The notes beneath the pieces are model-generated. The model was not told the origin of the DNA and searched no databases. It saw only the letters and a list, made by a program, of their open reading frames with translations. This document shows, one piece after another, positions 1 through 64,000 of a DNA stretch of 64,000 nt. The stretch lies in NCBI RefSeq assembly GCF_053078305.1, contig NZ_CP166879.1. The stretch is one strand, 5' to 3'. A program made the translations under genes and the position numbers. The first letter of the stretch is position 1. Each line of letters opens with the position of its first letter.

Positions 1-59
1 ACAACATCGATTCTGTCTGACAGCGGACCAATATGTAGCAAGCAGAAACTTCTGACATC

Positions 60-1658
60 ATGGTAACTCGGACAATGCAACAAAAGTATCAGTATGATCG
101 TGTTTTATCCGGCGAACTCCACCCATTCCCTGGCATATACGAGGCGGTTTCCGAACAAATCCTTTTGCTCATTTTTAAAGCACGTCAACTATATCAGGAT
201 CCAGAATATCGCCCCTGGTTTGAAGAACAGCACAGAGTACTCTCTGCATTACGTGCCAATACAGAGCTCCTGAGAATCTTTAGAGAACAAAGAAGCGCTG
301 AAGAACCAAAGCTTACTATTGAAGAGTCTACCTCCCCCCAACCCACTCCTTCTGCTCTTACAGATGCGCTTAATGTGATGTGCCATTTATACAATGGTTT
401 TGATGAAGGAAATATCAGTCTGAAAACCTGGGGGGCGATGCAAGAGGTACAGACAACATCAACCTTTATCAGCCCAGGACCGAGAACCTGGAAAACACCT
501 GAACTGGCAAAGTTTGTAGGAGATGATTTATTTAATATTCTGACTGAATGTAAGGCCTGGAGTTCACCAATTCCAGCAGAAACCCGACAGGGGTATTGCC
601 ATCAGGATCTGTCTGTTGCACACTCCTGCACCTCAGAGTTACTGGCACACCTGAATCAATATCATGAAATTGATGAATCAGCAATACTTGCCAGAGTTAT
701 TGGTATAACAGTTAACGGATTCTACAAGAAAAATAATACAGACCTTCCAGAATGGCTATCCCCCTTTAAAGAGGAACATAAAATATTCAGAGATTGTCCG
801 GAGCAAAATACCGGGGATGTAATCAGACGGAAAGAACAACTGTTGAAAACAGGACGTACAGAATTCGTGAATAATTTGTGTCGGGTCGCCAACTGGTATG
901 AAATTGAGTCAATATACGATGAATACGTCCGTCTTTATGCCAATGAAATCATTGACTGGTTCAACAAAACCATGAAGTATTTTAAACCAACAGATTTTAT
1001 CCGATATACATGGAAATTCGCAACAGTTACTCCGGATAAAGATACAGAAACCGGGCATACAACTGCATGGGAAAAGGATTATTGCCAGATAACCATACAA
1101 CGTGATGAACTTCTGAGGTTGATTCACACCAATACCCTTCAGGATGCAGTAATTTATCTTTGTCATTGTCTGCAGAAGGAATACAAGAAATCATCCCAAA
1201 ATGAGATAGAGTTCCCAGGAATAAAACCTCCGACATCAGAGAGTAAAATTAATATAACAAATAATATTAAATTTCATTCTCTCCTGGAGCTCAGTAAAGA
1301 TAATGAGAAGCGTCTGGAAACATTTCAAAAATGGTATGAAAAAAATAAAGTTTTGTTAGAAAGTCATAAACAAAAACGAACAGAGAAGATTGACGTTGCC
1401 GTACGACTTGTAGGGCTGAAAGCCTATGATCTGCATGAAGGGATTCCGGATAGTCCAAAACGAAAAGTTAAAGATGGCATAAATGAAGACATCAAAGCCG
1501 ATACCAGTTTACGCCTGTCAAAGACAAATATAAGTGATACGTCGCTAAACCGTTATCGCCGCACTGTTAAGGAGATTATCAATAACGAAATTGACGCATT
1601 CCTGTTGGAACAGAAGAAAAAAATAAAAGATTTCCCTACAGTGAAGATAGAGATGTGA
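60..1658 (+). CDS. hypothetical protein (532 aa), AT-rich, no recognisable motif
   Basis: Long uninterrupted ORF with low-GC codon usage typical of horizontally acquired DNA; no motif recognised by eye. Confidence 0.5.
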   Translation: MVTRTMQQKYQYDRVLSGELHPFPGIYEAVSEQILLLIFKARQLYQDPEYRPWFEEQHRVLSALRANTELLRIFREQRSAEEPKLTIEESTSPQPTPSALTDALNVMCHLYNGFDEGNISLKTWGAMQEVQTTSTFISPGPRTWKTPELAKFVGDDLFNILTECKAWSSPIPAETRQGYCHQDLSVAHSCTSELLAHLNQYHEIDESAILARVIGITVNGFYKKNNTDLPEWLSPFKEEHKIFRDCPEQNTGDVIRRKEQLLKTGRTEFVNNLCRVANWYEIESIYDEYVRLYANEIIDWFNKTMKYFKPTDFIRYTWKFATVTPDKDTETGHTTAWEKDYCQITIQRDELLRLIHTNTLQDAVIYLCHCLQKEYKKSSQNEIEFPGIKPPTSESKINITNNIKFHSLLELSKDNEKRLETFQKWYEKNKVLLESHKQKRTEKIDVAVRLVGLKAYDLHEGIPDSPKRKVKDGINEDIKADTSLRLSKTNISDTSLNRYRRTVKEIINNEIDAFLLEQKKKIKDFPTVKIEM

Positions 1659-1782
1659 TTCGACCTTTATGGGGAAAATGCCTGACCGGGCAGTAGATCA
1701 CAGATGGGATAACATCCCGGTTATCCCCTGTTTGTTCTGCTTCAGGTTGCCAGAGCTCCAGGAACACGCGGCAATCGGCAAA

Positions 1783-2379
1783 TTATGCGGCTTTTCCATT
1801 AACAGATTCGGCCACAAGAACAACACCGTGTTTGTTTCGATCAGGATGTTCACTCCAGATTTCTGATTCAGGAATACTTTCCCCATCATAGCAGATCCGA
1901 TCACCATCAAACGGATAATACCGTGCGGAATCTGTATCTAAGATAAACACCTTAAGATTCGTTGAACGACGCGCTATATGCTGCCAGAGGGCTTTACCTC
2001 CTTCATATTGCTCGTTATCACTTAATAGTATAACGCCTGCTTTTGTGGCTATTGTTTCATAAACAAACGTAGCAAGGCTAACATCACGTACAGCGCCATC
2101 GACAACAATCCCTTCAATCTGAGCAACGTCCTGTTCTTCCCAGAATTTCCGGACAAACACCCCTTCAAGCTGTGAACGACGCTGAAGCTCCAGAGTGGCA
2201 ACAACCTTATGGCGAATATCACCATCAATAACAGAAGGTGCAGCTTCGATTACCGCAGCGAACGGAGTCTTTGGATCCCAGATGATCTGGTAAAGCACAC
2301 CCTGAATAGTTACTCCATCCAGTATCGAAAAACGACGAGCTACAGTAGCAGGGGAGTAAGACATTGGAATGACAGCCAT
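1783..2379 (-). CDS. hypothetical protein (198 aa)
   Basis: ORF convergent with the preceding gene; no recognisable motif. Confidence 0.4.
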   Translation of the reverse strand: MAVIPMSYSPATVARRFSILDGVTIQGVLYQIIWDPKTPFAAVIEAAPSVIDGDIRHKVVATLELQRRSQLEGVFVRKFWEEQDVAQIEGIVVDGAVRDVSLATFVYETIATKAGVILLSDNEQYEGGKALWQHIARRSTNLKVFILDTDSARYYPFDGDRICYDGESIPESEIWSEHPDRNKHGVVLVAESVNGKAA

Positions 2380-3526
2380 TTTATGACCTAAAATTTGAAA
2401 ACATCAGTATCAATACTGACCTCATCAGTCTGAGCATATATTGATAAAGTTTTTATGTTTACACTCAATAAATACCTTGCCAAACAACTAATAGCGATGT
2501 CTACATTGCCATTCGACATGCTTACAATTTTTGTCAACAAGAAAGTGAATTTATATCAACGGTAAGAAGTAAACACGAGGACACCAAAACCAAATGTACA
2601 CACTTTTGTGCTTTGTGTCCCCTGTGTGTACCCAAATGACAAACTGCAAGAAAATCTAGGCACACACTTATCTAACTTATTGATTTAAATGGTGCGATAA
2701 TAGGAATAAAACAAAAGATAAAAATCAATTGATATTTAACAATTTTTTATTGTTGTGTTTTCAATGATACCCCCAAAAGTACCCCCAAATAATTTTATTC
2801 CCTGTCAAAAACTGATAAATGCTCTCAGATATGAGCATTCCTATAGAGGGTTATATCCAGCAAAAAACATGATCCAGTAAAACATCTCGTCGACCAGTTG
2901 CATGGCACGCTCTGTTTTATCCGGGTGCACGGCGTGATTCTGCCCATGCATTACAATCGCCCTGAAGACTTCACATGTATTACTCACTAATTGTGTATCT
3001 TCTTGTGACGTTGGAGTCAACCGTAGTGTTATCGCGCTACGTTTTTTGGCTCCAGCTATAGTACTGCACTTTTTGAGTAGTGACCTACATTTTTCATGCC
3101 GTGTTCCCCTATCCCCGCCCTCTCATCCGCACATCGAATTTCAAGCCTCCTGCAAACCTGCATGACGCTTTCTGGAATATTGCGCCAGCGTTCAATTTAT
3201 CCCCGTTTCTGCGGATGTCTGACCGTGAGCGGCGGTGACTGGTTAACGACGTTATGCAGATACACCTGCACTTAAAAGATAACCGTAGGGATGTGACGAA
3301 ACTTTTGTAGGCTCAGTTTCGGGAGGGGGAACAATAGTCATTATGACCATTCAACCACCAACCAATATCCATGATTCTCTCCCGAATTAGTGATACACCT
3401 TTACCCCTGAGCTCTTCTCAAACAAAGGCTTTATGAAATGTATTTACAAACATCCGGACAGGGGACTGATACACTTTCATTTGCCCCCTCCCCGGCCGAC
3501 TCTTCCTTCTTACAGATTCTGAATAA

Positions 3527-4927
3527 TTATTGTTCGAACTTCGGAGCAATCAGATTATCAAGATTGAATGTCTTCTCCCATTCTTCCTGTGTGAGTAGCT
3601 TACGTTCGACAACCACTATCTGATGGAGGGATTTACCTGTATGGTATGCTTCGTGCGCCATTTCAGAACACACCTTATATCCCAGATGTGGCTTCAGGAG
3701 AGTCACAATACCGCAGGAATGCATTACCATCTCTGCAGTTCGATCGGAATTGGCTGTAATGCCATCAATGCATTTAGTACGGAGTGTGTTGCAGGCATTC
3801 GTCATCACCTTGAGTGAGGTGAACAGCGCAAAAGTGATAACCGGCTCCATAACGTTAAGCTCAAGCTGACCTGCGGATGCCGCCAGCATCACTGTGGTGT
3901 CCAGCCCCTGAACCAGGAAGCAAGACTGGTTTGTTACTTCCGGGATAACAGGGTTAACCTTACCAGGCATAATGGAAGAACCCGGTTGTAACTGAGGCAG
4001 GTTAATTTCAGCCAGTCCGCAACGGGGACCTGAAGCAAGCAACCGAATGTCATTACAAACCTTGGTAAGCTTCACAGAGAGGCTCTTCATGGCCGAACTA
4101 AGTGCAACGTATGCACCACAGTCGCTTGTGGCAGCGATGAGATCTTCACTGTTCCTGAAATTAATACCTGTGAACTGGGCCAGGTATTTCACGGCTAAAG
4201 CGGGATAATCCGGGTGAGCAGTAACACAGGTACCAATCGCAGTAGCACCAAGGTTTACAACCCGCAGGTGTTCCTGCGCATTGCGGATGACCCGAATTTC
4301 ATCATTAATTGTAAAACCCCAGCCATGAAACTCCTGACCGAGGGTCATTGGCACTGCATCCTGCAGATGAGTGCGTCCCATCTTGAGTACTCTGCTGAAT
4401 TCGTCAGCCTTTTTGTAGAATGCCCCAACAAGGTGTTCAACAGCCTCAAGCAATACATTGCTTCGCAGCAGCAATGCCAGATGTAATGCTGTCGGATATG
4501 TATCATTGGTGGACTGACCAAAATTAGCATGGTCGTTTGGCGAAACGCGTTTGTAATCCCCTTTAACGCTACCAAGTTTTTCTGCAGCAAGATTACAAAT
4601 CACTTCATTGCAGTTCATATTGGTTGACGTTCCGGCTCCTCCCTGAAGCCAGTCGGTCACAAACTGTTCCCGGTACTTACCATCAATTAATTGGTCGCAA
4701 GCCCAGATTAAAGCATCCGCAACATCAGCAGGAATTGTACCTAACTCCTTATTAGCCATCGCAGCTGCTTTTTTCACATAACCGAAGGCAATGATGAAGA
4801 AGGGCTCCTGACTCATTGGCATTTCAGTAATATGGAAATTATCCTCACCACGAAGTGTCTGAACACCATAATAGCAATCATCCGGAACTTCACGCTCACC
4901 AAGGAAATCACTTTCAGTACGAGACAT
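3527..4927 (-). CDS. aspartate ammonia-lyase (aspartase) paralog, fumarate-lyase superfamily
   Basis: 466 aa; GSSIMPGKVNPV signature of the fumarate lyase family; colinear with E. coli AspA along its length (LGxREVP...TNDTYPTA...GSSIMP.KVNP) as recalled from memory. Confidence 0.85.
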   Translation of the reverse strand: MSRTESDFLGEREVPDDCYYGVQTLRGEDNFHITEMPMSQEPFFIIAFGYVKKAAAMANKELGTIPADVADALIWACDQLIDGKYREQFVTDWLQGGAGTSTNMNCNEVICNLAAEKLGSVKGDYKRVSPNDHANFGQSTNDTYPTALHLALLLRSNVLLEAVEHLVGAFYKKADEFSRVLKMGRTHLQDAVPMTLGQEFHGWGFTINDEIRVIRNAQEHLRVVNLGATAIGTCVTAHPDYPALAVKYLAQFTGINFRNSEDLIAATSDCGAYVALSSAMKSLSVKLTKVCNDIRLLASGPRCGLAEINLPQLQPGSSIMPGKVNPVIPEVTNQSCFLVQGLDTTVMLAASAGQLELNVMEPVITFALFTSLKVMTNACNTLRTKCIDGITANSDRTAEMVMHSCGIVTLLKPHLGYKVCSEMAHEAYHTGKSLHQIVVVERKLLTQEEWEKTFNLDNLIAPKFEQ

Positions 4928-5163
4928 AATTTTCTAACTCCATTTTTCAAAAACAACGATTATAATTATGAATTGTTTAACCGGAACTATGCTCTCGGAA
5001 TTTGAACTCTCAACTTCATTGAATAAGAACCTCGATAACATGTGATTTCAATCTGTCAGAATTCTTCTGACAGTCAGTAACTGAATGCAAATTAACTGCC
5101 TGACTAATTATCAAATAGTAACTCTGTAACTACTTCCATAAAGAATGAAAAATTATGATTCTG

Positions 5164-6462
5164 TCAGACCACCATTGGTGCAATCACAAACCCAAATGTC
5201 ACTCCTGCAATAACACCTCCCAACCCGGGTAGCATAAATGGGTGATTTAATACATATTTGCCCACACGGGTTGTACCGGTAGTATCAAATTCCATCGCGG
5301 CCAGTGATGTTGGATACGTTGGAAGCACGAATACTCCCGTAACGGCAACATAAGATGCAAGAATTGCCCAGGTGGGTACATCAAGCGCCACAGCAAGCGG
5401 AATAATTAACGGCGTGGTCGCGCCTTGCGAGTAGAGCAGAGCACAAGTGCCAAAAAGAACCAGCGCCAACAACATCGGATAGGCCTGCAAAATATCGCCA
5501 GCAGTATCCTTAATCTCGGTTAAATGCGCATCAATAAAAGTAGTGCCTAAGGTTACAATGCCGAGAATCACCGCCAGCGAGCTCATCCCCGCACGAAATG
5601 TGGAGGTGAGAATAATGGCATCGGTAGCCGTCTTGCACAGCACCACCATCAGGCAGGCGGCAGAGAGCATACAGATAATAATAATATCGCGTGTTTCCAT
5701 CGGTTTGCCGATATCAAACCCCGGACGCAGTTGAGGGAAAGCGGCAAGAATAACAATGGCGACCGTCGCCAGCAGGAACAATCCTACGGAAAGCGTCGCA
5801 CCAGGTTTGATGCTGCTATTATTCTCGTATTTATGCACCAGTCCTTTTTGCAGACGCTCAAGATAGACCTCGTCATCCTGCAACTCACATCCTTGTCGGG
5901 AAGCAATAAAAGCGGCGACCATCGCGGCGGCAAAAGAGGTAGGAAGACATACCGACATCACCTCAATAAAACTGACGCCGTTAACCTCCATAATAGTGAG
6001 CATAGCAGCCATTGCGGCGCTGATCGGCGAACCAGAAATCGCTACCTGCGAAGCAACGACCGAACCGGCGAGCGTGCGGGAAGGACGAATACCTGACTCT
6101 TTCGCAACTTCAGCAATCACCGGCAGTGTGGAAAAAACAATAAATCCGGTACCGGCCATAATAGTCATTGACCAGGTAATAATCGGCGCGATGATGTTGA
6201 TATATTTCGGGTTACGACGCATAAAATTACCGGCGACGCGTACCAGATAATCCATTCCGCCTGCGGCCTGTAATGCTGAAGCCGCCACAACAACAGTCAT
6301 AATAATCAGGATCACGTCTACTGGCGGTGACCCCATAGGCAGACCAAATCCCAGAGTCAGGATAGCGAGTCCAAGCCCGCCACATAAACCAATACCGATC
6401 CCTCCCTGGCGAATACCAAAAAATATTGCGCCAAGTACTACGATAATTTCCAGCCAAACCAT
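5164..6462 (-). CDS. anaerobic C4-dicarboxylate transporter, DcuA/DcuB family
   Basis: 432 aa polytopic membrane protein; N-terminus MVWLEIIVVLGAIFFGIRQGGIGIGL resembles the DcuA N-terminus. Confidence 0.85.
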   Translation of the reverse strand: MVWLEIIVVLGAIFFGIRQGGIGIGLCGGLGLAILTLGFGLPMGSPPVDVILIIMTVVVAASALQAAGGMDYLVRVAGNFMRRNPKYINIIAPIITWSMTIMAGTGFIVFSTLPVIAEVAKESGIRPSRTLAGSVVASQVAISGSPISAAMAAMLTIMEVNGVSFIEVMSVCLPTSFAAAMVAAFIASRQGCELQDDEVYLERLQKGLVHKYENNSSIKPGATLSVGLFLLATVAIVILAAFPQLRPGFDIGKPMETRDIIIICMLSAACLMVVLCKTATDAIILTSTFRAGMSSLAVILGIVTLGTTFIDAHLTEIKDTAGDILQAYPMLLALVLFGTCALLYSQGATTPLIIPLAVALDVPTWAILASYVAVTGVFVLPTYPTSLAAMEFDTTGTTRVGKYVLNHPFMLPGLGGVIAGVTFGFVIAPMVV

Positions 6463-6528
6463 GATGTTCTCCGTTATAAATATAATTTTTTCTAAAAGTG
6501 AATGACTTTCTGGCTGCGATTAAAATGA

Positions 6529-7248
6529 TTATTGGGTTAGAATATGCTGTTTTCCGACACGATTTTCATACCATTTTATTCCGGCGCGAACGAGTGAAGC
6601 AGTTGAGTCAATATAATGAGAAGGCTGTGCTTTAACAGCTTCTGCCAGAATAACCGGAATTTCCGTACAACCAAGAACAAGAACTTCAGCGCCGCGAGAA
6701 AATAGTATTTCAGCCTGCTCGCTCATCAACTGTTGTGCATGCGTCATATCGCCAGCTTTCAAAGAATAAATACTTTCCATTACTTTTTTCTGACTGTCTG
6801 CATCGGGGCGGATACAGGTAAGTCCCAGCGACTCAATTCCTTTTTGGTATAATCCCATATACAGCGTAGCATTGGTGGCTAACAGGCCAATGCGGGTTTT
6901 ACCACAGTCGCGAACTTCATTGATCGTTGTCTCTACGATACTTAATATATCAATATGACAAGCATCTTTTAATTCTTTGAACCAGTAATGTGCGGTATTA
7001 CAGGGAATAACAATACATTCCGCCCCGGCATCTTCCAGTTTATGCATATAGTCACGCATAACAGGTAACGGCGAGCGCCCATGATGCATTAATGCATCGG
7101 TACGGTCAGGAATATTCGGAATAGAAGAAATAATTAATGGAATATGTTCCTGATCACGTTGTGCGGTGGTAAACGTCACAAATTTATTAAACAGATCGAC
7201 GGTAGCCGCCGGCCCCATTCCGCCGAGCACACCGATTAAACCTTTCAT
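6529..7248 (-). CDS. aspartate/glutamate-family amino-acid racemase
   Basis: 239 aa; GVLGGMGPAAT N-terminal motif and CNTAHY / LGCTE catalytic cysteine motifs typical of Asp/Glu racemases. Confidence 0.8.
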   Translation of the reverse strand: MKGLIGVLGGMGPAATVDLFNKFVTFTTAQRDQEHIPLIISSIPNIPDRTDALMHHGRSPLPVMRDYMHKLEDAGAECIVIPCNTAHYWFKELKDACHIDILSIVETTINEVRDCGKTRIGLLATNATLYMGLYQKGIESLGLTCIRPDADSQKKVMESIYSLKAGDMTHAQQLMSEQAEILFSRGAEVLVLGCTEIPVILAEAVKAQPSHYIDSTASLVRAGIKWYENRVGKQHILTQ

Positions 7249-7601
7249 AATCTTTACCTCTCAGAACCTCAATAATAAATCTTAAATAACTACATCTCAT
7301 TTTTTAACAGTCTCCAATGGTTATGAGAAATGCAATGTTGTACAATGTAATGCAAGACTTGCATACTGTGGCTTTGTAATATATGAGCAATTTAGCATTG
7401 TGGCGTGAATACCTTTCATAATGATGAAAACAAACGCTTTTTGACGAGGTGTTAAACTTGTTTCGATACAAAAAATGAATGAATCATGCATAAAACGAAT
7501 AAGAAAATTTCAAATATGTTATCTGTAAACATTACTTTGATTTTCGGGGAAGTATCTTAACTAAGATTTGATAATAGTGGGATAATAGTGGGATTATAGA
7601 A

Positions 7602-8507
7602 ATGAAAAATATAGAGACAAAATGGTTATATGATTTTCTGGCGCTGGAAGCCTGTCGCAGTTTTTGTCAGGCAGCAAAAGAACGTAACCTTTCACAACCA
7701 GCATTCAGCAGAAGAATAAAGGCGTTAGAGTCAGCGATTGGTGTTGTTTTGTTCGATCGTACAACCTCACCTGTACAATTAACTGAAGAGGGTAGGCTTT
7801 TTCACTCCCAGACACGCAGTTTAGTGCAGCAGCTTGAATGCAATCTGAATGAATTAGGGGGGCTAAATTCATTCAATTTGCCCAATATTAAGATTGCAGC
7901 TGCTCACTCATTATCCCTCAGCATATTACCTAAACTGGTGTACTCACTCACTACCTTTGGCGGAGATTTTATCTATCATGTTGAGGCTATTGATGTTGTC
8001 CAAGCCGTAAATACATTACGAGAAGGGAAGAGTGACTTTGTTATTTCATTTCGAGATGAGGAGTTTATGCAATCGCCATTTTGCTACCTGAAACTGTTTG
8101 AGTCTGAGCTATATCCGGTATGTGCTGCTGATCAGCGGGGAAAACCAATTTTTGATATTACCCATTCACAGACCCCTTTGCTCAACTATACTCCAACTTC
8201 TTATATGGGCAGACTGGTTAATCATCATTTAGCAGAGTTAGGAGGGATATCCGGACACACAATTTTTGTATCTTCAATGAGTGAACTACTAAAAAATATG
8301 GCGCTCAATGGACTTGGTATTGCCTGGCTTCCACTCTGGTCAATTGCTGATGAGCTGAAGACCAAACGTCTTGTATGCCCGGGTTCAACTAAATGGACCG
8401 TGCCTATTCAGGCTTATATTTATCGTATGGATACTCGGCTGAATAAAACAGCTGAACACTTTTGGACGATTTTACGAAATAACATTGAAAAACTCAATGG
8501 TGAATAA
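7602..8507 (+). CDS. LysR-family transcriptional regulator
   Basis: 301 aa; N-terminal HTH (FCQAAKERNLSQPAFSRRIKALE); divergent from the racemase operon. Confidence 0.8.
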   Translation: MKNIETKWLYDFLALEACRSFCQAAKERNLSQPAFSRRIKALESAIGVVLFDRTTSPVQLTEEGRLFHSQTRSLVQQLECNLNELGGLNSFNLPNIKIAAAHSLSLSILPKLVYSLTTFGGDFIYHVEAIDVVQAVNTLREGKSDFVISFRDEEFMQSPFCYLKLFESELYPVCAADQRGKPIFDITHSQTPLLNYTPTSYMGRLVNHHLAELGGISGHTIFVSSMSELLKNMALNGLGIAWLPLWSIADELKTKRLVCPGSTKWTVPIQAYIYRMDTRLNKTAEHFWTILRNNIEKLNGE

Positions 8508-8574
8508 CTAGAAACATCGGGGACAGTTTTCTTCAGGAAGGAGAATCTCAAGAAAGCTTGATATCAGTGATATA

Positions 8575-8790
8575 TTACGTTAACGGAGCGCCGTATTGAC
8601 GCTTATTTATTGGTGAGAACTACGTTCCATAGCAGGAGTTCATCAACACGGTTGAAAGGCCATTCCTGCAGTACGCTCAGGATATGGCGCAGATCCGCCT
8701 CCGGATTGCTGATCAGCCCGTACAGTAGCGCACCACGCTCTCCACCGTGATCGTTGTCGAAGAACATGTAGATGATATGACCTTTATATA
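8575..8790 (-). mobile_element. IS66-family remnant (3' end of transposase gene plus right end)
   Basis: About 200 bp nearly identical to 52240-52440, the 3' end of the intact IS66-family element in this window. Confidence 0.6.
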
Positions 8791-8830
8791 CTCACTATAG
8801 CATTGGTGGGATATTCCAGAGGAGGTCATC

Positions 8831-9607
8831 ATGCATTCGGAAAATATTGCGGCTTACGTCGGGCTGGATGTGCATAAAGAAACGTTGGAGGTTGCTATTG
8901 CTGCACCTGAACGGCTTGGCGAAGTTCATTATTATGGTACGATTAACAACGAAGCCCAGGCTGTACGTCGATTATTTCAGAAATTGCAGGGACTTTACGG
9001 AAACATTCTTTCCTGCTATGAGGCTGGCCCCTGTGGTTTTGGGCTGTATCATCAACTCACAGCGATGAATATAAAATGCCAGGTTATTGCCCCTTCCCGG
9101 ATACCAAAATCACCGACAGACAGAATCAAAAATGATCATCGGGACGCAATTTCTCTCGCCAGGTTACTGCGGGCTGGAGAACTTACCCCTGCCTGGATCC
9201 CTGACCTGACTCATGAAGCTATGCGGGATCTAATCAGAGCCCGTGCAGCAGCTAAACGAGACAGCAGAGTTGCCCGACAGCGAATTCTGAGCATGCTATT
9301 GCGAACAGACAAACATTATGCAGGAAAGCACTGGACAGGAAAACACCGAACCTGGTTAGCTAATCAATCATTTAGTCAGCCATCTCAACAGATTGCTTTT
9401 CAGCACTATTGTCAGAGTCTGGAGCAGATTGAAGATCGCATACAGAAAATTAATGGTCATACGGCTGTTATCACATTTGATCCCGATATTGAGATGTTTC
9501 GCAGTGAGTTTACAGGCCTGAATGGCGGAGCTGATTTTTACGCGCACAGCGTAGAGGAGTTTAAGCGCAAAGGGATTAAGTCACTTGAAATTGAACCGGC
9601 CCCTTGA
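8831..9607 (+). pseudogene. IS110-family transposase, C-terminally truncated
   Basis: 258 aa N-terminal part of an IS110/IS1111-type transposase (YVGLDVHKETLEV...); the ORF ends exactly where the IS2-like element begins; strong RBS gaggagg. Confidence 0.7.
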
Positions 9608-9685
9608 AACGCCAGACAGTGGATGTATCTTAAAATAAGAGATAGGCTTGGATATATGTCTAACACTAGTGCTAATTTTGAGATG

Positions 9686-9960
9686 ACTGGAATTTTGCTG
9701 GGGCAGGAGCTTCGTAAACGTAAAACTCCTCAGGAAAAAATCGCCATTATTCAGCAGACAATGGAACCCGGTATGACGGTGTCCCATGTGGCGCGTTTGC
9801 ATGGTATTCAGCCCAGCCTGTTGTTTAAGTGGAAAAAACAATATCTGGAAGGAAGTCTCACTGCTGTTGCTGCCGGAGAGGATGTCGTTCCTGCCTCAGA
9901 ACTGGCTGCCGCTATAAAACAAATAAAAGAGTTACAGCGCTTGCTGGGTAAGAAATCTAT
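9686..9960 (+). pseudogene. IS2-like OrfA (InsC-like), N-terminal portion disrupted by insertion
   Basis: Matches IS2 InsC as recalled (QEKIAIIQQ...PGMTVS...[13 protein letters not shown]), diverges after LLGKK; the C-terminal remainder [25 protein letters not shown] resumes at 11308. Confidence 0.7.
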
Positions 9961-11307
9961 GGTCCCCACCATTTTTGCAACACTGATTTTGATTGATGTT
10001 GGCTTGCCTAAATCTATCCGGCGTCATTATGGGCATGGATGCCCGCGCCTCGATGAGTTCCGCACCTGATGAGCCCAAAAAACCATCCGGCTTCAGTGAG
10101 CCATTTTCTTGCTGAGGCTTTTCATCAGGCCGATATGCCGTTCATGTCATCAATAATCAGTCTTCGCAAAACCAGATTGGGAACTACTTTAATTCATGAT
10201 TAACCTGCCAGCCAGACTGGCGCCATCGTTACCTTTCGAACACAGTCTGCTGTGTTGTGATTGCCCACGCTATCCGGGCTAATTTGTTGGCCAGTGCGCA
10301 ACATACTACGCTGGAGTGTTTTCTTGCCAACAACGCCCTGACCCAATCCGCCAACCTTCCTGACTGATTCTCGATTCTCTGAATAAAGGATCTTGCGCAC
10401 TGAACGAGTAACCGTCGCAGATTTTTATCTCCACGTTTACTTATCCCTAAAAGTGTATTTTTACCACCTGTGCTGTACTGCCGGGGTACCAGACCGGTTG
10501 AAGCAGCAAAGTCCCGACTGCAGCTATATTGTTTACCGTCTCCCAGCTGCGATGACAGTACGCTGGCGGTTATCGGACCAATACCGGGTATTGTCTGAAG
10601 ACGTTGTCCTACCTCATCACGACTCAGTTCCTGCTCCAGTGCGATTTCAAGCTCGGTGATCTGTCCGACAAGATAAATATAATGGGCATGTAAGCGCATC
10701 AGTAACTGCGCCAGATAGGGAGGAAGTTCGTTCTCTGCAAGTACTGTTGAAAGTCGTTTTACCACTGCGACTCCTGTCGGCATACTGATGCCAAATTCCA
10801 GCAAAAAAGCATGCATCTGATTGGTCGTTTTGACTTTATCACTGACCAATGATTCCCTGGCCCGGTGAAGCGCCCGCATGGCCTGCTGAGCTTCTGTTCG
10901 TGGTTGCACAAATCGCATGGAGGGACGAGATGCCGCTTCGCATATGGCTTCTGCATCGACAAAATCGTTCTTGTTGCTCTTAACAAAAGGGCGAACGAAC
11001 TGCGGAGAAATCAATTTTGCTTCATGACCTAAATCAGCAATCCGGCGAGCCATAAAATGAGCTCCGGCGCAGGCTTCCATCACAACGGTAGACGAGGCAC
11101 AGCCTGCCAGAAACTCAATAAGTTTGGTACGGGTAAACTTTTTACGCAGCAATACCTTGCCTGACTTATCTTGGCAGTGAATGTGAAAGGAATGCTTGCC
11201 AAGATCTATACCAATAAGCGTAATGTTTTGCATGATGGTCTTCTCCATGAAAGAAAAACACTCTACTAGGGTACAGCTCACAGGGTGGTGGGGACCATCT
11301 CATTAAC
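9961..11307 (-). mobile_element. intact IS110-family element nested in IS2-like orfA
   Basis: About 1.35 kb insert; ggtccccacc at the left end (9961-9970) and its reverse complement ggtggggacc near the right end (11286-11295); contains a 350 aa transposase. Confidence 0.75.
10229..11281 (-). CDS. IS110-family transposase
   Basis: 350 aa; N-terminal DEDD-type domain ([13 protein letters not shown]) and C-terminal transposase_20-like region ([12 protein letters not shown]...NKLARIAW). Confidence 0.85.
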
Positions 11308-11358
11308 CATGGAAGTTGAGATCCTCAAAGAAGCGGTGGAGTATGGTCAGTCGCGAAA

Positions 11359-41300: not shown

Positions 41301-42670
41301 GAAATCTCCAGTTTATCTCCAGCCACCTGGGTTTTTATTGGGCCTTTGCCAGTGATTTCGACATTGTCACCAAGACTCTTCGTCAGCGTCTTACCATCTC
41401 CACCTTTAATTTTGATGGCATCATTTTTTATTTCATTTTTCAGCGTTGTTCCGTCAATCGTCATTCCTTTATCATTAACAGTAACTGCAATATCTCCATC
41501 ACCTTTAACAGTTAAAGTGTTACCATTCTTATTATCCTTCCCACCATTAATAGTCGCAGAACCTCCCTTATCATCCTTTAGCGTCCACGTCGGATTAATG
41601 GCATCAAGGTCATCTTTCAGTGTCTTCGCTATCGCATATAACTGACTACCGTTAATGGCATCTGTACTTGTGTCAGAAATCGCACCCGCCCCCACGTTAA
41701 CAATCTGACGCTCTTTACCCGCATCACCAACAGATACTACTGATGCTGCGTTATTTCCGGCAAAGCCACTATATGTGACTTCCGCGCCTCTTTTAGTTCT
41801 GACCTTAGCCTCTGTTACTTTTTGTGCCTGCTTATCCCTGGAGTCAGCGCCGATGGACACGTTCCCCTTTGCGACAGTAACGGTTGCTCCATGCCCCAGG
41901 GCAACCGTTTCATTCTGAGCGGCATTTGCCTCTGAACCAACAGCAAGAGCATCGTTTTTATTTGCAGAGGACTGACTACCAACGGCCAGAGCATTACCGG
42001 CATTAGCCAGCGCATTAAAACCAACCGCAGTCGCCATATCCCCTTTAGCTTCCGCCGTGGCTCCAATTGCATTCGAGGCCATCCCCTCAGCAGAACTCAC
42101 CGAACCAAGCGATACTGACAATTCGCCTTTAGCAAAAGTTCTGCTGCCCAGCGCAATACTGCCATCCCCCTGCGCTTCCGATGCAAGATAGCCATTCTCT
42201 ATTTTTTCCCGACCATAAGTCTTACCATGCAAAGGAGTTAAATCATCCCCACCAATAACAATAGCCCCCCATCCGGTAGCTTTGGTATCGCCACCTATTG
42301 CAATTGACTGTTCTTTAGTTGCTTTCGTTTTCGCTCCTATCGCAATAGACTCGCCTGTGTACAAACCTTCCTTCGTGCTAATGTCACCTCCAGCCTCTGC
42401 ACTGGTACCAATCGCGATAGAGTTACGTCCTTCAGCCACCGGTGATTTATGGTCGAAATTAATTCCCTTTGATTCATCTTTTGCTGTAAATTTCGTTGTA
42501 CCTATTTCAATGCTCTTCCAGTCATCGCCATAGACATCATGGCCAAGGCTGGTTTCATCAACTTCAACAGTTAACTTATTTGTATCTGCCTGAGCACTGA
42601 CCTGTGATATGGATGCCGGATTAAGAACAAGTGATATGGCTATACAGATATGTTTTTTTCTGAGGTTCAT
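38339..42670 (-). CDS. large trimeric autotransporter adhesin (YadA family; UpaG/EhaG/SadA-like)
   Basis: Extended signal peptide MNLRKKHICIAISLVLNPASISQVSAQA with RBS gaggg; repetitive head/stalk; C-terminal YadA anchor ending ...GAGVGWQW (the ORF extends to 42703). Confidence 0.85.
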   Translation of the reverse strand: MNLRKKHICIAISLVLNPASISQVSAQADTNKLTVEVDETSLGHDVYGDDWKSIEIGTTKFTAKDESKGINFDHKSPVAEGRNSIAIGTSAEAGGDISTKEGLYTGESIAIGAKTKATKEQSIAIGGDTKATGWGAIVIGGDDLTPLHGKTYGREKIENGYLASEAQGDGSIALGSRTFAKGELSVSLGSVSSAEGMASNAIGATAEAKGDMATAVGFNALANAGNALAVGSQSSANKNDALAVGSEANAAQNETVALGHGATVTVAKGNVSIGADSRDKQAQKVTEAKVRTKRGAEVTYSGFAGNNAASVVSVGDAGKERQIVNVGAGAISDTSTDAINGSQLYAIAKTLKDDLDAINPTWTLKDDKGGSATINGGKDNKNGNTLTVKGDGDIAVTVNDKGMTIDGTTLKNEIKNDAIKIKGGDGKTLTKSLGDNVEITGKGPIKTQVAGDKLEISAETASLPVNGGNGKITVNNGDGDKLVTAKNIADAINQSGWKIKADKDTGGVIEGNGQGTETLIKPGDMVTLKAGKNLSVKQSGGDFTFSVIDTPSFSSVQLNGKGNNGSVTLSSEGNKLTLSGGNGAGQNGVVISGVASGLEGKELSTLTNTDKEMKNAASVADLKTAIDGVSSSMQGAGFALKDSDDKEVKQSLGQAIKVSGDSNITTTAITNGDKGLKISLNNDLSVGSNNTPGSIKVNGADGKEAVSLNGQDGTIKLTSSPAAGGKSASATIAVNAGKGGLTDAAGTTKTRLTYTPDGKSPAEELATMNDGLSFEGDDGKVIHKKLNEKLTIKGGAEKNAEVTDGNIRVDNDNGGLLVRMTRNLRDLASAVFGTGGQITTVNDKGITITTPAAGGGQGNTVSLTGSGLNNGGNQITSVASGLNGTALADAGGDVLNNAANIGDLKNALRDSSAALVNTGFGLQADDGSKVNTSLGKHITVGGDGQNISTTVQNGSLTVRLADNIRLGDDGSVSVGGTRMDKNGLTIKDGPSVTVNGIDAAGRVISGVKDGVNDQDAVNVSQLNREISQATAATTWALKTESGDEAVAVSSQTVEVRHGQNTRVSAISKDDKGNYSYEIDVTGIPVEYTDSQGNPLVNIGGRFYTQTEDAATGKLTMTPAEPARVRISSEQPLVLTNVAAGNVSPVSTDAVNGSQLASAARIAGGDNVVWKDGKAALAPDTFSELTTAGGGKTTVNGGVHKTPDNVADAVNMLNREGTKYFKAASSGQAAKAEGRDSIAVGQGAVSRGQNSIAMGNGAEVTRQAAAGSVAVGSHARAGRANTGTYALNGQAVAGRTGSDTAVVSFGQPGQERQLQSVAPGVLSANSTDAVNGSQLHATNRQVAGNTQAINTLGNKFSQLSYRVEELNRDIRGVGASAAAMSGIPQAYLPGKSLMGLGVGGYGGESAIAIGVSRISDNGKMIMKLNAGQNTRGNFSVGAGVGWQW

Positions 42671-43343
42671 ATATACCCTCTTTTCTCCTTTATTTTCTTC
42701 CACTCAGTCGGAATAGCATAAAAATCATGCATGAATATTATGTAAGGTGGACTACCTTCATTTCTTCAGCATCCATTTTTTATAAAGCCAGAAGTGAACA
42801 AAACGGGAACCATTAAAAAGCAGACAAAAGGCAATAAAGTGATTTATAATAATGCAAACATAAAACATATTAAGTTTAAGTAAACTACCCGACATTACGC
42901 GTTACAGCAGAATGCAGGTACACTACCTGCCATTGCCTGACGCACTGGCGAAGGCAGTAAAAATGAGATACATTTCACTTCGCAGCAAAAAAAACGAAAT
43001 CCTGCAATTTTTCTGATTTTACTGACAGAAAAGCCCGAGAGTTAAATTTAAATAACTTAAAAGATTCTGTGGTATAATCAGGTTCATACAGGCCTGATTG
43101 TTTCACAGGAAATTAAATCTTTTAAATCAACAGGCTATGGAGGTGTAATGGTGATGAATTGTGTAAAGATAGAGTGTGAGTATAACTGGAGTAATAAAAC
43201 CAAATTAAAATTATCAATATTTAACAAATGTAATTTATTAAGTTTATTTTTATCAAAATTAAAAGCATTACAACCTGGAAGCTGACGTTACTGATTACTA
43301 TACTGGTACCTGAGGCGCACGGCCTCAGGTTATCTATATTCTC

Positions 43344-45392
43344 TCAGAAGGATATTCTTACATTAGCCCAGTAACGACGTCCTTCATCGACCTGCCAGTT
43401 ACCATCAATGGTATCGATATCTTCGCTCTTTCTGTCTGTGACGTTAAGTACGGCAAAATTAATCAGCGTGCCTGGCAGGAACTGGTAATTCATACCAATA
43501 TCCATAGAAGTGAATCCATTACGAACACGGGGAACCTTGGCACCATTTCTTTGTGCTGCCCAGATTTGTTTTCCTGTATAATTCAGAGATGAATAAAATG
43601 TAATATCCTGAGTGTAATCCCATTCCAGTTTTGCATTGGCTGCATGTCTGGGAGTTCTTTCCAGAGGTTCCCCTTTCAGCGACTTGCCATTGAGACTTTC
43701 GTCATCGCTTTCTCGACGGGAGTCAGTGAATGTATAGTTTGCAGATACACGCCATTTATCATACACAGGAATCTGAGTTGCAAGCTCCACACCTCTGATA
43801 TTTGCCTCACCCACATTATCATAAATAAAAGTGTTTAGCCCAGTGACTGGATCTTTTGTGCCTATATCGTAACTGGTCAGCTTATTTTTAAAATCTGTAT
43901 TAAACAGAGTCGCGCTTGCTGAAAAACCACTGTCATTATTATAAATAATACCGATCTCTTCGGTTACACTGGTCTCCGGTTTCAGGTCCCTGTTTCCATA
44001 CATAATAGAGGCACCACCCTGCGTCAGTGTTCCAAATCCAGGACTGACCTCACGAATCGAAGGGGCCCGAAATGCTTTTGCGATCCCTCCTTTGAGAGTG
44101 AGATTATCGGTCAGGTTATAAACAGCATACAATCTTGGATTCCAGTAACTGCCATAGATTTCATGGTTATCGAGGCGCAACCCTCCAGTCAGGGCGAGAG
44201 AATCCGTTGCAGCATATTCATTTTCTATAAAAACAGCTTTCTGTTTAACTGAAACAGACTGTGTTTCTGTCGTTTTTTTACCTGTGGCTGAGTCATCACG
44301 GAGTTCTGCATGCTGAAATTGACCTCCGATGGTCAGCACATTTTCCGGCAGAAATGCCGTCACTTTTGCATCTATGATCGTGTTGGTTATTTCCGGTTTT
44401 CTTGACTCGTAATTAAGATCCCAATGATTATATTTATCTTTTTTACCAGATTTAACCTCACGAATAACTTTCTCCTGATAAACAGCAATTTCAGGATGCA
44501 GTATTTCGCCCTGGGCATTCCATGCTGCTACCCAGTGACTACGTGAGTTATGTGTTTCTCTTTTACTGTTTGGTTGTTTAAGATTTCCCCGCATAGTCCA
44601 GGCATCAAGAGAATCACCAGGTGTTAATGTATGTTCCTGGTTATTTTTTCCGTATTCAAAAACAAACTTCTGGCTTTCAGTCGGAGTAAACTGGAGTGTT
44701 GCCGTTATATTCTTATTATCTTTTGCTGGTGTTCCCTGAGAGATACTATCTTCCTTGCGATAGTTCATTCCTCCATATAACTGAAGACCAAGTTTATCCT
44801 TAACCAATGGGCCTGACAGGTAGAAGTCATTCGTGGTTGAGTTACCAAATTTCCCATGTTCCTGAATAATTCCCCCAAGCCCAAGTACGCCATCCCATGT
44901 CTGGTTATTAACAGGTTTGGTTATGATATTAATAACTCCTCCGATAGCATCGGAACCATACAGGGAAGACATAGGGCCACGTATAACTTCAATACGCTCA
45001 ATTGCTTCCACAGGAGGGATAAATCCGGCTTCAAAACCGCCGCTGCCGTTTGGTCTGGATTCCCGACCACTCTGACGTCGTCCATCGACCAGAATCAATG
45101 TATAATCGCCACTTAACCCACGTATACTGATATCCGGTTTTTCATTCCCACCGGTGATACTAATCCCTTCAACATCTTTTACCGCATCGACCAGGTCTGA
45201 AACCGGTTTTTTTTGCAGTTGCTCTGAAGTAATGACTGAAACACTGGCCGGTGCATTTCTGAGTTGCTGAGTGAAGCCGGAGGCAGTAACAACAAGCGTA
45301 TCTTCTTTTTTATCAGAACTGGCATAACCTGATGATATGACTGCAGAACATATCACGGCAATGCCCGGAGCAATGATATATTTGTTCTTCAT
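43344..45392 (-). CDS. TonB-dependent outer-membrane siderophore receptor (IrgA/IreA/Iha-like)
   Basis: Signal peptide from the internal ATG; TonB box DTLVVTAS; plug and barrel; C-terminal aromatic ...VRISF. Confidence 0.85.
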   Translation of the reverse strand: MKNKYIIAPGIAVICSAVISSGYASSDKKEDTLVVTASGFTQQLRNAPASVSVITSEQLQKKPVSDLVDAVKDVEGISITGGNEKPDISIRGLSGDYTLILVDGRRQSGRESRPNGSGGFEAGFIPPVEAIERIEVIRGPMSSLYGSDAIGGVINIITKPVNNQTWDGVLGLGGIIQEHGKFGNSTTNDFYLSGPLVKDKLGLQLYGGMNYRKEDSISQGTPAKDNKNITATLQFTPTESQKFVFEYGKNNQEHTLTPGDSLDAWTMRGNLKQPNSKRETHNSRSHWVAAWNAQGEILHPEIAVYQEKVIREVKSGKKDKYNHWDLNYESRKPEITNTIIDAKVTAFLPENVLTIGGQFQHAELRDDSATGKKTTETQSVSVKQKAVFIENEYAATDSLALTGGLRLDNHEIYGSYWNPRLYAVYNLTDNLTLKGGIAKAFRAPSIREVSPGFGTLTQGGASIMYGNRDLKPETSVTEEIGIIYNNDSGFSASATLFNTDFKNKLTSYDIGTKDPVTGLNTFIYDNVGEANIRGVELATQIPVYDKWRVSANYTFTDSRRESDDESLNGKSLKGEPLERTPRHAANAKLEWDYTQDITFYSSLNYTGKQIWAAQRNGAKVPRVRNGFTSMDIGMNYQFLPGTLINFAVLNVTDRKSEDIDTIDGNWQVDEGRRYWANVRISF

Positions 45393-45412
45393 AAATTTCC
45401 CTTTTCTAAAAT

Positions 45413-45431
45413 CGTAATGATAATGATTTGC
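45413..45431 (-). promoter_or_regulatory. Fur-box-like operator upstream of the TonB-dependent receptor
   Basis: cgTAATGATAATgATTtgC matches the 19 bp Fur consensus GATAATGATAATCATTATC at 14 of 19 positions, about 20 bp upstream of the start codon. Confidence 0.45.
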
Positions 45432-46158
45432 GTTAGCAAGAAAAAATTTACAATGAACAGAAAGGAAGGTAAATAACATTTAGCTCATTCAGGTAACACT
45501 TTGAACCTGTCCGACTTGATGAGAATCAGCCCCTTTCTACGAGGGACTCCTTACTGTATAATTTATAGTCCTGTCGAAGAGGTAAAATCTTTCAACCGGA
45601 TATCTCCATAAACAGCATTCCAGTAAATCAAGCAAGAGTGAACAGGAGACTGGTGCTGTTTATTACGGTATGCTTGTCCGATGTGGTGGAAAATAAAAAT
45701 GGGCGACTGACCAGATATGGGAGTCTCCGGTCAGTCATTCGCTTGTAGATGCAGGACATAAGCGAACCAAGGCCCACTGCTTCTGCGCAAAAGCAAGGGG
45801 GAGTTTACCCTGGTAGATTGAGTTTCGCGTCACTGACCAGTCAGAGCTTCAGACTCATCTTACACCACTAACCCCCTTACCACTCCTGAATCTTCCCTCG
45901 GCAACAGCCAAGACAGTATCGTACTGTTCACCACCATCTTTTCCCGTGAATGACAGTAAGTGCAAAGCCCCAATATAAATCAGTACTTCCGATGACAGAC
46001 AGTGAAGGCGTAAGGTGAAATATGCACGTAAGGCAGTATGACTTTCCGTGAGACAGATGCTGTCCAACGTGGGATATTTAATGCGGGTTAACATCGTTGT
46101 CAGAGCCGCATGGGTGAGCTGTTGCTACCCCCCTGGAATTTCCACCACGGAGGCCAGC

Positions 46159-47245
46159 ATGAACAACAATAACATGTTGTACGTCGAATTAGATGTTCAC
46201 AAAGAATCGATTACTGTCTCCTATGCTATCAATTCAGAACCTGTTGAACTGATGGGTAAAATTAGCACATCACCTACTGACATTCATAATCTTTATCAAC
46301 GTATCAGGTCAAAGTCATCGCAGGTCAGTATCGTTTATAAAGCGGGACCCTGTGGTTATGGACTTTATCGTCGGCTGGTGAAATCCGGTTTTGACTGCAT
46401 GGTCTGCGCCCCCTCACTTATCCCGAAAAAACCGGGGGAGCGGGGTAAAACCGACACCGTGATGCCATCAGACTTGTGCGTTCACTGCGTGCAGGAGATC
46501 TTTCTGCTGTCTACGTATCCGGCGTTGAAGATGAGGCATTCCGGGATTTGGCCCGGGCATGGGCATCTGCCCGCGATGATTTACGGCATGCAAGGCAACG
46601 TCTGAAATCGTTTCTTCTGGTTCATGGGGTCCATTATGTCGGGCGAGCAGATTGGGGCCCTGCACACCGACACTGGCTCAGCAAATACTCATTCGAAAGT
46701 CCCTGGCGACAATTAGCTTTTGACGAACACCGTTGTACAATAGAAGACCGGCAGGCACAATGTGAACGGCTGGAATCCGCCCGAAGGAGGCCGTTACCGA
46801 ATGGAGGCTGTATCCGGTAGTAGAGGCGCAGCAAGCCATGCGAGGGATTCAGTTTATTACTGCGGTTGGATTAATTTCTGAACTGGGTGATCTGACCCGT
46901 TTTGAACATCCACGACAACTGATGTCATGGTTTGGTATCACGCCATCAGAATATTCATCGGGTGGAAGCAGACATCAGGGCAGCATTACCAAAGCCGGAA
47001 ACAGCTATGCCAGAAAGCTATTGGTTGAGGCAGCGTGGAGTTACCGGCATCCGACACGCATCAGTCCGGCAATACAAAAAATCAGGAAAATTTACCCCGC
47101 CCCGTCATTGACAGAGCATGGGATGCTCAACTCAGGCTTTGCAAGAGGTCTCGAAAACTTCAGGCCAAAGGAAAGAATGTCAATATTACAATTGTCGCTG
47201 TCGCACGTGAGCAGGTGGTTTTATCTGGGATATGGGGCGGGATAG
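46159..47245 (+). pseudogene. IS110-family transposase, frameshifted into three ORFs
   Basis: Three consecutive ORFs in different frames together cover the N-terminal (YVELDVHKESI), middle and C-terminal (GSRHQGSITKAGNSYARKLL) regions of an IS110-type transposase. Confidence 0.7.
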
Positions 47246-47368
47246 CCACGTTTGTCGCACAATAACCACAATGTCACAAATAAAGAATGAGGATAACCAG
47301 TTCCCTGAAGGTGACGTAGCTCAGAACAAGAGTAACTCATGTTAGCTGTCTGGCGATGGCTGAAGTGG

Positions 47369-47686
<318 letters not shown>

Positions 47687-47693
47687 CTAAGAG

Positions 47694-48371
47694 TCAAGAC
47701 GTTATCGGGATGCAGTTAACATGCCTGTTTTGATTTCGTAGTAATGTATAAACTTCGCGTGAGATATAGCGCTTCAGACAGCGTATTGCTTCCATTTTTG
47801 TATGTCCTTCGGCTACTCGCCTGGAGACATATTCCTTTGTTTTATCGTCAGTTTGTAAACATCCTATAGTGATGATGTAAAGTGCACTATTTGCAACACG
47901 CTCCCCACCCCGATTAAGTCGGTAATGGTTCGTTTTTCCAGAAGATAGGGGAAACTGGCTGACACCGCACAACGCCGCAAAACCTGATTCGGTTCTTAAC
48001 CGTTAGGGATTGTCTCCGGCAGAGATCAACAACTGCAAAGCGCTTTCGTATCCAACAGCATTACGTTTAATCAGTTCAGGTGCCAGTTCATCAACAATTG
48101 CCGCAATCATGACATCCAAGTTGGTGATTTCATCATGAAACTCGAAATAGCGTCGAACAAGGGATTTCAATGTAATGCGATAAACGTTGGTAACATTACT
48201 GTATTCACTGGCATCAGGCCTCCAGGATCCCAGAGTCCTGATAAGTTGCATATGTGTCATATTTCTGAGTTGTTCGAGTAATTCATCCGGTGCAGAGATA
48301 ATATAGGAATGGATAATCTGGAGAGCGCCTCTGCGGGCTGATATTGCGGTTTTGCGGCAAATTTTTAGCAC
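47694..48371 (-). pseudogene. IS110-family transposase fragments
   Basis: C-terminal motif RLNRGGERVANSALYIITIGCLQ...AIRCLKRYISREVYTLLR; upstream ORF in a different frame. Confidence 0.55.
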
Positions 48372-48422
48372 CCGCTACTACGCCAAATACCTGAAGTAGA
48401 AATGGATGTGTCACGAACGGTA

Positions 48423-48456
<34 letters not shown>

Positions 48457-48576
48457 AACTTTTCATCCGTCGTTGACAGGATGCGTTAGCAGCACACATC
48501 CGGCTCTGCGCGGGGAATAGCCGGAAACGGCTATCCCTACCACAATAGCTAACTTTGCAATAATCCCCTTTTGAGC

Positions 48577-49608
48577 TCATGTACTCTGACGTAATTCTAT
48601 CTGGTAGTTGAATTGCACGATACGCGACTCTTCTGATTCATCATGATTATTATTCAATAGTCCAATCAGCAGCTTACCCGTCTCTGTCCCCATTTTTTTG
48701 TAGTCAATACGGATGGATGTCAAGGTTGGGTGTGTTTGATCGCAACTGTCTGAACCGTCAAGACAAGCTACAGCGATATTTCCAGGGATTTTTAACAAAC
48801 GCCGCTGGCACTCAAACATGATACCCAGCGCAATCTCTTCGTGGCTGCAAATCACAGCATCCAGCTCTGGTTGTCGCAGTAATATCTCGTTTAATGCGTA
48901 ACGCCCCAATTGCAAACTTGCGGCACCCGGCATGGTGATAACAAGATCAGAGTTCTGGTAATAGCTCAGCATTGCTTTATGCCAGCCGTTCAGTTGCTGA
49001 CGTTGCAGGCGGTTGTCCATATGCGCACCGATAAATCCGATATTCTTATAACCCTGTTCCAGCATATGTTCGGTCAGTTTATGTGATGCTTCAAAAAATG
49101 CTGTTTCGATGGTAATTTGAGCCGGACTGAAAGGGGAACCGACAACGTTAATGGTAGGTATATTTGTTTTCTCGAGTATCTGGTGAGTTTTATCAGCCAA
49201 CTGAGAACCAAAAATAACTAACGCCGCCGGGTTACCTTGAAGAAGCGTCATCAGGATTTCAGCTTCTTTGAGCTGATTATACTCATGACACCCAAGCAGT
49301 AGCTGGAATTCATTTTTATTAAGCACCTGCTGCAACGACTGCATAAAGCGGGAGCTGGTTTTATCTGTCAGGGAAGGAACCAGTACGGCGACTGTATGAC
49401 TGTGACCAGATGCAAGGGCGCCAGCAGTTCTGTTGGGAATATAACCCAACTCTTCTACGGCCTGTTCTATCTTTTCCCTCAGCTTGTCAGAAACCTGTTC
49501 CGGTGTTCTCAGCGCGCGGGAAACGGTCATGGTTCCGACACCTGCAAAGTTAGCGACCTCCTGCAGCGTCACCCGTCCGGTACCACGGCGCTTACGTGTT
49601 TTTCCCAT
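48577..49608 (-). CDS. LacI-family transcriptional regulator
   Basis: 343 aa; N-terminal HTH VTLQEVANFAGVGTMTVSRAL; periplasmic-binding-like effector domain. Confidence 0.85.
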   Translation of the reverse strand: MGKTRKRRGTGRVTLQEVANFAGVGTMTVSRALRTPEQVSDKLREKIEQAVEELGYIPNRTAGALASGHSHTVAVLVPSLTDKTSSRFMQSLQQVLNKNEFQLLLGCHEYNQLKEAEILMTLLQGNPAALVIFGSQLADKTHQILEKTNIPTINVVGSPFSPAQITIETAFFEASHKLTEHMLEQGYKNIGFIGAHMDNRLQRQQLNGWHKAMLSYYQNSDLVITMPGAASLQLGRYALNEILLRQPELDAVICSHEEIALGIMFECQRRLLKIPGNIAVACLDGSDSCDQTHPTLTSIRIDYKKMGTETGKLLIGLLNNNHDESEESRIVQFNYQIELRQST

Positions 49609-49878
49609 TTCGACTCCATGGATAATTACAACCAGCTGTTTTCATTACTTTTATTTTACCATTACTCTTTCCAGTTTTTGCCCACGGTAGCAAATATCCT
49701 GTTGCATTGTATATGCAGGAACCGAATATAGCCAAAGCATGGCGGCAGAGAAATGATAGCGCTATCACAAAGATCGGTAGCGTTATCAGATAGCGCTATC
49801 AAATGCGACAATCATCACATTAATTAATGCGTAAAATATCTACTCTCCTGTTAATTATCATCGGGAGTTATCAGTCGC

Positions 49879-50322
49879 ATGTTAAAAAATCTATTAAATA
49901 CAAAGGTCGTTCAGGTCGTGGAACAGGTCAAAGACTGGCGGGAAGCCGTGGCGATTTCATGCCGACCGTTGATTGAAAACGGTTCTATCGAACCACGTTA
50001 TGTTGATGCGATCTATCACTCTCACGACACTATCGGTCCGTACTATGTGGTTGGCCCTGGTATTGCGATGCCTCATGCGCGCCCGGAAGAGGGGGCTAAC
50101 AAGCTGTCATTAGCACTGACCCTGATCCCTTCAGGTGTGAATTTTGATGCCGATGAAAACGATCCAGTGAAATTACTGATTGTGCTGGCTGCAACCGACA
50201 GTACCAGCCACATTGAAGCGATTTCTCAACTCGCCAAGTTATTCGATAACGAAAAAGACATACAGGCTATTTTGACGGCCAAAACGACGCAGGACATTTT
50301 GTCTGTTATTGCGCGCTATTAA
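49879..50322 (+). CDS. PTS EIIA component (ascorbate/UlaC-like family)
   Basis: 147 aa; resembles UlaC/SgaA-type IIA with the conserved phosphorylatable His region (GIAMPHAR). Confidence 0.8.
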   Translation: MLKNLLNTKVVQVVEQVKDWREAVAISCRPLIENGSIEPRYVDAIYHSHDTIGPYYVVGPGIAMPHARPEEGANKLSLALTLIPSGVNFDADENDPVKLLIVLAATDSTSHIEAISQLAKLFDNEKDIQAILTAKTTQDILSVIARY

Positions 50323-50337
50323 TCCTGAGGAACATTT

Positions 50338-50625
50338 ATGAAAATTACAGTGGTTTGCGGTAACGGCTTAGGCACCAGCCTGATGATGGAAATGAGCATT
50401 AAAAGCATTTTGAAGGATTTGTCCGTCAGCGCTGATGTTGATCATGTCGACCTGGGCTCCGCGAAAGGGACGCCGAGTGATATCTATGTCGGCACCAAAG
50501 ACATTGCCGAGCAGTTAGTCGCGCAGTCTGTCGCAGGCAAAATCGTCGCACTGGAAAATATGATTGATAAGAAAGCCATGAGAGAACGTTTATCCGTGGC
50601 ATTAACCGAATTAGGCGCACTGTAA
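50338..50625 (+). CDS. PTS EIIB component (UlaB-like)
   Basis: 95 aa; N-terminal Cys motif KITVVCGNGLGTS. Confidence 0.8.
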   Translation: MKITVVCGNGLGTSLMMEMSIKSILKDLSVSADVDHVDLGSAKGTPSDIYVGTKDIAEQLVAQSVAGKIVALENMIDKKAMRERLSVALTELGAL

Positions 50626-50637
50626 GCTGGGGGCGAT

Positions 50638-51894
50638 ATGGATTTCTTTCGTTTTTTGATGAGCGATGTACTTTCCGAACCCGCAGTGCTGGTCGGTTTA
50701 ATCGCCCTGATTGGCCTGATTGCACAGAAAAAACCGGTAACCGAATGCATTAAAGGTACCGTCAAGACCATTATGGGGTTTGTGATTTTAGGCGCAGGGG
50801 CGGGTTTAGTTGTGTCGTCACTGAGTGACTTCGCAAACATTTTCCAGTATGCCTTTGGTATTCAGGGTGTAGTGCCGAACAATGAAGCCATTGTTTCCGT
50901 AGCGCAGAAAAGCTTCGGGAAAGAAATGGCGATGATTATGTTCTTTGCGATGGTTATCAACATTATGATTGCCCGTTTCACACCGTGGAAATTTATCTTC
51001 CTGACCGGTCATCACACGTTGTTTATGTCGATGATGGTAGCGGTAATTCTGGCAACAGCAGGCATGACCGGCATTACGCTTATAGCCGTTGGCTCTTTGG
51101 TTGTTGGCGTGGCAATGGTCTTTTTCCCGGCTATTGCGCATCCGTACATGAAGAAAGTGACCGGTTCTGATGACGTTGCCATCGGCCACTTCTCAACATT
51201 ATCTTATGTATTGGCCGGTTTCATCGGCAGCAAGTTTGGTAATAAAGAGCACTCGACTGAAGACATGAATGTGCCGAAAAGTCTGCTGTTCTTGCGCGAC
51301 ACGCCGGTTGCTATCTCTTTTACCATGAGCATAATTTTCCTGGTGACGTGCCTGTTTGCGGGTGCAGATGCGGTGAAAGAGCTTAGCGGTGGTAAAAACT
51401 GGTTCATGTTCTCTATCATGCAATCCATTACCTTCGCAGCTGGCGTGTACATCATTCTGCAGGGTGTGCGCATGGTGATTGCGGAGATTGTCCCGGCATT
51501 CAAAGGTATTTCAGACAAGCTGGTTCCGAATGCCAGACCTGCTCTCGATTGCCCGGTCGTCTTCCCTTACGCACCTAACGCTGTACTGGTTGGTTTCCTG
51601 AGTAGCTTTGCTGCAGGTTTAATCGGTATGTTCACGTTGTATTTGCTGAACATGATCGTGATTATTCCTGGTGTGGTGCCGCACTTCTTCGTAGGTGCAG
51701 CTGCAGGGGTATTCGGTAATGCAACGGGTGGACGTCGTGGTGCGATTTTGGGTGCCTTCGCTCAGGGCTTGCTTATTACCTTCCTGCCAGTATTCTTATT
51801 GCCTGTGCTGGGTAACATTGGTTTTGCTAACACCACCTTCAGTGATGCTGACTTTGGCGCACTGGGTATTTTGTTAGGGATTATCGTTCGCTAA
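50638..51894 (+). CDS. PTS EIIC permease (UlaA/SgaT-like)
   Basis: 418 aa polytopic membrane protein, colinear with UlaA as recalled; somewhat shorter than UlaA (about 465 aa). Confidence 0.8.
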   Translation: MDFFRFLMSDVLSEPAVLVGLIALIGLIAQKKPVTECIKGTVKTIMGFVILGAGAGLVVSSLSDFANIFQYAFGIQGVVPNNEAIVSVAQKSFGKEMAMIMFFAMVINIMIARFTPWKFIFLTGHHTLFMSMMVAVILATAGMTGITLIAVGSLVVGVAMVFFPAIAHPYMKKVTGSDDVAIGHFSTLSYVLAGFIGSKFGNKEHSTEDMNVPKSLLFLRDTPVAISFTMSIIFLVTCLFAGADAVKELSGGKNWFMFSIMQSITFAAGVYIILQGVRMVIAEIVPAFKGISDKLVPNARPALDCPVVFPYAPNAVLVGFLSSFAAGLIGMFTLYLLNMIVIIPGVVPHFFVGAAAGVFGNATGGRRGAILGAFAQGLLITFLPVFLLPVLGNIGFANTTFSDADFGALGILLGIIVR

Positions 51895-51907
51895 TATTTT
51901 GATGACA

Positions 51908-51960
51908 TTAATATCCTCCAGGATTTCAGGAACGTGGAGGATATTAATTCCTCTTATTTT
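51908..51960 (+). terminator. putative intrinsic terminator after the PTS IIC gene
   Basis: Perfect 13 bp inverted repeat TTAATATCCTCCA / TGGAGGATATTAA around a 14 nt loop, followed by a T-rich tract. Confidence 0.45.
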
Positions 51961-52260
51961 CTCCATTTTTCTTTCTTCCAGTCAGGACTGCATCTGATTA
52001 ATCGTAAGCGCTCCGGGAAGTACGTCGCGTAAGGATTATTTTACAGCTGAGAAGTTTCAGTGCAGCAGTTCATGCACACGGTTCGACGGCTAGTCATTGA
52101 TCTTCATAATTACCTCGCGTAAAAAACGGGGTAAGGCCGCTCATCCAGCGTCATCTCCACAGGTAATAATTCAACGCCAATGCCAGAAGAGTTCCTTACC
52201 GGAAGACGCCGTGATATACGCCCTTTGATCGTAAGCGTCAACGGAGCACCGTATTGACGC

Positions 52261-53853
52261 TTATTTATTGGTGAGTACTACGTTCCATGGCAAGAGTTCA
52301 TCAACTCGGTTGGAAGGCCATTCCGGCAGTACGCTCAGGATATGGCGCAGATACGCTTCCGGATCGATACCGTTCAGACGGCAGGTGCCGATCAGCCCGT
52401 ACAACAGTGCTCCACGCTCGCCGCCGTGATCGCTGCCAAAGAACATAAAGTTTTTCTTTCCGAGACAGACTGCACGAAGCGCTCTTTCCGCAGCATTATT
52501 ATCCGCCTCCGCCAGACCGTCATCACTGTAATAACAGAGGGCATCCCACTGATTCAGTACATAGCTGAACGCTTCGCCCAGTCTGGATTTTTTCGACAGC
52601 GTACCATTCTTCTCCACCATCCATTCATGCAGCGACGTCAGTAACACTTTGCTTCGCTGCTGCCTGACGGAAAGACGCTCTGACTCCGGTAATCCCCGTA
52701 TTTCATCCTCGATGGCGTACAGTTCACTGATTCGCTTCAGGGCTTCTTCTGCCTTCGCACTTTTGCTGCTGATGTATACATCGTGGATTTTTCGCCGGGC
52801 ATGGGCCCAGCACGCAACTTCTGTCAGTGCACCACCTTCACGTTCTGCACTGAACAACCTGTCGTAACCTGTGAACGCATCCGCCTGCAGGATACCCCGG
52901 AAGGGGCGGAGGTGTTGCTCCGGGTGTTTCCCCTGCCGGTTCGGCGAGTACGCGAACCAGACCGCTGGAGGAGATGACGAACCCACATTGCGATCATCCC
53001 GGACATACGTCCAGATACGCCCTGTTTTCGCCTTTTTCTGACCCGGTGCCAGTACCTTTACCGGTGTGTCATCAGTGTGAACCTTGCGGGTGTTCATTAC
53101 ATAACGGTACAGGGCATCATTCACCGGTGTCATTAACTGGCAGCACGCGTCAACCCAGTTGGAGAGTAAGGCCCGGCTCAGTTCGACACCCTTGCGGGCA
53201 AAGATTTCACTCTGACGATACAGTGGCAGATGTTCGCAGTATTTTCCCGTTAACACGCGGGCAAGTAATCCGGGGCCCGCGATACCACGCTCTATCGGGC
53301 GGGACGGCGCCGGTGCTTCAACGATGCAGTCACATTTTGTACAGGCTTTTTTTACCCGTTCTGTGCGGATCACTTTCAGGGCGCTGCTCACCAGTTCCAG
53401 TTGTTCTGCACTGACTTCCCCCAGATAATCCAGCTCACCGCCACACTCCGGGCAACAGCTTTCTTCAGACTCCAGACGGTGTATTTCACGGGGAAGGTGT
53501 GCCGGTAACGGACGACGATGGCGCGACTGTCGCAACTGGCGGGGAACCTGTGGATCGTCTTCCCGCCCACTGTAACGATCGCTGTCCTGTTCGCGTTGTT
53601 TCAGCAGGGCCTCAGCCTGTTCAACTTCACGACGCAGTTTTTCAGAACGGGTACCGAACAGCATCCGGCGCAGTTTTTCTATCTGAGCCCGCAGATGTTC
53701 TATTTCCCGTTCATCTTCTTCGATCTTTTCTTCGGCACGTGCCAGTGCAGAGCGCAGGAAGGCCTCCGTCTCTTCAACCAGACTCAGTTGCTGGTCTTTC
53801 TGACGGAGCTGGCTTTCCAGTTCTGCAATGCGAATGAGGTATTTCTGACTCAT
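52261..53853 (-). CDS. IS66-family transposase (TnpC / Orf3)
   Basis: 530 aa; N-terminal coiled-coil/leucine zipper, zinc-finger-like CxxC pairs, DDE core. Confidence 0.9.
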   Translation of the reverse strand: MSQKYLIRIAELESQLRQKDQQLSLVEETEAFLRSALARAEEKIEEDEREIEHLRAQIEKLRRMLFGTRSEKLRREVEQAEALLKQREQDSDRYSGREDDPQVPRQLRQSRHRRPLPAHLPREIHRLESEESCCPECGGELDYLGEVSAEQLELVSSALKVIRTERVKKACTKCDCIVEAPAPSRPIERGIAGPGLLARVLTGKYCEHLPLYRQSEIFARKGVELSRALLSNWVDACCQLMTPVNDALYRYVMNTRKVHTDDTPVKVLAPGQKKAKTGRIWTYVRDDRNVGSSSPPAVWFAYSPNRQGKHPEQHLRPFRGILQADAFTGYDRLFSAEREGGALTEVACWAHARRKIHDVYISSKSAKAEEALKRISELYAIEDEIRGLPESERLSVRQQRSKVLLTSLHEWMVEKNGTLSKKSRLGEAFSYVLNQWDALCYYSDDGLAEADNNAAERALRAVCLGKKNFMFFGSDHGGERGALLYGLIGTCRLNGIDPEAYLRHILSVLPEWPSNRVDELLPWNVVLTNK

Positions 53854-53883
53854 GACCGTTTTTATAATGCGGTCAGGATTTTT

Positions 53884-54234
53884 TTACAACATTGTCAGTG
53901 AGTTACGGCGGGATGTTTTTGGCTGACGCCAGTCCAGCTTATCGAGGAGCATTGCCAGTTGCGAGCGGGTAATGGATACCTTGCCGTCACGTACCGCAGG
54001 CCAGATAAACTGGCCTTCCTCCAGGCGTTTAGTGAACAGGCACAGACCATCAGCATCAGCCCAAAGAATTTTAACGGTGTCACCCCGTCGGCCACGGAAG
54101 ATAAACAGGTGACCGGAGAAGGGATTATCATTCAGCACATGTTGTACCTGTTCTCCCAGTCCGTTGAAGGATTTACGCATATCGGTAACGCCGGCAACGA
54201 GCCAGATACGGGTACCTGATGGGAGTGAGATCAT
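53884..54234 (-). CDS. IS66 Orf2 (TnpB) accessory protein
   Basis: 116 aa; characteristic position and size; overlaps Orf1 by 4 bp. Confidence 0.85.
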   Translation of the reverse strand: MISLPSGTRIWLVAGVTDMRKSFNGLGEQVQHVLNDNPFSGHLFIFRGRRGDTVKILWADADGLCLFTKRLEEGQFIWPAVRDGKVSITRSQLAMLLDKLDWRQPKTSRRNSLTML

Positions 54235-54656
54235 CTTCCCCTCCCGGTCAGTTCACGGATCAACACCGTGAGCAGCTCTGGCGATGGATTTTCCAGCGTC
54301 ATGTTACCGTGACGGAATTCCACCTTGCAGGAGCTGGCACTGACTCTGGTCTGAGAGGTAGTGGATAAAGATGGCGCAATGGCCACCACAGGTTCTTTCT
54401 GCTCATCCGGCGTTATTTCTACAGGTAATAATTCAACGCCAGTGTCAGAAGAGGTCGTTACCGGAAGACGCCGCGAAACACGCCCTTCGTTCTGCCAGAG
54501 CCTGAGCCATTTGAACAGGAGGTTATCATTGATATCGTGTTCCCGGGCGATACGGGCAACAGAGGCTCCTGGTTGCAAAGCCAGTTTAACCATTTGAAGT
54601 TTAAAATTATTTGAAAATGATCTGCGGGGTTCTGCGGATAATGTTTTTTGCTCCAT
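54231..54656 (-). CDS. IS66 Orf1 (TnpA) accessory protein
   Basis: 141 aa; N-terminal HTH-like region (FKLQMVKLALQPGASVARIAREHDINDNLLFKW). Confidence 0.8.
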   Translation of the reverse strand: MEQKTLSAEPRRSFSNNFKLQMVKLALQPGASVARIAREHDINDNLLFKWLRLWQNEGRVSRRLPVTTSSDTGVELLPVEITPDEQKEPVVAIAPSLSTTSQTRVSASSCKVEFRHGNMTLENPSPELLTVLIRELTGRGR

Positions 54657-54748
54657 AACAGGCGTCCACTAGTTTGAAAAGGTGGGCACCTACGTTACCA
54701 ATACTGGCTTAATGGCTACATACGGCAGTCGGTTTACGCTTACCTTTG

Positions 54749-54993
54749 ATCAGCCAGAGCCTGAGCCATTTGAACAGAAGATTATCATTGATATCATGCT
54801 CCCGGGCAATACGGGCAACAAAAACCCTTGGTTGTAAAGCCAGTTTAACCATTTGAAGTTTAAACTCATTTGAAAATGACCTGCGGGGTTCTGCGGATAA
54901 TGTTTTTTGTTCCATAACAGGCATCCACTAGTTTGAAAAGGTGGGCACCTACGTTACCAATACTGGCTTAATGGCTACATACGACGGTCGGTT
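54749..54993 (-). mobile_element. partial tandem duplicate of the IS66 left end (with truncated orf1 copy at 54709-54924)
   Basis: About 245 bp roughly 95% identical to 54493-54748, including a second GTAAGCG-type terminal repeat at 54993. Confidence 0.7.
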
Positions 54994-55045
54994 TACGCTT
55001 ACCAGAAAACTAATAGTGCTATATGCAATTTTTAATATTCAGACT

Positions 55046-57727
55046 TTAGCCTGACAGGCCTGACAAAAACGCGCCCAACTTCCCTTCTATATCACTGTCT
55101 ATAGTACGTAATCTTAGCAATGGCAGACCACATTTCTTCAGTATACTGTTTTTAAGTTCATCACGTTCAGCCTGGACACTGGTCAGATGATAGCCTCCAT
55201 CCACTTCAATAACCCCTAATGGAGTCTTCCCGACCTTATAGTAAACAACAAAGTCACAACTGGCCCGATTACGCATGAATAACAGTTCACGGTGAGTAAA
55301 ATCTCCCCGCTCCAGCAACACCAACTGATTCAGCGCTATTTGTGAATGAAACATCATGCTCCGATAACTATCCTGCGACAGGATATCCCGCAACAGGCAG
55401 GCCACAATCTGTTCTGACTTAAAGCGTGAATCATCTGAATTCAATCTACTATTCAGTCGTTCCAGTGATTTGTCATACTCACTGTACAGCAAATCAAATG
55501 CTGATATCACCGGGCTCTCGAAAATCTCTCCGTCATCAGCGTAGTATCTGATGTAACGAATCAGTGCCGCAATATGTCCAGCGTGGCGTTCAAATACATC
55601 ATTACCAGTCACCAACGTAAATTTGTTTCGGGCCCTTGAAACAGCGACATTCACCAGTTCAGGATTATCAACAAACGCGATATTCCGACTTTGCTGGCTG
55701 CTGCGTTTCTTATCCAGCACAGTGGAAAACACAATTTCATCGCACTCCCGTCCCTGAAATTTATGCACCGTCGATTTCACAAAATCAGCGGGCAGCACTG
55801 TTTCAGCCAGATTAACCTGTGCATTATATGGGGCGATATATCCCCTGCTACTTTCCTCATCCCAGTAATGTCCTTCCAGAGATTCAAGCTCCCTGAGATT
55901 TGAAAAATTACGGGTATGGTTTCCTTTTGCCGTGATGATCAGAGATAATGAGGCTTCACCTGAATCAAGCGTTAGCGGTATCAGAGCATTATCATAAAAC
56001 TGCTTATTACAAAATTGAATGATTTTAGGATGACAGCGATAATGCTCTTTAAGAAGAGTTACTGGCACCATATTCCTGAACGACATACAAACCGAATCAA
56101 GTAGACTATATTTCTCACAATTATAGTATTCTGCCGGTGGAGATGGGCTGTTCGGGAGTAATACAGGAACATGTGGAAGTTGCTTTCGATCCCCTACAAC
56201 GATTACATTACGGGCACATCCTAGTCCCAGAATGCCCGGAACAATATCCTGCTGTGAGGCTTCATCAATAATCACATAATCAAGAAGAGCCCCCTTACCG
56301 ATAGAGTTAATAATAGAATGCGTGCTGCTACCAATAACCGGAAAACGCTTTATAAAACGGTTAAATTCATCCCTGTATGTCTCTGCCGAGAATGAATTTC
56401 TTGTTGAAATATTTCTTCGCAGATGTTGTTTTAAATAAAGCACAGACCATGATGTCAGGCGCTCCAGTAAAATTTTAAAATCAGATTCCTTTAATACTTT
56501 CTCATATTCATTCAAAGAAATTTGTTTTTCCCGGATGGATTTTTCATAATAAGAAAGCTGAAGAGAAGTAAATAGTGCCAGCCTTCTCTCCGGAATCACC
56601 AATGGTTTGACTTTCAGTATCCTGAAGTTTAACAACAAATCAATTCTGTTTCTGAATCCAATCCGCCTGTCAGAAAGGTAATGAATATAAGCCATCAGGT
56701 CAGTTGTTTTTCGTGAGGAAAGTCGGTATTTGTGAGAAAAAAGCTCCTCCGGTCGAAGATTCTGACTCTGCCATTGCTGCAGGTATTTATACTCAACACT
56801 CAGTTCATTAATTTCTGCTTTTAACGAAGCAACCTGGTTGATAGCATTCAGGTGTTTTTTCACTTGTTGAAGTACATCATCAATCATATTTGCAGACGGT
56901 GAGTCAGGTAAGACTTCCTCAGAACGCGAAATCGACGTTGAAAAAAACTGTTGTCTGTTCTCCGTACTTCCCAGTCGTGCCACCACATATCCCAGTCGTT
57001 GTTTGTCCATTTTTTCATAAACATTACTGACAGCTGAGTTATTATTGGACAAAATTGCCACTGTTTTATTCTGAATTAATATATTGGCAACAATATTGAG
57101 AATAGTCTGTGTTTTACCTGTCCCAGGTGGTCCTTCAATAACTGAAATCTGTGAGGAAAATGCCCGTTCAACCGCCATTAACTGACTCTCATTCAGGCCA
57201 AACGGAAAAATCAACCCCCATGGCGAATCACGTTTTTTACTCTGTCCTGAACAGTATGCATGCAAGGCGGTATCCGGATGAGGAACTATTTTCTTTATCT
57301 GTCTGAGGATATTCTCATCGATATTTTTATTATTACCTCGAGCATAAAAAACACGTTCGTCAGCCACCCTGCACAAGTAATTAAACACGGCATGCTCTGT
57401 AAATGCTGAACACTGTTGAAAGTCAAGTCCGGTCGTTTTCATGATGTAGGGTCGTTCGCTCTCACGGTAATAAACAGCAGCATATTTATCACCATAGATA
57501 ATAACCCGTTCAGCCCGGGATGTTACAGCGTTCCCTTTCCTTTCGAGGAAAACATTTCGCAAAATTACAGTTGGCGTTATCTGACATACAGAAAGCGGAC
57601 GAGTATATTTTTTCCCGCTGCGAAAATGACAGGTCAGCATAACCTCTCCGTCATCATTTCCAGCCCACAGAGTCCAGTCGGTAATTTTATGAGTCTTATT
57701 TTCACCGTCAACACAAATCGTGACCAT
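55046..57727 (-). CDS. SF1 (Upf1/DNA2-like) helicase with C-terminal DUF559/Vsr-like nuclease-fold domain; candidate single-gene defence protein
   Basis: 893 aa; Walker A GPPGTGKT; motif II VIIDEASQ; C-terminal DFVVYYK...GVIEVDGGYH...LPLLRLR resembles the DUF559/Vsr-like PD-(D/E)xK fold; about 190 aa N-terminal domain of unknown function. Confidence 0.7.
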   Translation of the reverse strand: MVTICVDGENKTHKITDWTLWAGNDDGEVMLTCHFRSGKKYTRPLSVCQITPTVILRNVFLERKGNAVTSRAERVIIYGDKYAAVYYRESERPYIMKTTGLDFQQCSAFTEHAVFNYLCRVADERVFYARGNNKNIDENILRQIKKIVPHPDTALHAYCSGQSKKRDSPWGLIFPFGLNESQLMAVERAFSSQISVIEGPPGTGKTQTILNIVANILIQNKTVAILSNNNSAVSNVYEKMDKQRLGYVVARLGSTENRQQFFSTSISRSEEVLPDSPSANMIDDVLQQVKKHLNAINQVASLKAEINELSVEYKYLQQWQSQNLRPEELFSHKYRLSSRKTTDLMAYIHYLSDRRIGFRNRIDLLLNFRILKVKPLVIPERRLALFTSLQLSYYEKSIREKQISLNEYEKVLKESDFKILLERLTSWSVLYLKQHLRRNISTRNSFSAETYRDEFNRFIKRFPVIGSSTHSIINSIGKGALLDYVIIDEASQQDIVPGILGLGCARNVIVVGDRKQLPHVPVLLPNSPSPPAEYYNCEKYSLLDSVCMSFRNMVPVTLLKEHYRCHPKIIQFCNKQFYDNALIPLTLDSGEASLSLIITAKGNHTRNFSNLRELESLEGHYWDEESSRGYIAPYNAQVNLAETVLPADFVKSTVHKFQGRECDEIVFSTVLDKKRSSQQSRNIAFVDNPELVNVAVSRARNKFTLVTGNDVFERHAGHIAALIRYIRYYADDGEIFESPVISAFDLLYSEYDKSLERLNSRLNSDDSRFKSEQIVACLLRDILSQDSYRSMMFHSQIALNQLVLLERGDFTHRELLFMRNRASCDFVVYYKVGKTPLGVIEVDGGYHLTSVQAERDELKNSILKKCGLPLLRLRTIDSDIEGKLGAFLSGLSG

Positions 57728-58235
57728 ATTCTCACTCAGTAATTATCATTTAACTTACGGAAAATTGTTATGAAACTCCCGATATTTACCCGGTAAAATA
57801 CTTGTCATTGTTTGAAGCCCTCCCTAAAAAATGACCAGGCATTTGATAACCCGGTGTATTTCTCCCGATATGAGCTCCGGAGGATTTTCCACAACTCCGG
57901 GTGTGTTAACATATTCCCGCCGGCCATATATACATTGAGTTCAGTCATAACAGTCAATACCAGGATTACAGGAACGCGATGCTGATACGCTGGTTATTGA
58001 ATACTGGTAGCCCCTAACTACTAATTCATCACGATACTCTGTACTTACTGTTTTTTACAACCATTCCCCCAGGTAAAAGAGTCCATTTATCATGCCCCTC
58101 TTTAACGCCTGCCAGCATAATTTAAGAATGGATACCGTGGGTGGAATTAACAATACCTGCTCAGGCCAATGCCATGTAACCGCCTCACTGAAAAAGCCAG
58201 ATCATCTAACCAGGTACAGACCAACATCGCAAAAA

Positions 58236-58385
58236 TTACCATGTAGCACGAACTGCTGTCATATTTCTGTTCAGGTATGCCGCTATTTCGCGGGTTTTCT
58301 TCACGCCATAATGCGTTTCAAGGTAGCGAACATCTTCGATTGTCCATGGTGTGCGCGCTCTTCCGGGGGTATTTTCCATTTCCAT
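58236..58385 (-). CDS. small ORF (49 aa) with Myb/SANT-like pattern; putative DNA-binding protein
   Basis: Not in the supplied ORF track (below 60 aa); starts 16 bp downstream of the ImpA-N gene stop; W-x(2)-E-D-x(2)-L-x(3)-YG...IAxxL.R...R..W spacing. Confidence 0.35.
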   Translation of the reverse strand: MEMENTPGRARTPWTIEDVRYLETHYGVKKTREIAAYLNRNMTAVRATW

Positions 58386-58400
58386 GTTTTATCTCAGCCA

Positions 58401-59765
58401 TTATGGCTGCCTCTCCTGATTGCCTGTGTGTTCCATCTGATAACGATTAATCAGCTGATTCAGTGCCATTTCAGCCTGTTTTTGCTGCTGTTCACTGCCA
58501 TTCTGATTACGGGCTTCATCATAGCGACGTAACTGCTCTTCTGCCGGGATATGCCGGTTAAAAGCCTGCATGATGCCAAACACCTCCGTTTTCAGTTCAC
58601 TGACCGTCATGTATTTTCCCCGCTGTTCATCCAGACGGTTCAGGCGCTCAGCCAGCTGCTGTAAGCGGGTCATGCCTTCGTTCCAGCCCGTCATCGCCTC
58701 TTCCGGAAGCGCTCGGCTCCTTACGCTCTTCTGCCAGTTATCCACCATTTCCTGAACACGGGGATTGTCGGGGAAAAGTCCCCTCAGTTGCTGCAGCAGC
58801 TGCGCACTGCGTTGCAGGTTGTATGCCGGCGGTAGTTCTGTCAGTCGCGTTATCTGCTGACCGGAAAGGGTTATCCACTCTGACGCATGATTTAACAGTG
58901 AGGGTGTTCTGCTGAGTTGCGCCATCTGGTCTGCTGAAAGCACATCCGGTAGTGGTGCCAGCAGCGCCCTGAGTTGCTGCTCCGCCGATGATGGCTGTGT
59001 CAGAAACTGCCATCCCGGAATGACCACGCTGACAGTCAGCAATGCCGCACAGACACCAGCCACAAACGGTTTCAGAAACGTGGGCGGGGATTTCTGAAGG
59101 GAGGGTGTGGGTTCTGCTTTTGTTTCAGAAACAACATACACCAGACGGGAGTACGGCAGGGGCTGATGTTCCTGTACATCCGGAGCATCAGACCGGAGTG
59201 CCTGAGCCGGAAGGGTTACCGGCGACGATACTTCACCCTGCACAGGCTGATTCTCCAGACGGGTGATATATCCCTTCACCATGGCTTCCGGTAAAGCCAC
59301 TTTACTGCTCTGTTTAAGTTCATGCCGGGCCAGTATGTCACTCAGCGTTTTCAGGCATGTTTCTGTCTGATACAGCAGGGGCAGATTGTCACGCTCATCC
59401 GGTGGCATGGCCCGGAGCGTTTTTTGCAGACGACTGAACAGACCGGTAATAATTTCCAGCCGGGCGTGGGTATTCAGCGGCCACATCACTGACCAGTGAT
59501 GCCGGGTCAGCGCCACAATCAGAGCCAGCCCTTCATTCAGACCACTTAACCCTGCTGTATGCATCCGGGCGATGGTGTACCAGGATACCGTCTGTAATTC
59601 CACGCCATTGTGTTCATACAGACGCAGGCAGAGCGTCTCCACATAACGCCAGTCCACATCCGGACGTGCCGGGTGAGTCAGCTTGCTGATTTCATCGCGC
59701 AGGGCAGCATAATCCGGTAATGACCGGGGGTCATTACCTGTTTTCAGTTTTACTTCAGAAGTCAT
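58401..59765 (-). CDS. T6SS-associated ImpA-N domain protein (VasL/TagA-like)
   Basis: 454 aa; N-terminal ImpA_N-like region (GNDPRSLPDYAALRDEISKL), central TM segment; adjacent to T6SS core genes. Confidence 0.7.
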   Translation of the reverse strand: MTSEVKLKTGNDPRSLPDYAALRDEISKLTHPARPDVDWRYVETLCLRLYEHNGVELQTVSWYTIARMHTAGLSGLNEGLALIVALTRHHWSVMWPLNTHARLEIITGLFSRLQKTLRAMPPDERDNLPLLYQTETCLKTLSDILARHELKQSSKVALPEAMVKGYITRLENQPVQGEVSSPVTLPAQALRSDAPDVQEHQPLPYSRLVYVVSETKAEPTPSLQKSPPTFLKPFVAGVCAALLTVSVVIPGWQFLTQPSSAEQQLRALLAPLPDVLSADQMAQLSRTPSLLNHASEWITLSGQQITRLTELPPAYNLQRSAQLLQQLRGLFPDNPRVQEMVDNWQKSVRSRALPEEAMTGWNEGMTRLQQLAERLNRLDEQRGKYMTVSELKTEVFGIMQAFNRHIPAEEQLRRYDEARNQNGSEQQQKQAEMALNQLINRYQMEHTGNQERQP

Positions 59766-59819
59766 CGGCAGATTCAGTGTTGCTGTATCAAATCATAATT
59801 AATATTCCCGGAAAGAGCG

Positions 59820-60128
59820 TCAGTGTAATACCGGTACCCGGGAAAGGTATTCCACCGCACGGATGATTGCCGGTGTCACATCCCACCGCCGCTTCAGAAC
59901 CGCCAATAACTCACTGAGTGTTCTGATATAACGTTCAGTGAACAGTCGCTGCCCGTCCCTGGTTAAATGAAAACCGGACTGATTACAGGTAATGGTAATA
60001 TGGCAGGCATCATTACCAATATATACGGCTTCCTGTGGCCTGAATCTGACATTCCAGTGCCAGGAATACGGAGCATGATTCAGATAAAAAAGGCGCATCT
60101 GGATGTCATTAAATAACGGGTTCATCAT
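59820..60128 (-). CDS. hypothetical T6SS-cluster protein (102 aa)
   Basis: ORF between the ImpA-N gene and tssE; no motif. Confidence 0.45.
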   Translation of the reverse strand: MMNPLFNDIQMRLFYLNHAPYSWHWNVRFRPQEAVYIGNDACHITITCNQSGFHLTRDGQRLFTERYIRTLSELLAVLKRRWDVTPAIIRAVEYLSRVPVLH

Positions 60129-60177
60129 TCAGCCCTCGTTTATGTCTGTTAAGCACACGGATAAGGGGAACCATAAA

Positions 60178-60630
60178 TCACCCCCTGAAAGTCATCACAT
60201 TATCCACAAACTGCTGTTGCTTCAGATATCGCAGTAACACCCTGCCCTCCGGCATAAAAGTTGTTCCGTAACGAACCAGTCCTGCATCTTTAAGTTCTGC
60301 ATCAATGACATAATGCAACTCACCAGGCTGAGTCTGTTCCTGCATCGTCACCCCGACACGCTTAATACGTGGCTCATACTTCAGCAGAACATCTGAAAGC
60401 ACACACATCAGTTGATGCGCCGTTCCCGGCATTCCCTGCAGAATGCTTGTCATATCCGGCAGACCATAATCCGGAAGATGTTTAAGGCTTCCGGCCCGGG
60501 TATTCAGAATACGCTGCATGTTATCGAGCACCGAAAGAATAACCTGCTCTTCCTCACTGACCTGGTTTAACTCCAGCCCGCCAGCGAAATTGCCATAGAG
60601 AATTTCATAAAGGGAAGGACGCGGCATCAC
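60178..60630 (-). CDS. tssE: type VI secretion baseplate protein TssE (gp25-like)
   Basis: 150 aa; gp25-like pattern (SLYEIL...LPDYGLPD...); adjacent to tssJ/G/F. Confidence 0.8.
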   Translation of the reverse strand: MMPRPSLYEILYGNFAGGLELNQVSEEEQVILSVLDNMQRILNTRAGSLKHLPDYGLPDMTSILQGMPGTAHQLMCVLSDVLLKYEPRIKRVGVTMQEQTQPGELHYVIDAELKDAGLVRYGTTFMPEGRVLLRYLKQQQFVDNVMTFRG

Positions 60631-61166
60631 TATTTATCCTTCACCGGTAACAGCGTCAGGGTGTTACCGGATACTTCAATAAGACGGGGCGTGTCCGGCT
60701 CAAGCTCATCCCGGCTCAGCACCACCCGCCAGGTATTTTTCTTCCGGTCAGGCTCCAGAAACATTGCTGCCACACCGGTAAATTTCGCCGCATCATCCAG
60801 AGGCATATCCACGGCCACTGAACCACCTGGCTGCAGCCATACATCTTTCTGTGCAATGATATCGCCTGCCAGAATTTCACTGTCCCCCGTAAAAAGCGCC
60901 TGATAATCCGCGCTGTCAAAATTCCGGTTGTCTTTAAGCTGATAAATCCGCACCACAACCGACAGGGGAATACCGGCAGCACTGGTGTTAATGGCCTCCC
61001 TGGCACGAATATCAAGGTGAAGTGTTTTTATCTGTCGGTAAAACAGGGATTTCGTGGCAGATACCGTACCGTCTGCCACTCTTTGCGTCAGGCCACACCC
61101 TGATAACGACAGGGAAAACAACGCAATAATCAGACCGTAACCAGTCTTACCAGCGATAATCGCCAT
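60630..61166 (-). CDS. tssJ: type VI secretion lipoprotein TssJ (SciN-like)
   Basis: 178 aa; lipobox LSGC; position between tssG and tssE. Confidence 0.8.
   Translation of the reverse strand: MAIIAGKTGYGLIIALFSLSLSGCGLTQRVADGTVSATKSLFYRQIKTLHLDIRAREAINTSAAGIPLSVVVRIYQLKDNRNFDSADYQALFTGDSEILAGDIIAQKDVWLQPGGSVAVDMPLDDAAKFTGVAAMFLEPDRKKNTWRVVLSRDELEPDTPRLIEVSGNTLTLLPVKDK

Positions 61167-64000: not shown

Follow-up and report, generated by a model that had tools for sequence, protein, structure and literature searches.

The region analysed here, part of a window of 64,000 nucleotides of DNA, is best explained as two accessory aspartate-metabolism units lying side by side in an E. coli genomic island, a reading to which we give a probability of about 75%. 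The first unit, a LysR-type regulator and a racemase (6529-8507) together with a dcu gene (5164-6462), would be an AspR-DcuA D-aspartate module. The second would be a lone aspartase paralog, aspA2, left over from an aspA2-dcuX-ansB-dcuR asparagine/aspartate cluster. In the original prediction, all of these genes were combined into one candidate module for D-aspartate utilisation. The core of this idea is sustained by an orthologous module on the SRL island (PMC6980539), but the aspartase does not belong to the conserved unit, as it was absent from 26/26 related non-E. coli loci. What the locus holds is a variant of a module already published from E. coli/Shigella islands; it gives a useful annotation and no new type of system.

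Locus organization and distribution

The four open reading frames were recovered at exactly the coordinates first predicted, and the family calls made for them were borne out by NCBIfam and PDB sequence searches:

3527-4927, minus strand: aspartase-like gene aspA2 (ORF of 466 aa)
5164-6462, minus strand: DcuA-like transporter (ORF of 432 aa)
6529-7248, minus strand: Asp/Glu-family racemase (ORF of 239 aa)
7602-8507, plus strand: LysR-type regulator (ORF of 301 aa)

An AT-rich gap of 353 bp separates the divergent LysR gene from the racemase. The dcu gene lies downstream of the racemase after a gap of 66 bp, and a spacer of 236 bp follows between dcu and aspA2.

The core aspA-dcuA pair is near-universal, being present in 5425 of the 5426 complete E. 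coli genomes at an identity of at least 99% in nearly all of them, whereas the module in the window is accessory: 578 of these genomes have the racemase-dcu pair, and 221 have all four genes as one stretch. About 348 copies in E. coli are of the SRL/O104 type, without aspA2. The homology comparison with AspA and DcuA that had been proposed together with the prediction of an accessory copy upheld paralogy, since the protein families are the same but the identities to the K-12 proteins are only 54% and 50%, respectively. The chemistry expected after racemisation is also alike, that is, conversion of L-Asp to fumarate and NH4+ with carrier exchange. However, the two genes stand in the opposite order to the core pair, and the dcu gene of the window belongs with the racemase, while of dcuX, the proper partner of the aspartase, deletion has left only 9 nt.

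Outside E. coli, the LysR/racemase/Dcu trio is kept in E. albertii, Citrobacter, Limnobaculum, Leminorella, Providencia and Edwardsiella; in Trabulsiella the LysR and racemase genes are kept and the Dcu match is only partial. In almost every related locus dcu lies next to the racemase gene, and the flanks of the trio are unrelated from one genus to another. Furthermore, aspA2 was absent from all 26 related non-E. coli Enterobacterales loci. Judged from these comparisons, LysR, racemase and Dcu form the conserved functional unit, and this three-gene core is conserved across Enterobacterales.

Relation to the published D-aspartate module

The AspR-DcuA module was described by Henriquez et al. 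in 2020 (PMC6980539) and has been reviewed (PMC7545054). In the SRL PAI of S. flexneri, a racemase gene (orf8) and a DcuA-like gene (orf9) lie next to a divergent LysR gene (orf7), and the orf7-orf8-orf9 unit is also present in E. coli O104:H4 (PMC6980539). Loss of the island abolished D-Asp respiration, a phenotype that was specific among about 800 Phenotype MicroArray conditions (PMC6980539). With orf8-orf9 put back, D-Asp was again consumed, L-Asp appeared and D-Asp supported growth in two backgrounds; both genes were needed, either one alone being insufficient (PMC6980539). The evidence for the racemase was indirect, obtained by whole-cell HPLC and not with purified enzyme (PMC6980539).

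The window shares with this module its gene order and orientation, with LysR divergent from racemase-dcu, its promoter-operator block and its location in a horizontally acquired island. Relative to the O104:H4 copy, the racemase is 91%, the transporter 98% and the LysR regulator (counterpart of orf7) 80% identical. The two differ in what follows dcu, which is IS600/IS1 in the SRL/O104 type and the aspartase paralog in the window, and in the LysR leader, where the window carries an extra 11-bp unit. The window thus holds a third, rare allele of the AspR-DcuA module, which is present in no RefSeq complete E. coli genome and was found only in STEC639; its nearest racemase (97% identical) is that of E. 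albertii. D-aspartate use has already been demonstrated experimentally for the orthologous module, and it would be assigned here by orthology, with a racemase that departs from the tested type at 9% of its residues.

Racemase and transporter

The racemase scored 188.5 bits with the NCBIfam model TIGR00035 (cut-off 93), and its best PDB match was 3s7z, a putative Asp racemase of Salmonella. Both catalytic cysteines, Cys83 and Cys194, are found within CNTAH and GCTE motifs. These features indicate a PLP-independent two-cysteine aspartate racemase, orthologous to orf8 (AspR) of the SRL PAI.

We also considered that the enzyme is a cysteate racemase (CuyB) and that the module serves cysteate or another sulfonated or acidic amino acid rather than aspartate. 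CuyB of Bilophila wadsworthia is likewise a two-cysteine racemase of family PF01177 (PMC11193023), and the window racemase scored 251.9 bits with the NCBIfam CuyB equivalog model NF052483, above both its cut-off of 190 and the score with the generic TIGR00035 model. In addition, many E. coli copies are now labelled 'cuyB: cysteate racemase' by PGAP. Cysteate closely resembles aspartate in structure, and the tests reported for BwCuyB were limited to cysteate, cysteine and serine (PMC11193023), which leaves room for an overlap of specificity. However, the definition of CuyB rests on its link to the D-cysteate sulfo-lyase CuyA and an SDF transporter; CuyA, the SDF transporter and RidA are all missing as partners here, where Dcu, LysR and the aspartase are found instead. 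The only conserved partners in the 26 loci are the Dcu carrier and LysR, and the phenotype of the orthologous SRL genes is D-Asp utilisation with conversion of D-Asp to L-Asp. We therefore regard a cysteate module as quite unlikely, and an aspartate racemase is retained.

The transporter scored 583 bits with NF006927 of NCBIfam (cut-off 369), and it is a DcuA-like carrier, orthologous to orf9 of the SRL PAI, with C4-dicarboxylates and aspartate as its inferred substrates. Its relative in K-12, DcuA, is an L-Asp/succinate antiporter (PMC10634366). D-aspartate would be imported by this carrier and, by analogy with DcuA, probably exchanged for a C4-dicarboxylate. The cofactor-independent racemase would then convert D-Asp to L-Asp, as was seen in vivo for the ortholog, and the L-Asp would pass into central metabolism.

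Two-cysteine racemases are reversible, and CuyB runs both ways (PMC11193023). The module might thus be biosynthetic, making D-Asp from L-Asp for export by Dcu, or might mainly detoxify D-aspartate, nutrient acquisition not being its primary role. We know of no D-Asp-requiring structure in Enterobacterales, which counts against biosynthesis. With regard to detoxification, D-Asp lowered the respiration of an SRL-negative strain on mannose, and cultures without the module lost optical density in D-Asp medium (PMC6980539); detoxification and catabolism are, however, compatible and not exclusive. Taken as the main role, either function has a low probability, and D-aspartate utilisation remains the preferred reading.

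The aspartase paralog

The lyase scored 678 bits with the NCBIfam model NF008909 (cut-off 510) and 641 with the strict aspA equivalog, just under the cut-off of 681. A class II fumarase was considered as an alternative, since FumC shares with aspA2 its superfamily and SS loop; the narrow shortfall with the strict model also leaves some room for it. Nevertheless, the fumC model gave only 460 bits, the top PDB matches were all aspartases (483-521 bits) with fumarases at no more than 354, and the motifs GGAGTS and QSTND stand where FumC has TGSGTQ and QSSND. The motif GSSIMPGKVNP was also found. A fumarase is most improbable, and by these comparisons aspA2 is a genuine AspA paralog, that is, an aspartate ammonia-lyase, 98.9% identical to the copy in ST70.

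The history of aspA2 is separate from that of the racemase. Relative to the ST70 allele, its nucleotide identity is 94-99.5%, in contrast to 77-90% for the rest of the locus, which gives a mosaic profile. In plasmid pECY44-2, aspA2 occurs with dcuX-ansB-dcuR and without a racemase, and the aspA2-dcuX-ansB-dcuR cluster is also present in ST70; in ST70-type islands dcuX is the second Dcu gene, following aspA2. The breakpoint of this truncated second module and a palindrome in the spacer on the other side of aspA2 were located as follows:

3364-3372, minus strand: dcuX stub, the first three codons ATGGATATT (MDI), 9 nt
5053-5073, no strand assigned: perfect palindrome CTGTCAGAA-TTC-TTCTGACAG within the 236-bp dcu-aspA2 spacer

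Similarity to locus L001 begins at window position 3364 (L001 position 8001), and the dcuX coding sequence of L001, MDII..., runs from 8009. The window aspA2 would accordingly be a remnant of the aspA2-dcuX-ansB-dcuR cluster, with only aspA2 and 9 nt of dcuX left.

The arrangement was originally described as an apparent operon of three genes. For all three genes together it was not confirmed: racemase and dcu are 66 bp apart, but the gap before aspA2 is 236 bp and has a promoter-like site, and the history of aspA2 is separate. That racemase-dcu-aspA2 is nevertheless a true operon selected as a unit, with aspA2 dedicated to the D-Asp pathway, would agree with the co-directional genes, with the failure to predict any intrinsic terminator in the spacer, and with the conservation (94%) of junction and spacer in 221 E. 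coli genomes. The block of high identity that covers aspA2 also reaches into the dcu 3' end, and a physical interaction of DcuA with AspA is reported (bioRxiv 10.1101/2021.03.01.433382). The palindrome is kept in the ST70 allele, has no T-tract after it and was not called a terminator; the fold of the spacer was not unusual (z = -0.88). Against a three-gene operon, aspA2 is missing in the 26 non-E. coli loci as well as in the SRL/O104-type E. coli copies, the very type in which the D-Asp phenotype was shown; it occurs elsewhere with dcuX-ansB-dcuR and no racemase; and the spacer, with its promoter-like site, is long and AT-rich. We consider such an operon rather unlikely and favour two units. 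The linkage of aspA2 to the racemase would be a recent one, confined to E. coli islands, and aspA2 would accordingly help the pathway without being required for it, converting L-Asp from the first unit into fumarate and ammonium as a supplement to core AspA. Since the construct tested in Shigella had no aspartase, aspA2 is not required for the D-Asp phenotype.

The regulator and its predicted binding sites

The LysR regulator scored 379 bits with the NCBIfam HypT model (cut-off 301), and its best PDB match was 5ydw (HypT/QseD) with 345 bits, which places both in a common LTTR subfamily. It is 55% identical to HypT of K-12 and 57% to that of Salmonella, while the K-12 and Salmonella proteins share 82% identity. 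Met206 and Met230 of HypT are kept, but Leu stands in place of Met123, and the regulator lacks the N-terminal extension that carries Cys4. HypT also lies in another genomic context, yjiH-yjiG-iadA-hypT, and presumably has another effector, although in Salmonella it likewise neighbours an Asp/Glu racemase paralog (STM-type, PDB 3s7z). The protein is thus a paralog and not an ortholog of HypT/YjiE/QseD, and hypochlorite sensing is without support for it. The names given to homologs by the annotation pipeline, cuyB (cysteate racemase) and hypT, are probably over-specific.

The following elements are predicted between the two divergent genes:

7486-7500, no strand assigned: distal LTTR-type box ATGCATAAAACGAAT (T-N11-A), second operator copy, 136 bp from the proximal dyad
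7350-7364, no strand assigned: proximal operator dyad ATGCAAGACTTGCAT (ATGCA-N5-TGCAT, T-N11-A), LysR recognition site
7324-7335, minus strand: half-site TTGCAT (7335-7330) and weak -35 hexamer TTCTCA (7329-7324), activation site over the -35
7301-7309, minus strand: extended -10-like element TGtTAAAAA, racemase-dcu promoter

The proximal dyad, with its centre about 109 bp ahead of the racemase ATG, is the sole exact match within the 64-kb window, and its columns are invariant across genera in the alignment. The block TTGCATTTC at the half-site/-35 is invariant in alignment A2, the spacing of 14 nt between half-site and dyad is conserved, and T, G, T and A of the -10-like element are conserved at these columns across genera. 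The composite motif was found upstream of the racemase in the correct orientation in 22/26 loci and was essentially absent elsewhere in 303 kb. Columns of the distal box are invariant or nearly so (11 sequences, 7 genera), and by reading of the sequences it agrees with the yjiH-promoter dyad of K-12 at 13/15 positions. In Edwardsiella, two boxes are kept about 130 bp apart despite a LysR gene that is not divergently placed. The composite operator and promoter geometry of the window recurs ahead of yjiH in K-12 and Salmonella.

Transcription is predicted to start near 7294, which would place the dyad around -63 and the half-site around -38. The regulator would bind the dyad and the TTGCAT half-site of a weak extended -10 promoter and would switch on racemase-dcu transcription, which makes it a probable activator of the divergent promoter. 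Its inducer would most likely be D-Asp or a close metabolite.

The 11-bp tandem repeat

The tandem repeat originally noticed upstream of the LysR start is present at 7570-7591, and a degenerate third unit carries it further:

7570-7599, plus strand: 11-bp tandem repeat, GATAATAGTGG twice (7570-7580 and 7581-7591) and degenerate GATTATAG (TRF: period 11, 2.7 copies, score 53)

The repeat stops 10 nt short of the LysR ATG. By calculation, chance would yield an exact 11-bp tandem duplication only about 0.015 times per 64 kb (64000 x 4^-11), so the duplication is real and not a matter of chance. The ST70 allele has one unit fewer, the repeat was not found in the aligned O104:H4, E. albertii and other-genus alleles, and among the loci fetched the identical duplication occurs only in STEC639. 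This comparison marks the repeat as the product of one copy gained in a particular lineage, presumably by strand slippage in the LysR leader, and not as a conserved regulatory site.

Gene content and relation to a published D-aspartate system

In the present study, the ORF listing of the window contained four intact open reading frames, at exactly the coordinates of the original prediction:

3527-4927, minus strand: aspartate ammonia-lyase gene aspA2 (466 aa; NCBIfam NF008909)
5164-6462, minus strand: Dcu C4-dicarboxylate transporter gene, dcu (432 aa; NCBIfam NF006927)
6529-7248, minus strand: Asp/Glu-family racemase gene (239 aa; NCBIfam TIGR00035)
7602-8507, plus strand: HypT-type LysR regulator gene (301 aa; NCBIfam NF007488)

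The proposal that this locus is a candidate D-aspartate utilisation module was correct in substance, and the phenotype of the orthologous module has already been published. Henriquez et al. [quoted passage not shown] When the racemase gene orf8 and the DcuA-like gene orf9 were cloned with the orf8 promoter, D-Asp was depleted, L-Asp appeared and growth on D-Asp was restored; this rescue was obtained in S. flexneri and S. sonnei, and neither orf8 alone nor orf9 alone was sufficient (PMC6980539). The LysR-like regulator gene adjoining orf8-orf9 is orf7, and according to the same authors E. coli O104:H4 also carries the orf8-orf9 unit (PMC6980539). A 2020 review lists 'AspR-DcuA' as SRL PAI cargo (PMC7545054).

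Orthology to the SRL genes was judged via the E. coli O104:H4 copy and not the SRL sequence itself. The window racemase is 91% identical over 239 aa to the O104:H4 copy of orf8; dcu, like orf9, is co-directional, follows the racemase gene after a 66-bp gap and is 98% identical at the protein level; and the LysR gene, likewise divergent, is 80% identical to the orf7 counterpart. Given these identities to the O104:H4 copy of the published unit, the D-Asp reading of the module is right and was known already. The D-Asp racemisation and growth phenotype belong to the Shigella genes, and the window copy is their predicted ortholog by sequence. The allele and the arrangement are new, and the kind of system was published in 2020.

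The comparison with AspA and DcuA, suggested earlier as a check of paralogy, was run and bore out the accessory nature of the genes: since the window proteins are just 54% and 50% identical to AspA and DcuA of K-12, and the regulator 55% identical to K-12 HypT in protein comparison, they are accessory paralogs.

Family assignment of the transporter, racemase and regulator

The transporter exceeded both Dcu profiles in NCBIfam (NF006927, 583 versus 369; TIGR00770, 495 versus 331). By family profile it is a putative DcuA-type C4-dicarboxylate/aspartate carrier, for which antiport is predicted; no related solved structure was obtained in the PDB sequence search.

The racemase scored 188.5 against the TIGR00035 cut-off of 93.1 (NCBIfam), and both catalytic cysteines are present, Cys83 in IPCNTAH and Cys194 in LGCTEIP. 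Its top PDB matches are the aspartate racemases 3s7z, 1jfl and 2dx7, the nearest relatives being the Salmonella putative aspartate racemase 3s7z and archaeal aspartate racemases. By profile and motif, the protein is assigned to the PLP-independent Asp/Glu racemase family (PF01177 / TIGR00035). It is also above the cut-off of the CuyB model (NF052483, 251.9 versus 190; NCBIfam), and many E. coli copies carry the PGAP label 'cuyB: cysteate racemase'. The CuyB of Bilophila, however, is defined by its pairing with the D-cysteate sulfo-lyase CuyA, and aspartate is not among the substrates reported for it (PMC11193023), whereas the conserved partners of the racemase in 26 related loci outside E. coli are LysR and Dcu only. 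No CuyA or other sulfo-lyase model was matched among the window ORFs submitted to NCBIfam, no additional catabolic gene (CuyA-like lyase, aminotransferase) is kept beside the trio in other genera, and BwCuyB was not among the best 120 homologues listed.

The second pipeline name, 'hypT', is given by PGAP to many E. coli copies of the regulator. The window regulator scored 379 against the HypT model cut-off of 301 (NF007488; NCBIfam) and matched HypT/QseD (5ydw) in the PDB. Orthology to HypT was nevertheless ruled out by identity and synteny. The K-12 and Salmonella HypT orthologs are 82% identical to each other, whereas the island regulator is 55-57% identical to both; true orthologs sit with iadA-yjiG-yjiH, and the genomic context of the island regulator differs. 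Among the activating methionines of HypT, Met123, Met206 and Met230 (PMC3792123), the island regulator has kept Met206 and Met230, and Leu takes the place of Met123 in each of the three island alleles. The names 'cuyB' and 'hypT' are best read as family-level resemblances.

Distribution and alleles

Distribution was counted over complete E. coli genomes (n=5426), as given below.

Table. Occurrence of the module and related genes in complete E. coli genomes
Racemase-dcu pair: 578/5426 genomes
SRL/O104 type: about 348 genomes; about 90.6% nucleotide identity, dcu followed by IS600/IS1
ST70 type: about 234 genomes; about 86% nucleotide identity over racemase-dcu
Full four-gene stretch with aspartase: 221/5426 genomes
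Core aspA-dcuA: 5425/5426 genomes

The window's own allele occurs in none of the RefSeq complete E. coli genomes; among the best rows of that search, the lone record at 95-99% was a 40-bp match. With one genome per species, the closest relative of the window racemase is that of E. albertii (97%). The 5.4-kb stretch under study matches E. coli STEC639, a STEC from sheep, with 99.9% identity. The 26 loci, taken from a racemase scan with one genome per species, span E. albertii, many Citrobacter, Trabulsiella, Limnobaculum, Leminorella, Providencia, Edwardsiella and Brenneria. By tblastn with the four window proteins, the LysR/racemase-Dcu arrangement was found in nearly all of them, with dcu adjacent to the racemase gene. 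The flanks of the module vary by genus, and in Citrobacter the trio lies between fruBKA and the pseudouridine (psu) genes.

The aspartase is an addition from a second cluster

The lyase scored 678 on the aspartase model NF008909 (cut-off 510) and 460 on the fumC model, and fell under the strict aspA equivalog cut-off (TIGR00839, 641 versus 681; NCBIfam). For its motifs, we looked for the SS loop GSSxMPxKxN together with the aspartase-type GGAGTS and QSTND. In alignment with K-12 AspA and FumC, the lyase has GGAGTS, QSTND and the SS loop GSSIMPGKVNP, where FumC has TGSGTQ and QSSND. In the PDB it reached 483-521 bits with aspartases and 354 bits or less with fumarases. A fumarase reading of the lyase was thus ruled out by HMM scores, PDB ranking and motifs, and the aspA2 product is, as judged from its motifs, a bona fide aspartase.

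Its membership of the module, which had been part of the original prediction, did not hold. The conserved unit is of three genes, and an aspartase, sought by tblastn, was found in 0/26 loci. aspA2 was detected in 235 genomes. In nucleotide comparison with the ST70 allele, aspA2 and the final ~130 bp of dcu (5100-5299 block) are 94-99.5% identical, and the rest of dcu, the racemase gene and the LysR gene 77-90%. In ST70, a second Dcu gene (dcuX), ansB and dcuR come after aspA2; plasmid pECY44-2 carries FadR-dcuR-ansB-dcuX-aspA2, and the racemase, module Dcu and LysR genes are all absent from it. The similarity of the window to the aspA2-dcuX cluster stops 9 nt into dcuX (ATGGATATT, 3372-3364). 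Hence, aspA2 lies outside the conserved module: it was added from a second cluster, truncated here, and was not needed for the phenotype published for the Shigella genes. As a plausible helper, the enzyme would convert L-Asp to fumarate and NH4+.

The accessory aspartate/asparagine and C4-dicarboxylate cluster itself was observed at 1-9565 of the ST70 sequence and 268-11054 of pECY44-2, and consists of a FadR/GntR-type regulator, an orphan dcuR, ansB, the second Dcu gene and aspA2. ST70 has two more Dcu-family genes and the IncF/IncI plasmid has pepT-dcuC in addition; many genomes have two aspA2-matching places.

The 236-bp dcu-aspA2 spacer lacks a terminator-like site in the scan and contains a promoter-like site; it is 94% conserved in ST70, and its fold z-score is -0.88. 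A perfect 9-3-9 palindrome, CTGTCAGAA-TTC-TTCTGACAG, lies in it at 5053-5073, is kept in the ST70 allele and has no following T-run; it could be a protein-binding site. An intrinsic terminator or structured RNA, considered for this spacer and for the 353-bp divergent region, was rejected after a negative scan and no Rfam hit at E <= 1.

Predicted operator and promoter of racemase-dcu

The LysR-racemase intergenic regions of 11 sequences from 7 genera were aligned. Mean column identity was 43%, and four blocks were invariant or nearly so. The elements are as follows:

7350-7364: dyad ATGCAAGACTTGCAT, ATGCA-N5-TGCAT, a T-N11-A LysR box
7335-7327: conserved block TTGCATTTC
7330-7335, inside the preceding block: second site TTGCAT, predicted near -35
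7309-7301: conserved extended -10-like element TGnTAnAnA
7486-7500: conserved distal box ATGCATAAAACGAAT

The dyad at 7350-7364 is the sole exact match in the 64-kb window. The composite pattern (dyad, 13-15 nt, TTGCAT) was found upstream of the racemase gene in 22/26 loci; elsewhere in 303 kb, on both strands, it occurred once, in the sequence L013, where that palindromic site was matched again on the opposite strand. We infer a transcription start near 7294; counted from there, the dyad would be centred at about -63 and the half-site would lie near -38, an arrangement that is canonical for the recognition and activation sites of LysR-type regulators. These findings support a predicted LysR-dependent control of racemase-dcu, and the effector of the regulator is presumably D-Asp.

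The two operator-like boxes, centred at 7357 and 7493, are each 109 bp from the facing start codon (racemase ATG 7248; LysR ATG 7602) and 136 bp, or about 13 helical turns, apart. In Edwardsiella two boxes about 130 bp apart are also seen, though the LysR gene there is not divergent.

The tandem 11-bp repeat noticed upstream of the LysR gene was seen at 7570-7591, as two copies of GATAATAGTGG; a third, degenerate unit extends it to 7599. In the ST70 allele, GATAATACTTG-GATAATAGAA, there is one unit fewer, and among the loci compared the exact duplication recurs solely in STEC639. The intergenic alignment revealed no repeat-like sequence in the O104, E. albertii or other-genus alleles; with this absence and the shorter ST70 form, the repeat was rejected as a LysR binding site or conserved regulatory element. 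Its GATAAT hexamers gave promoter-like hits, but the leader would be <=9 nt without a Shine-Dalgarno sequence. The repeat is incidental; by strand slippage, the leader of the LysR gene has gained a copy.

A similar promoter design upstream of yjiH

The yjiH-yjiG-iadA-hypT series begins with yjiH, whose promoter has in K-12 and Salmonella the architecture of the racemase promoter. The K-12 sequence is ATGCAAAAAACGCAT, 14 nt, TTGCATTTT, 20 nt, TGATAAGGT, and the common composite element is ATGCr-N5-yGCAT, 14 nt, TTGCAT, 20 nt, TGnTAA. It lies at 8700-8811 (minus) in the K-12 sequence and 10100-10214 (minus) in the Salmonella sequence, the window counterpart being 7301-7364. The yjiH element is within a block of about 75 bp kept between K-12 and Salmonella, and the sequence further upstream is unalignable. 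In Salmonella enterica (6001-10082 of the sequence used), a racemase paralog with 54% identity to that of the window and a solved structure (PDB 3s7z) is convergent with the true hypT, beside iadA-yjiG-yjiH; in E. coli K-12, iraD is at the corresponding side of hypT.

This likeness suggests a HypT subfamily with a common operator and a link to aspartate-related metabolism. Regulators of the HypT/YjiE LTTR subfamily may use the composite element as their operator, which would tie HypT to isoaspartyl or D-aspartate metabolism; in the one HypT paper searched for it (PMC3792123), a defined binding consensus was not found. A bolder and rather doubtful extension is that one operator serves the island LysR and HypT/YjiE, that the subfamily is in origin a set of regulators for damaged or unusual aspartate (D-Asp, isoaspartyl peptides), and that the island paralog is a D-Asp sensor. 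If this is true, D-Asp released by the walls of Gram-positive bacteria in the gut could serve STEC, Shigella and Citrobacter as a source for aspartase- and fumarate-based respiration during colonisation.

Significance

The basic picture from the 2020 publication is unchanged by the present findings. About 11% of complete E. coli genomes carry the module, as do the sampled Citrobacter, Providencia and Edwardsiella genomes, and D-aspartate uptake and racemisation is a correct functional label for it; the current pipeline names are 'cysteate racemase' and 'hypochlorite stress regulator HypT'. In addition, a predicted operator for the regulator of the module is now defined. As documented in a preprint (bioRxiv 10.1101/2022.02.14.480453), L-aspartate fuels fumarate respiration and drives Salmonella and E. 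coli to expand in the inflamed gut. A route for the D-enantiomer and an extra aspartase on pathogenicity islands could be a colonisation fitness factor.

Surroundings of the module in the island

The other content of the window includes typical island cargo, namely IS elements, trimeric autotransporter adhesins, type I secretion beside a 2357-aa ORF, an RTX-repeat esterase-like protein, IreA and type VI secretion; no tRNA gene as integration site was found within the window. At 60-2379, ORFs of 532 aa and 198 aa, both without NCBIfam match, lie in the island backbone; the 198-aa ORF is annotated only as hypothetical in STEC639, where AlpA, an inovirus Gp2-type protein and an enterotoxin gene lie further left. 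The right flank of the module is unlike that of STEC639. Just right of the LysR gene come IS remnants at 8831-12240 (a truncated IS110-like ORF, an intact 350-aa IS110-family transposase and an IS3 orfB) and then, at 12269-12979, a fragment of an autotransporter passenger (236 aa).

The trimeric autotransporter adhesins and the IreA siderophore receptor are encoded at 20301-21527, 37541-42703 and 43344-45479; the adhesins are a YadA-like protein of 408 aa and an EmaA/Ata-like protein of 1454 aa with an adjacent TpgA-like OmpA-domain lipoprotein. These genes are typical virulence-island cargo. The 21770-35883 region encodes a 642-aa RTX-repeat esterase-like protein, a 2357-aa ORF without NCBIfam match and, adjoining the latter, a type I secretion system (HlyD-type adaptor, LssB-type ABC exporter, TolC-like channel); an 1844-aa ORF opposite the 2357-aa ORF suggests highly repetitive sequence. 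Finally, a helicase-like gene (55046-57727), whose 893-aa SF1 product has weak matches to the anti-phage helicases ProA and Hhe, is followed at 58401-63965 by type VI secretion genes (TssA-like, TssG, TssF) that reach the window end.

What the first reader, a model, noticed from the sequence alone, without database searches (positions are those of the whole stretch)
45392..45440. Fur-box-like site upstream of the TonB-dependent receptor
A 14 of 19 match to the Fur consensus overlaps the predicted promoter of the IrgA/IreA/Iha-like receptor, consistent with iron-repressed expression of an accessory siderophore receptor or adhesin.
Basis: partly seen in the sequence, partly recalled or inferred. 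Interest (0 to 1): 0.3.

Follow-up and report, generated by a model that had tools for sequence, protein, structure and literature searches.

The report
Known Fur operator of ireA

Summary
The Fur consensus GATAATGATAATCATTATC matches 14/19 at 45413-45431(+) and 45419-45437(+), and 15/19 at 45419-45437(-). The two registers are 6 bp apart, 21-45 nt upstream of the ATG (45392, minus strand) of a 682-aa TonB-dependent receptor.

- **Gene identity:** the receptor is IreA, not Iha. It matches NCBIfam NF010011 over its full length at 1514 bits (cut-off 1197).
- **Chance:** one 14/19 match means little (about 2.8 expected per 64 kb). A Fur matrix built from 12 published sites still ranks this site first in the whole window.
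- **Published evidence:** the minus-strand 19-mer GCTAACGCAAATCATTATC is letter for letter the motif reported under the Fur ChIP-seq peak of ireA (c5174) in E. coli CFT073. There ireA rises 39-fold in a fur mutant (Banerjee et al. 2020, PMC7157518).
- **Conservation:** the surrounding 27-nt block is identical in 338 of the 341 complete E. coli genomes that match it, although the flanks differ. IreA homologues in Proteus and Salmonella carry their best Fur-matrix hit at the same position.

Verdict: a real Fur operator, already known, in a divergent ireA allele on a mosaic island. The promoter overlap is plausible but unproven, because no transcription start is mapped. Interest is low.

The parts
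45413..45437 (-). Fur operator made of two overlapping 19-bp Fur boxes 6 bp apart. Minus strand reads GCTAAC GCAAAT C ATTATC ATTACG; the core is AATCATTATCATT.
   Evidence: 14/19 and 15/19 consensus matches. PWM scores 14.77 and 14.24 bits, ranked first and fourth in the window. The 19-mer at 45419-45437(-) is identical to the published ireA motif under the CFT073 Fur ChIP-seq peak.
45413..45439 (-). 27-nt invariant block TTGCTAACGCAAATCATTATCATTACG that contains the operator.
   Evidence: Identical in the five sequences of the first alignment (window plus four other alleles) and in CFT073, with substitutions and a 1-nt indel immediately on both sides. 100% identical in 338 of 341 E. coli genomes that match it.
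45445..45473 (-). Best conserved candidate sigma-70 promoter: -35 TTTACC (45473-45468), 17-nt spacer, -10 TAAATT (45450-45445). It would place the transcription start near 45438, so the operator would cover about +1 to +25. Inferred only.
   Evidence: 8/12 match. Both hexamers are invariant in all alleles aligned. Homology with the O177:H21 allele group ends about 20 nt upstream of the -35, at about 45492. No TSS data found.
45411..45439 (-). Alternative candidate promoter TTGCTA-17-TACGAT, which would enclose the operator in its spacer. Its -10 exists only in the window allele (CFT073 has TACGCC).
   Evidence: 8/12 match; allele comparison.
45398..45403 (-). Shine-Dalgarno-like AAGGGA, 5 nt before the ATG.
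   Evidence: Read directly from the sequence; invariant in all alleles.
43344..45392 (-). ireA coding sequence: 682 aa plus stop, a TonB-dependent siderophore receptor. The signal peptide ends ...SSGYA, and a DTLVV TonB-box-like motif follows.
   Evidence: NF010011 IreA equivalog at 1513.8 bits against a cut-off of 1197, aligned 1-682/682. PGAP calls ireA at the same coordinates in a 99.9%-identical genome. Translation.

Best explanation
Window 45413-45437 is the Fur operator of ireA. When iron is plentiful, Fe2+-Fur dimers bind the two overlapping 19-bp boxes (a 25-bp array of GATAAT-like hexamers). The boxes sit just upstream of the ribosome-binding site, at or immediately downstream of the ireA promoter. 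Bound Fur keeps RNA polymerase from initiating or clearing the promoter. When iron is scarce, Fur leaves and the outer-membrane receptor IreA is made.

Shown, but in E. coli CFT073 and on an identical operator sequence: Fur occupancy in vivo, and 39-fold derepression in a fur mutant that is independent of RyhB.

Shown here: the sequence match, its first rank in the window, its invariance across ireA alleles, and the same placement of a Fur box in Proteus and Salmonella homologues.

Inferred: that the same happens in the strain the window comes from, and the exact geometry relative to the promoter.
For: - **Motif identity:** the 19-mer at 45419-45437(-) equals the motif GCTAACGCAAATCATTATC listed for ireA/c5174 in Table S5B of PMC7157518.
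- **ChIP-seq position:** the ChIP-seq summit (4935947, height 1485) lies inside that motif (4935945-4935963). The motif ends 26 nt before the CFT073 ireA ATG (4935990), the same gap as in the window.
- **Expression:** RNA-seq fur-/wt is 39.4 and ryhB-/wt is 1. ireA expression was lower in high-iron medium in APEC DE205B, and Russo et al. 2001 is cited for iron regulation.
- **Rank in the window:** top PWM hit of the window.
- **Conservation:** the 27-nt block is invariant while its flanks carry 7 substitutions and 1 indel within about 50 nt. It is 100% identical in 338 of 341 genomes.
- **Other genera:** the Proteus mirabilis IreA homologue (56.5% aa identity) has its locus-best Fur hit (21.1 bits, 16/19) 37 nt upstream of its ATG. 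A Salmonella salamae plasmid homologue (72% identity) has its best hit (17.9 bits, 15/19) 24 nt upstream. P. mirabilis ireA is reported as induced by iron limitation.
Against: - No experiment exists for this allele or strain.
- Each single box is a weak match: 14-15/19 and 14-15 bits, at the low end of reference sites. About 2.8 matches of 14/19 are expected per 64 kb by chance.
- The invariance of the 27-nt block rests on few independent lineages, essentially the window allele against the ExPEC/plasmid alleles. With about 11% flank divergence, 27 unchanged bases have roughly a 4% chance of arising without selection.
- The block could also be conserved because it carries promoter elements.
- No transcription start is mapped, so the repression geometry is unknown.
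Confidence: 0.93

Rival explanations
1. The match is a chance A+T-rich resemblance in an A+T-rich promoter region and has no regulatory role in this strain.
For: The 108 nt upstream of the ATG are 71% A+T. About 2.8 matches of 14/19 are expected per 64 kb at random, and the window holds other hits of equal consensus score inside coding sequences (46279, 22024, 44420).
Against: The identical 19-mer sits under a strong Fur ChIP-seq peak with 39-fold derepression in CFT073. It is the top PWM hit of the window. The 27-nt block is invariant in 338 of 341 genomes. Homologues in two other genera have a Fur box at the same position.
Confidence: 0.03
2. The invariant 27-nt block is conserved mainly because it is core promoter (for example -35 TTGCTA with a spacer), or the site of another regulator. 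Fur binding is secondary, or is weakened in this allele by the flank changes. Iron control here would then be looser than in CFT073, or would run through another factor.
For: TTGCTA-17-TACGAT is an 8/12 promoter candidate that encloses the box. The window allele differs from CFT073 by a 1-nt deletion just upstream of the block and 4 substitutions just downstream. These changes could alter promoter strength or the contacts of extended Fur oligomers.
Against: The -10 of that candidate is not conserved (TACGCC in CFT073 and all other alleles), so it cannot explain conservation of the block. All bases of both 19-bp boxes are unchanged. Fur occupancy and fur-dependent expression are documented on the same operator.
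Confidence: 0.04

Closest known systems
Fur box of ireA (c5174) in uropathogenic E. coli CFT073 (Banerjee et al. 2020, mBio, PMC7157518, Tables S1 and S5)
   Same: Identical 19-mer GCTAACGCAAATCATTATC and identical 27-nt block. Same 26-nt distance to the ATG and the same gene family.
   Different: The window carries a divergent ireA allele, 93-95% nucleotide identity to the common ExPEC and plasmid alleles and >=99% to only 20 of the 458 matching records. There are 7 substitutions and one 1-nt indel in the 50 nt flanking the operator. Further upstream there are 7-nt and 13-nt indels. The genomic context is also different, a mosaic island.
Classical E. coli Fur operators of siderophore-receptor genes (iucA, fhuA, fepA, cirA, iha, iroN): 19-bp consensus GATAATGATAATCATTATC, read as arrays of GATAAT hexamers
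   Same: Consensus match in two registers 6 bp apart, placed next to the start of a TonB-dependent receptor gene. The direction of regulation is repression by iron.
   Different: It is a weaker match than most: 14-15/19, against 16-18/19 for iucA, chuA and sitA in the same table. Its matrix score is at the low end of the reference sites.
Fur boxes upstream of IreA homologues in Proteus mirabilis and a Salmonella enterica subsp. salamae plasmid
   Same: The best Fur-matrix hit of each locus lies 24-37 nt upstream of the start codon, as in the window. P. mirabilis ireA is reported as induced by iron limitation.
   Different: The operator sequences differ (GATAATATTAATCATTCTC; TATAATGAGAAGCGTTATC) and are closer to consensus. 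The promoters cannot be aligned with the window. The Salmonella copy looks truncated (460-aa ORF).

Membership tests
Fur operator (Fur box) of an iron-repressed promoter | Match to the 19-bp consensus or hexamer array GATAATGATAATCATTATC | tested here: met
   14/19, 14/19 and 15/19 in two registers 6 bp apart. Matrix scores of 14.77 and 14.24 bits rank first and fourth of about 128,000 positions, within but at the low end of the leave-one-out range of reference sites.
Fur operator (Fur box) of an iron-repressed promoter | Position at or overlapping the promoter of the regulated gene | tested here: inconclusive
   The box lies 21-45 nt upstream of the ireA ATG. No sigma-70 site of >=9/12 was found. 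Three 8/12 candidates would put the box at +1..+25 or in the spacer. No mapped TSS was found in the held literature.
Fur operator (Fur box) of an iron-repressed promoter | Fur occupancy of the site | not testable with these tools
   Not measurable for this strain. Published ChIP-seq in CFT073 gives a peak of height 1485 with its summit at 4935947, inside the identical 19-mer.
Fur operator (Fur box) of an iron-repressed promoter | Derepression of the downstream gene in a fur mutant or under iron limitation | not testable with these tools
   Published: ireA is 39.4-fold up in CFT073 fur-, with no effect of ryhB. Expression is lower in high-iron medium in APEC DE205B. Not tested for the window's allele.
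Fur operator (Fur box) of an iron-repressed promoter | Conservation of the site among orthologous promoters | tested here: met
   The 27-nt block is invariant among alleles that are 93-95% identical overall and 100% identical in 338 of 341 genomes. Fur-matrix top hits sit at the same position in the Proteus and Salmonella homologues.
IreA family TonB-dependent siderophore receptor (NCBIfam NF010011) | Full-length match above the curated cut-off of the equivalog model | tested here: met
   1513.8 bits against a cut-off of 1197, aligned 1-682 of 682. PGAP names the 99.9%-identical gene ireA.
IreA family TonB-dependent siderophore receptor (NCBIfam NF010011) | Siderophore or iron-transport activity, or adhesin activity, of the protein | not testable with these tools
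   The ligand of IreA is described as poorly characterised. An adhesion role is reported in APEC.
   The 696-position TonB-dependent receptor model NF010012 scores 377 bits against a cut-off of 924. CirA NF007478 scores 399 against 745. PGAP annotates iha as a separate gene in other genomes.

The most novel reading that the evidence does not exclude
The window's divergent ireA allele keeps the operator intact but has remodelled flanks. There is a 1-nt deletion between the conserved -10-like TAAATT and the operator. The changes CC->AT, G->A and C->A just downstream create a -10-like TACGAT, giving TTGCTA-17-TACGAT. Together these could form a second, operator-embedded promoter, or change basal level and tightness of iron control relative to the ExPEC allele.
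Probability: 0.12. Interest if true: 0.15.

Novelty: already known. Interest (0 to 1): 0.08.

Why it matters
It matters little beyond annotation. The result assigns the gene correctly (ireA, not iha) and lets the operator be annotated with experimental backing transferred from CFT073. It also shows that iron control of this vaccine-candidate receptor is sequence-invariant across essentially all sequenced E. coli that carry it, including a divergent allele on a mosaic island. It opens no new question.

Tried and rejected
- **Iha versus IreA:** on first reading I took the protein for Iha from memory. The BLAST annotation and NCBIfam show it is IreA.
- **Long ORF:** the 711-aa ORF starting at 45479 is not the gene. 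The family model aligns 1-682 from the ATG at 45392, and PGAP uses that start.
- **Collinearity with strain 2013C-3033:** I assumed the whole window was collinear with that strain and first mapped the other Fur-like hits on its annotation. BLAST shows that only 18318-23578 and 30230-52230 are collinear, so those hits were re-mapped on the window's own ORFs.
- **Source genome:** no complete E. coli genome in the collection covers >=80% of window 1-20000 or 44000-64000. The source strain was not identified.
- **Original ireA paper:** Russo et al. 2001 is not held, so its statements are cited only second-hand.
- **Promoter and TSS:** the sigma-70 scan gave no promoter in the intergenic region. 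The literature search for an ireA transcription start gave nothing usable.
- **Searches not run:** I did not run the expensive genome- or metagenome-wide scans, protein-representative searches or structure prediction, because the answer did not depend on them.

Full report
**What is in the sequence.** The finding spans 45392-45440. On the minus strand the region reads ...TTTACCTTCCTTTCTGTTCATTGTAAATTTTTTCTTGCTAACGCAAATCATTATCATTACGATTTTAGAAAAGGGAAATTTATGAAGAAC.... The ATG at 45392 opens a 682-codon reading frame that ends at 43344. The mechanical ORF list extends it to an in-frame ATG at 45479 (711 aa), but that extension is not part of the gene (see the next section).

Against the Fur consensus GATAATGATAATCATTATC the scores are as follows:

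| Position | Strand | Match |
|---|---|---|
| 45413-45431 | + | 14/19 |
| 45419-45437 | + | 14/19 |
| 45419-45437 | - | 15/19 (GCTAACGCAAATCATTATC) |

There are in fact two overlapping boxes 6 bp apart, the arrangement expected for Fur sites read as arrays of GATAAT-like hexamers (established knowledge; Escolar/de Lorenzo and Baichoo/Helmann models, the latter cited in PMC7157518). Together they cover 45413-45437, which is 21-45 nt upstream of the start codon.

**Identity of the gene.** The protein matches the NCBIfam equivalog NF010011 'IreA family TonB-dependent siderophore receptor' over its full length, 1-682 of 682, at 1513.8 bits against a curated cut-off of 1197. All other receptor models fall below their cut-offs, including a 696-position model (377 against 924) and CirA (399 against 745).

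A megablast against 5,426 complete E. coli genomes finds the 2.4-kb region in 445 genomes, full length in 340. It is everywhere annotated 'ireA: TonB-dependent siderophore receptor IreA'. Only 20 of the 458 matching records are >=99% identical to the window, and most are 93-95% identical, so the window carries a minority allele. In the 99.9%-identical genome 2013C-3033, PGAP starts ireA at the position equivalent to 45392.

My own first impression from memory, Iha, was wrong.

**Is it more than chance?**

- **Consensus matches:** first-order Markov simulations of 64 kb with the window's composition give 2.8 +/- 1.8 positions at >=14/19 and 0.25 +/- 0.49 at >=15/19. One 14/19 match alone therefore proves nothing.
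- **This window:** it has 11 positions at >=14/19 and 3 at >=15/19, and three of the 11 belong to this one site.
- **Matrix scan:** I built a log-odds matrix from 12 distinct Fur motifs listed under CFT073 ChIP-seq peaks (Table S5B of PMC7157518), leaving ireA out. With it, 45413-45431(+) is the best hit in the whole window on either strand (14.77 bits) and 45419-45437(-) is the fourth (14.24 bits).
- **Random expectation for the matrix:** a hit of >=14.77 bits occurs 0.27 times per random 64 kb, or roughly 4e-4 for a 100-nt promoter region.
- **Strength of each register:** each is weak compared with the reference sites, whose leave-one-out scores run from 11.5 to 25.1 bits with a median near 17.
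- **Other high scorers:** those at 46279 (in an IS110 pseudogene), 1263, 22024 and 20525 lie inside ORFs and are probably chance. The one at 59788 is intergenic and is described under 'Noticed in passing'.

**Experimental evidence from the literature.** Banerjee et al. 2020 (mBio 11:e00351-20, PMC7157518) mapped the Fur regulon of uropathogenic E. coli CFT073 by ChIP-seq and RNA-seq. They list ireA among direct Fur targets in pathogenicity islands.

- Table S1 gives for ireA (c5174) a peak summit height of 1485, RNA-seq fur-/wt of 39.4, ryhB-/wt of 1 and fur-ryhB-/wt of 45.3.
- Table S5A places the peak at 4935947.
- Table S5B gives the motif found under it as GCTAACGCAAATCATTATC, at 157-175 of 4935789-4936098, which is 4935945-4935963, with q = 0.00057. 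This is letter for letter the window's 45419-45437(-).

In the CFT073 record ireA starts at 4935990. The motif therefore ends 26 nt before the ATG, exactly as in the window, and the ChIP summit falls inside the motif.

Li et al. 2016 (PMC4988017) report lower ireA expression in high-iron than in low-iron medium in an avian pathogenic strain. They cite Russo et al. 2001 for iron regulation of ireA. The 2001 paper itself is not held.

**Conservation.** I aligned the upstream region of the window with four other alleles (two ExPEC-type chromosomes, an O177:H21 chromosome and a STEC plasmid) and with CFT073.

- The 27-nt block TTGCTAACGCAAATCATTATCATTACG (45439-45413) is invariant in all of them.
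- Immediately upstream the window has TTTTTTC- where the others have TTTCCTCT or TTCCCTCT.
- Immediately downstream the window has ATTTTAGA where the others have CCTTTGGC.
- A short-query blastn finds the block in 341 genomes. It is 100% identical over the 27 nt in 338 of them and has a single mismatch in 3.
- In one allele group (O177:H21 and relatives) homology ends at about window 45492 because of an upstream IS3 element. The roughly 100 nt retained with the gene include the operator and the candidate promoter.

Two caveats apply. The alleles represent few independent lineages. With about 11% divergence in the flanks, 27 unchanged bases would occur by chance about 4% of the time.

Independent support comes from other genera.

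- **Proteus mirabilis:** the IreA homologue (56.5% aa identity) has the best Fur-matrix hit of its 3.6-kb locus (GATAATATTAATCATTCTC, 21.1 bits, 16/19) 37 nt upstream of its ATG.
- **Salmonella enterica subsp. salamae:** a plasmid homologue (72% identity) has its best hit (17.9 bits, 15/19) 24 nt upstream of its ATG.
- **Regulation:** P. mirabilis ireA is reported as induced by iron limitation (Himpsl et al. 2010, as summarised in PMC11026637).

**Mechanism.** The best-supported reading is classical Fur repression. With iron, Fe2+-Fur dimers occupy the 25-bp array and block transcription of ireA. Without iron, the site is vacated and IreA is produced.

What is not settled is the geometry. The consensus scan finds no sigma-70 promoter of >=9/12 in the intergenic region. 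A relaxed scan gives three 8/12 candidates:

| Candidate | Coordinates | Comment |
|---|---|---|
| TTTACC-17-TAAATT | 45473-45445 | Both hexamers invariant in all alleles. The start would be near 45438 and the operator would cover about +1 to +25. |
| TTTTCT-16-TATCAT | 45444-45417 | Its -10 lies inside the operator. |
| TTGCTA-17-TACGAT | 45439-45411 | The operator fills the spacer, but its -10 exists only in the window allele (others have TACGCC), so it cannot be the ancestral promoter. |

No mapped transcription start for ireA was found.

**Context.** The window is a mosaic island, not the CFT073 ireA locus.

- Downstream of ireA lie a 1454-aa trimeric-autotransporter adhesin (38339-42703) and an OmpA/TpgA-like protein (37541-38314).
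- Upstream lie a frameshifted IS110 transposase, further IS remnants, a LacI-family regulator and a PTS operon.
- Further right lie an IS66 transposase, a helicase-like protein and a type VI secretion cluster.
- Only 18318-23578 and 30230-52230 are collinear with strain 2013C-3033. No complete E. coli genome in the collection covers either end of the window.
- No gene diverges from ireA within 700 bp, so the operator serves ireA alone.

**Verdict.** The feature is the already published Fur box of ireA, carried unchanged by a divergent allele. Novelty: already known. Interest is low.

The only open points are the unmapped transcription start and whether the allele-specific flank changes alter the level or tightness of iron control.

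Noticed in passing
window 59788-59809: A Fur-matrix hit almost as strong as the ireA one: TCAAATCATAATTAATATT scores 14.39 bits on the plus strand and 11.7 bits in the overlapping minus-strand register. It lies in a short intergenic gap 23 nt upstream of the ATG (59765, minus strand) of a TssA-like gene, inside a type VI secretion cluster (tssF-tssG-tssJ-tssE...tssA). From memory, Fur control of an E. coli T6SS cluster (EAEC sci1) has been described. Whether this internal site is functional is unknown.
   Followed up: partly
window 45500-45530 (minus strand, 110-140 nt upstream of the ireA ATG): Two length polymorphisms separate ireA alleles. An 8-nt unit GCTGTTCT occurs once in truncated form in the window (GCTGATTCT), twice in ST69 and CFT073, and three times in SCU-306. 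The gap falls between 45527 and 45526. A 13-nt stretch AGGAAATTATTCG present in the other alleles is absent from the window, between 45503 and 45502. Any effect on expression is unknown.
   Followed up: no
window 45393-45479: The receptor's reading frame stays open for 29 codons upstream of the true start, back to an ATG at 45479, so the mechanical ORF is 711 aa. This extension runs through the Fur operator and the candidate promoter and would mislead a gene caller. The family model and PGAP both support the start at 45392.
   Followed up: yes
window 1-64000: The window is a mosaic. Only 18318-23578 and 30230-52230 are collinear, at 97-98% identity, with the genome that has the 99.9%-identical ireA. 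No complete E. coli genome in the collection covers >=80% of either 20-kb end. ARAGORN finds no tRNA gene in the window, whereas in strain 2013C-3033 the corresponding island sits next to a tRNA-Phe gene.
   Followed up: partly
window 23798-30871 (minus) and 31156-35883 (minus): A 2357-aa ORF lies next to genes that, in the collinear part of strain 2013C-3033, are annotated as a type I secretion system (HlyD-family adaptor, permease/ATPase, TolC-family protein). In that strain the large gene region is annotated as two shorter proteins (GA-like domain protein and a hypothetical protein). This is probably a large repetitive T1SS-secreted adhesin whose length differs between strains.
   Followed up: no
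window 46279-46297, 22024-22042, 22105-22123: Further 14-15/19 matches to the Fur consensus lie inside coding sequence: a frameshifted IS110 transposase and a 642-aa ORF. They are most likely chance matches and show how little a bare 14/19 match means.
   Followed up: partly

Follow-up and report, generated by a model that had tools for sequence, protein, structure and literature searches.

Anatomy and identity of the intact element

The window (the whole stretch of 64,000 nucleotides that was analysed) carries a complete IS66-family insertion sequence of 2513 bp at positions 52231-54743, on the minus strand, as the preliminary description of this DNA had proposed. Its tnpA (54231-54656, minus) encodes a 141 aa accessory protein with a helix-turn-helix (Pfam HTH_Tnp_1, E=7.7e-15), tnpB (53884-54234, minus) a 116 aa IS66 Orf2-like accessory protein (Pfam TnpB_IS66, E=1.1e-36), and tnpC (52261-53853, minus) a 530 aa DDE transposase; tnpA and tnpB overlap by 4 bp (54231-54234). 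In TnpC, the Pfam domains LZ_Tnp_IS66, zf-IS66, DDE_Tnp_IS66 and DDE_Tnp_IS66_C all exceeded their gathering cut-offs, and the match to DDE_Tnp_IS66 (E=3e-97) covered profile positions 1-283 of 284. The ends of the element read GTAAGCGT... and ...ACGCTTAC. The terminal inverted repeats are imperfect, the left tip (GTAAGCGTCAACGGAGCACCGTAT) and the reverse complement of the right tip (GTAAGCGTAAACCGACTGCCGTAT) agreeing at 18 of the first 24 positions when counted by eye. The GTAAGCG start of the terminal inverted repeats is the consensus of the IS66 family, and tips of this type are also present on two reference copies of ISEc23 (L004 and L005). Membership of the IS66 family was assigned from the DDE transposase, the two accessory ORFs, the terminal repeats and an 8-bp target-site duplication (see below).

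Nucleotide identity to elements annotated in RefSeq as ISEc23 was 98.0-98.3% over 100% of the length. Under the ISfinder naming convention, an element with at least 95% nucleotide identity to a named element is an isoform of it; the 2513-bp element reaches this level as judged against the RefSeq-annotated copies, and the name ISEc23 is used here in the sense of the RefSeq annotation ('IS66-like element ISEc23 family transposase') rather than of the ISfinder reference entry. ISEc23, as annotated by NCBI PGAP on E. coli chromosomes and plasmids, has in common with the element a tnpA of 141 aa, a tnpB of 116 aa and then tnpC, as well as the tips and the 8-bp duplication. It differs in length (2533-2534 bp, against 2513 bp here) and in TnpC, which has 537 aa in ISEc23 and 530 aa here, seven residues (ERLLSEQ-type) being gone from the N-terminal coiled coil. 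Alignment with one ISEc23 copy gave 25 mismatches and a 21-bp in-frame deletion in the 2513-bp element. The prototype elements IS66 and IS679, reportedly described by Machida in 1984 and by Han et al. in 2001 in J Bacteriol 183:4296, are similar in having three ORFs, a tnpA/tnpB overlap at ATGA, a DDE transposase encoded by the third ORF, GTAAGCG repeats and an 8-bp duplication; they are different members of the family.

Target-site duplication and the surrounding relic

Directly outside the tips (GTAAGCG... and ...CGCTTAC) lies a perfect 8-bp direct repeat, CTTTGATC, read from the sequence at 52223-52230 and 54744-54751 (no strand assigned). The chance of an 8-bp match at fixed positions is 4^-8, or ~1.5e-5. 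A duplication of 8 bp is reported as an IS66 hallmark in PMC6778807, which cites Machida 1984, and the reference ISEc23 copy L004 is flanked by an 8-bp duplication of its own, GAAGTTGC. The repeat CTTTGATC had not been mentioned in the preliminary description.

The intact element is embedded in an older IS66-family element that has lost its interior. The right-hand half of this relic (52004-52230, minus) comprises an IRR tip, GTAAGCG at 52004, a degenerate tnpC C-terminus and the middle of tnpA (52139-52230), and the left-hand half (54752-55002, minus) comprises the 5' part of tnpA and the IRL, with its tip at 55002 (...CGCTTAC). Rejoined, the two halves form an internally deleted relic of 478 bp. 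Positions 54743-55002 align with the last 260 nt of the new element at 91.9% identity (E=3e-105; 21 of 260 positions differ), and the truncated tnpA start within them still matches HTH_Tnp_1 (E=3.5e-13); this is the second copy of the left terminus, with truncated orf1 start and terminal repeat, that had been noted before. The orf1-like piece reported on the other side is likewise real: it occupies 52139-52225, has 87.4% identity to the new element (E=6e-25) and is the tnpA part of the relic. All features described earlier were present, with small corrections to their coordinates.

The outermost part of the right-hand half (52004-52138) was absent from that description. The degenerate tnpC C-terminus in 52004-52230 translates as ...PSNRVHELLH*N and gave a weak Pfam match to DDE_Tnp_IS66_C (E=0.016), and the right end of the relic matches the 3' end of an annotated 'IS66 family transposase' pseudogene at 88% DNA identity. 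The nucleotide alignment of 51990-52145 with the right end of the new element scored 24, against a shuffle maximum of 27; since this score lies within the range of shuffled sequences it was not relied on, and the IS66 identity of 52004-52138 was assigned from the GTAAGCG tip, the register, the PSNRV.ELL motif, the weak Pfam match and the match to the annotated pseudogene.

The outer flanks of the relic are mismatched (GATTAATC versus CAGAAAAC), which implies at least one later rearrangement in its history. The ~100 bp of the relic next to the IRL come in two haplotypes whose distribution follows the right-hand context, so the relic has probably undergone recombination in the past. The relic of the window differs from that of L003 at four positions, three of which carry the base of the adjacent intact element; these three would fit gene conversion, the sites being too few for a claim. 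All relic copies whose neighbourhood was examined (L001, L002, L003, L006 and L010) adjoin the same PTS operon. The 478-bp relic was also considered as a mobile, MITE-like IS66 derivative, and this was rejected on its single place per genome (median), its position beside the same PTS operon in the copies examined and its lack of a duplication of its own.

Empty site and distribution among genomes

In four related E. coli genomes (L001, L002, L003 and L006) the site is empty: the relic is uninterrupted and holds one CTTTGATC. Strain 04-00955 has the empty site. When positions 52231-54751 were removed from the window, the rejoined sequence was colinear with the uninterrupted locus of these four genomes, and the joint aligned colinearly and without a gap with the left 343 bp of the new element itself. 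Against L003 the window is 98.9% identical across 48479-52230, left of the site, and 99.3% identical across 54743-64000, right of it, and the two alignments overlap there by only 9 bp. Of 5426 complete E. coli genomes, 1338 contain the junction left by the relic's internal deletion. Across the 1493 genomes with a match, the median number of places per genome was one and the highest three.

The junction between relic and ISEc23 had a contiguous high-identity match in none of the 5426 complete E. coli genomes; the three records that covered at least 80% of the junction query did so with a two-piece span of ~400 bp at 91.5% (two records) or with an 82% match (one record). Exact-match scans of genome_contigs and metagenome_contigs did not find the left junction. 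Draft assemblies with the nested structure were reached by exact look-up of the TnpC protein, and one independent public draft contig (L012) is 100% identical to the window over 9593 bp that include the nested structure, with 12 similar places besides.

Nested insertion and competing explanations

We conclude, at a probability of roughly 0.95, that a new ISEc23-type element is nested in an old IS66-family relic and that the left end of the element has not been tandemly duplicated. The relic is the older of the two and the intact element the younger. In a first, old step, an IS66-family element would have come to separate the 3' end of a PTS ascorbate-type IIC gene from the DNA on the right, and would then have decayed to the 478-bp relic. 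What survived is both tips, ~30 codons from the end of tnpC, which now contain stop codons, and ~95 codons from the start of tnpA. About one in four complete E. coli genomes carries this relic, fixed at a single locus. In a second, recent step, the 2513-bp ISEc23 isoform would have transposed into the tnpA remnant of the relic. TnpC, the DDE transposase, would have made a staggered 8-bp cut together with its accessory proteins TnpA and TnpB, and repair of the cut would have produced the duplication of CTTTGATC. The biochemistry of this insertion is presumed from knowledge of the IS66 family. The insertion was probably neutral, since it interrupts dead DNA that separates the ends of two convergent genes.

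The preliminary description had instead read the second left end as a partial tandem duplication. In an event of that kind, slippage or unequal crossing-over would have copied ~259 bp at the left end of the intact element in place, and the copies would then have diverged. Comparison of the window with itself, which had been suggested as a check, does give two copies of 259 nt side by side, their starts 259 nt apart. The tandem look of the left end comes from the insertion target, a relative with 92% identity that points the same way. The two copies are 8% apart, yet the element is 100% identical to copies at other loci and is therefore young; beyond the element, the outer copy runs on in register (52139-52230); an 8-bp target duplication flanks the element on both sides; and the relic occurs alone, without the element, in the 1338 genomes counted above. 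Tandem duplication is thus very improbable, and the empty-site genomes already refute it. Secondary precise excision of the element at those loci would not have left behind an internally deleted relic of 92% identity.

Insertion sequences are classic sources of mis-assembly, and a repeat-induced mis-join could in principle create a spurious extra end. Two draft contigs (L014, from GCA_000752455.1, and L018, from GCA_016773715.1) change partner exactly at the tips of the element, which raises the possibility of chimeric assemblies in this lineage. At the locus itself, such an artefact can be given hardly any credence: the two copies are distinguishable by their 21 differences in 260 nt, the expected 8-bp duplication stands at both junctions, the components are seen independently (the relic in the 1338 genomes, the element at many loci), and the independent contig L012, with 12 similar places besides, reproduces the structure at 100% identity.

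Homologous recombination between two full-length IS66-family copies, with the relic pieces as products of the intact element, has in its favour that the relic lacks a target duplication of its own and that its IRL-proximal haplotypes track the right-hand context. It would neither leave an exact 8-bp duplication around the intact element nor account for empty sites whose only differences are the missing element and one missing copy of the repeat. As an account of the nested element, whose 8-bp flanks match, it is most unlikely, and it applies rather to the earlier history of the relic.

Mobility of the 2513-bp isoform

Five other loci hold the 2513-bp element at 100% or 99.96% identity (one mismatch), each with a different perfect 8-bp duplication, and one of these five insertions splits an enoyl-reductase gene. 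Exact and near-exact copies with duplications of their own show that the element has recently been mobile. Indirectly but strongly, sequence comparison points to transposition competence of the TnpC isoform that lacks the seven residues. The exact 530-aa TnpC was found in 138 blocks of the public collection. The exact 2513-bp isoform was found in none of the complete RefSeq E. coli genomes of the collection and is common in draft assemblies.

Rearrangements and other IS66-family fragments

The preliminary description had also suggested that IS66 ends may mark rearrangements, with comparison to related genomes as the check. This has partial support from the relic, whose outer IRL tip at 55002 is the exact point from which strains diverge into three right-hand contexts, and from L014 and L018, which match the window at 100% exactly as far as the tips of the intact element and switch there to plasmid DNA, and whose element copies have mismatched 8-bp flanks. 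It does not hold for the intact element of the window, which keeps its matched duplication and therefore took part in no rearrangement there; in relatives, the same comparison returned the uninterrupted relic with a single CTTTGATC. In the Agrobacterium tumefaciens plasmid pAt15955, IS66-mediated deletions by homologous recombination are described in PMC6778807. The logic of that account is that matched or mismatched 8-bp flanks separate simple insertion from recombination; applied here, it assigns the intact element, unlike the pAt15955 deletions, to insertion without recombination, and the relic and the L014 and L018 copies to the mismatched class.

The switch of L014 and L018 from window identity to plasmid tra DNA at the element tip is a hint of exchange with plasmids. 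None of the PLSDB plasmids carried the plasmid-side junctions of L014 or L018, which would have indicated recombination with an element copy already on a plasmid. That the chromosomal nested ISEc23 serves as a portable site of homology or cointegration, through which conjugative F-type and IncI-type plasmids integrate into or exchange with the pathogenicity island, is a doubtful proposition, as is its weaker variant, in which ISEc23 would prefer IS66-family tnpA sequence as its target.

Further IS66-family debris lies elsewhere in the window. The 3' fragment reported earlier is present at 8578-8767 (minus) as a right-end fragment that retains the final ~65 codons of tnpC (blastn, 80.6% over 211 nt, E=7e-56; tblastn, 71% against tnpC residues 465-530). 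The outermost 5-6 bp of this fragment have degenerated, an internal truncation cuts it off at about 8767-8782, and it sits amid IS110 and IS3 fragments. A left-tip (IRL) fragment at 14400-14467 (plus; 82% over 68 nt, E=1.5e-13), inverted relative to the intact element and abutting a truncated SPATE autotransporter gene, had not been described. The relic and its guest lie in a junction of an E. coli pathogenicity island, and the setting resembles the nested insertion sequences and IS 'graveyards' of such junctions, both in having a young element inside a decayed relative and in the clustering of IS110, IS3 and IS66 fragments at island module boundaries. The only peculiarity relative to other nested elements is that host and guest are 92% identical and in the same orientation, so that together they mimic a tandem repeat.

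Significance

The locus is ordinary mobile-element biology of a kind already known, and beyond correct annotation its significance is slight. A correct annotation would show a split IS66-family relic that contains a single intact ISEc23-type element together with its 8-bp duplication, and neither a duplicated IS end nor three unrelated 'transposase' fragments. The outer tip of the relic is a boundary between island modules, with a PTS and adhesin module to its left and either a helicase and T6SS module or a fucose and ribose module to its right, and this boundary is useful for reconstructing how the island was assembled. The nested insertion, which a set of draft assemblies carries and none of the 5426 complete E. 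coli genomes does, is a clean marker of a sublineage, and the locus documents the mobility of a 2513-bp isoform with a TnpC shorter by seven residues.

Organization of the intact ISEc23-type element

A complete IS66-family element of 2513 bp was identified at 52231-54743 (minus strand) and contains three intact ORFs, all on the minus strand: tnpA (54231-54656, 141 aa; Pfam HTH_Tnp_1), tnpB (53884-54234, 116 aa, 4-bp overlap with tnpA; Pfam TnpB_IS66, E=1e-36) and tnpC (52261-53853, 530 aa; Pfam LZ_Tnp_IS66, zf-IS66, DDE_Tnp_IS66 (E=3e-97) and DDE_Tnp_IS66_C). Its tips, read from the sequence, are GTAAGCGT... and ...ACGCTTAC. Full-length identity to elements annotated as ISEc23 by RefSeq was 98.0-98.3%; relative to one such copy, the element carries 25 substitutions and a 21-bp in-frame deletion that shortens the N-terminal coiled coil of TnpC by seven residues. 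An exact 8-bp direct repeat, CTTTGATC, flanks the element at 52223-52230 and 54744-54751. A reference ISEc23 copy (L004) also has an 8-bp duplication, GAAGTTGC, and 8 bp is the target duplication length stated for IS66 in a passage of PMC6778807 that cites Machida 1984.

Nested insertion into an older IS66-family relic

Self-comparison of the window recovered every repeat listed in the preliminary description: 54743-55002 matches the last 260 nt of the intact element (91.9% identity, E=3e-105), 52139-52225 corresponds to the part immediately interior to those 260 nt (87.4%), and 8578-8767 matches the opposite end (80.6%, E=7e-56). An additional left-tip fragment, inverted, was found at 14400-14467. 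The repeats beside the element had been read as a partial tandem duplication of its left end, which was not borne out; the 8-bp repeat, in-register rejoining and empty sites point instead to a nested insertion. When the intact element and one repeat copy are excised, 52139-52230 joins 54752-55002 as one continuous sequence, which aligns to the left-terminal 343 bp of the intact element itself, ungapped at the joint, so the supposed second left end and the orf1-like piece make up the halves of a single older IS66-family sequence. This older sequence is present uninterrupted, with a single CTTTGATC, at four E. coli comparison loci (L001, L002, L003 and L006). The clearest empty site is that of strain 04-00955 (L003), which is 98.9% identical to the window up to 52230 and 99.3% identical over 54743-64000, the two alignments sharing only 9 bp in L003. 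The locus is well explained as a young ISEc23 isoform, with its target duplication, nested in an old IS66-family relic, an ordinary arrangement already known in kind.

The relic's minus strand, upstream of the tnpA remnant, translates as ...PRFLREVIMKIND*PSNRVHELLH*NFSAVK* and pairs residue for residue with the TnpC C-terminus (...PEAYLRHILSVLPEWPSNRVDELLPWNVVLTNK*), both tryptophan codons now being stops. The GTAAGCG tip at 52004 comes after the tnpC remnant, with the register seen in the intact element. The relic weakly matches Pfam DDE_Tnp_IS66_C (E=0.016), and its tnpC-remnant DNA is 88% identical to the 3' terminus of a pseudogene at another locus that is annotated "IS66 family transposase". 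On these grounds the host sequence (52004-52230 plus 54752-55002) was identified as a 478-bp internally deleted relic with both tips kept. Of 5426 complete E. coli genomes, 1338 contain its deletion junction, the median being one site per genome, and the same PTS IIABC operon adjoins every copy examined; the relic is thus old and immobile, and its classification as a MITE was rejected. No 8-bp duplication of its own was found in its flanks (GATTAATC versus CAGAAAAC). At least two haplotypes of its IRL-proximal ~100 bp were distinguished, correlated with right-hand context (54752-55002 compared with L003:7853-8103 and L001:4533-4777). Window and L003 relics differ at four sites, and at three of them the window's relic has the base of the adjacent intact ISEc23; gene conversion would fit, the sites being too few to claim it.

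Mechanism and target of insertion

The insertion is of staggered-cut style with an 8-bp duplication, and the transposition module is intact. By family knowledge of IS66, TnpC would be the DDE catalyst, and TnpA and TnpB would be required accessory proteins, roles reportedly established by Han et al. in 2001. The target is dead DNA between convergent gene ends (PTS IIC ending at 51894, plus strand; helicase ending at 55046, minus strand), and we infer that the insertion is selectively neutral. Just past the PTS IIC stop, 51905-51950 contains an inverted repeat with perfect 13-bp arms (TTAATATCCTCCA...TGGAGGATATTAA) and, after it, a T-rich run; this structure is conserved in L001, L002 and L003 and is probably the intrinsic terminator of the PTS operon.

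Rearrangements at IS66 ends

The proposal that IS66 ends mark rearrangements received partial support, mainly from the relic. The compared strains all agree up to its IRL tip at 55002, and directly beyond it three arrangements occur: an AAA helicase and then a T6SS cluster (window, L003); aldose epimerase, fucP and rbsK (L006, and also L001 and L002, where further IS elements are present); or IS debris and then DUF465 and dolP (L010). In the window, the intact element has taken part in no rearrangement, as its matched 8-bp duplication shows. Two draft contigs, L014 (GCA_000752455.1) and L018 (GCA_016773715.1), match the window at 100% identity along just one flank of the element and give way to E. 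coli plasmid DNA precisely at the IS tip, switching to F-type traB/traK at L014:3111 (mismatched flanks, GGATATTC/GATCAAAG) and to IncI-type traJ at L018:5623 (mismatched flanks, GATCAAAG/GATTGTCC). No plasmid in PLSDB carried the element at either plasmid-side site. These contigs could represent real cointegrates, plasmid integration or recombinants at the IS, or chimeric assemblies.

Island context

The window is an E. coli pathogenicity-island mosaic, and none of the complete E. coli genomes holds 80% or more of its first 24 kb. An IS graveyard at 8.5-14.5 kb (8500-14500) comprises an IS66 right-end fragment, a truncated IS110 transposase (8831-9607), IS3-family orfA (9623-10069) and orfB (11359-12240) split by a second IS110 (10229-11281, minus strand), SPATE autotransporter fragments (12269-14276; Peptidase_S6 and ESPR) and the IS66 left-tip fragment at 14400-14467. 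L009 has this SPATE gene cut short at the equivalent of window ~14194 by an IS66-family element of another kind. The stretch 3527-12278 is only ~89% identical to complete E. coli genomes, versus 97-99% for most of the window; the regions it matches bear annotations for aspartate ammonia-lyase, a C4-dicarboxylate transporter and type I restriction-modification genes, and the stretch may represent either a paralogous module that has diverged or one gained by horizontal transfer.

Beyond the graveyard lie, in order, a giant repetitive adhesin gene with a type I secretion system (23.8-35.9 kb), a YadA-like adhesin gene, ireA, a LacI/PTS operon, the IS66 locus, the helicase and the T6SS. The adhesin ORF (23798-30871, minus strand, 2357 aa) contains 18 perfectly identical 300-bp tandem repeats and the start of a 19th (24851-30292); this striking uniformity (100% identity over 18 units) might stem from very recent expansion or homogenisation, or from assembly collapse or consensus effects. 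Its L006 homologue, annotated as a "GA-like domain-containing protein" of >3300 aa, adjoins an HlyD, ABC transporter and TolC-type type I secretion system.

The helicase gene (55046-57727, minus strand) encodes an 893-aa protein that combines superfamily-1 helicase domains (AAA_11, AAA_12) with DUF2726 at the C-terminus; the strongest PADLOC matches are the helicase regions of Mokosh MkoA (E=4e-43) and MkoC (2e-41). Its isolated position, with the relic on one side and a degraded T6SS cluster on the other, suggests a possible stand-alone defence gene. What adjoins it on the left differs among strains (IbrA/IbrB-like genes in L007, multiple ISEc23 copies in L008). The T6SS cluster on its right (57.8-64 kb) appears degraded at the helicase-proximal end: the annotation of strain 04-00955, which is 99% identical, gives the VasL-domain and ImpA-family N-terminal genes (L003:11337-12865) as partial pseudogenes, and tssE, tssJ, tssG and tssF are intact.

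Distribution and recent mobility of the isoform

The relic/element junction, contiguous at high identity, was found at no place in the 5426 complete E. coli genomes, and exact scans of two further collections returned none. The index of a public assembly collection lists the identical 530-aa TnpC in 138 blocks, from which eight loci were retrieved. One of these (L012) is 100% identical to the window over 9593 bp, whole nested structure included, and twelve more similar places were found in that collection; occurrence of the nested arrangement in assemblies besides the window argues against an assembly artefact. At five of the eight loci, all of them unrelated sites, the 2513-bp element is present with 100% or 99.96% identity and is flanked in each case by a different perfect 8-bp duplication: GTATATAA (where the insertion interrupts an enoyl-reductase gene), TTTGTTTC, CAGTATCA, CAGCCAGT and TTCCGTAC. 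These identical or near-identical copies at five unrelated sites with their own duplications indicate that the ISEc23 isoform has been mobile very recently.

What the first reader, a model, noticed from the sequence alone, without database searches (positions are those of the whole stretch)
55046..57727. Orphan SF1 helicase fused to a Vsr/DUF559-like nuclease domain: candidate single-gene phage defence
This 893 aa protein joins an uncharacterised N-terminal domain of about 190 aa, a Upf1/DNA2-like SF1 helicase core (GPPGTGKT, DEASQ) and a C-terminal segment with the DUF559/Vsr-like pattern (VIEVDGGYH ... LRLR). It sits alone between an IS66 element and a T6SS cluster, with no metabolic context. 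Helicase plus PD-(D/E)xK nuclease fusions are a recurring architecture in anti-phage systems (Hhe/Nhi-like single-gene systems), but this domain order and size do not match any system I can name with certainty.
Basis: partly seen in the sequence, partly recalled or inferred. Interest (0 to 1): 0.72.

Follow-up and report, generated by a model that had tools for sequence, protein, structure and literature searches.

The report
Unnamed stand-alone helicase–nuclease, probable phage defence
This E. coli gene encodes one large protein joining an RNA/DNA-unwinding motor to a DNA-cutting domain; it belongs to a widespread, unnamed, horizontally moving family that often sits beside known anti-phage genes, so it is a credible but untested single-gene immunity candidate.

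Summary

The protein has three parts:
- a family-specific N-terminal module (aa 1-177): two small beta-barrels plus helices, with no convincing fold match;
- a Upf1/IGHMBP2/DNA2-like SF1 helicase core (aa 178-710);
- a C-terminal PD-(D/E)xK nuclease, which Pfam calls DUF2726 (aa ~765-880).

All three parts, and the catalytic residues of both enzymes, are conserved in homologues down to about 30% identity.

No known family claims the protein. PADLOC matches only the helicase core (MkoA, MkoC, PDC-S37, Hhe). Every NCBIfam score is far below its cut-off.

The gene is accessory, present in 647 of 5,426 complete E. coli genomes. Its GC content is lower than its flanks. It lies in mosaic, IS-rich islands and has no conserved partner gene across 80 species.

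In 30 loci, 9 of 60 adjacent large ORFs were well-supported defence genes, against 0 of 20 distal ORFs.

Verdict: a credible but experimentally untested single-gene defence candidate, and a new variant of the helicase–nuclease kind (Mokosh II, Hhe, CoCoNuT III-B CnuH). Interest is moderate.

The parts
55046..57727 (-). Complete gene for the 893-aa helicase-nuclease (stop codon at 55046-55048).
   Evidence: ORF list and translation. It is 99.8% identical to the RefSeq 'AAA domain-containing protein' WP_166513294 in E. coli 04-00955.
57197..57727 (-). N-terminal module, aa 1-177: two five-stranded small beta-barrels (about aa 4-50 and 54-105) followed by three helices (113-160). It is specific to this family.
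55598..57196 (-). Upf1-like SF1B helicase core, aa 178-710. It carries Walker A GPPGTGKT (57110-57133), motif II DEASQ (56252-56266), VGDRKQLP at aa 511-518, HKFQGRE at 655-661 and VAVSRAR at 694-700.
   Evidence: Pfam AAA_11/AAA_12. PDB sequence hits to IGHMBP2, Upf1, DNA2 and Sen1. PADLOC MkoA 145.8 bits and MkoC 140.1 bits over the core. The motifs are invariant in 39 sequences down to 29% identity.
56318..56950 (-). Insertion of about 210 residues (aa ~260-470) in the first RecA domain, between Walker A and motif II. By position it is equivalent to the 1C/'prong' of Upf1-like helicases or to the helical insertion of CnuH.
   Evidence: The AAA_11 model's 251 positions are spread over 341 residues. 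This region is less conserved than the motor, with mean column identity 0.59-0.64. Its helical or coiled-coil nature is inferred from the sequence and from the CoCoNuT paper's description. It was not modelled here.
55049..55597 (-). C-terminal region, aa 711-893: a conserved linker plus the DUF2726 PD-(D/E)xK nuclease core (aa ~765-880, window 55088-55435). Invariant residues are D825, E841, D843, H847, D856 and K859.
   Evidence: Pfam DUF2726 6e-12. The AF2 model (pLDDT 78) shows an alpha-beta-beta-beta-alpha-beta core. Foldseek against PDB finds BstEII (8e-4), TnsA, I-Bth0305I and a REase-like protein.
57728..58078 (-). Upstream non-coding DNA that travels with the gene between different E. 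coli contexts. The last ~60 nt are conserved across Enterobacterales and contain a sigma-70-like match (57771-57742: ATAACA-18-GATAAT).
   Evidence: The match boundaries of different E. coli contexts share window ~55024-58078. The alignment of upstream regions from E. coli, Pantoea, Salmonella and Serratia is.

Best explanation
The gene encodes a self-contained, horizontally mobile helicase-nuclease of a so-far unnamed family. It most likely acts as a single-protein innate immune effector against phages or other invading genetic elements.

Proposed mechanism:
1. The N-terminal tandem small-beta-barrel module and the Upf1-like SF1B motor engage single-stranded nucleic acid exposed by an invader. 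This could be ssDNA replication or recombination intermediates, transcripts, or RNA:DNA hybrids.
2. ATP hydrolysis drives 5'->3' translocation.
3. That movement delivers or licenses the C-terminal DUF2726 PD-(D/E)xK nuclease to cut the nucleic acid, either stopping the invader or killing the infected cell.

Shown here: the three-module architecture; strict conservation of the ATPase and nuclease catalytic residues; co-inheritance of all three modules; single-gene status; accessory and mobile distribution; and frequent adjacency to known defence genes.

Inferred: the defence function itself, the substrate (DNA or RNA), the translocation polarity, and how self is spared.
For: - **Architecture and active sites.** Pfam and PDB matches are. 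The invariant residues in 39 sequences down to 29% identity are Walker A, DEASQ, motifs III to VI, and nuclease residues D825, E841, D843, H847, D856 and K859.
- **The three modules always occur together.**
- **Closest profile matches are defence helicases.** MkoA 4e-43, MkoC 2e-41, PDC-S37 and Hhe. No housekeeping family reaches its cut-off.
- **Accessory and mobile.** The gene is in 647 of 5,426 complete E. coli genomes. It occupies different IS-rich island contexts. GC is 0.40-0.44 against 0.50-0.55 in the flanks. At least 572 species genomes carry a relative.
- **Single gene.** No recurrent neighbour family appears in 80 loci. The top clusters are LysR paralogues and guaA/guaB. Searches agree.
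- **Guilt by association.** I took the largest ORF within 3 kb on each side in 30 loci. Nine of 60 were strong or near-full-length defence hits: PD-Lambda-4_A, SoFic, type II REase, HamB, SIR2-pAgo, type II MTase, type IV REase, a PDC-S37-like helicase and NsnB. One more was a partial HsdR. Of 20 ORFs chosen by the same rule at 6.5 kb or more away, none was a strong hit. One-sided Fisher p is 0.046-0.064; binomial p against a 2% background is 3e-6.
- **Validated analogues need both activities.** Mokosh requires both the helicase ATP site and the nuclease site (Millman et al. preprint).
Against: - There is no experimental evidence for this family in the searched literature.
- The window's own neighbours are an IS66 element and T6SS genes, not defence genes.
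- The usual E. coli context is a pathogenicity-type island next to ibrAB/perC, not a classic defence island.
- The neighbour test is small. The within-locus control is only borderline significant, and the 2% background is my assumption.
- The O157:H7 lineage carries a frameshifted copy, so the gene is dispensable there.
- The family is nearly absent from phages and from true plasmids, whereas many defence genes ride on such elements.
Confidence: 0.6

Rival explanations
1. The protein is defensive, but it is an RNA-surveillance or abortive-infection effector rather than a DNA-restricting one. The Upf1-like motor would track phage transcripts or RNA:DNA hybrids. The nuclease would then cleave RNA or the transcribed DNA, shutting down the infected cell. 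This is the mode proposed for Mokosh and for CoCoNuT CnuH systems.
For: - The core is closest to the RNA helicases IGHMBP2, Upf1 and Sen1 and to Mokosh MkoA/MkoC. [quoted passage not shown]
- The N-terminal barrels weakly resemble Sm/Hfq, KOW and Tudor-type small barrels.
- The CoCoNuT authors argue for RNA targeting by Upf1-like CnuH, including a Vsr-fused form.
Against: - PD-(D/E)xK nucleases of the Vsr/DUF559/DUF2726 group are, as far as characterised, DNA enzymes (Steczkiewicz et al. 2012). The best fold matches, BstEII, TnsA and I-Bth0305I, all act on DNA.
- Upf1-like helicases such as DNA2 and IGHMBP2 also act on ssDNA.
Confidence: 0.18
2. The protein is not immunity. It is a DNA-repair, recombination or island-maintenance helicase-nuclease (DNA2/AddAB-like end processing), carried as cargo of genomic islands and serving the island or the host chromosome.
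For: - DNA2 has the same helicase family plus a PD-(D/E)xK nuclease.
- In E. coli the gene sits in pathogenicity-type mosaic islands among IS remnants and virulence genes rather than among defence genes.
- It is rare on phages and plasmids.
Against: - The gene is present in only 12% of E. coli genomes and is frameshifted in O157:H7, unlike a core repair function.
- The domain order (nuclease at the C-terminus, a dedicated N-terminal module) differs from DNA2.
- No integrase, replication or transfer gene is consistently adjacent.
- Adjacent defence genes are over-represented.
Confidence: 0.12
3. The gene belongs functionally to the neighbouring type VI secretion system, for example as an effector, an immunity-related factor or an accessory factor.
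For: - In the window and its closest relatives the gene directly follows the ImpA_N/VasL gene at the end of a T6SS cluster.
- A 78%-identical Pantoea dispersa homologue also follows an ImpA_N/VasL gene.
- A Pseudomonas homologue lies a few kb from an Hcp gene and an RNase-toxin gene.
Against: - Most E. coli copies (the STEC lineages) and nearly all homologues in other species have no T6SS neighbour.
- Pfam detected no PAAR, VgrG, Rhs or MIX-type delivery domain.
- The VasL proteins are only 45% identical while the helicases are 78% identical, so the two genes do not share a history.
- GC content differs sharply from the T6SS genes.
Confidence: 0.03
4. The copy in this strain is inert cargo: an intact-looking but unexpressed or decaying remnant with no current function.
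For: - The gene is surrounded by IS66 insertions and fragmented neighbours.
- The O157:H7 lineage has a 1-nt deletion, and other strains carry IS3 insertions or truncations.
Against: - The window copy is full-length with all catalytic residues.
- The E. coli alleles are 95-99.8% identical and mostly intact.
- About 350 bp of upstream sequence, including a conserved proximal ~60 nt, travels with the gene.
Confidence: 0.07

Closest known systems
Mokosh type II (MkoC; Millman et al. 2022)
   Same: A single polypeptide combining a Upf1-like (COG1112, AAA_11/AAA_12) helicase with a C-terminal nuclease. Among PADLOC defence models, MkoA (145.8 bits) and MkoC (140.1 bits) are the best matches. In Mokosh both the ATPase and the nuclease sites are required for defence.
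   Different: The Mokosh nuclease is of the phospholipase-D family. Here it is a DUF2726 PD-(D/E)xK domain, and Pfam finds no PLD domain. The matches cover the helicase core only (for example MkoA model positions 616-1099 of 1112). The N-terminal beta-barrel module is specific to this family.
Hhe (HheA; the 'DUF4011 domain-containing anti-phage protein Hhe' of NCBIfam NF042953; from my own knowledge, described by Gao et al. 2020 as a helicase plus Vsr-like endonuclease)
   Same: A single-gene system with the same order of an SF1 AAA_11/AAA_12 helicase followed by a Vsr-superfamily nuclease. Weak Pfam REase_MTES_1575 signal falls on the same C-terminal residues.
   Different: Hhe models are 1,797-1,911 positions long, twice the size of this protein. 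The scores are 74.8 bits against a cut-off of 2,000 and 58 bits in PADLOC, over helicase motifs only. There is no DUF4011.
CoCoNuT type III-B CnuH (Bell et al., eLife 2024, PMC11090510); a prediction only
   Same: A Upf1-like SF1 helicase with an OB/beta-barrel plus stalk N-terminal of the motor, a large helical insertion after Walker A, and a Vsr-like PD-(D/E)xK nuclease fused directly to the helicase C-terminus. This is the nearest architectural description in the literature.
   Different: CnuH works within an operon encoding McrB-like (CnuB), McrC-like (CnuC), CnuD and CnuA proteins. The present family has no conserved neighbours at all. CnuH III-B has an N-terminal wHTH (Sul7s-like) domain, not tandem barrels. 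Sequence-level relatedness could not be tested because the supplement holding the sequences was truncated.
Eukaryotic Upf1-like helicases (IGHMBP2/SMUBP-2, Upf1, Sen1, DNA2)
   Same: These are the best solved-structure sequence matches. They share the SF1B motif set. In IGHMBP2 the region N-terminal of the motor has a similar length (query residue 174 aligns with IGHMBP2 residue 186).

Membership tests
Upf1-like (DNA2/NAM7) SF1B helicase superfamily | AAA_11 and AAA_12 RecA domains with Walker A, DEAxQ motif II, and motifs III, V and VI | tested here: met
   Pfam AAA_11 2.7e-21 and AAA_12 1.3e-13. PDB matches to IGHMBP2, Upf1, DNA2 and Sen1. The motifs are invariant across 39 homologues.
Upf1-like (DNA2/NAM7) SF1B helicase superfamily | 1B beta-barrel and helical stalk N-terminal of or inserted in RecA1 | tested here: inconclusive
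PD-(D/E)xK nucleases, Pfam DUF2726 (Vsr/DUF559/DUF2726 group) | Match to the DUF2726 profile, a restriction-endonuclease-like fold, and conserved acidic catalytic residues | tested here: met
   DUF2726 6e-12 at 813-879. Foldseek hits to BstEII (8e-4), TnsA and I-Bth0305I. D825, E841, D843, H847, D856 and K859 are invariant.
PD-(D/E)xK nucleases, Pfam DUF2726 (Vsr/DUF559/DUF2726 group) | Direct detectable homology to E. coli Vsr itself | tested here: not met
   hhalign of the C-terminal alignment against the Vsr sequence (verified as PDB 1cw0) gave probability 0.3%. A profile search of PDB sequences found nothing.
Mokosh type II (MkoC) | Upf1-like COG1112 helicase domain | tested here: met
   PADLOC MkoC 2e-41 and MkoA 4.3e-43 over the core.
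Mokosh type II (MkoC) | C-terminal phospholipase-D family nuclease | tested here: not met
   No PLD domain appears in the Pfam scan; the C-terminus is DUF2726. The best MkoC stretch ends at residue 718, before the nuclease.
Hhe (NF042953 / PADLOC PDLC02194) | Full-length match above the curated cut-off, including DUF4011 | tested here: not met
   74.8 bits against a cut-off of 2,000. PADLOC gives 58 bits, with the best stretch at model positions 428-508 of 1911. The protein is half the model length.
Nhi (nuclease-helicase immunity) | Match to the PADLOC Nhi model | tested here: not met
   Nhi is absent from the 22 PADLOC families with E <= 0.01.
CoCoNuT type III-B | Upf1-like helicase fused to a Vsr-like nuclease (CnuH) | tested here: met
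   The same domain order and the insertion after Walker A are present. This is architectural resemblance only.
CoCoNuT type III-B | Conserved operon with McrB-like CnuB, McrC-like CnuC, CnuD and CnuA | tested here: not met
   The window's flanks are an IS66 element and T6SS genes. No recurrent neighbour family appears in 80 loci.
CoCoNuT type III-B | Sequence-level orthology to published CnuH III-B proteins | not testable with these tools
   The supplementary sheet holding the sequences was truncated in the held copy.
Housekeeping helicases (RecD, RecD2, IGHMBP2-family equivalogs) | NCBIfam score above the curated cut-off | tested here: not met
   IGHMBP2 family 144 against 349; RecD2 45.5 against 500; RecD 33.6 against 310. 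The gene is present in only 12% of E. coli genomes.

The most novel reading that the evidence does not exclude
This would be the founding member of an unrecognised, cross-phylum, single-protein immune system. A family-specific tandem beta-barrel sensor would couple a Upf1-like motor to a DUF2726 nuclease. It would work by surveying RNA or RNA:DNA hybrids of invaders, making it a minimal bacterial counterpart of eukaryotic Upf1-type RNA surveillance, with no partner proteins.
Probability: 0.15. Interest if true: 0.8.

Novelty: new variant of a known kind. Interest (0 to 1): 0.52.

Why it matters
If the family is confirmed as defensive, that would add a compact (about 2.7 kb), partner-free helicase–nuclease system to the known repertoire. 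It is common in pathogenic E. coli (O157, O26, O111, O145, O121, O104:H4) and present in at least 572 sampled species.

It would also show that the Upf1-like motor has been paired with at least three unrelated nuclease folds in prokaryotic immunity: PLD in Mokosh, HEPN in CoCoNuT, and PD-(D/E)xK here and in Hhe.

The natural O157:H7 allele splits the N-terminal module from the rest. That gives a ready-made test of what the module does.

Current annotation tools (PADLOC 2.0, NCBIfam 20) do not flag the gene, so defence-system censuses would miss it.

Tried and rejected
- **Named defence systems.** PADLOC and NCBIfam gave helicase-core hits only, far below cut-offs. PHROGs gave only generic helicase families.
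- **Vsr homology.** hhalign against verified E. coli Vsr and a profile search of PDB sequences were both negative.
- **Partner gene.** Clustering the flanking ORFs of 80 loci found none. The ImpA_N/VasL neighbour shared with Pantoea is only 45% identical and absent elsewhere, so I rejected it as a partner.
- **Defined E. coli hotspot.** I followed the PTS-side flank into other genomes. The result was mosaic, IS-ridden and inconsistent, so no hotspot could be defined.
- **Phage or plasmid carriage.** The family is essentially absent from the phage collection. On plasmids it appears mostly on chromids and megaplasmids.
- **Non-coding RNA near the gene.** Only sub-threshold AfaR-like hits appeared, inside IS66-related DNA.
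- **Diverged paralogues in E. coli.** None was found at blastn sensitivity.
- **Literature.** No paper links DUF2726 helicases to defence. The protein is not among the DefensePredictor hits. The CoCoNuT supplement was truncated.
- **Source names.** Every source name in the clusters is generic: AAA domain, DUF2726, or DNA2/NAM7 helicase.
Full report
**1. The observation**

The ORF at 55046-57727 on the minus strand is real: 893 aa with an ATG start.

The window is Escherichia coli chromosome. The closest complete genome, strain 04-00955, is 99.7-99.8% identical over the region and annotates the product only as 'AAA domain-containing protein'.

The flanks are as described:
- Downstream lie a complete IS66 (52261-54656) and a short older IS66 TnpA remnant (54709-54924).
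- Upstream lie an ImpA_N/VasL-type T6SS gene (58401-59765), then tssE, tssJ, tssG and tssF.

GC content is 0.40-0.44 over the gene and 0.50-0.55 on either side.

**2. Anatomy**

Pfam finds AAA_11 (178-518), AAA_12 (542-707) and DUF2726 (813-879, E = 6e-12), and nothing in residues 1-177. The best solved-structure relatives by sequence are IGHMBP2, Upf1/Nam7, DNA2 and Sen1, which make up the Upf1-like SF1B clade.

I modelled the N-terminal 182 residues from 28 homologues (pLDDT 84.7). They form two five-stranded small beta-barrels followed by three helices.
- Foldseek against AFDB50 returned only proteins or fragments of the same ~900-aa helicase/DUF2726 type, from Proteobacteria, Bacillus, Enterococcus, Bacteroides, Spirochaetes and Nocardia.
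- A profile of this module against 1.84 billion representatives found 98 proteins. Of the 19 that are 700 aa or longer, 18 keep Walker A and 17 match the C-terminal profile; the exceptions are two weak matches, a 732-aa protein and P0209.

The C-terminal 182 residues (pLDDT 78) fold as an alpha-beta-beta-beta-alpha-beta core. Its best PDB matches are BstEII, TnsA and the Vsr-like homing endonuclease I-Bth0305I.

In an alignment of 39 full-length homologues down to 29% identity, the helicase motifs and nuclease residues D825, E841, D843, H847, D856 and K859 are invariant. Both enzymatic activities are therefore under selection.

A direct profile comparison with E. coli Vsr was negative. 'Vsr-like' is thus a superfamily-level label, as in Steczkiewicz et al. 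2012. The formal family is DUF2726.

**3. Distribution and context**

Full-length homologues of 888-911 aa at 56-82% identity occur throughout gamma-, beta- and alpha-proteobacteria.

In E. coli the gene is present in 647 of 5,426 complete genomes, always at 95% DNA identity or more, with no diverged paralogue.

It occupies different places:
- next to the T6SS in the window and a few relatives;
- in an integrative island next to a POTRA remnant;
- in STEC lineages (O157:H7, O26-like, O111, O145, O121, O104:H4), next to the ibrA/ibrB/perC module.

The DNA shared between these contexts is the gene plus about 350 bp upstream. The last ~60 nt before the ATG are conserved across Enterobacterales.

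I clustered all flanking ORFs from 80 loci of different species and found no recurrent neighbour. The largest clusters are LysR paralogues (15 loci, variable distance and strand) and guaA/guaB (8 loci). Three individually inspected loci agree. The gene is a true single-gene cassette.

It is nearly absent from phage genomes and rare on plasmids, where it appears mostly on chromids.

**4. Does a known family claim it?**

No.
- PADLOC's best hits are MkoA (145.8 bits), MkoC (140.1), PDC-S37 (121.6) and Hhe (58). Their best aligned stretches lie within residues 152-728, before the nuclease core, and the MkoA, PDC-S37 and Hhe models are 1,112-1,911 positions long.
- NCBIfam's best hits are an IGHMBP2-family model (144 against a cut-off of 349), ProA (111 against 1,500) and Hhe (75 against 2,000).
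- Nhi does not hit.
- Every source name in the protein clusters is generic.
- I found no paper connecting DUF2726-bearing helicases with defence. The protein is not in the DefensePredictor tables.

**5. Indirect evidence for defence**

For 30 of the 80 loci I took the largest ORF within 3 kb on each side and scanned these against PADLOC. Nine of the 60 ORFs were strong, mostly full-length matches to defence proteins:
- PD-Lambda-4_A (1,014 bits)
- SoFic (411)
- a type II restriction enzyme (563)
- HamB of Hachiman (1,120)
- SIR2-pAgo (1,204)
- a type II methyltransferase (238)
- a type IV restriction enzyme (288)
- a PDC-S37/Hhe-like helicase (206)
- NsnB (267)

There was also one partial HsdR-like hit.

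As a control I chose ORFs by the same rule at 6.5 kb or more from the gene, in the same loci. None of these 20 was a strong hit. Two partial ABC-ATPase matches did not count.

One-sided Fisher p is 0.046-0.064. Against an assumed 2% per-gene background the binomial p is 3e-6. The sample is small and the background figure is my assumption, so this evidence is supportive, not conclusive.

The window's own neighbourhood contains no defence gene.

**6. Mechanism**

The best-supported reading is a partner-free helicase–nuclease immune effector, by analogy with Mokosh type II. There, a Upf1-like helicase and a C-terminal nuclease are both required for protection.

The motor would load on single-stranded nucleic acid produced by an invader. 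The barrels would probably help to bind it. Translocation would bring the DUF2726 nuclease to its substrate.

Whether the target is DNA or RNA is open. The nuclease fold relatives favour DNA. The helicase relatives, and the arguments made for Mokosh and for CoCoNuT CnuH, favour RNA or RNA:DNA hybrids.

The nearest published architectural description is the predicted CnuH of type III-B CoCoNuTs: a Upf1-like helicase with a barrel and stalk, a helical insertion after Walker A, and a fused Vsr-like nuclease. That protein works in an McrBC-type operon, which is absent here.

The rivals are a repair or island-maintenance enzyme, a T6SS accessory protein, and inert cargo. Each is less consistent with the accessory distribution, the lack of conserved neighbours, the conserved active sites and the defence-gene adjacency.

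**7. Verdict**

The gene is a credible but untested single-gene defence candidate from an unnamed family.

Its kind, a helicase fused to a nuclease, is already familiar. It is best rated as a new variant of a known kind, of moderate interest.

Noticed in passing
L008:10001-12681 (E. coli O157:H7 H2495); corresponds to window 55046-57727: The O157:H7 allele has a 1-nt deletion at nucleotide 490 of the gene. It splits the gene into a 171-aa ORF (the N-terminal barrel module) and a 722-aa ORF (helicase plus nuclease) that overlap by 4 nt. The split falls at the domain boundary, so it could be a pseudogene or a working two-protein version. Fourteen of 40 sampled E. coli records show this split annotation.
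   Followed up: partly
window 54620-55093: The complete IS66 (52261-54656) sits next to an older 71-aa IS66 TnpA remnant (54709-54924). The same terminator-like hairpin occurs twice (54620-54639 and 54881-54896). Two sub-threshold Rfam AfaR sRNA matches (35.8 and 29.3 bits against a gathering score of 100) fall at 54664-54753 and 54898-55093. These are probably IS66-end-derived sequence, not an sRNA gene.
   Followed up: no
L090:7021-12682 (Pantoea dispersa metagenome scaffold): A 78%-identical homologue also lies directly downstream of an ImpA_N/VasL gene (45% identical to window 58401-59765), and that gene follows a T5orf172/MUG113 gene. No other T6SS gene lies within 10 kb. The repeated VasL adjacency in two genera is unexplained. 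It may be a shared ancestral position or a preferred insertion point.
   Followed up: partly
window 58401-59765: In the window the ImpA_N/VasL-type gene is one uninterrupted 454-aa ORF. RefSeq annotation of the nearest genomes (04-00955 and strain 1105) marks this gene as several pseudogene fragments. I did not compare the sequences directly.
   Followed up: no
L002, L008, L009 (E. coli strain 1105, O157:H7, 2013C-3513): In most STEC-type contexts the gene lies about 500 bp from an ibrA (PAPS reductase-like) / ibrB (ParB-like) / perC-family module. That pair has itself been discussed as a conflict system (from my own knowledge). The association is not seen outside E. coli.
   Followed up: no
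L094:8654-12667 (Salmonella enterica Newport): The 82%-identical Salmonella homologue is preceded, 78 nt upstream on the same strand, by a 422-aa LAGLIDADG_3 protein. A NERD-UvrD helicase gene lies 6 kb away. The locus adjoins the same aryl-polyene (ApeP/MMPL/LolA) cluster that flanks the E. coli locus in strain 04-00955.
   Followed up: no
L072:6801-20073 (Neobacillus sp. PS3-12): A distant family member is flanked by a type IV methyl-directed restriction enzyme and by a second, 1,624-aa Upf1-like helicase that matches PDC-S37, Hhe and MkoC. Two different Upf1-like helicase proteins therefore sit in one apparent defence island.
   Followed up: no
window 58236-58385 (minus strand): A 49-aa ORF between the VasL gene and the helicase upstream region is annotated as a hypothetical protein in RefSeq (WP_157911220). 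It has no NCBIfam match. It lies outside the ~350 bp that travels with the helicase gene.
   Followed up: no

Follow-up and report, generated by a model that had tools for sequence, protein, structure and literature searches.

Eukaryotic Myb proteins, such as c-Myb (R1R2R3), B-Myb and the plant R2R3-MYB proteins (PF00249), consist of tandem three-helix repeats of about 50 residues, with the signature W-x2-E-E-x2-L ... Y ... LPGR(T/S)-x3-(V/I). The full tryptophan triad is often missing in Myb-like and SANT domains. Among bacterial proteins, GcrA of Caulobacter (PF07750) comprises an N-terminal DNA-binding domain of about 45 amino acids and a C-terminal sigma-70-binding domain. A phage family, PHROG 323 ('transcriptional regulator, D5-like'), is described by a profile of 319 positions. 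The T6SS clusters of bacteria possess tag genes such as tagA, which lie outside the 13 core genes and are conserved inside the clusters or at their edge. In the account of Santin et al. 2018 that is cited in PMC6745524, an architecture of ImpA_N, TM and VasL marks a TagA-class T6SS accessory protein and not the core protein TssA. Here, we compare with these systems a 49-codon open reading frame (ORF) located at the end of a T6SS cluster. The ORF lies in a stretch of 64,000 nucleotides from contig NZ_CP166879.1 (assembly GCF_053078305.1), referred to below as the window. The window is E. coli DNA, and its closest genome is that of strain 04-00955 (locus L001), with 99.9% identity. We assign the ORF to the ordinary pseudogene fragments; it lies where the T6SS cluster meets a region resembling a defence island.

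The cluster end in the window is encoded on the minus strand and consists of tssF (62202-63965), tssG (61147-62247), tssJ (60630-61166), tssE (60178-60630), a gene for a 102-aa hypothetical protein without a Pfam match (59820-60128) and a tagA-type T6SS accessory gene (58401-59765). Between 59820 and 63965, the gene order matches that of the loci in which the intact parent gene of the ORF is found. The place of the 102-aa ORF is taken in homologous clusters by a DUF1283 protein or another small, unassigned protein (L011, L019, L020). The tagA-type gene is intact and encodes 454 amino acids with an ImpA_N (4e-17) and a VasL domain (3e-38). An earlier note, based on the letters of the window, had described it as an ImpA-N gene; the domain was correctly recognised, but the combination of ImpA_N and VasL assigns the protein to the TagA class and not to plain ImpA/TssA. 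The gene is likewise a single intact 454-aa ORF in L001 (6701-8065) and in L002 (5154-6518). In many E. coli genomes, RefSeq/PGAP shows the tagA-type gene as three 'incomplete, partial' pseudogene pieces (VasL; hypothetical or POTRA; ImpA_N), which looks like an annotation artefact and not like real decay.

Downstream of the tagA-type stop codon (TAA, 58403-58401) follow 15 nucleotides and then the ATG of the ORF at 58385, from which 49 codons and a TAA extend on the minus strand to 58236. The encoded peptide is MEMENTPGRARTPWTIEDVRYLETHYGVKKTREIAAYLNRNMTAVRATW. The ORF is thus present where the earlier note had placed it, with an identical peptide, and the distance of 16 bp given there is right within one base. 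The orientation shared with the upstream gene, for which no strand had been named, is confirmed as well. The description of the ORF as unannotated fails for two RefSeq genomes, in which it is listed as a hypothetical protein, one of them being 04-00955 (WP_157911220.1). The PGAP version in this strain has 54 amino acids, because a deletion of one nucleotide in an A-run brings an upstream ATG into frame. This A-run on the 5' side of the ORF varies between AAAA and AAA (window 58386-58402; L001 6690-6701). The upstream ATG overlaps the tagA stop codon (TAATG) and is in frame in 04-00955 and out of frame in the window.

Between 55000 and 64000, we counted 88 overlapping ORFs of at least 30 amino acids. 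As ORFs of this size are frequent by chance, homology alone can validate the 49-aa ORF. Such homology is provided by the same locus in other E. coli strains. The gene directly following tagA in strain STEC711 (L002) encodes 204 amino acids, and its N-terminus is the window peptide. At the same position, strain GXU-23-25-310 (L004) encodes a protein of 210 amino acids, annotated by PGAP as 'SANT/Myb-like DNA-binding domain-containing protein'. We refer to this intact four-repeat gene as Myb4 and to the window ORF as its stump. Of the first 40 residues of the stump, 39 are identical to the intact 210-aa allele. The stump furthermore aligns with the family profile in hhalign (probability 98.8%, E 4e-17), with the relative P0086, which shares 37% identity with the intact E. 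coli protein, in BLASTP (E 4e-12), and with PHROG 323 (E 8e-7). Searches of Pfam, NCBIfam and PADLOC with the 49-aa peptide returned no significant match, and none to a Pfam Myb family. DUF7841, which alone came up (E 0.069), was dismissed as an identity of the peptide. An RNA element at the site was rejected, as Rfam gave no match at E ≤ 1 over 57600-58600. Two plus-strand ORFs (58092-58532, 146 aa; 58277-58450, 57 aa) were judged spurious, being antisense to the homology-supported 3' end of tagA and the stump.

Structurally, the Myb4 protein is a series of four Myb-like repeats. In the alignment, the consensus W-x2-E-(E/L)-x2-L-x3-Y ... LPGR(T/S)-x3-(V/I)-x3-A-x2-LG occurs four times. The AF2 model of the intact 210-aa allele (pLDDT 88.6) displays four three-helix units, with helices predicted at residues 16-25/31-38/42-52, 64-73/80-86/92-101, 112-131/138-147 and 163-171/177-183/189-209. 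Each repeat spans about 50 residues and is a predicted three-helix bundle with a helix-turn-helix. The best Foldseek matches of the intact protein in the PDB are the multi-Myb DNA binders SNAPC4, Reb1 and c-Myb R1R2R3. The family profile (alignment A5) matches c-Myb (1h88_C) with an E-value of 7.8e-8, and B-Myb and MYB3 were matched too. PF00249 (Myb_DNA-binding) is detected in 14 of 20 family members (best E 3.5e-8); taken alone, the intact E. coli proteins score below its gathering cut-off (21.7 and 18.4 versus 24.4 bits). The intact protein also matches PHROG 323 'transcriptional regulator' (E 5e-22). These results bear out the Myb/SANT-like character that had been read from the letters alone. 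The stump, modelled with the family alignment as guide, is predicted to form one three-helix unit (pLDDT 80.8, helices 16-25/31-38/42-48), that is, repeat 1 with its third helix shortened to residues 42-48.

The tryptophan triad (W-x18-19-W-x18-19-W) is incomplete in Myb4. Only the first tryptophan of each repeat is invariant (W14, W62, W110, W161), and the other core positions are occupied by I/L and A/M. We therefore regard the unit as a Myb-like repeat and not as a canonical Myb repeat, with membership of the superfamily unaffected. NCBIfam and PADLOC gave no match with the intact protein, and the label of a defence-system component was rejected for Myb4 on these grounds. The size of the family became visible only by an exhaustive profile search, which yielded 7752 cluster representatives at E ≤ 1e-3 and 261 at E ≤ 1e-30, compared to only 12 relatives from a word-indexed protein search. 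Among the profile matches are about 20 mutually divergent proteins of roughly 200-235 amino acids that align end to end, together with longer proteins that have more repeats.

The point at which the gene is cut can be located precisely. DNA homology to the intact alleles in L002 and L004 runs through ...GCAGTTCGTGC to nucleotide 140 of the ORF, which corresponds to window position 58246, and stops there (junction 58236-58246, minus strand). The bases past the junction (TACATGGTAA) create T48, W49 and the stop codon TAA. Codons 1 to about 46 hence belong to Myb4, and T48, W49 and TAA are derived from the junction. The W49 of the ORF is no Myb tryptophan. For the same reason, the terminal '...R..W' of the spacing proposed earlier stems from the junction and not from Myb4, which has AVRAMAYLVG at this place in its intact form. 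L001, L015, L016 and L017 share this junction. The DNA beyond it, between the stump and a helicase gene (57728-58235, minus strand), is replacement DNA composed of two parts. The segment 58079-58235 was found only in genomes having the window-type junction, and the segment 57728-58078 accompanies the helicase gene in more than 1000 E. coli genomes. No counterpart of the post-junction DNA (58235 to 58000) was detected around the intact loci L002 and L004 over a distance of 10 kb, which rules out a simple internal deletion and makes the site a replacement junction. The promoter and terminator scan, otherwise at background level, predicted a terminator-like hairpin at 57855-57834 (minus strand). 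This is the first such site downstream of tagA in that orientation, so that none separates tagA from the stump.

Taken together, these data make it very probable that the window ORF is the non-functional 5' stump of Myb4, cut off at the boundary of the T6SS cluster and the variable region by a replacement or deletion. The intact gene would have encoded about 210 amino acids with four tandem repeats as the last gene of the T6SS cluster, directly after tagA. An event at the variable boundary, presumably the replacement of the adjacent island, would then have removed codons from about 47 to 210 and joined unrelated DNA, which would have supplied the T-W-stop ending by chance. As expected for a gene remnant, the ORF runs collinear with the start of a longer gene that is intact at this locus in related genomes, and it has a discrete end. 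With its native start kept 15 nucleotides after tagA and no predicted terminator between the two, the stump is probably still transcribed together with tagA, and it may be translated.

We considered whether the 49-aa peptide instead functions as a small protein, with one Myb-like repeat translated together with TagA, and acts as a mini-regulator, as a dominant-negative form or as a competitor for the binding partner of the four-repeat protein. The retained start and 5' region, with no terminator-like site before 57855, would allow for its production. Its frame is open in the window, L001, L015 and L017, and in most genomes with the junction; the AF2 model retains a three-helix unit, and single Myb-like domains of about 45 amino acids can bind DNA, as does the DNA-binding domain of GcrA (5yiv_A). 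Against this stands the record of selection. The stump differs from the intact allele at five positions with an omega of 1.19, compared to 0.22 for codons 46-198 of two intact alleles. The stump of strain STEC005, also with an open frame, shows 20.5 nonsynonymous and 6.5 synonymous differences from the window (omega 0.83), among them Arg in place of the family-invariant Leu38 and Ser in place of Arg46. These stump values, about 0.8 to 1.2, derive from 49 codons in few genomes and are blurred by recombination between alleles. The stump of strain 1105 differs from that of the window by one substitution. In PapRG-04-4, W14 is replaced by a stop codon, accompanied by deletions. Furthermore, the C-terminal residues of the peptide come from the junction, and the shortened third helix is the recognition helix of Myb domains. 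In this small sample, purifying selection on the remaining frame is absent, and the ORF is, as far as sequence comparison can tell, drifting without maintenance by selection.

The distribution of the gene in E. coli points in the same direction. Among 5426 complete genomes, 21 keep at least 80% of Myb4, about 14 possess the window-type stump, and about 241, including the type strain ATCC 11775, have only some 110 nt of the 5' end, cut at about nt 107. The last 104 nt of the 3' end alone are found in three genomes. Stumps thereby exceed intact copies by more than 10:1. Other forms in the protein database comprise 118 aa, 152 aa with an internal deletion, and a fusion of TssK with the C-terminus of Myb4. 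The latter (P0008, 299 aa, on E. coli-like contigs) joins the N-terminal 235 or so residues of TssK (PF05936) to the last 65 or so of Myb4, which implies a large deletion of most of the T6SS cluster from tssK to the end of Myb4. As the cuts fall at differing points across lineages, no particular short form is preserved. In E. coli, Myb4 thus appears, from these alleles, to have been eroded repeatedly and independently. The earlier note had suggested that the ORF could be a small regulator or accessory factor; it is no complete small gene, as it represents the 5' 46 or so codons of a gene of 204-210 codons. The 49-codon frame, on whose conservation that proposal was made to depend, is not constant in related genomes, where the gene is four times longer, cut elsewhere, drifting (omega about 0.8) or interrupted by a stop codon. 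We consider a function for the peptide improbable.

The two remaining explanations are extremely improbable. A chance ORF with a fortuitous Myb-like pattern, unrelated to any gene, might be expected from the abundance of short ORFs and the lack of a significant Pfam match for the peptide alone, but is refuted by the near-identity, over 40 residues, with the N-terminus of the protein encoded at this locus in other strains and by the hhalign and BLASTP matches given above. A sequencing or assembly artefact in a strain that really has the intact gene has no specific support, although the A-run, which differs by 1 nt between the window and L001, documents small indel variation or error nearby. It is contradicted by the junction and its downstream sequence, a region of 461 nt with 80-100% identity among 14 independently assembled complete E. 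coli genomes.

In contrast to the stump, the intact gene is consistently associated with T6SS. Genes of T6SS flank Myb4 homologues in 10 of the 11 contexts with readable flanks, across divergent genomes and at 32-44% identity (E. coli, L005/L006, L009, L010, L011/L012, L013, L014, L018, L019 and L020). Myb4 is usually the next gene after tagA. The homologue follows tagA directly in L013, in the Citrobacter braakii plasmid L019 and in L010, where the two overlap by ATGA. In L005/L006, a 104-aa gene is inserted between them. L011/L012 and L020 display the order tssA...tssF-tssG-tssJ-tssE-x-tagA-Myb4, which is the same as in the window. The homologue of L014 overlaps a C-terminal VasL fragment by ATGA, and that of L009 is located after tssE. 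The link to T6SS drawn in the earlier note accordingly applies to the intact gene, which has T6SS neighbours and is often translationally coupled to the upstream gene, and not to the 49-aa form as a stand-alone gene. The one exception is L007, a 3.9-kb contig of Cedecea sulfonylureivorans with no T6SS gene within the contig. It encodes two tandem paralogues of the four-repeat protein (682-2118). The contigs of P0031, P0072 and P0103 measure 1.1-1.4 kb, with the ends of T6SS genes on two of them, whereas the third (L021) was uninformative. A peptide-pattern scan of genome contigs recovered a single locus (Cedecea); its patterns were probably too strict, making it unusable as a taxonomic census. 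In the literature library that we searched, no paper joins T6SS with Myb-like proteins, and nothing relevant appeared under SANT or VasL.

A different arrangement is seen in L018, the plasmid pJBIWA002_1 of Enterobacter asburiae. Here, the homologue is transcribed away from tssBCKL, and a type I-E cas operon follows shortly downstream of it. On this IncFII plasmid (L018 1-12299), the T6SS cluster (tssB, tssC, tssK, tssL and others) and the type I-E CRISPR-Cas operon are arranged back to back, with the Myb4 homologue as the sole gene between them, co-directional with cas3. The position divergent from tssB fits a regulator role. The downstream neighbours of the homologues are different in every case; the constant partner of Myb4 is the T6SS cluster and not the islands. 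Judging from fold, homology and synteny, the intact Myb4 protein is most likely a DNA-binding regulator or accessory factor linked to the T6SS cluster.

The genes that occupy the region beyond the Myb4 position vary between E. coli strains. STEC711 has a Zorya type II system (L002 700-4167), FDAARGOS_536 a part of a Qat system, comprising qatC and a KAP-family NTPase (L003 1-4884), and GXU-23-25-310 genes for a BRO-N protein and a DEAD helicase (L004 1-4782). In the window (55046-58235), the stump is abutted by the gene of a superfamily-1 helicase of 893 amino acids (55046-57727, minus strand) with AAA_11/AAA_12 and a C-terminal DUF2726. In PADLOC, this helicase scores best against the helicase parts of Mokosh MkoA/MkoC (4e-43, 2e-41) and against PDC-S37. 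More than 1000 E. coli genomes possess it, O157:H7 among them, and ibrA/ibrB-like genes are often its neighbours. As the content past Myb4 differs by strain, this region behaves like a hotspot for defence islands with the end of the T6SS cluster as its anchor, and the stump indicates where the cluster gives way to it. Further along the window, between PTS genes and the helicase, lies a complete IS66-family transposase gene (DDE_Tnp_IS66, 3e-97; 52261-53853, minus strand), at whose site L001 has only a 285-nt transposase fragment. The window also contains a 2357-aa ORF (23798-30871, minus strand) with an antisense 1844-aa ORF (24794-30328, plus strand), the two overlapping by 5.5 kb. Antisense frames of such length are, as a rule, a sign of repetitive sequence or biased composition, as in the genes of large adhesins or Rhs-type proteins.

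The stump itself carries little weight, and its due annotation is that of a pseudogene fragment and not of a small regulator. As the exact boundary between an E. coli T6SS-1-type cluster and the variable region (Zorya II, Qat, Mokosh-like helicase), it is useful for hotspot mapping. The parent family is of greater interest, as a bacterial protein of four eukaryote-style Myb repeats that is found beside tagA and other T6SS genes across deep divergence. We tentatively postulate, giving it just short of an even chance, that Myb4 represents an unrecognised T6SS-associated family of Enterobacterales. Its members would be four-repeat Myb/SANT-like DNA binders that regulate or serve this T6SS subtype, with genes that mostly follow tagA directly and in some cases are translationally coupled to it. 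They would have been lost repeatedly in E. coli by turnover of the hotspot, the window ORF being one scar of this process. A bolder variant, in which the stump continues to be produced and interferes with the DNA or protein partner of Myb4, is less likely. Should Myb4 regulate T6SS, its many losses in E. coli would be relevant to strain differences in T6SS expression.

Compared to the known systems, Myb4 resembles the eukaryotic Myb proteins most in its architecture, sharing their tandem repeats of about 50 residues in three helices and their signature, and its profile spans three consecutive repeats of c-Myb. It differs from them in being bacterial, in having four repeats, in lacking a transactivation region and in retaining only the first tryptophan; its DNA binding is putative. 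The DNA-binding domain of GcrA resembles Myb4 repeat 2 (Pfam E 7e-4 to 1.4e-3; PDB 5yiu, E 0.009), and Foldseek superimposes it on one repeat with a TM-score of 0.85 over 44 columns (5yiv_A). Only positions 2-49 of the 155 in the PF07750 profile are matched, at 19.5-20.4 bits versus a cut-off of 26.9, which falls short of the full-length GcrA architecture. In contrast to GcrA, it consists of four repeats and not of one domain, has no C-terminal sigma-70-binding domain and occupies another genomic context. PHROG 323 is of the same repeat type as Myb4. PHROG 323, however, is a phage family, whereas the Myb4 family is chromosomal or plasmid-borne and linked to T6SS; a tblastn search of 50,697 phage records gave one weak match only. 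With tag genes such as tagA, Myb4 shares its conserved place inside or at the edge of T6SS clusters and outside the core genes. In contrast to these, Myb4 looks like a cytoplasmic DNA binder and not like a structural component, with a putative role in T6SS.
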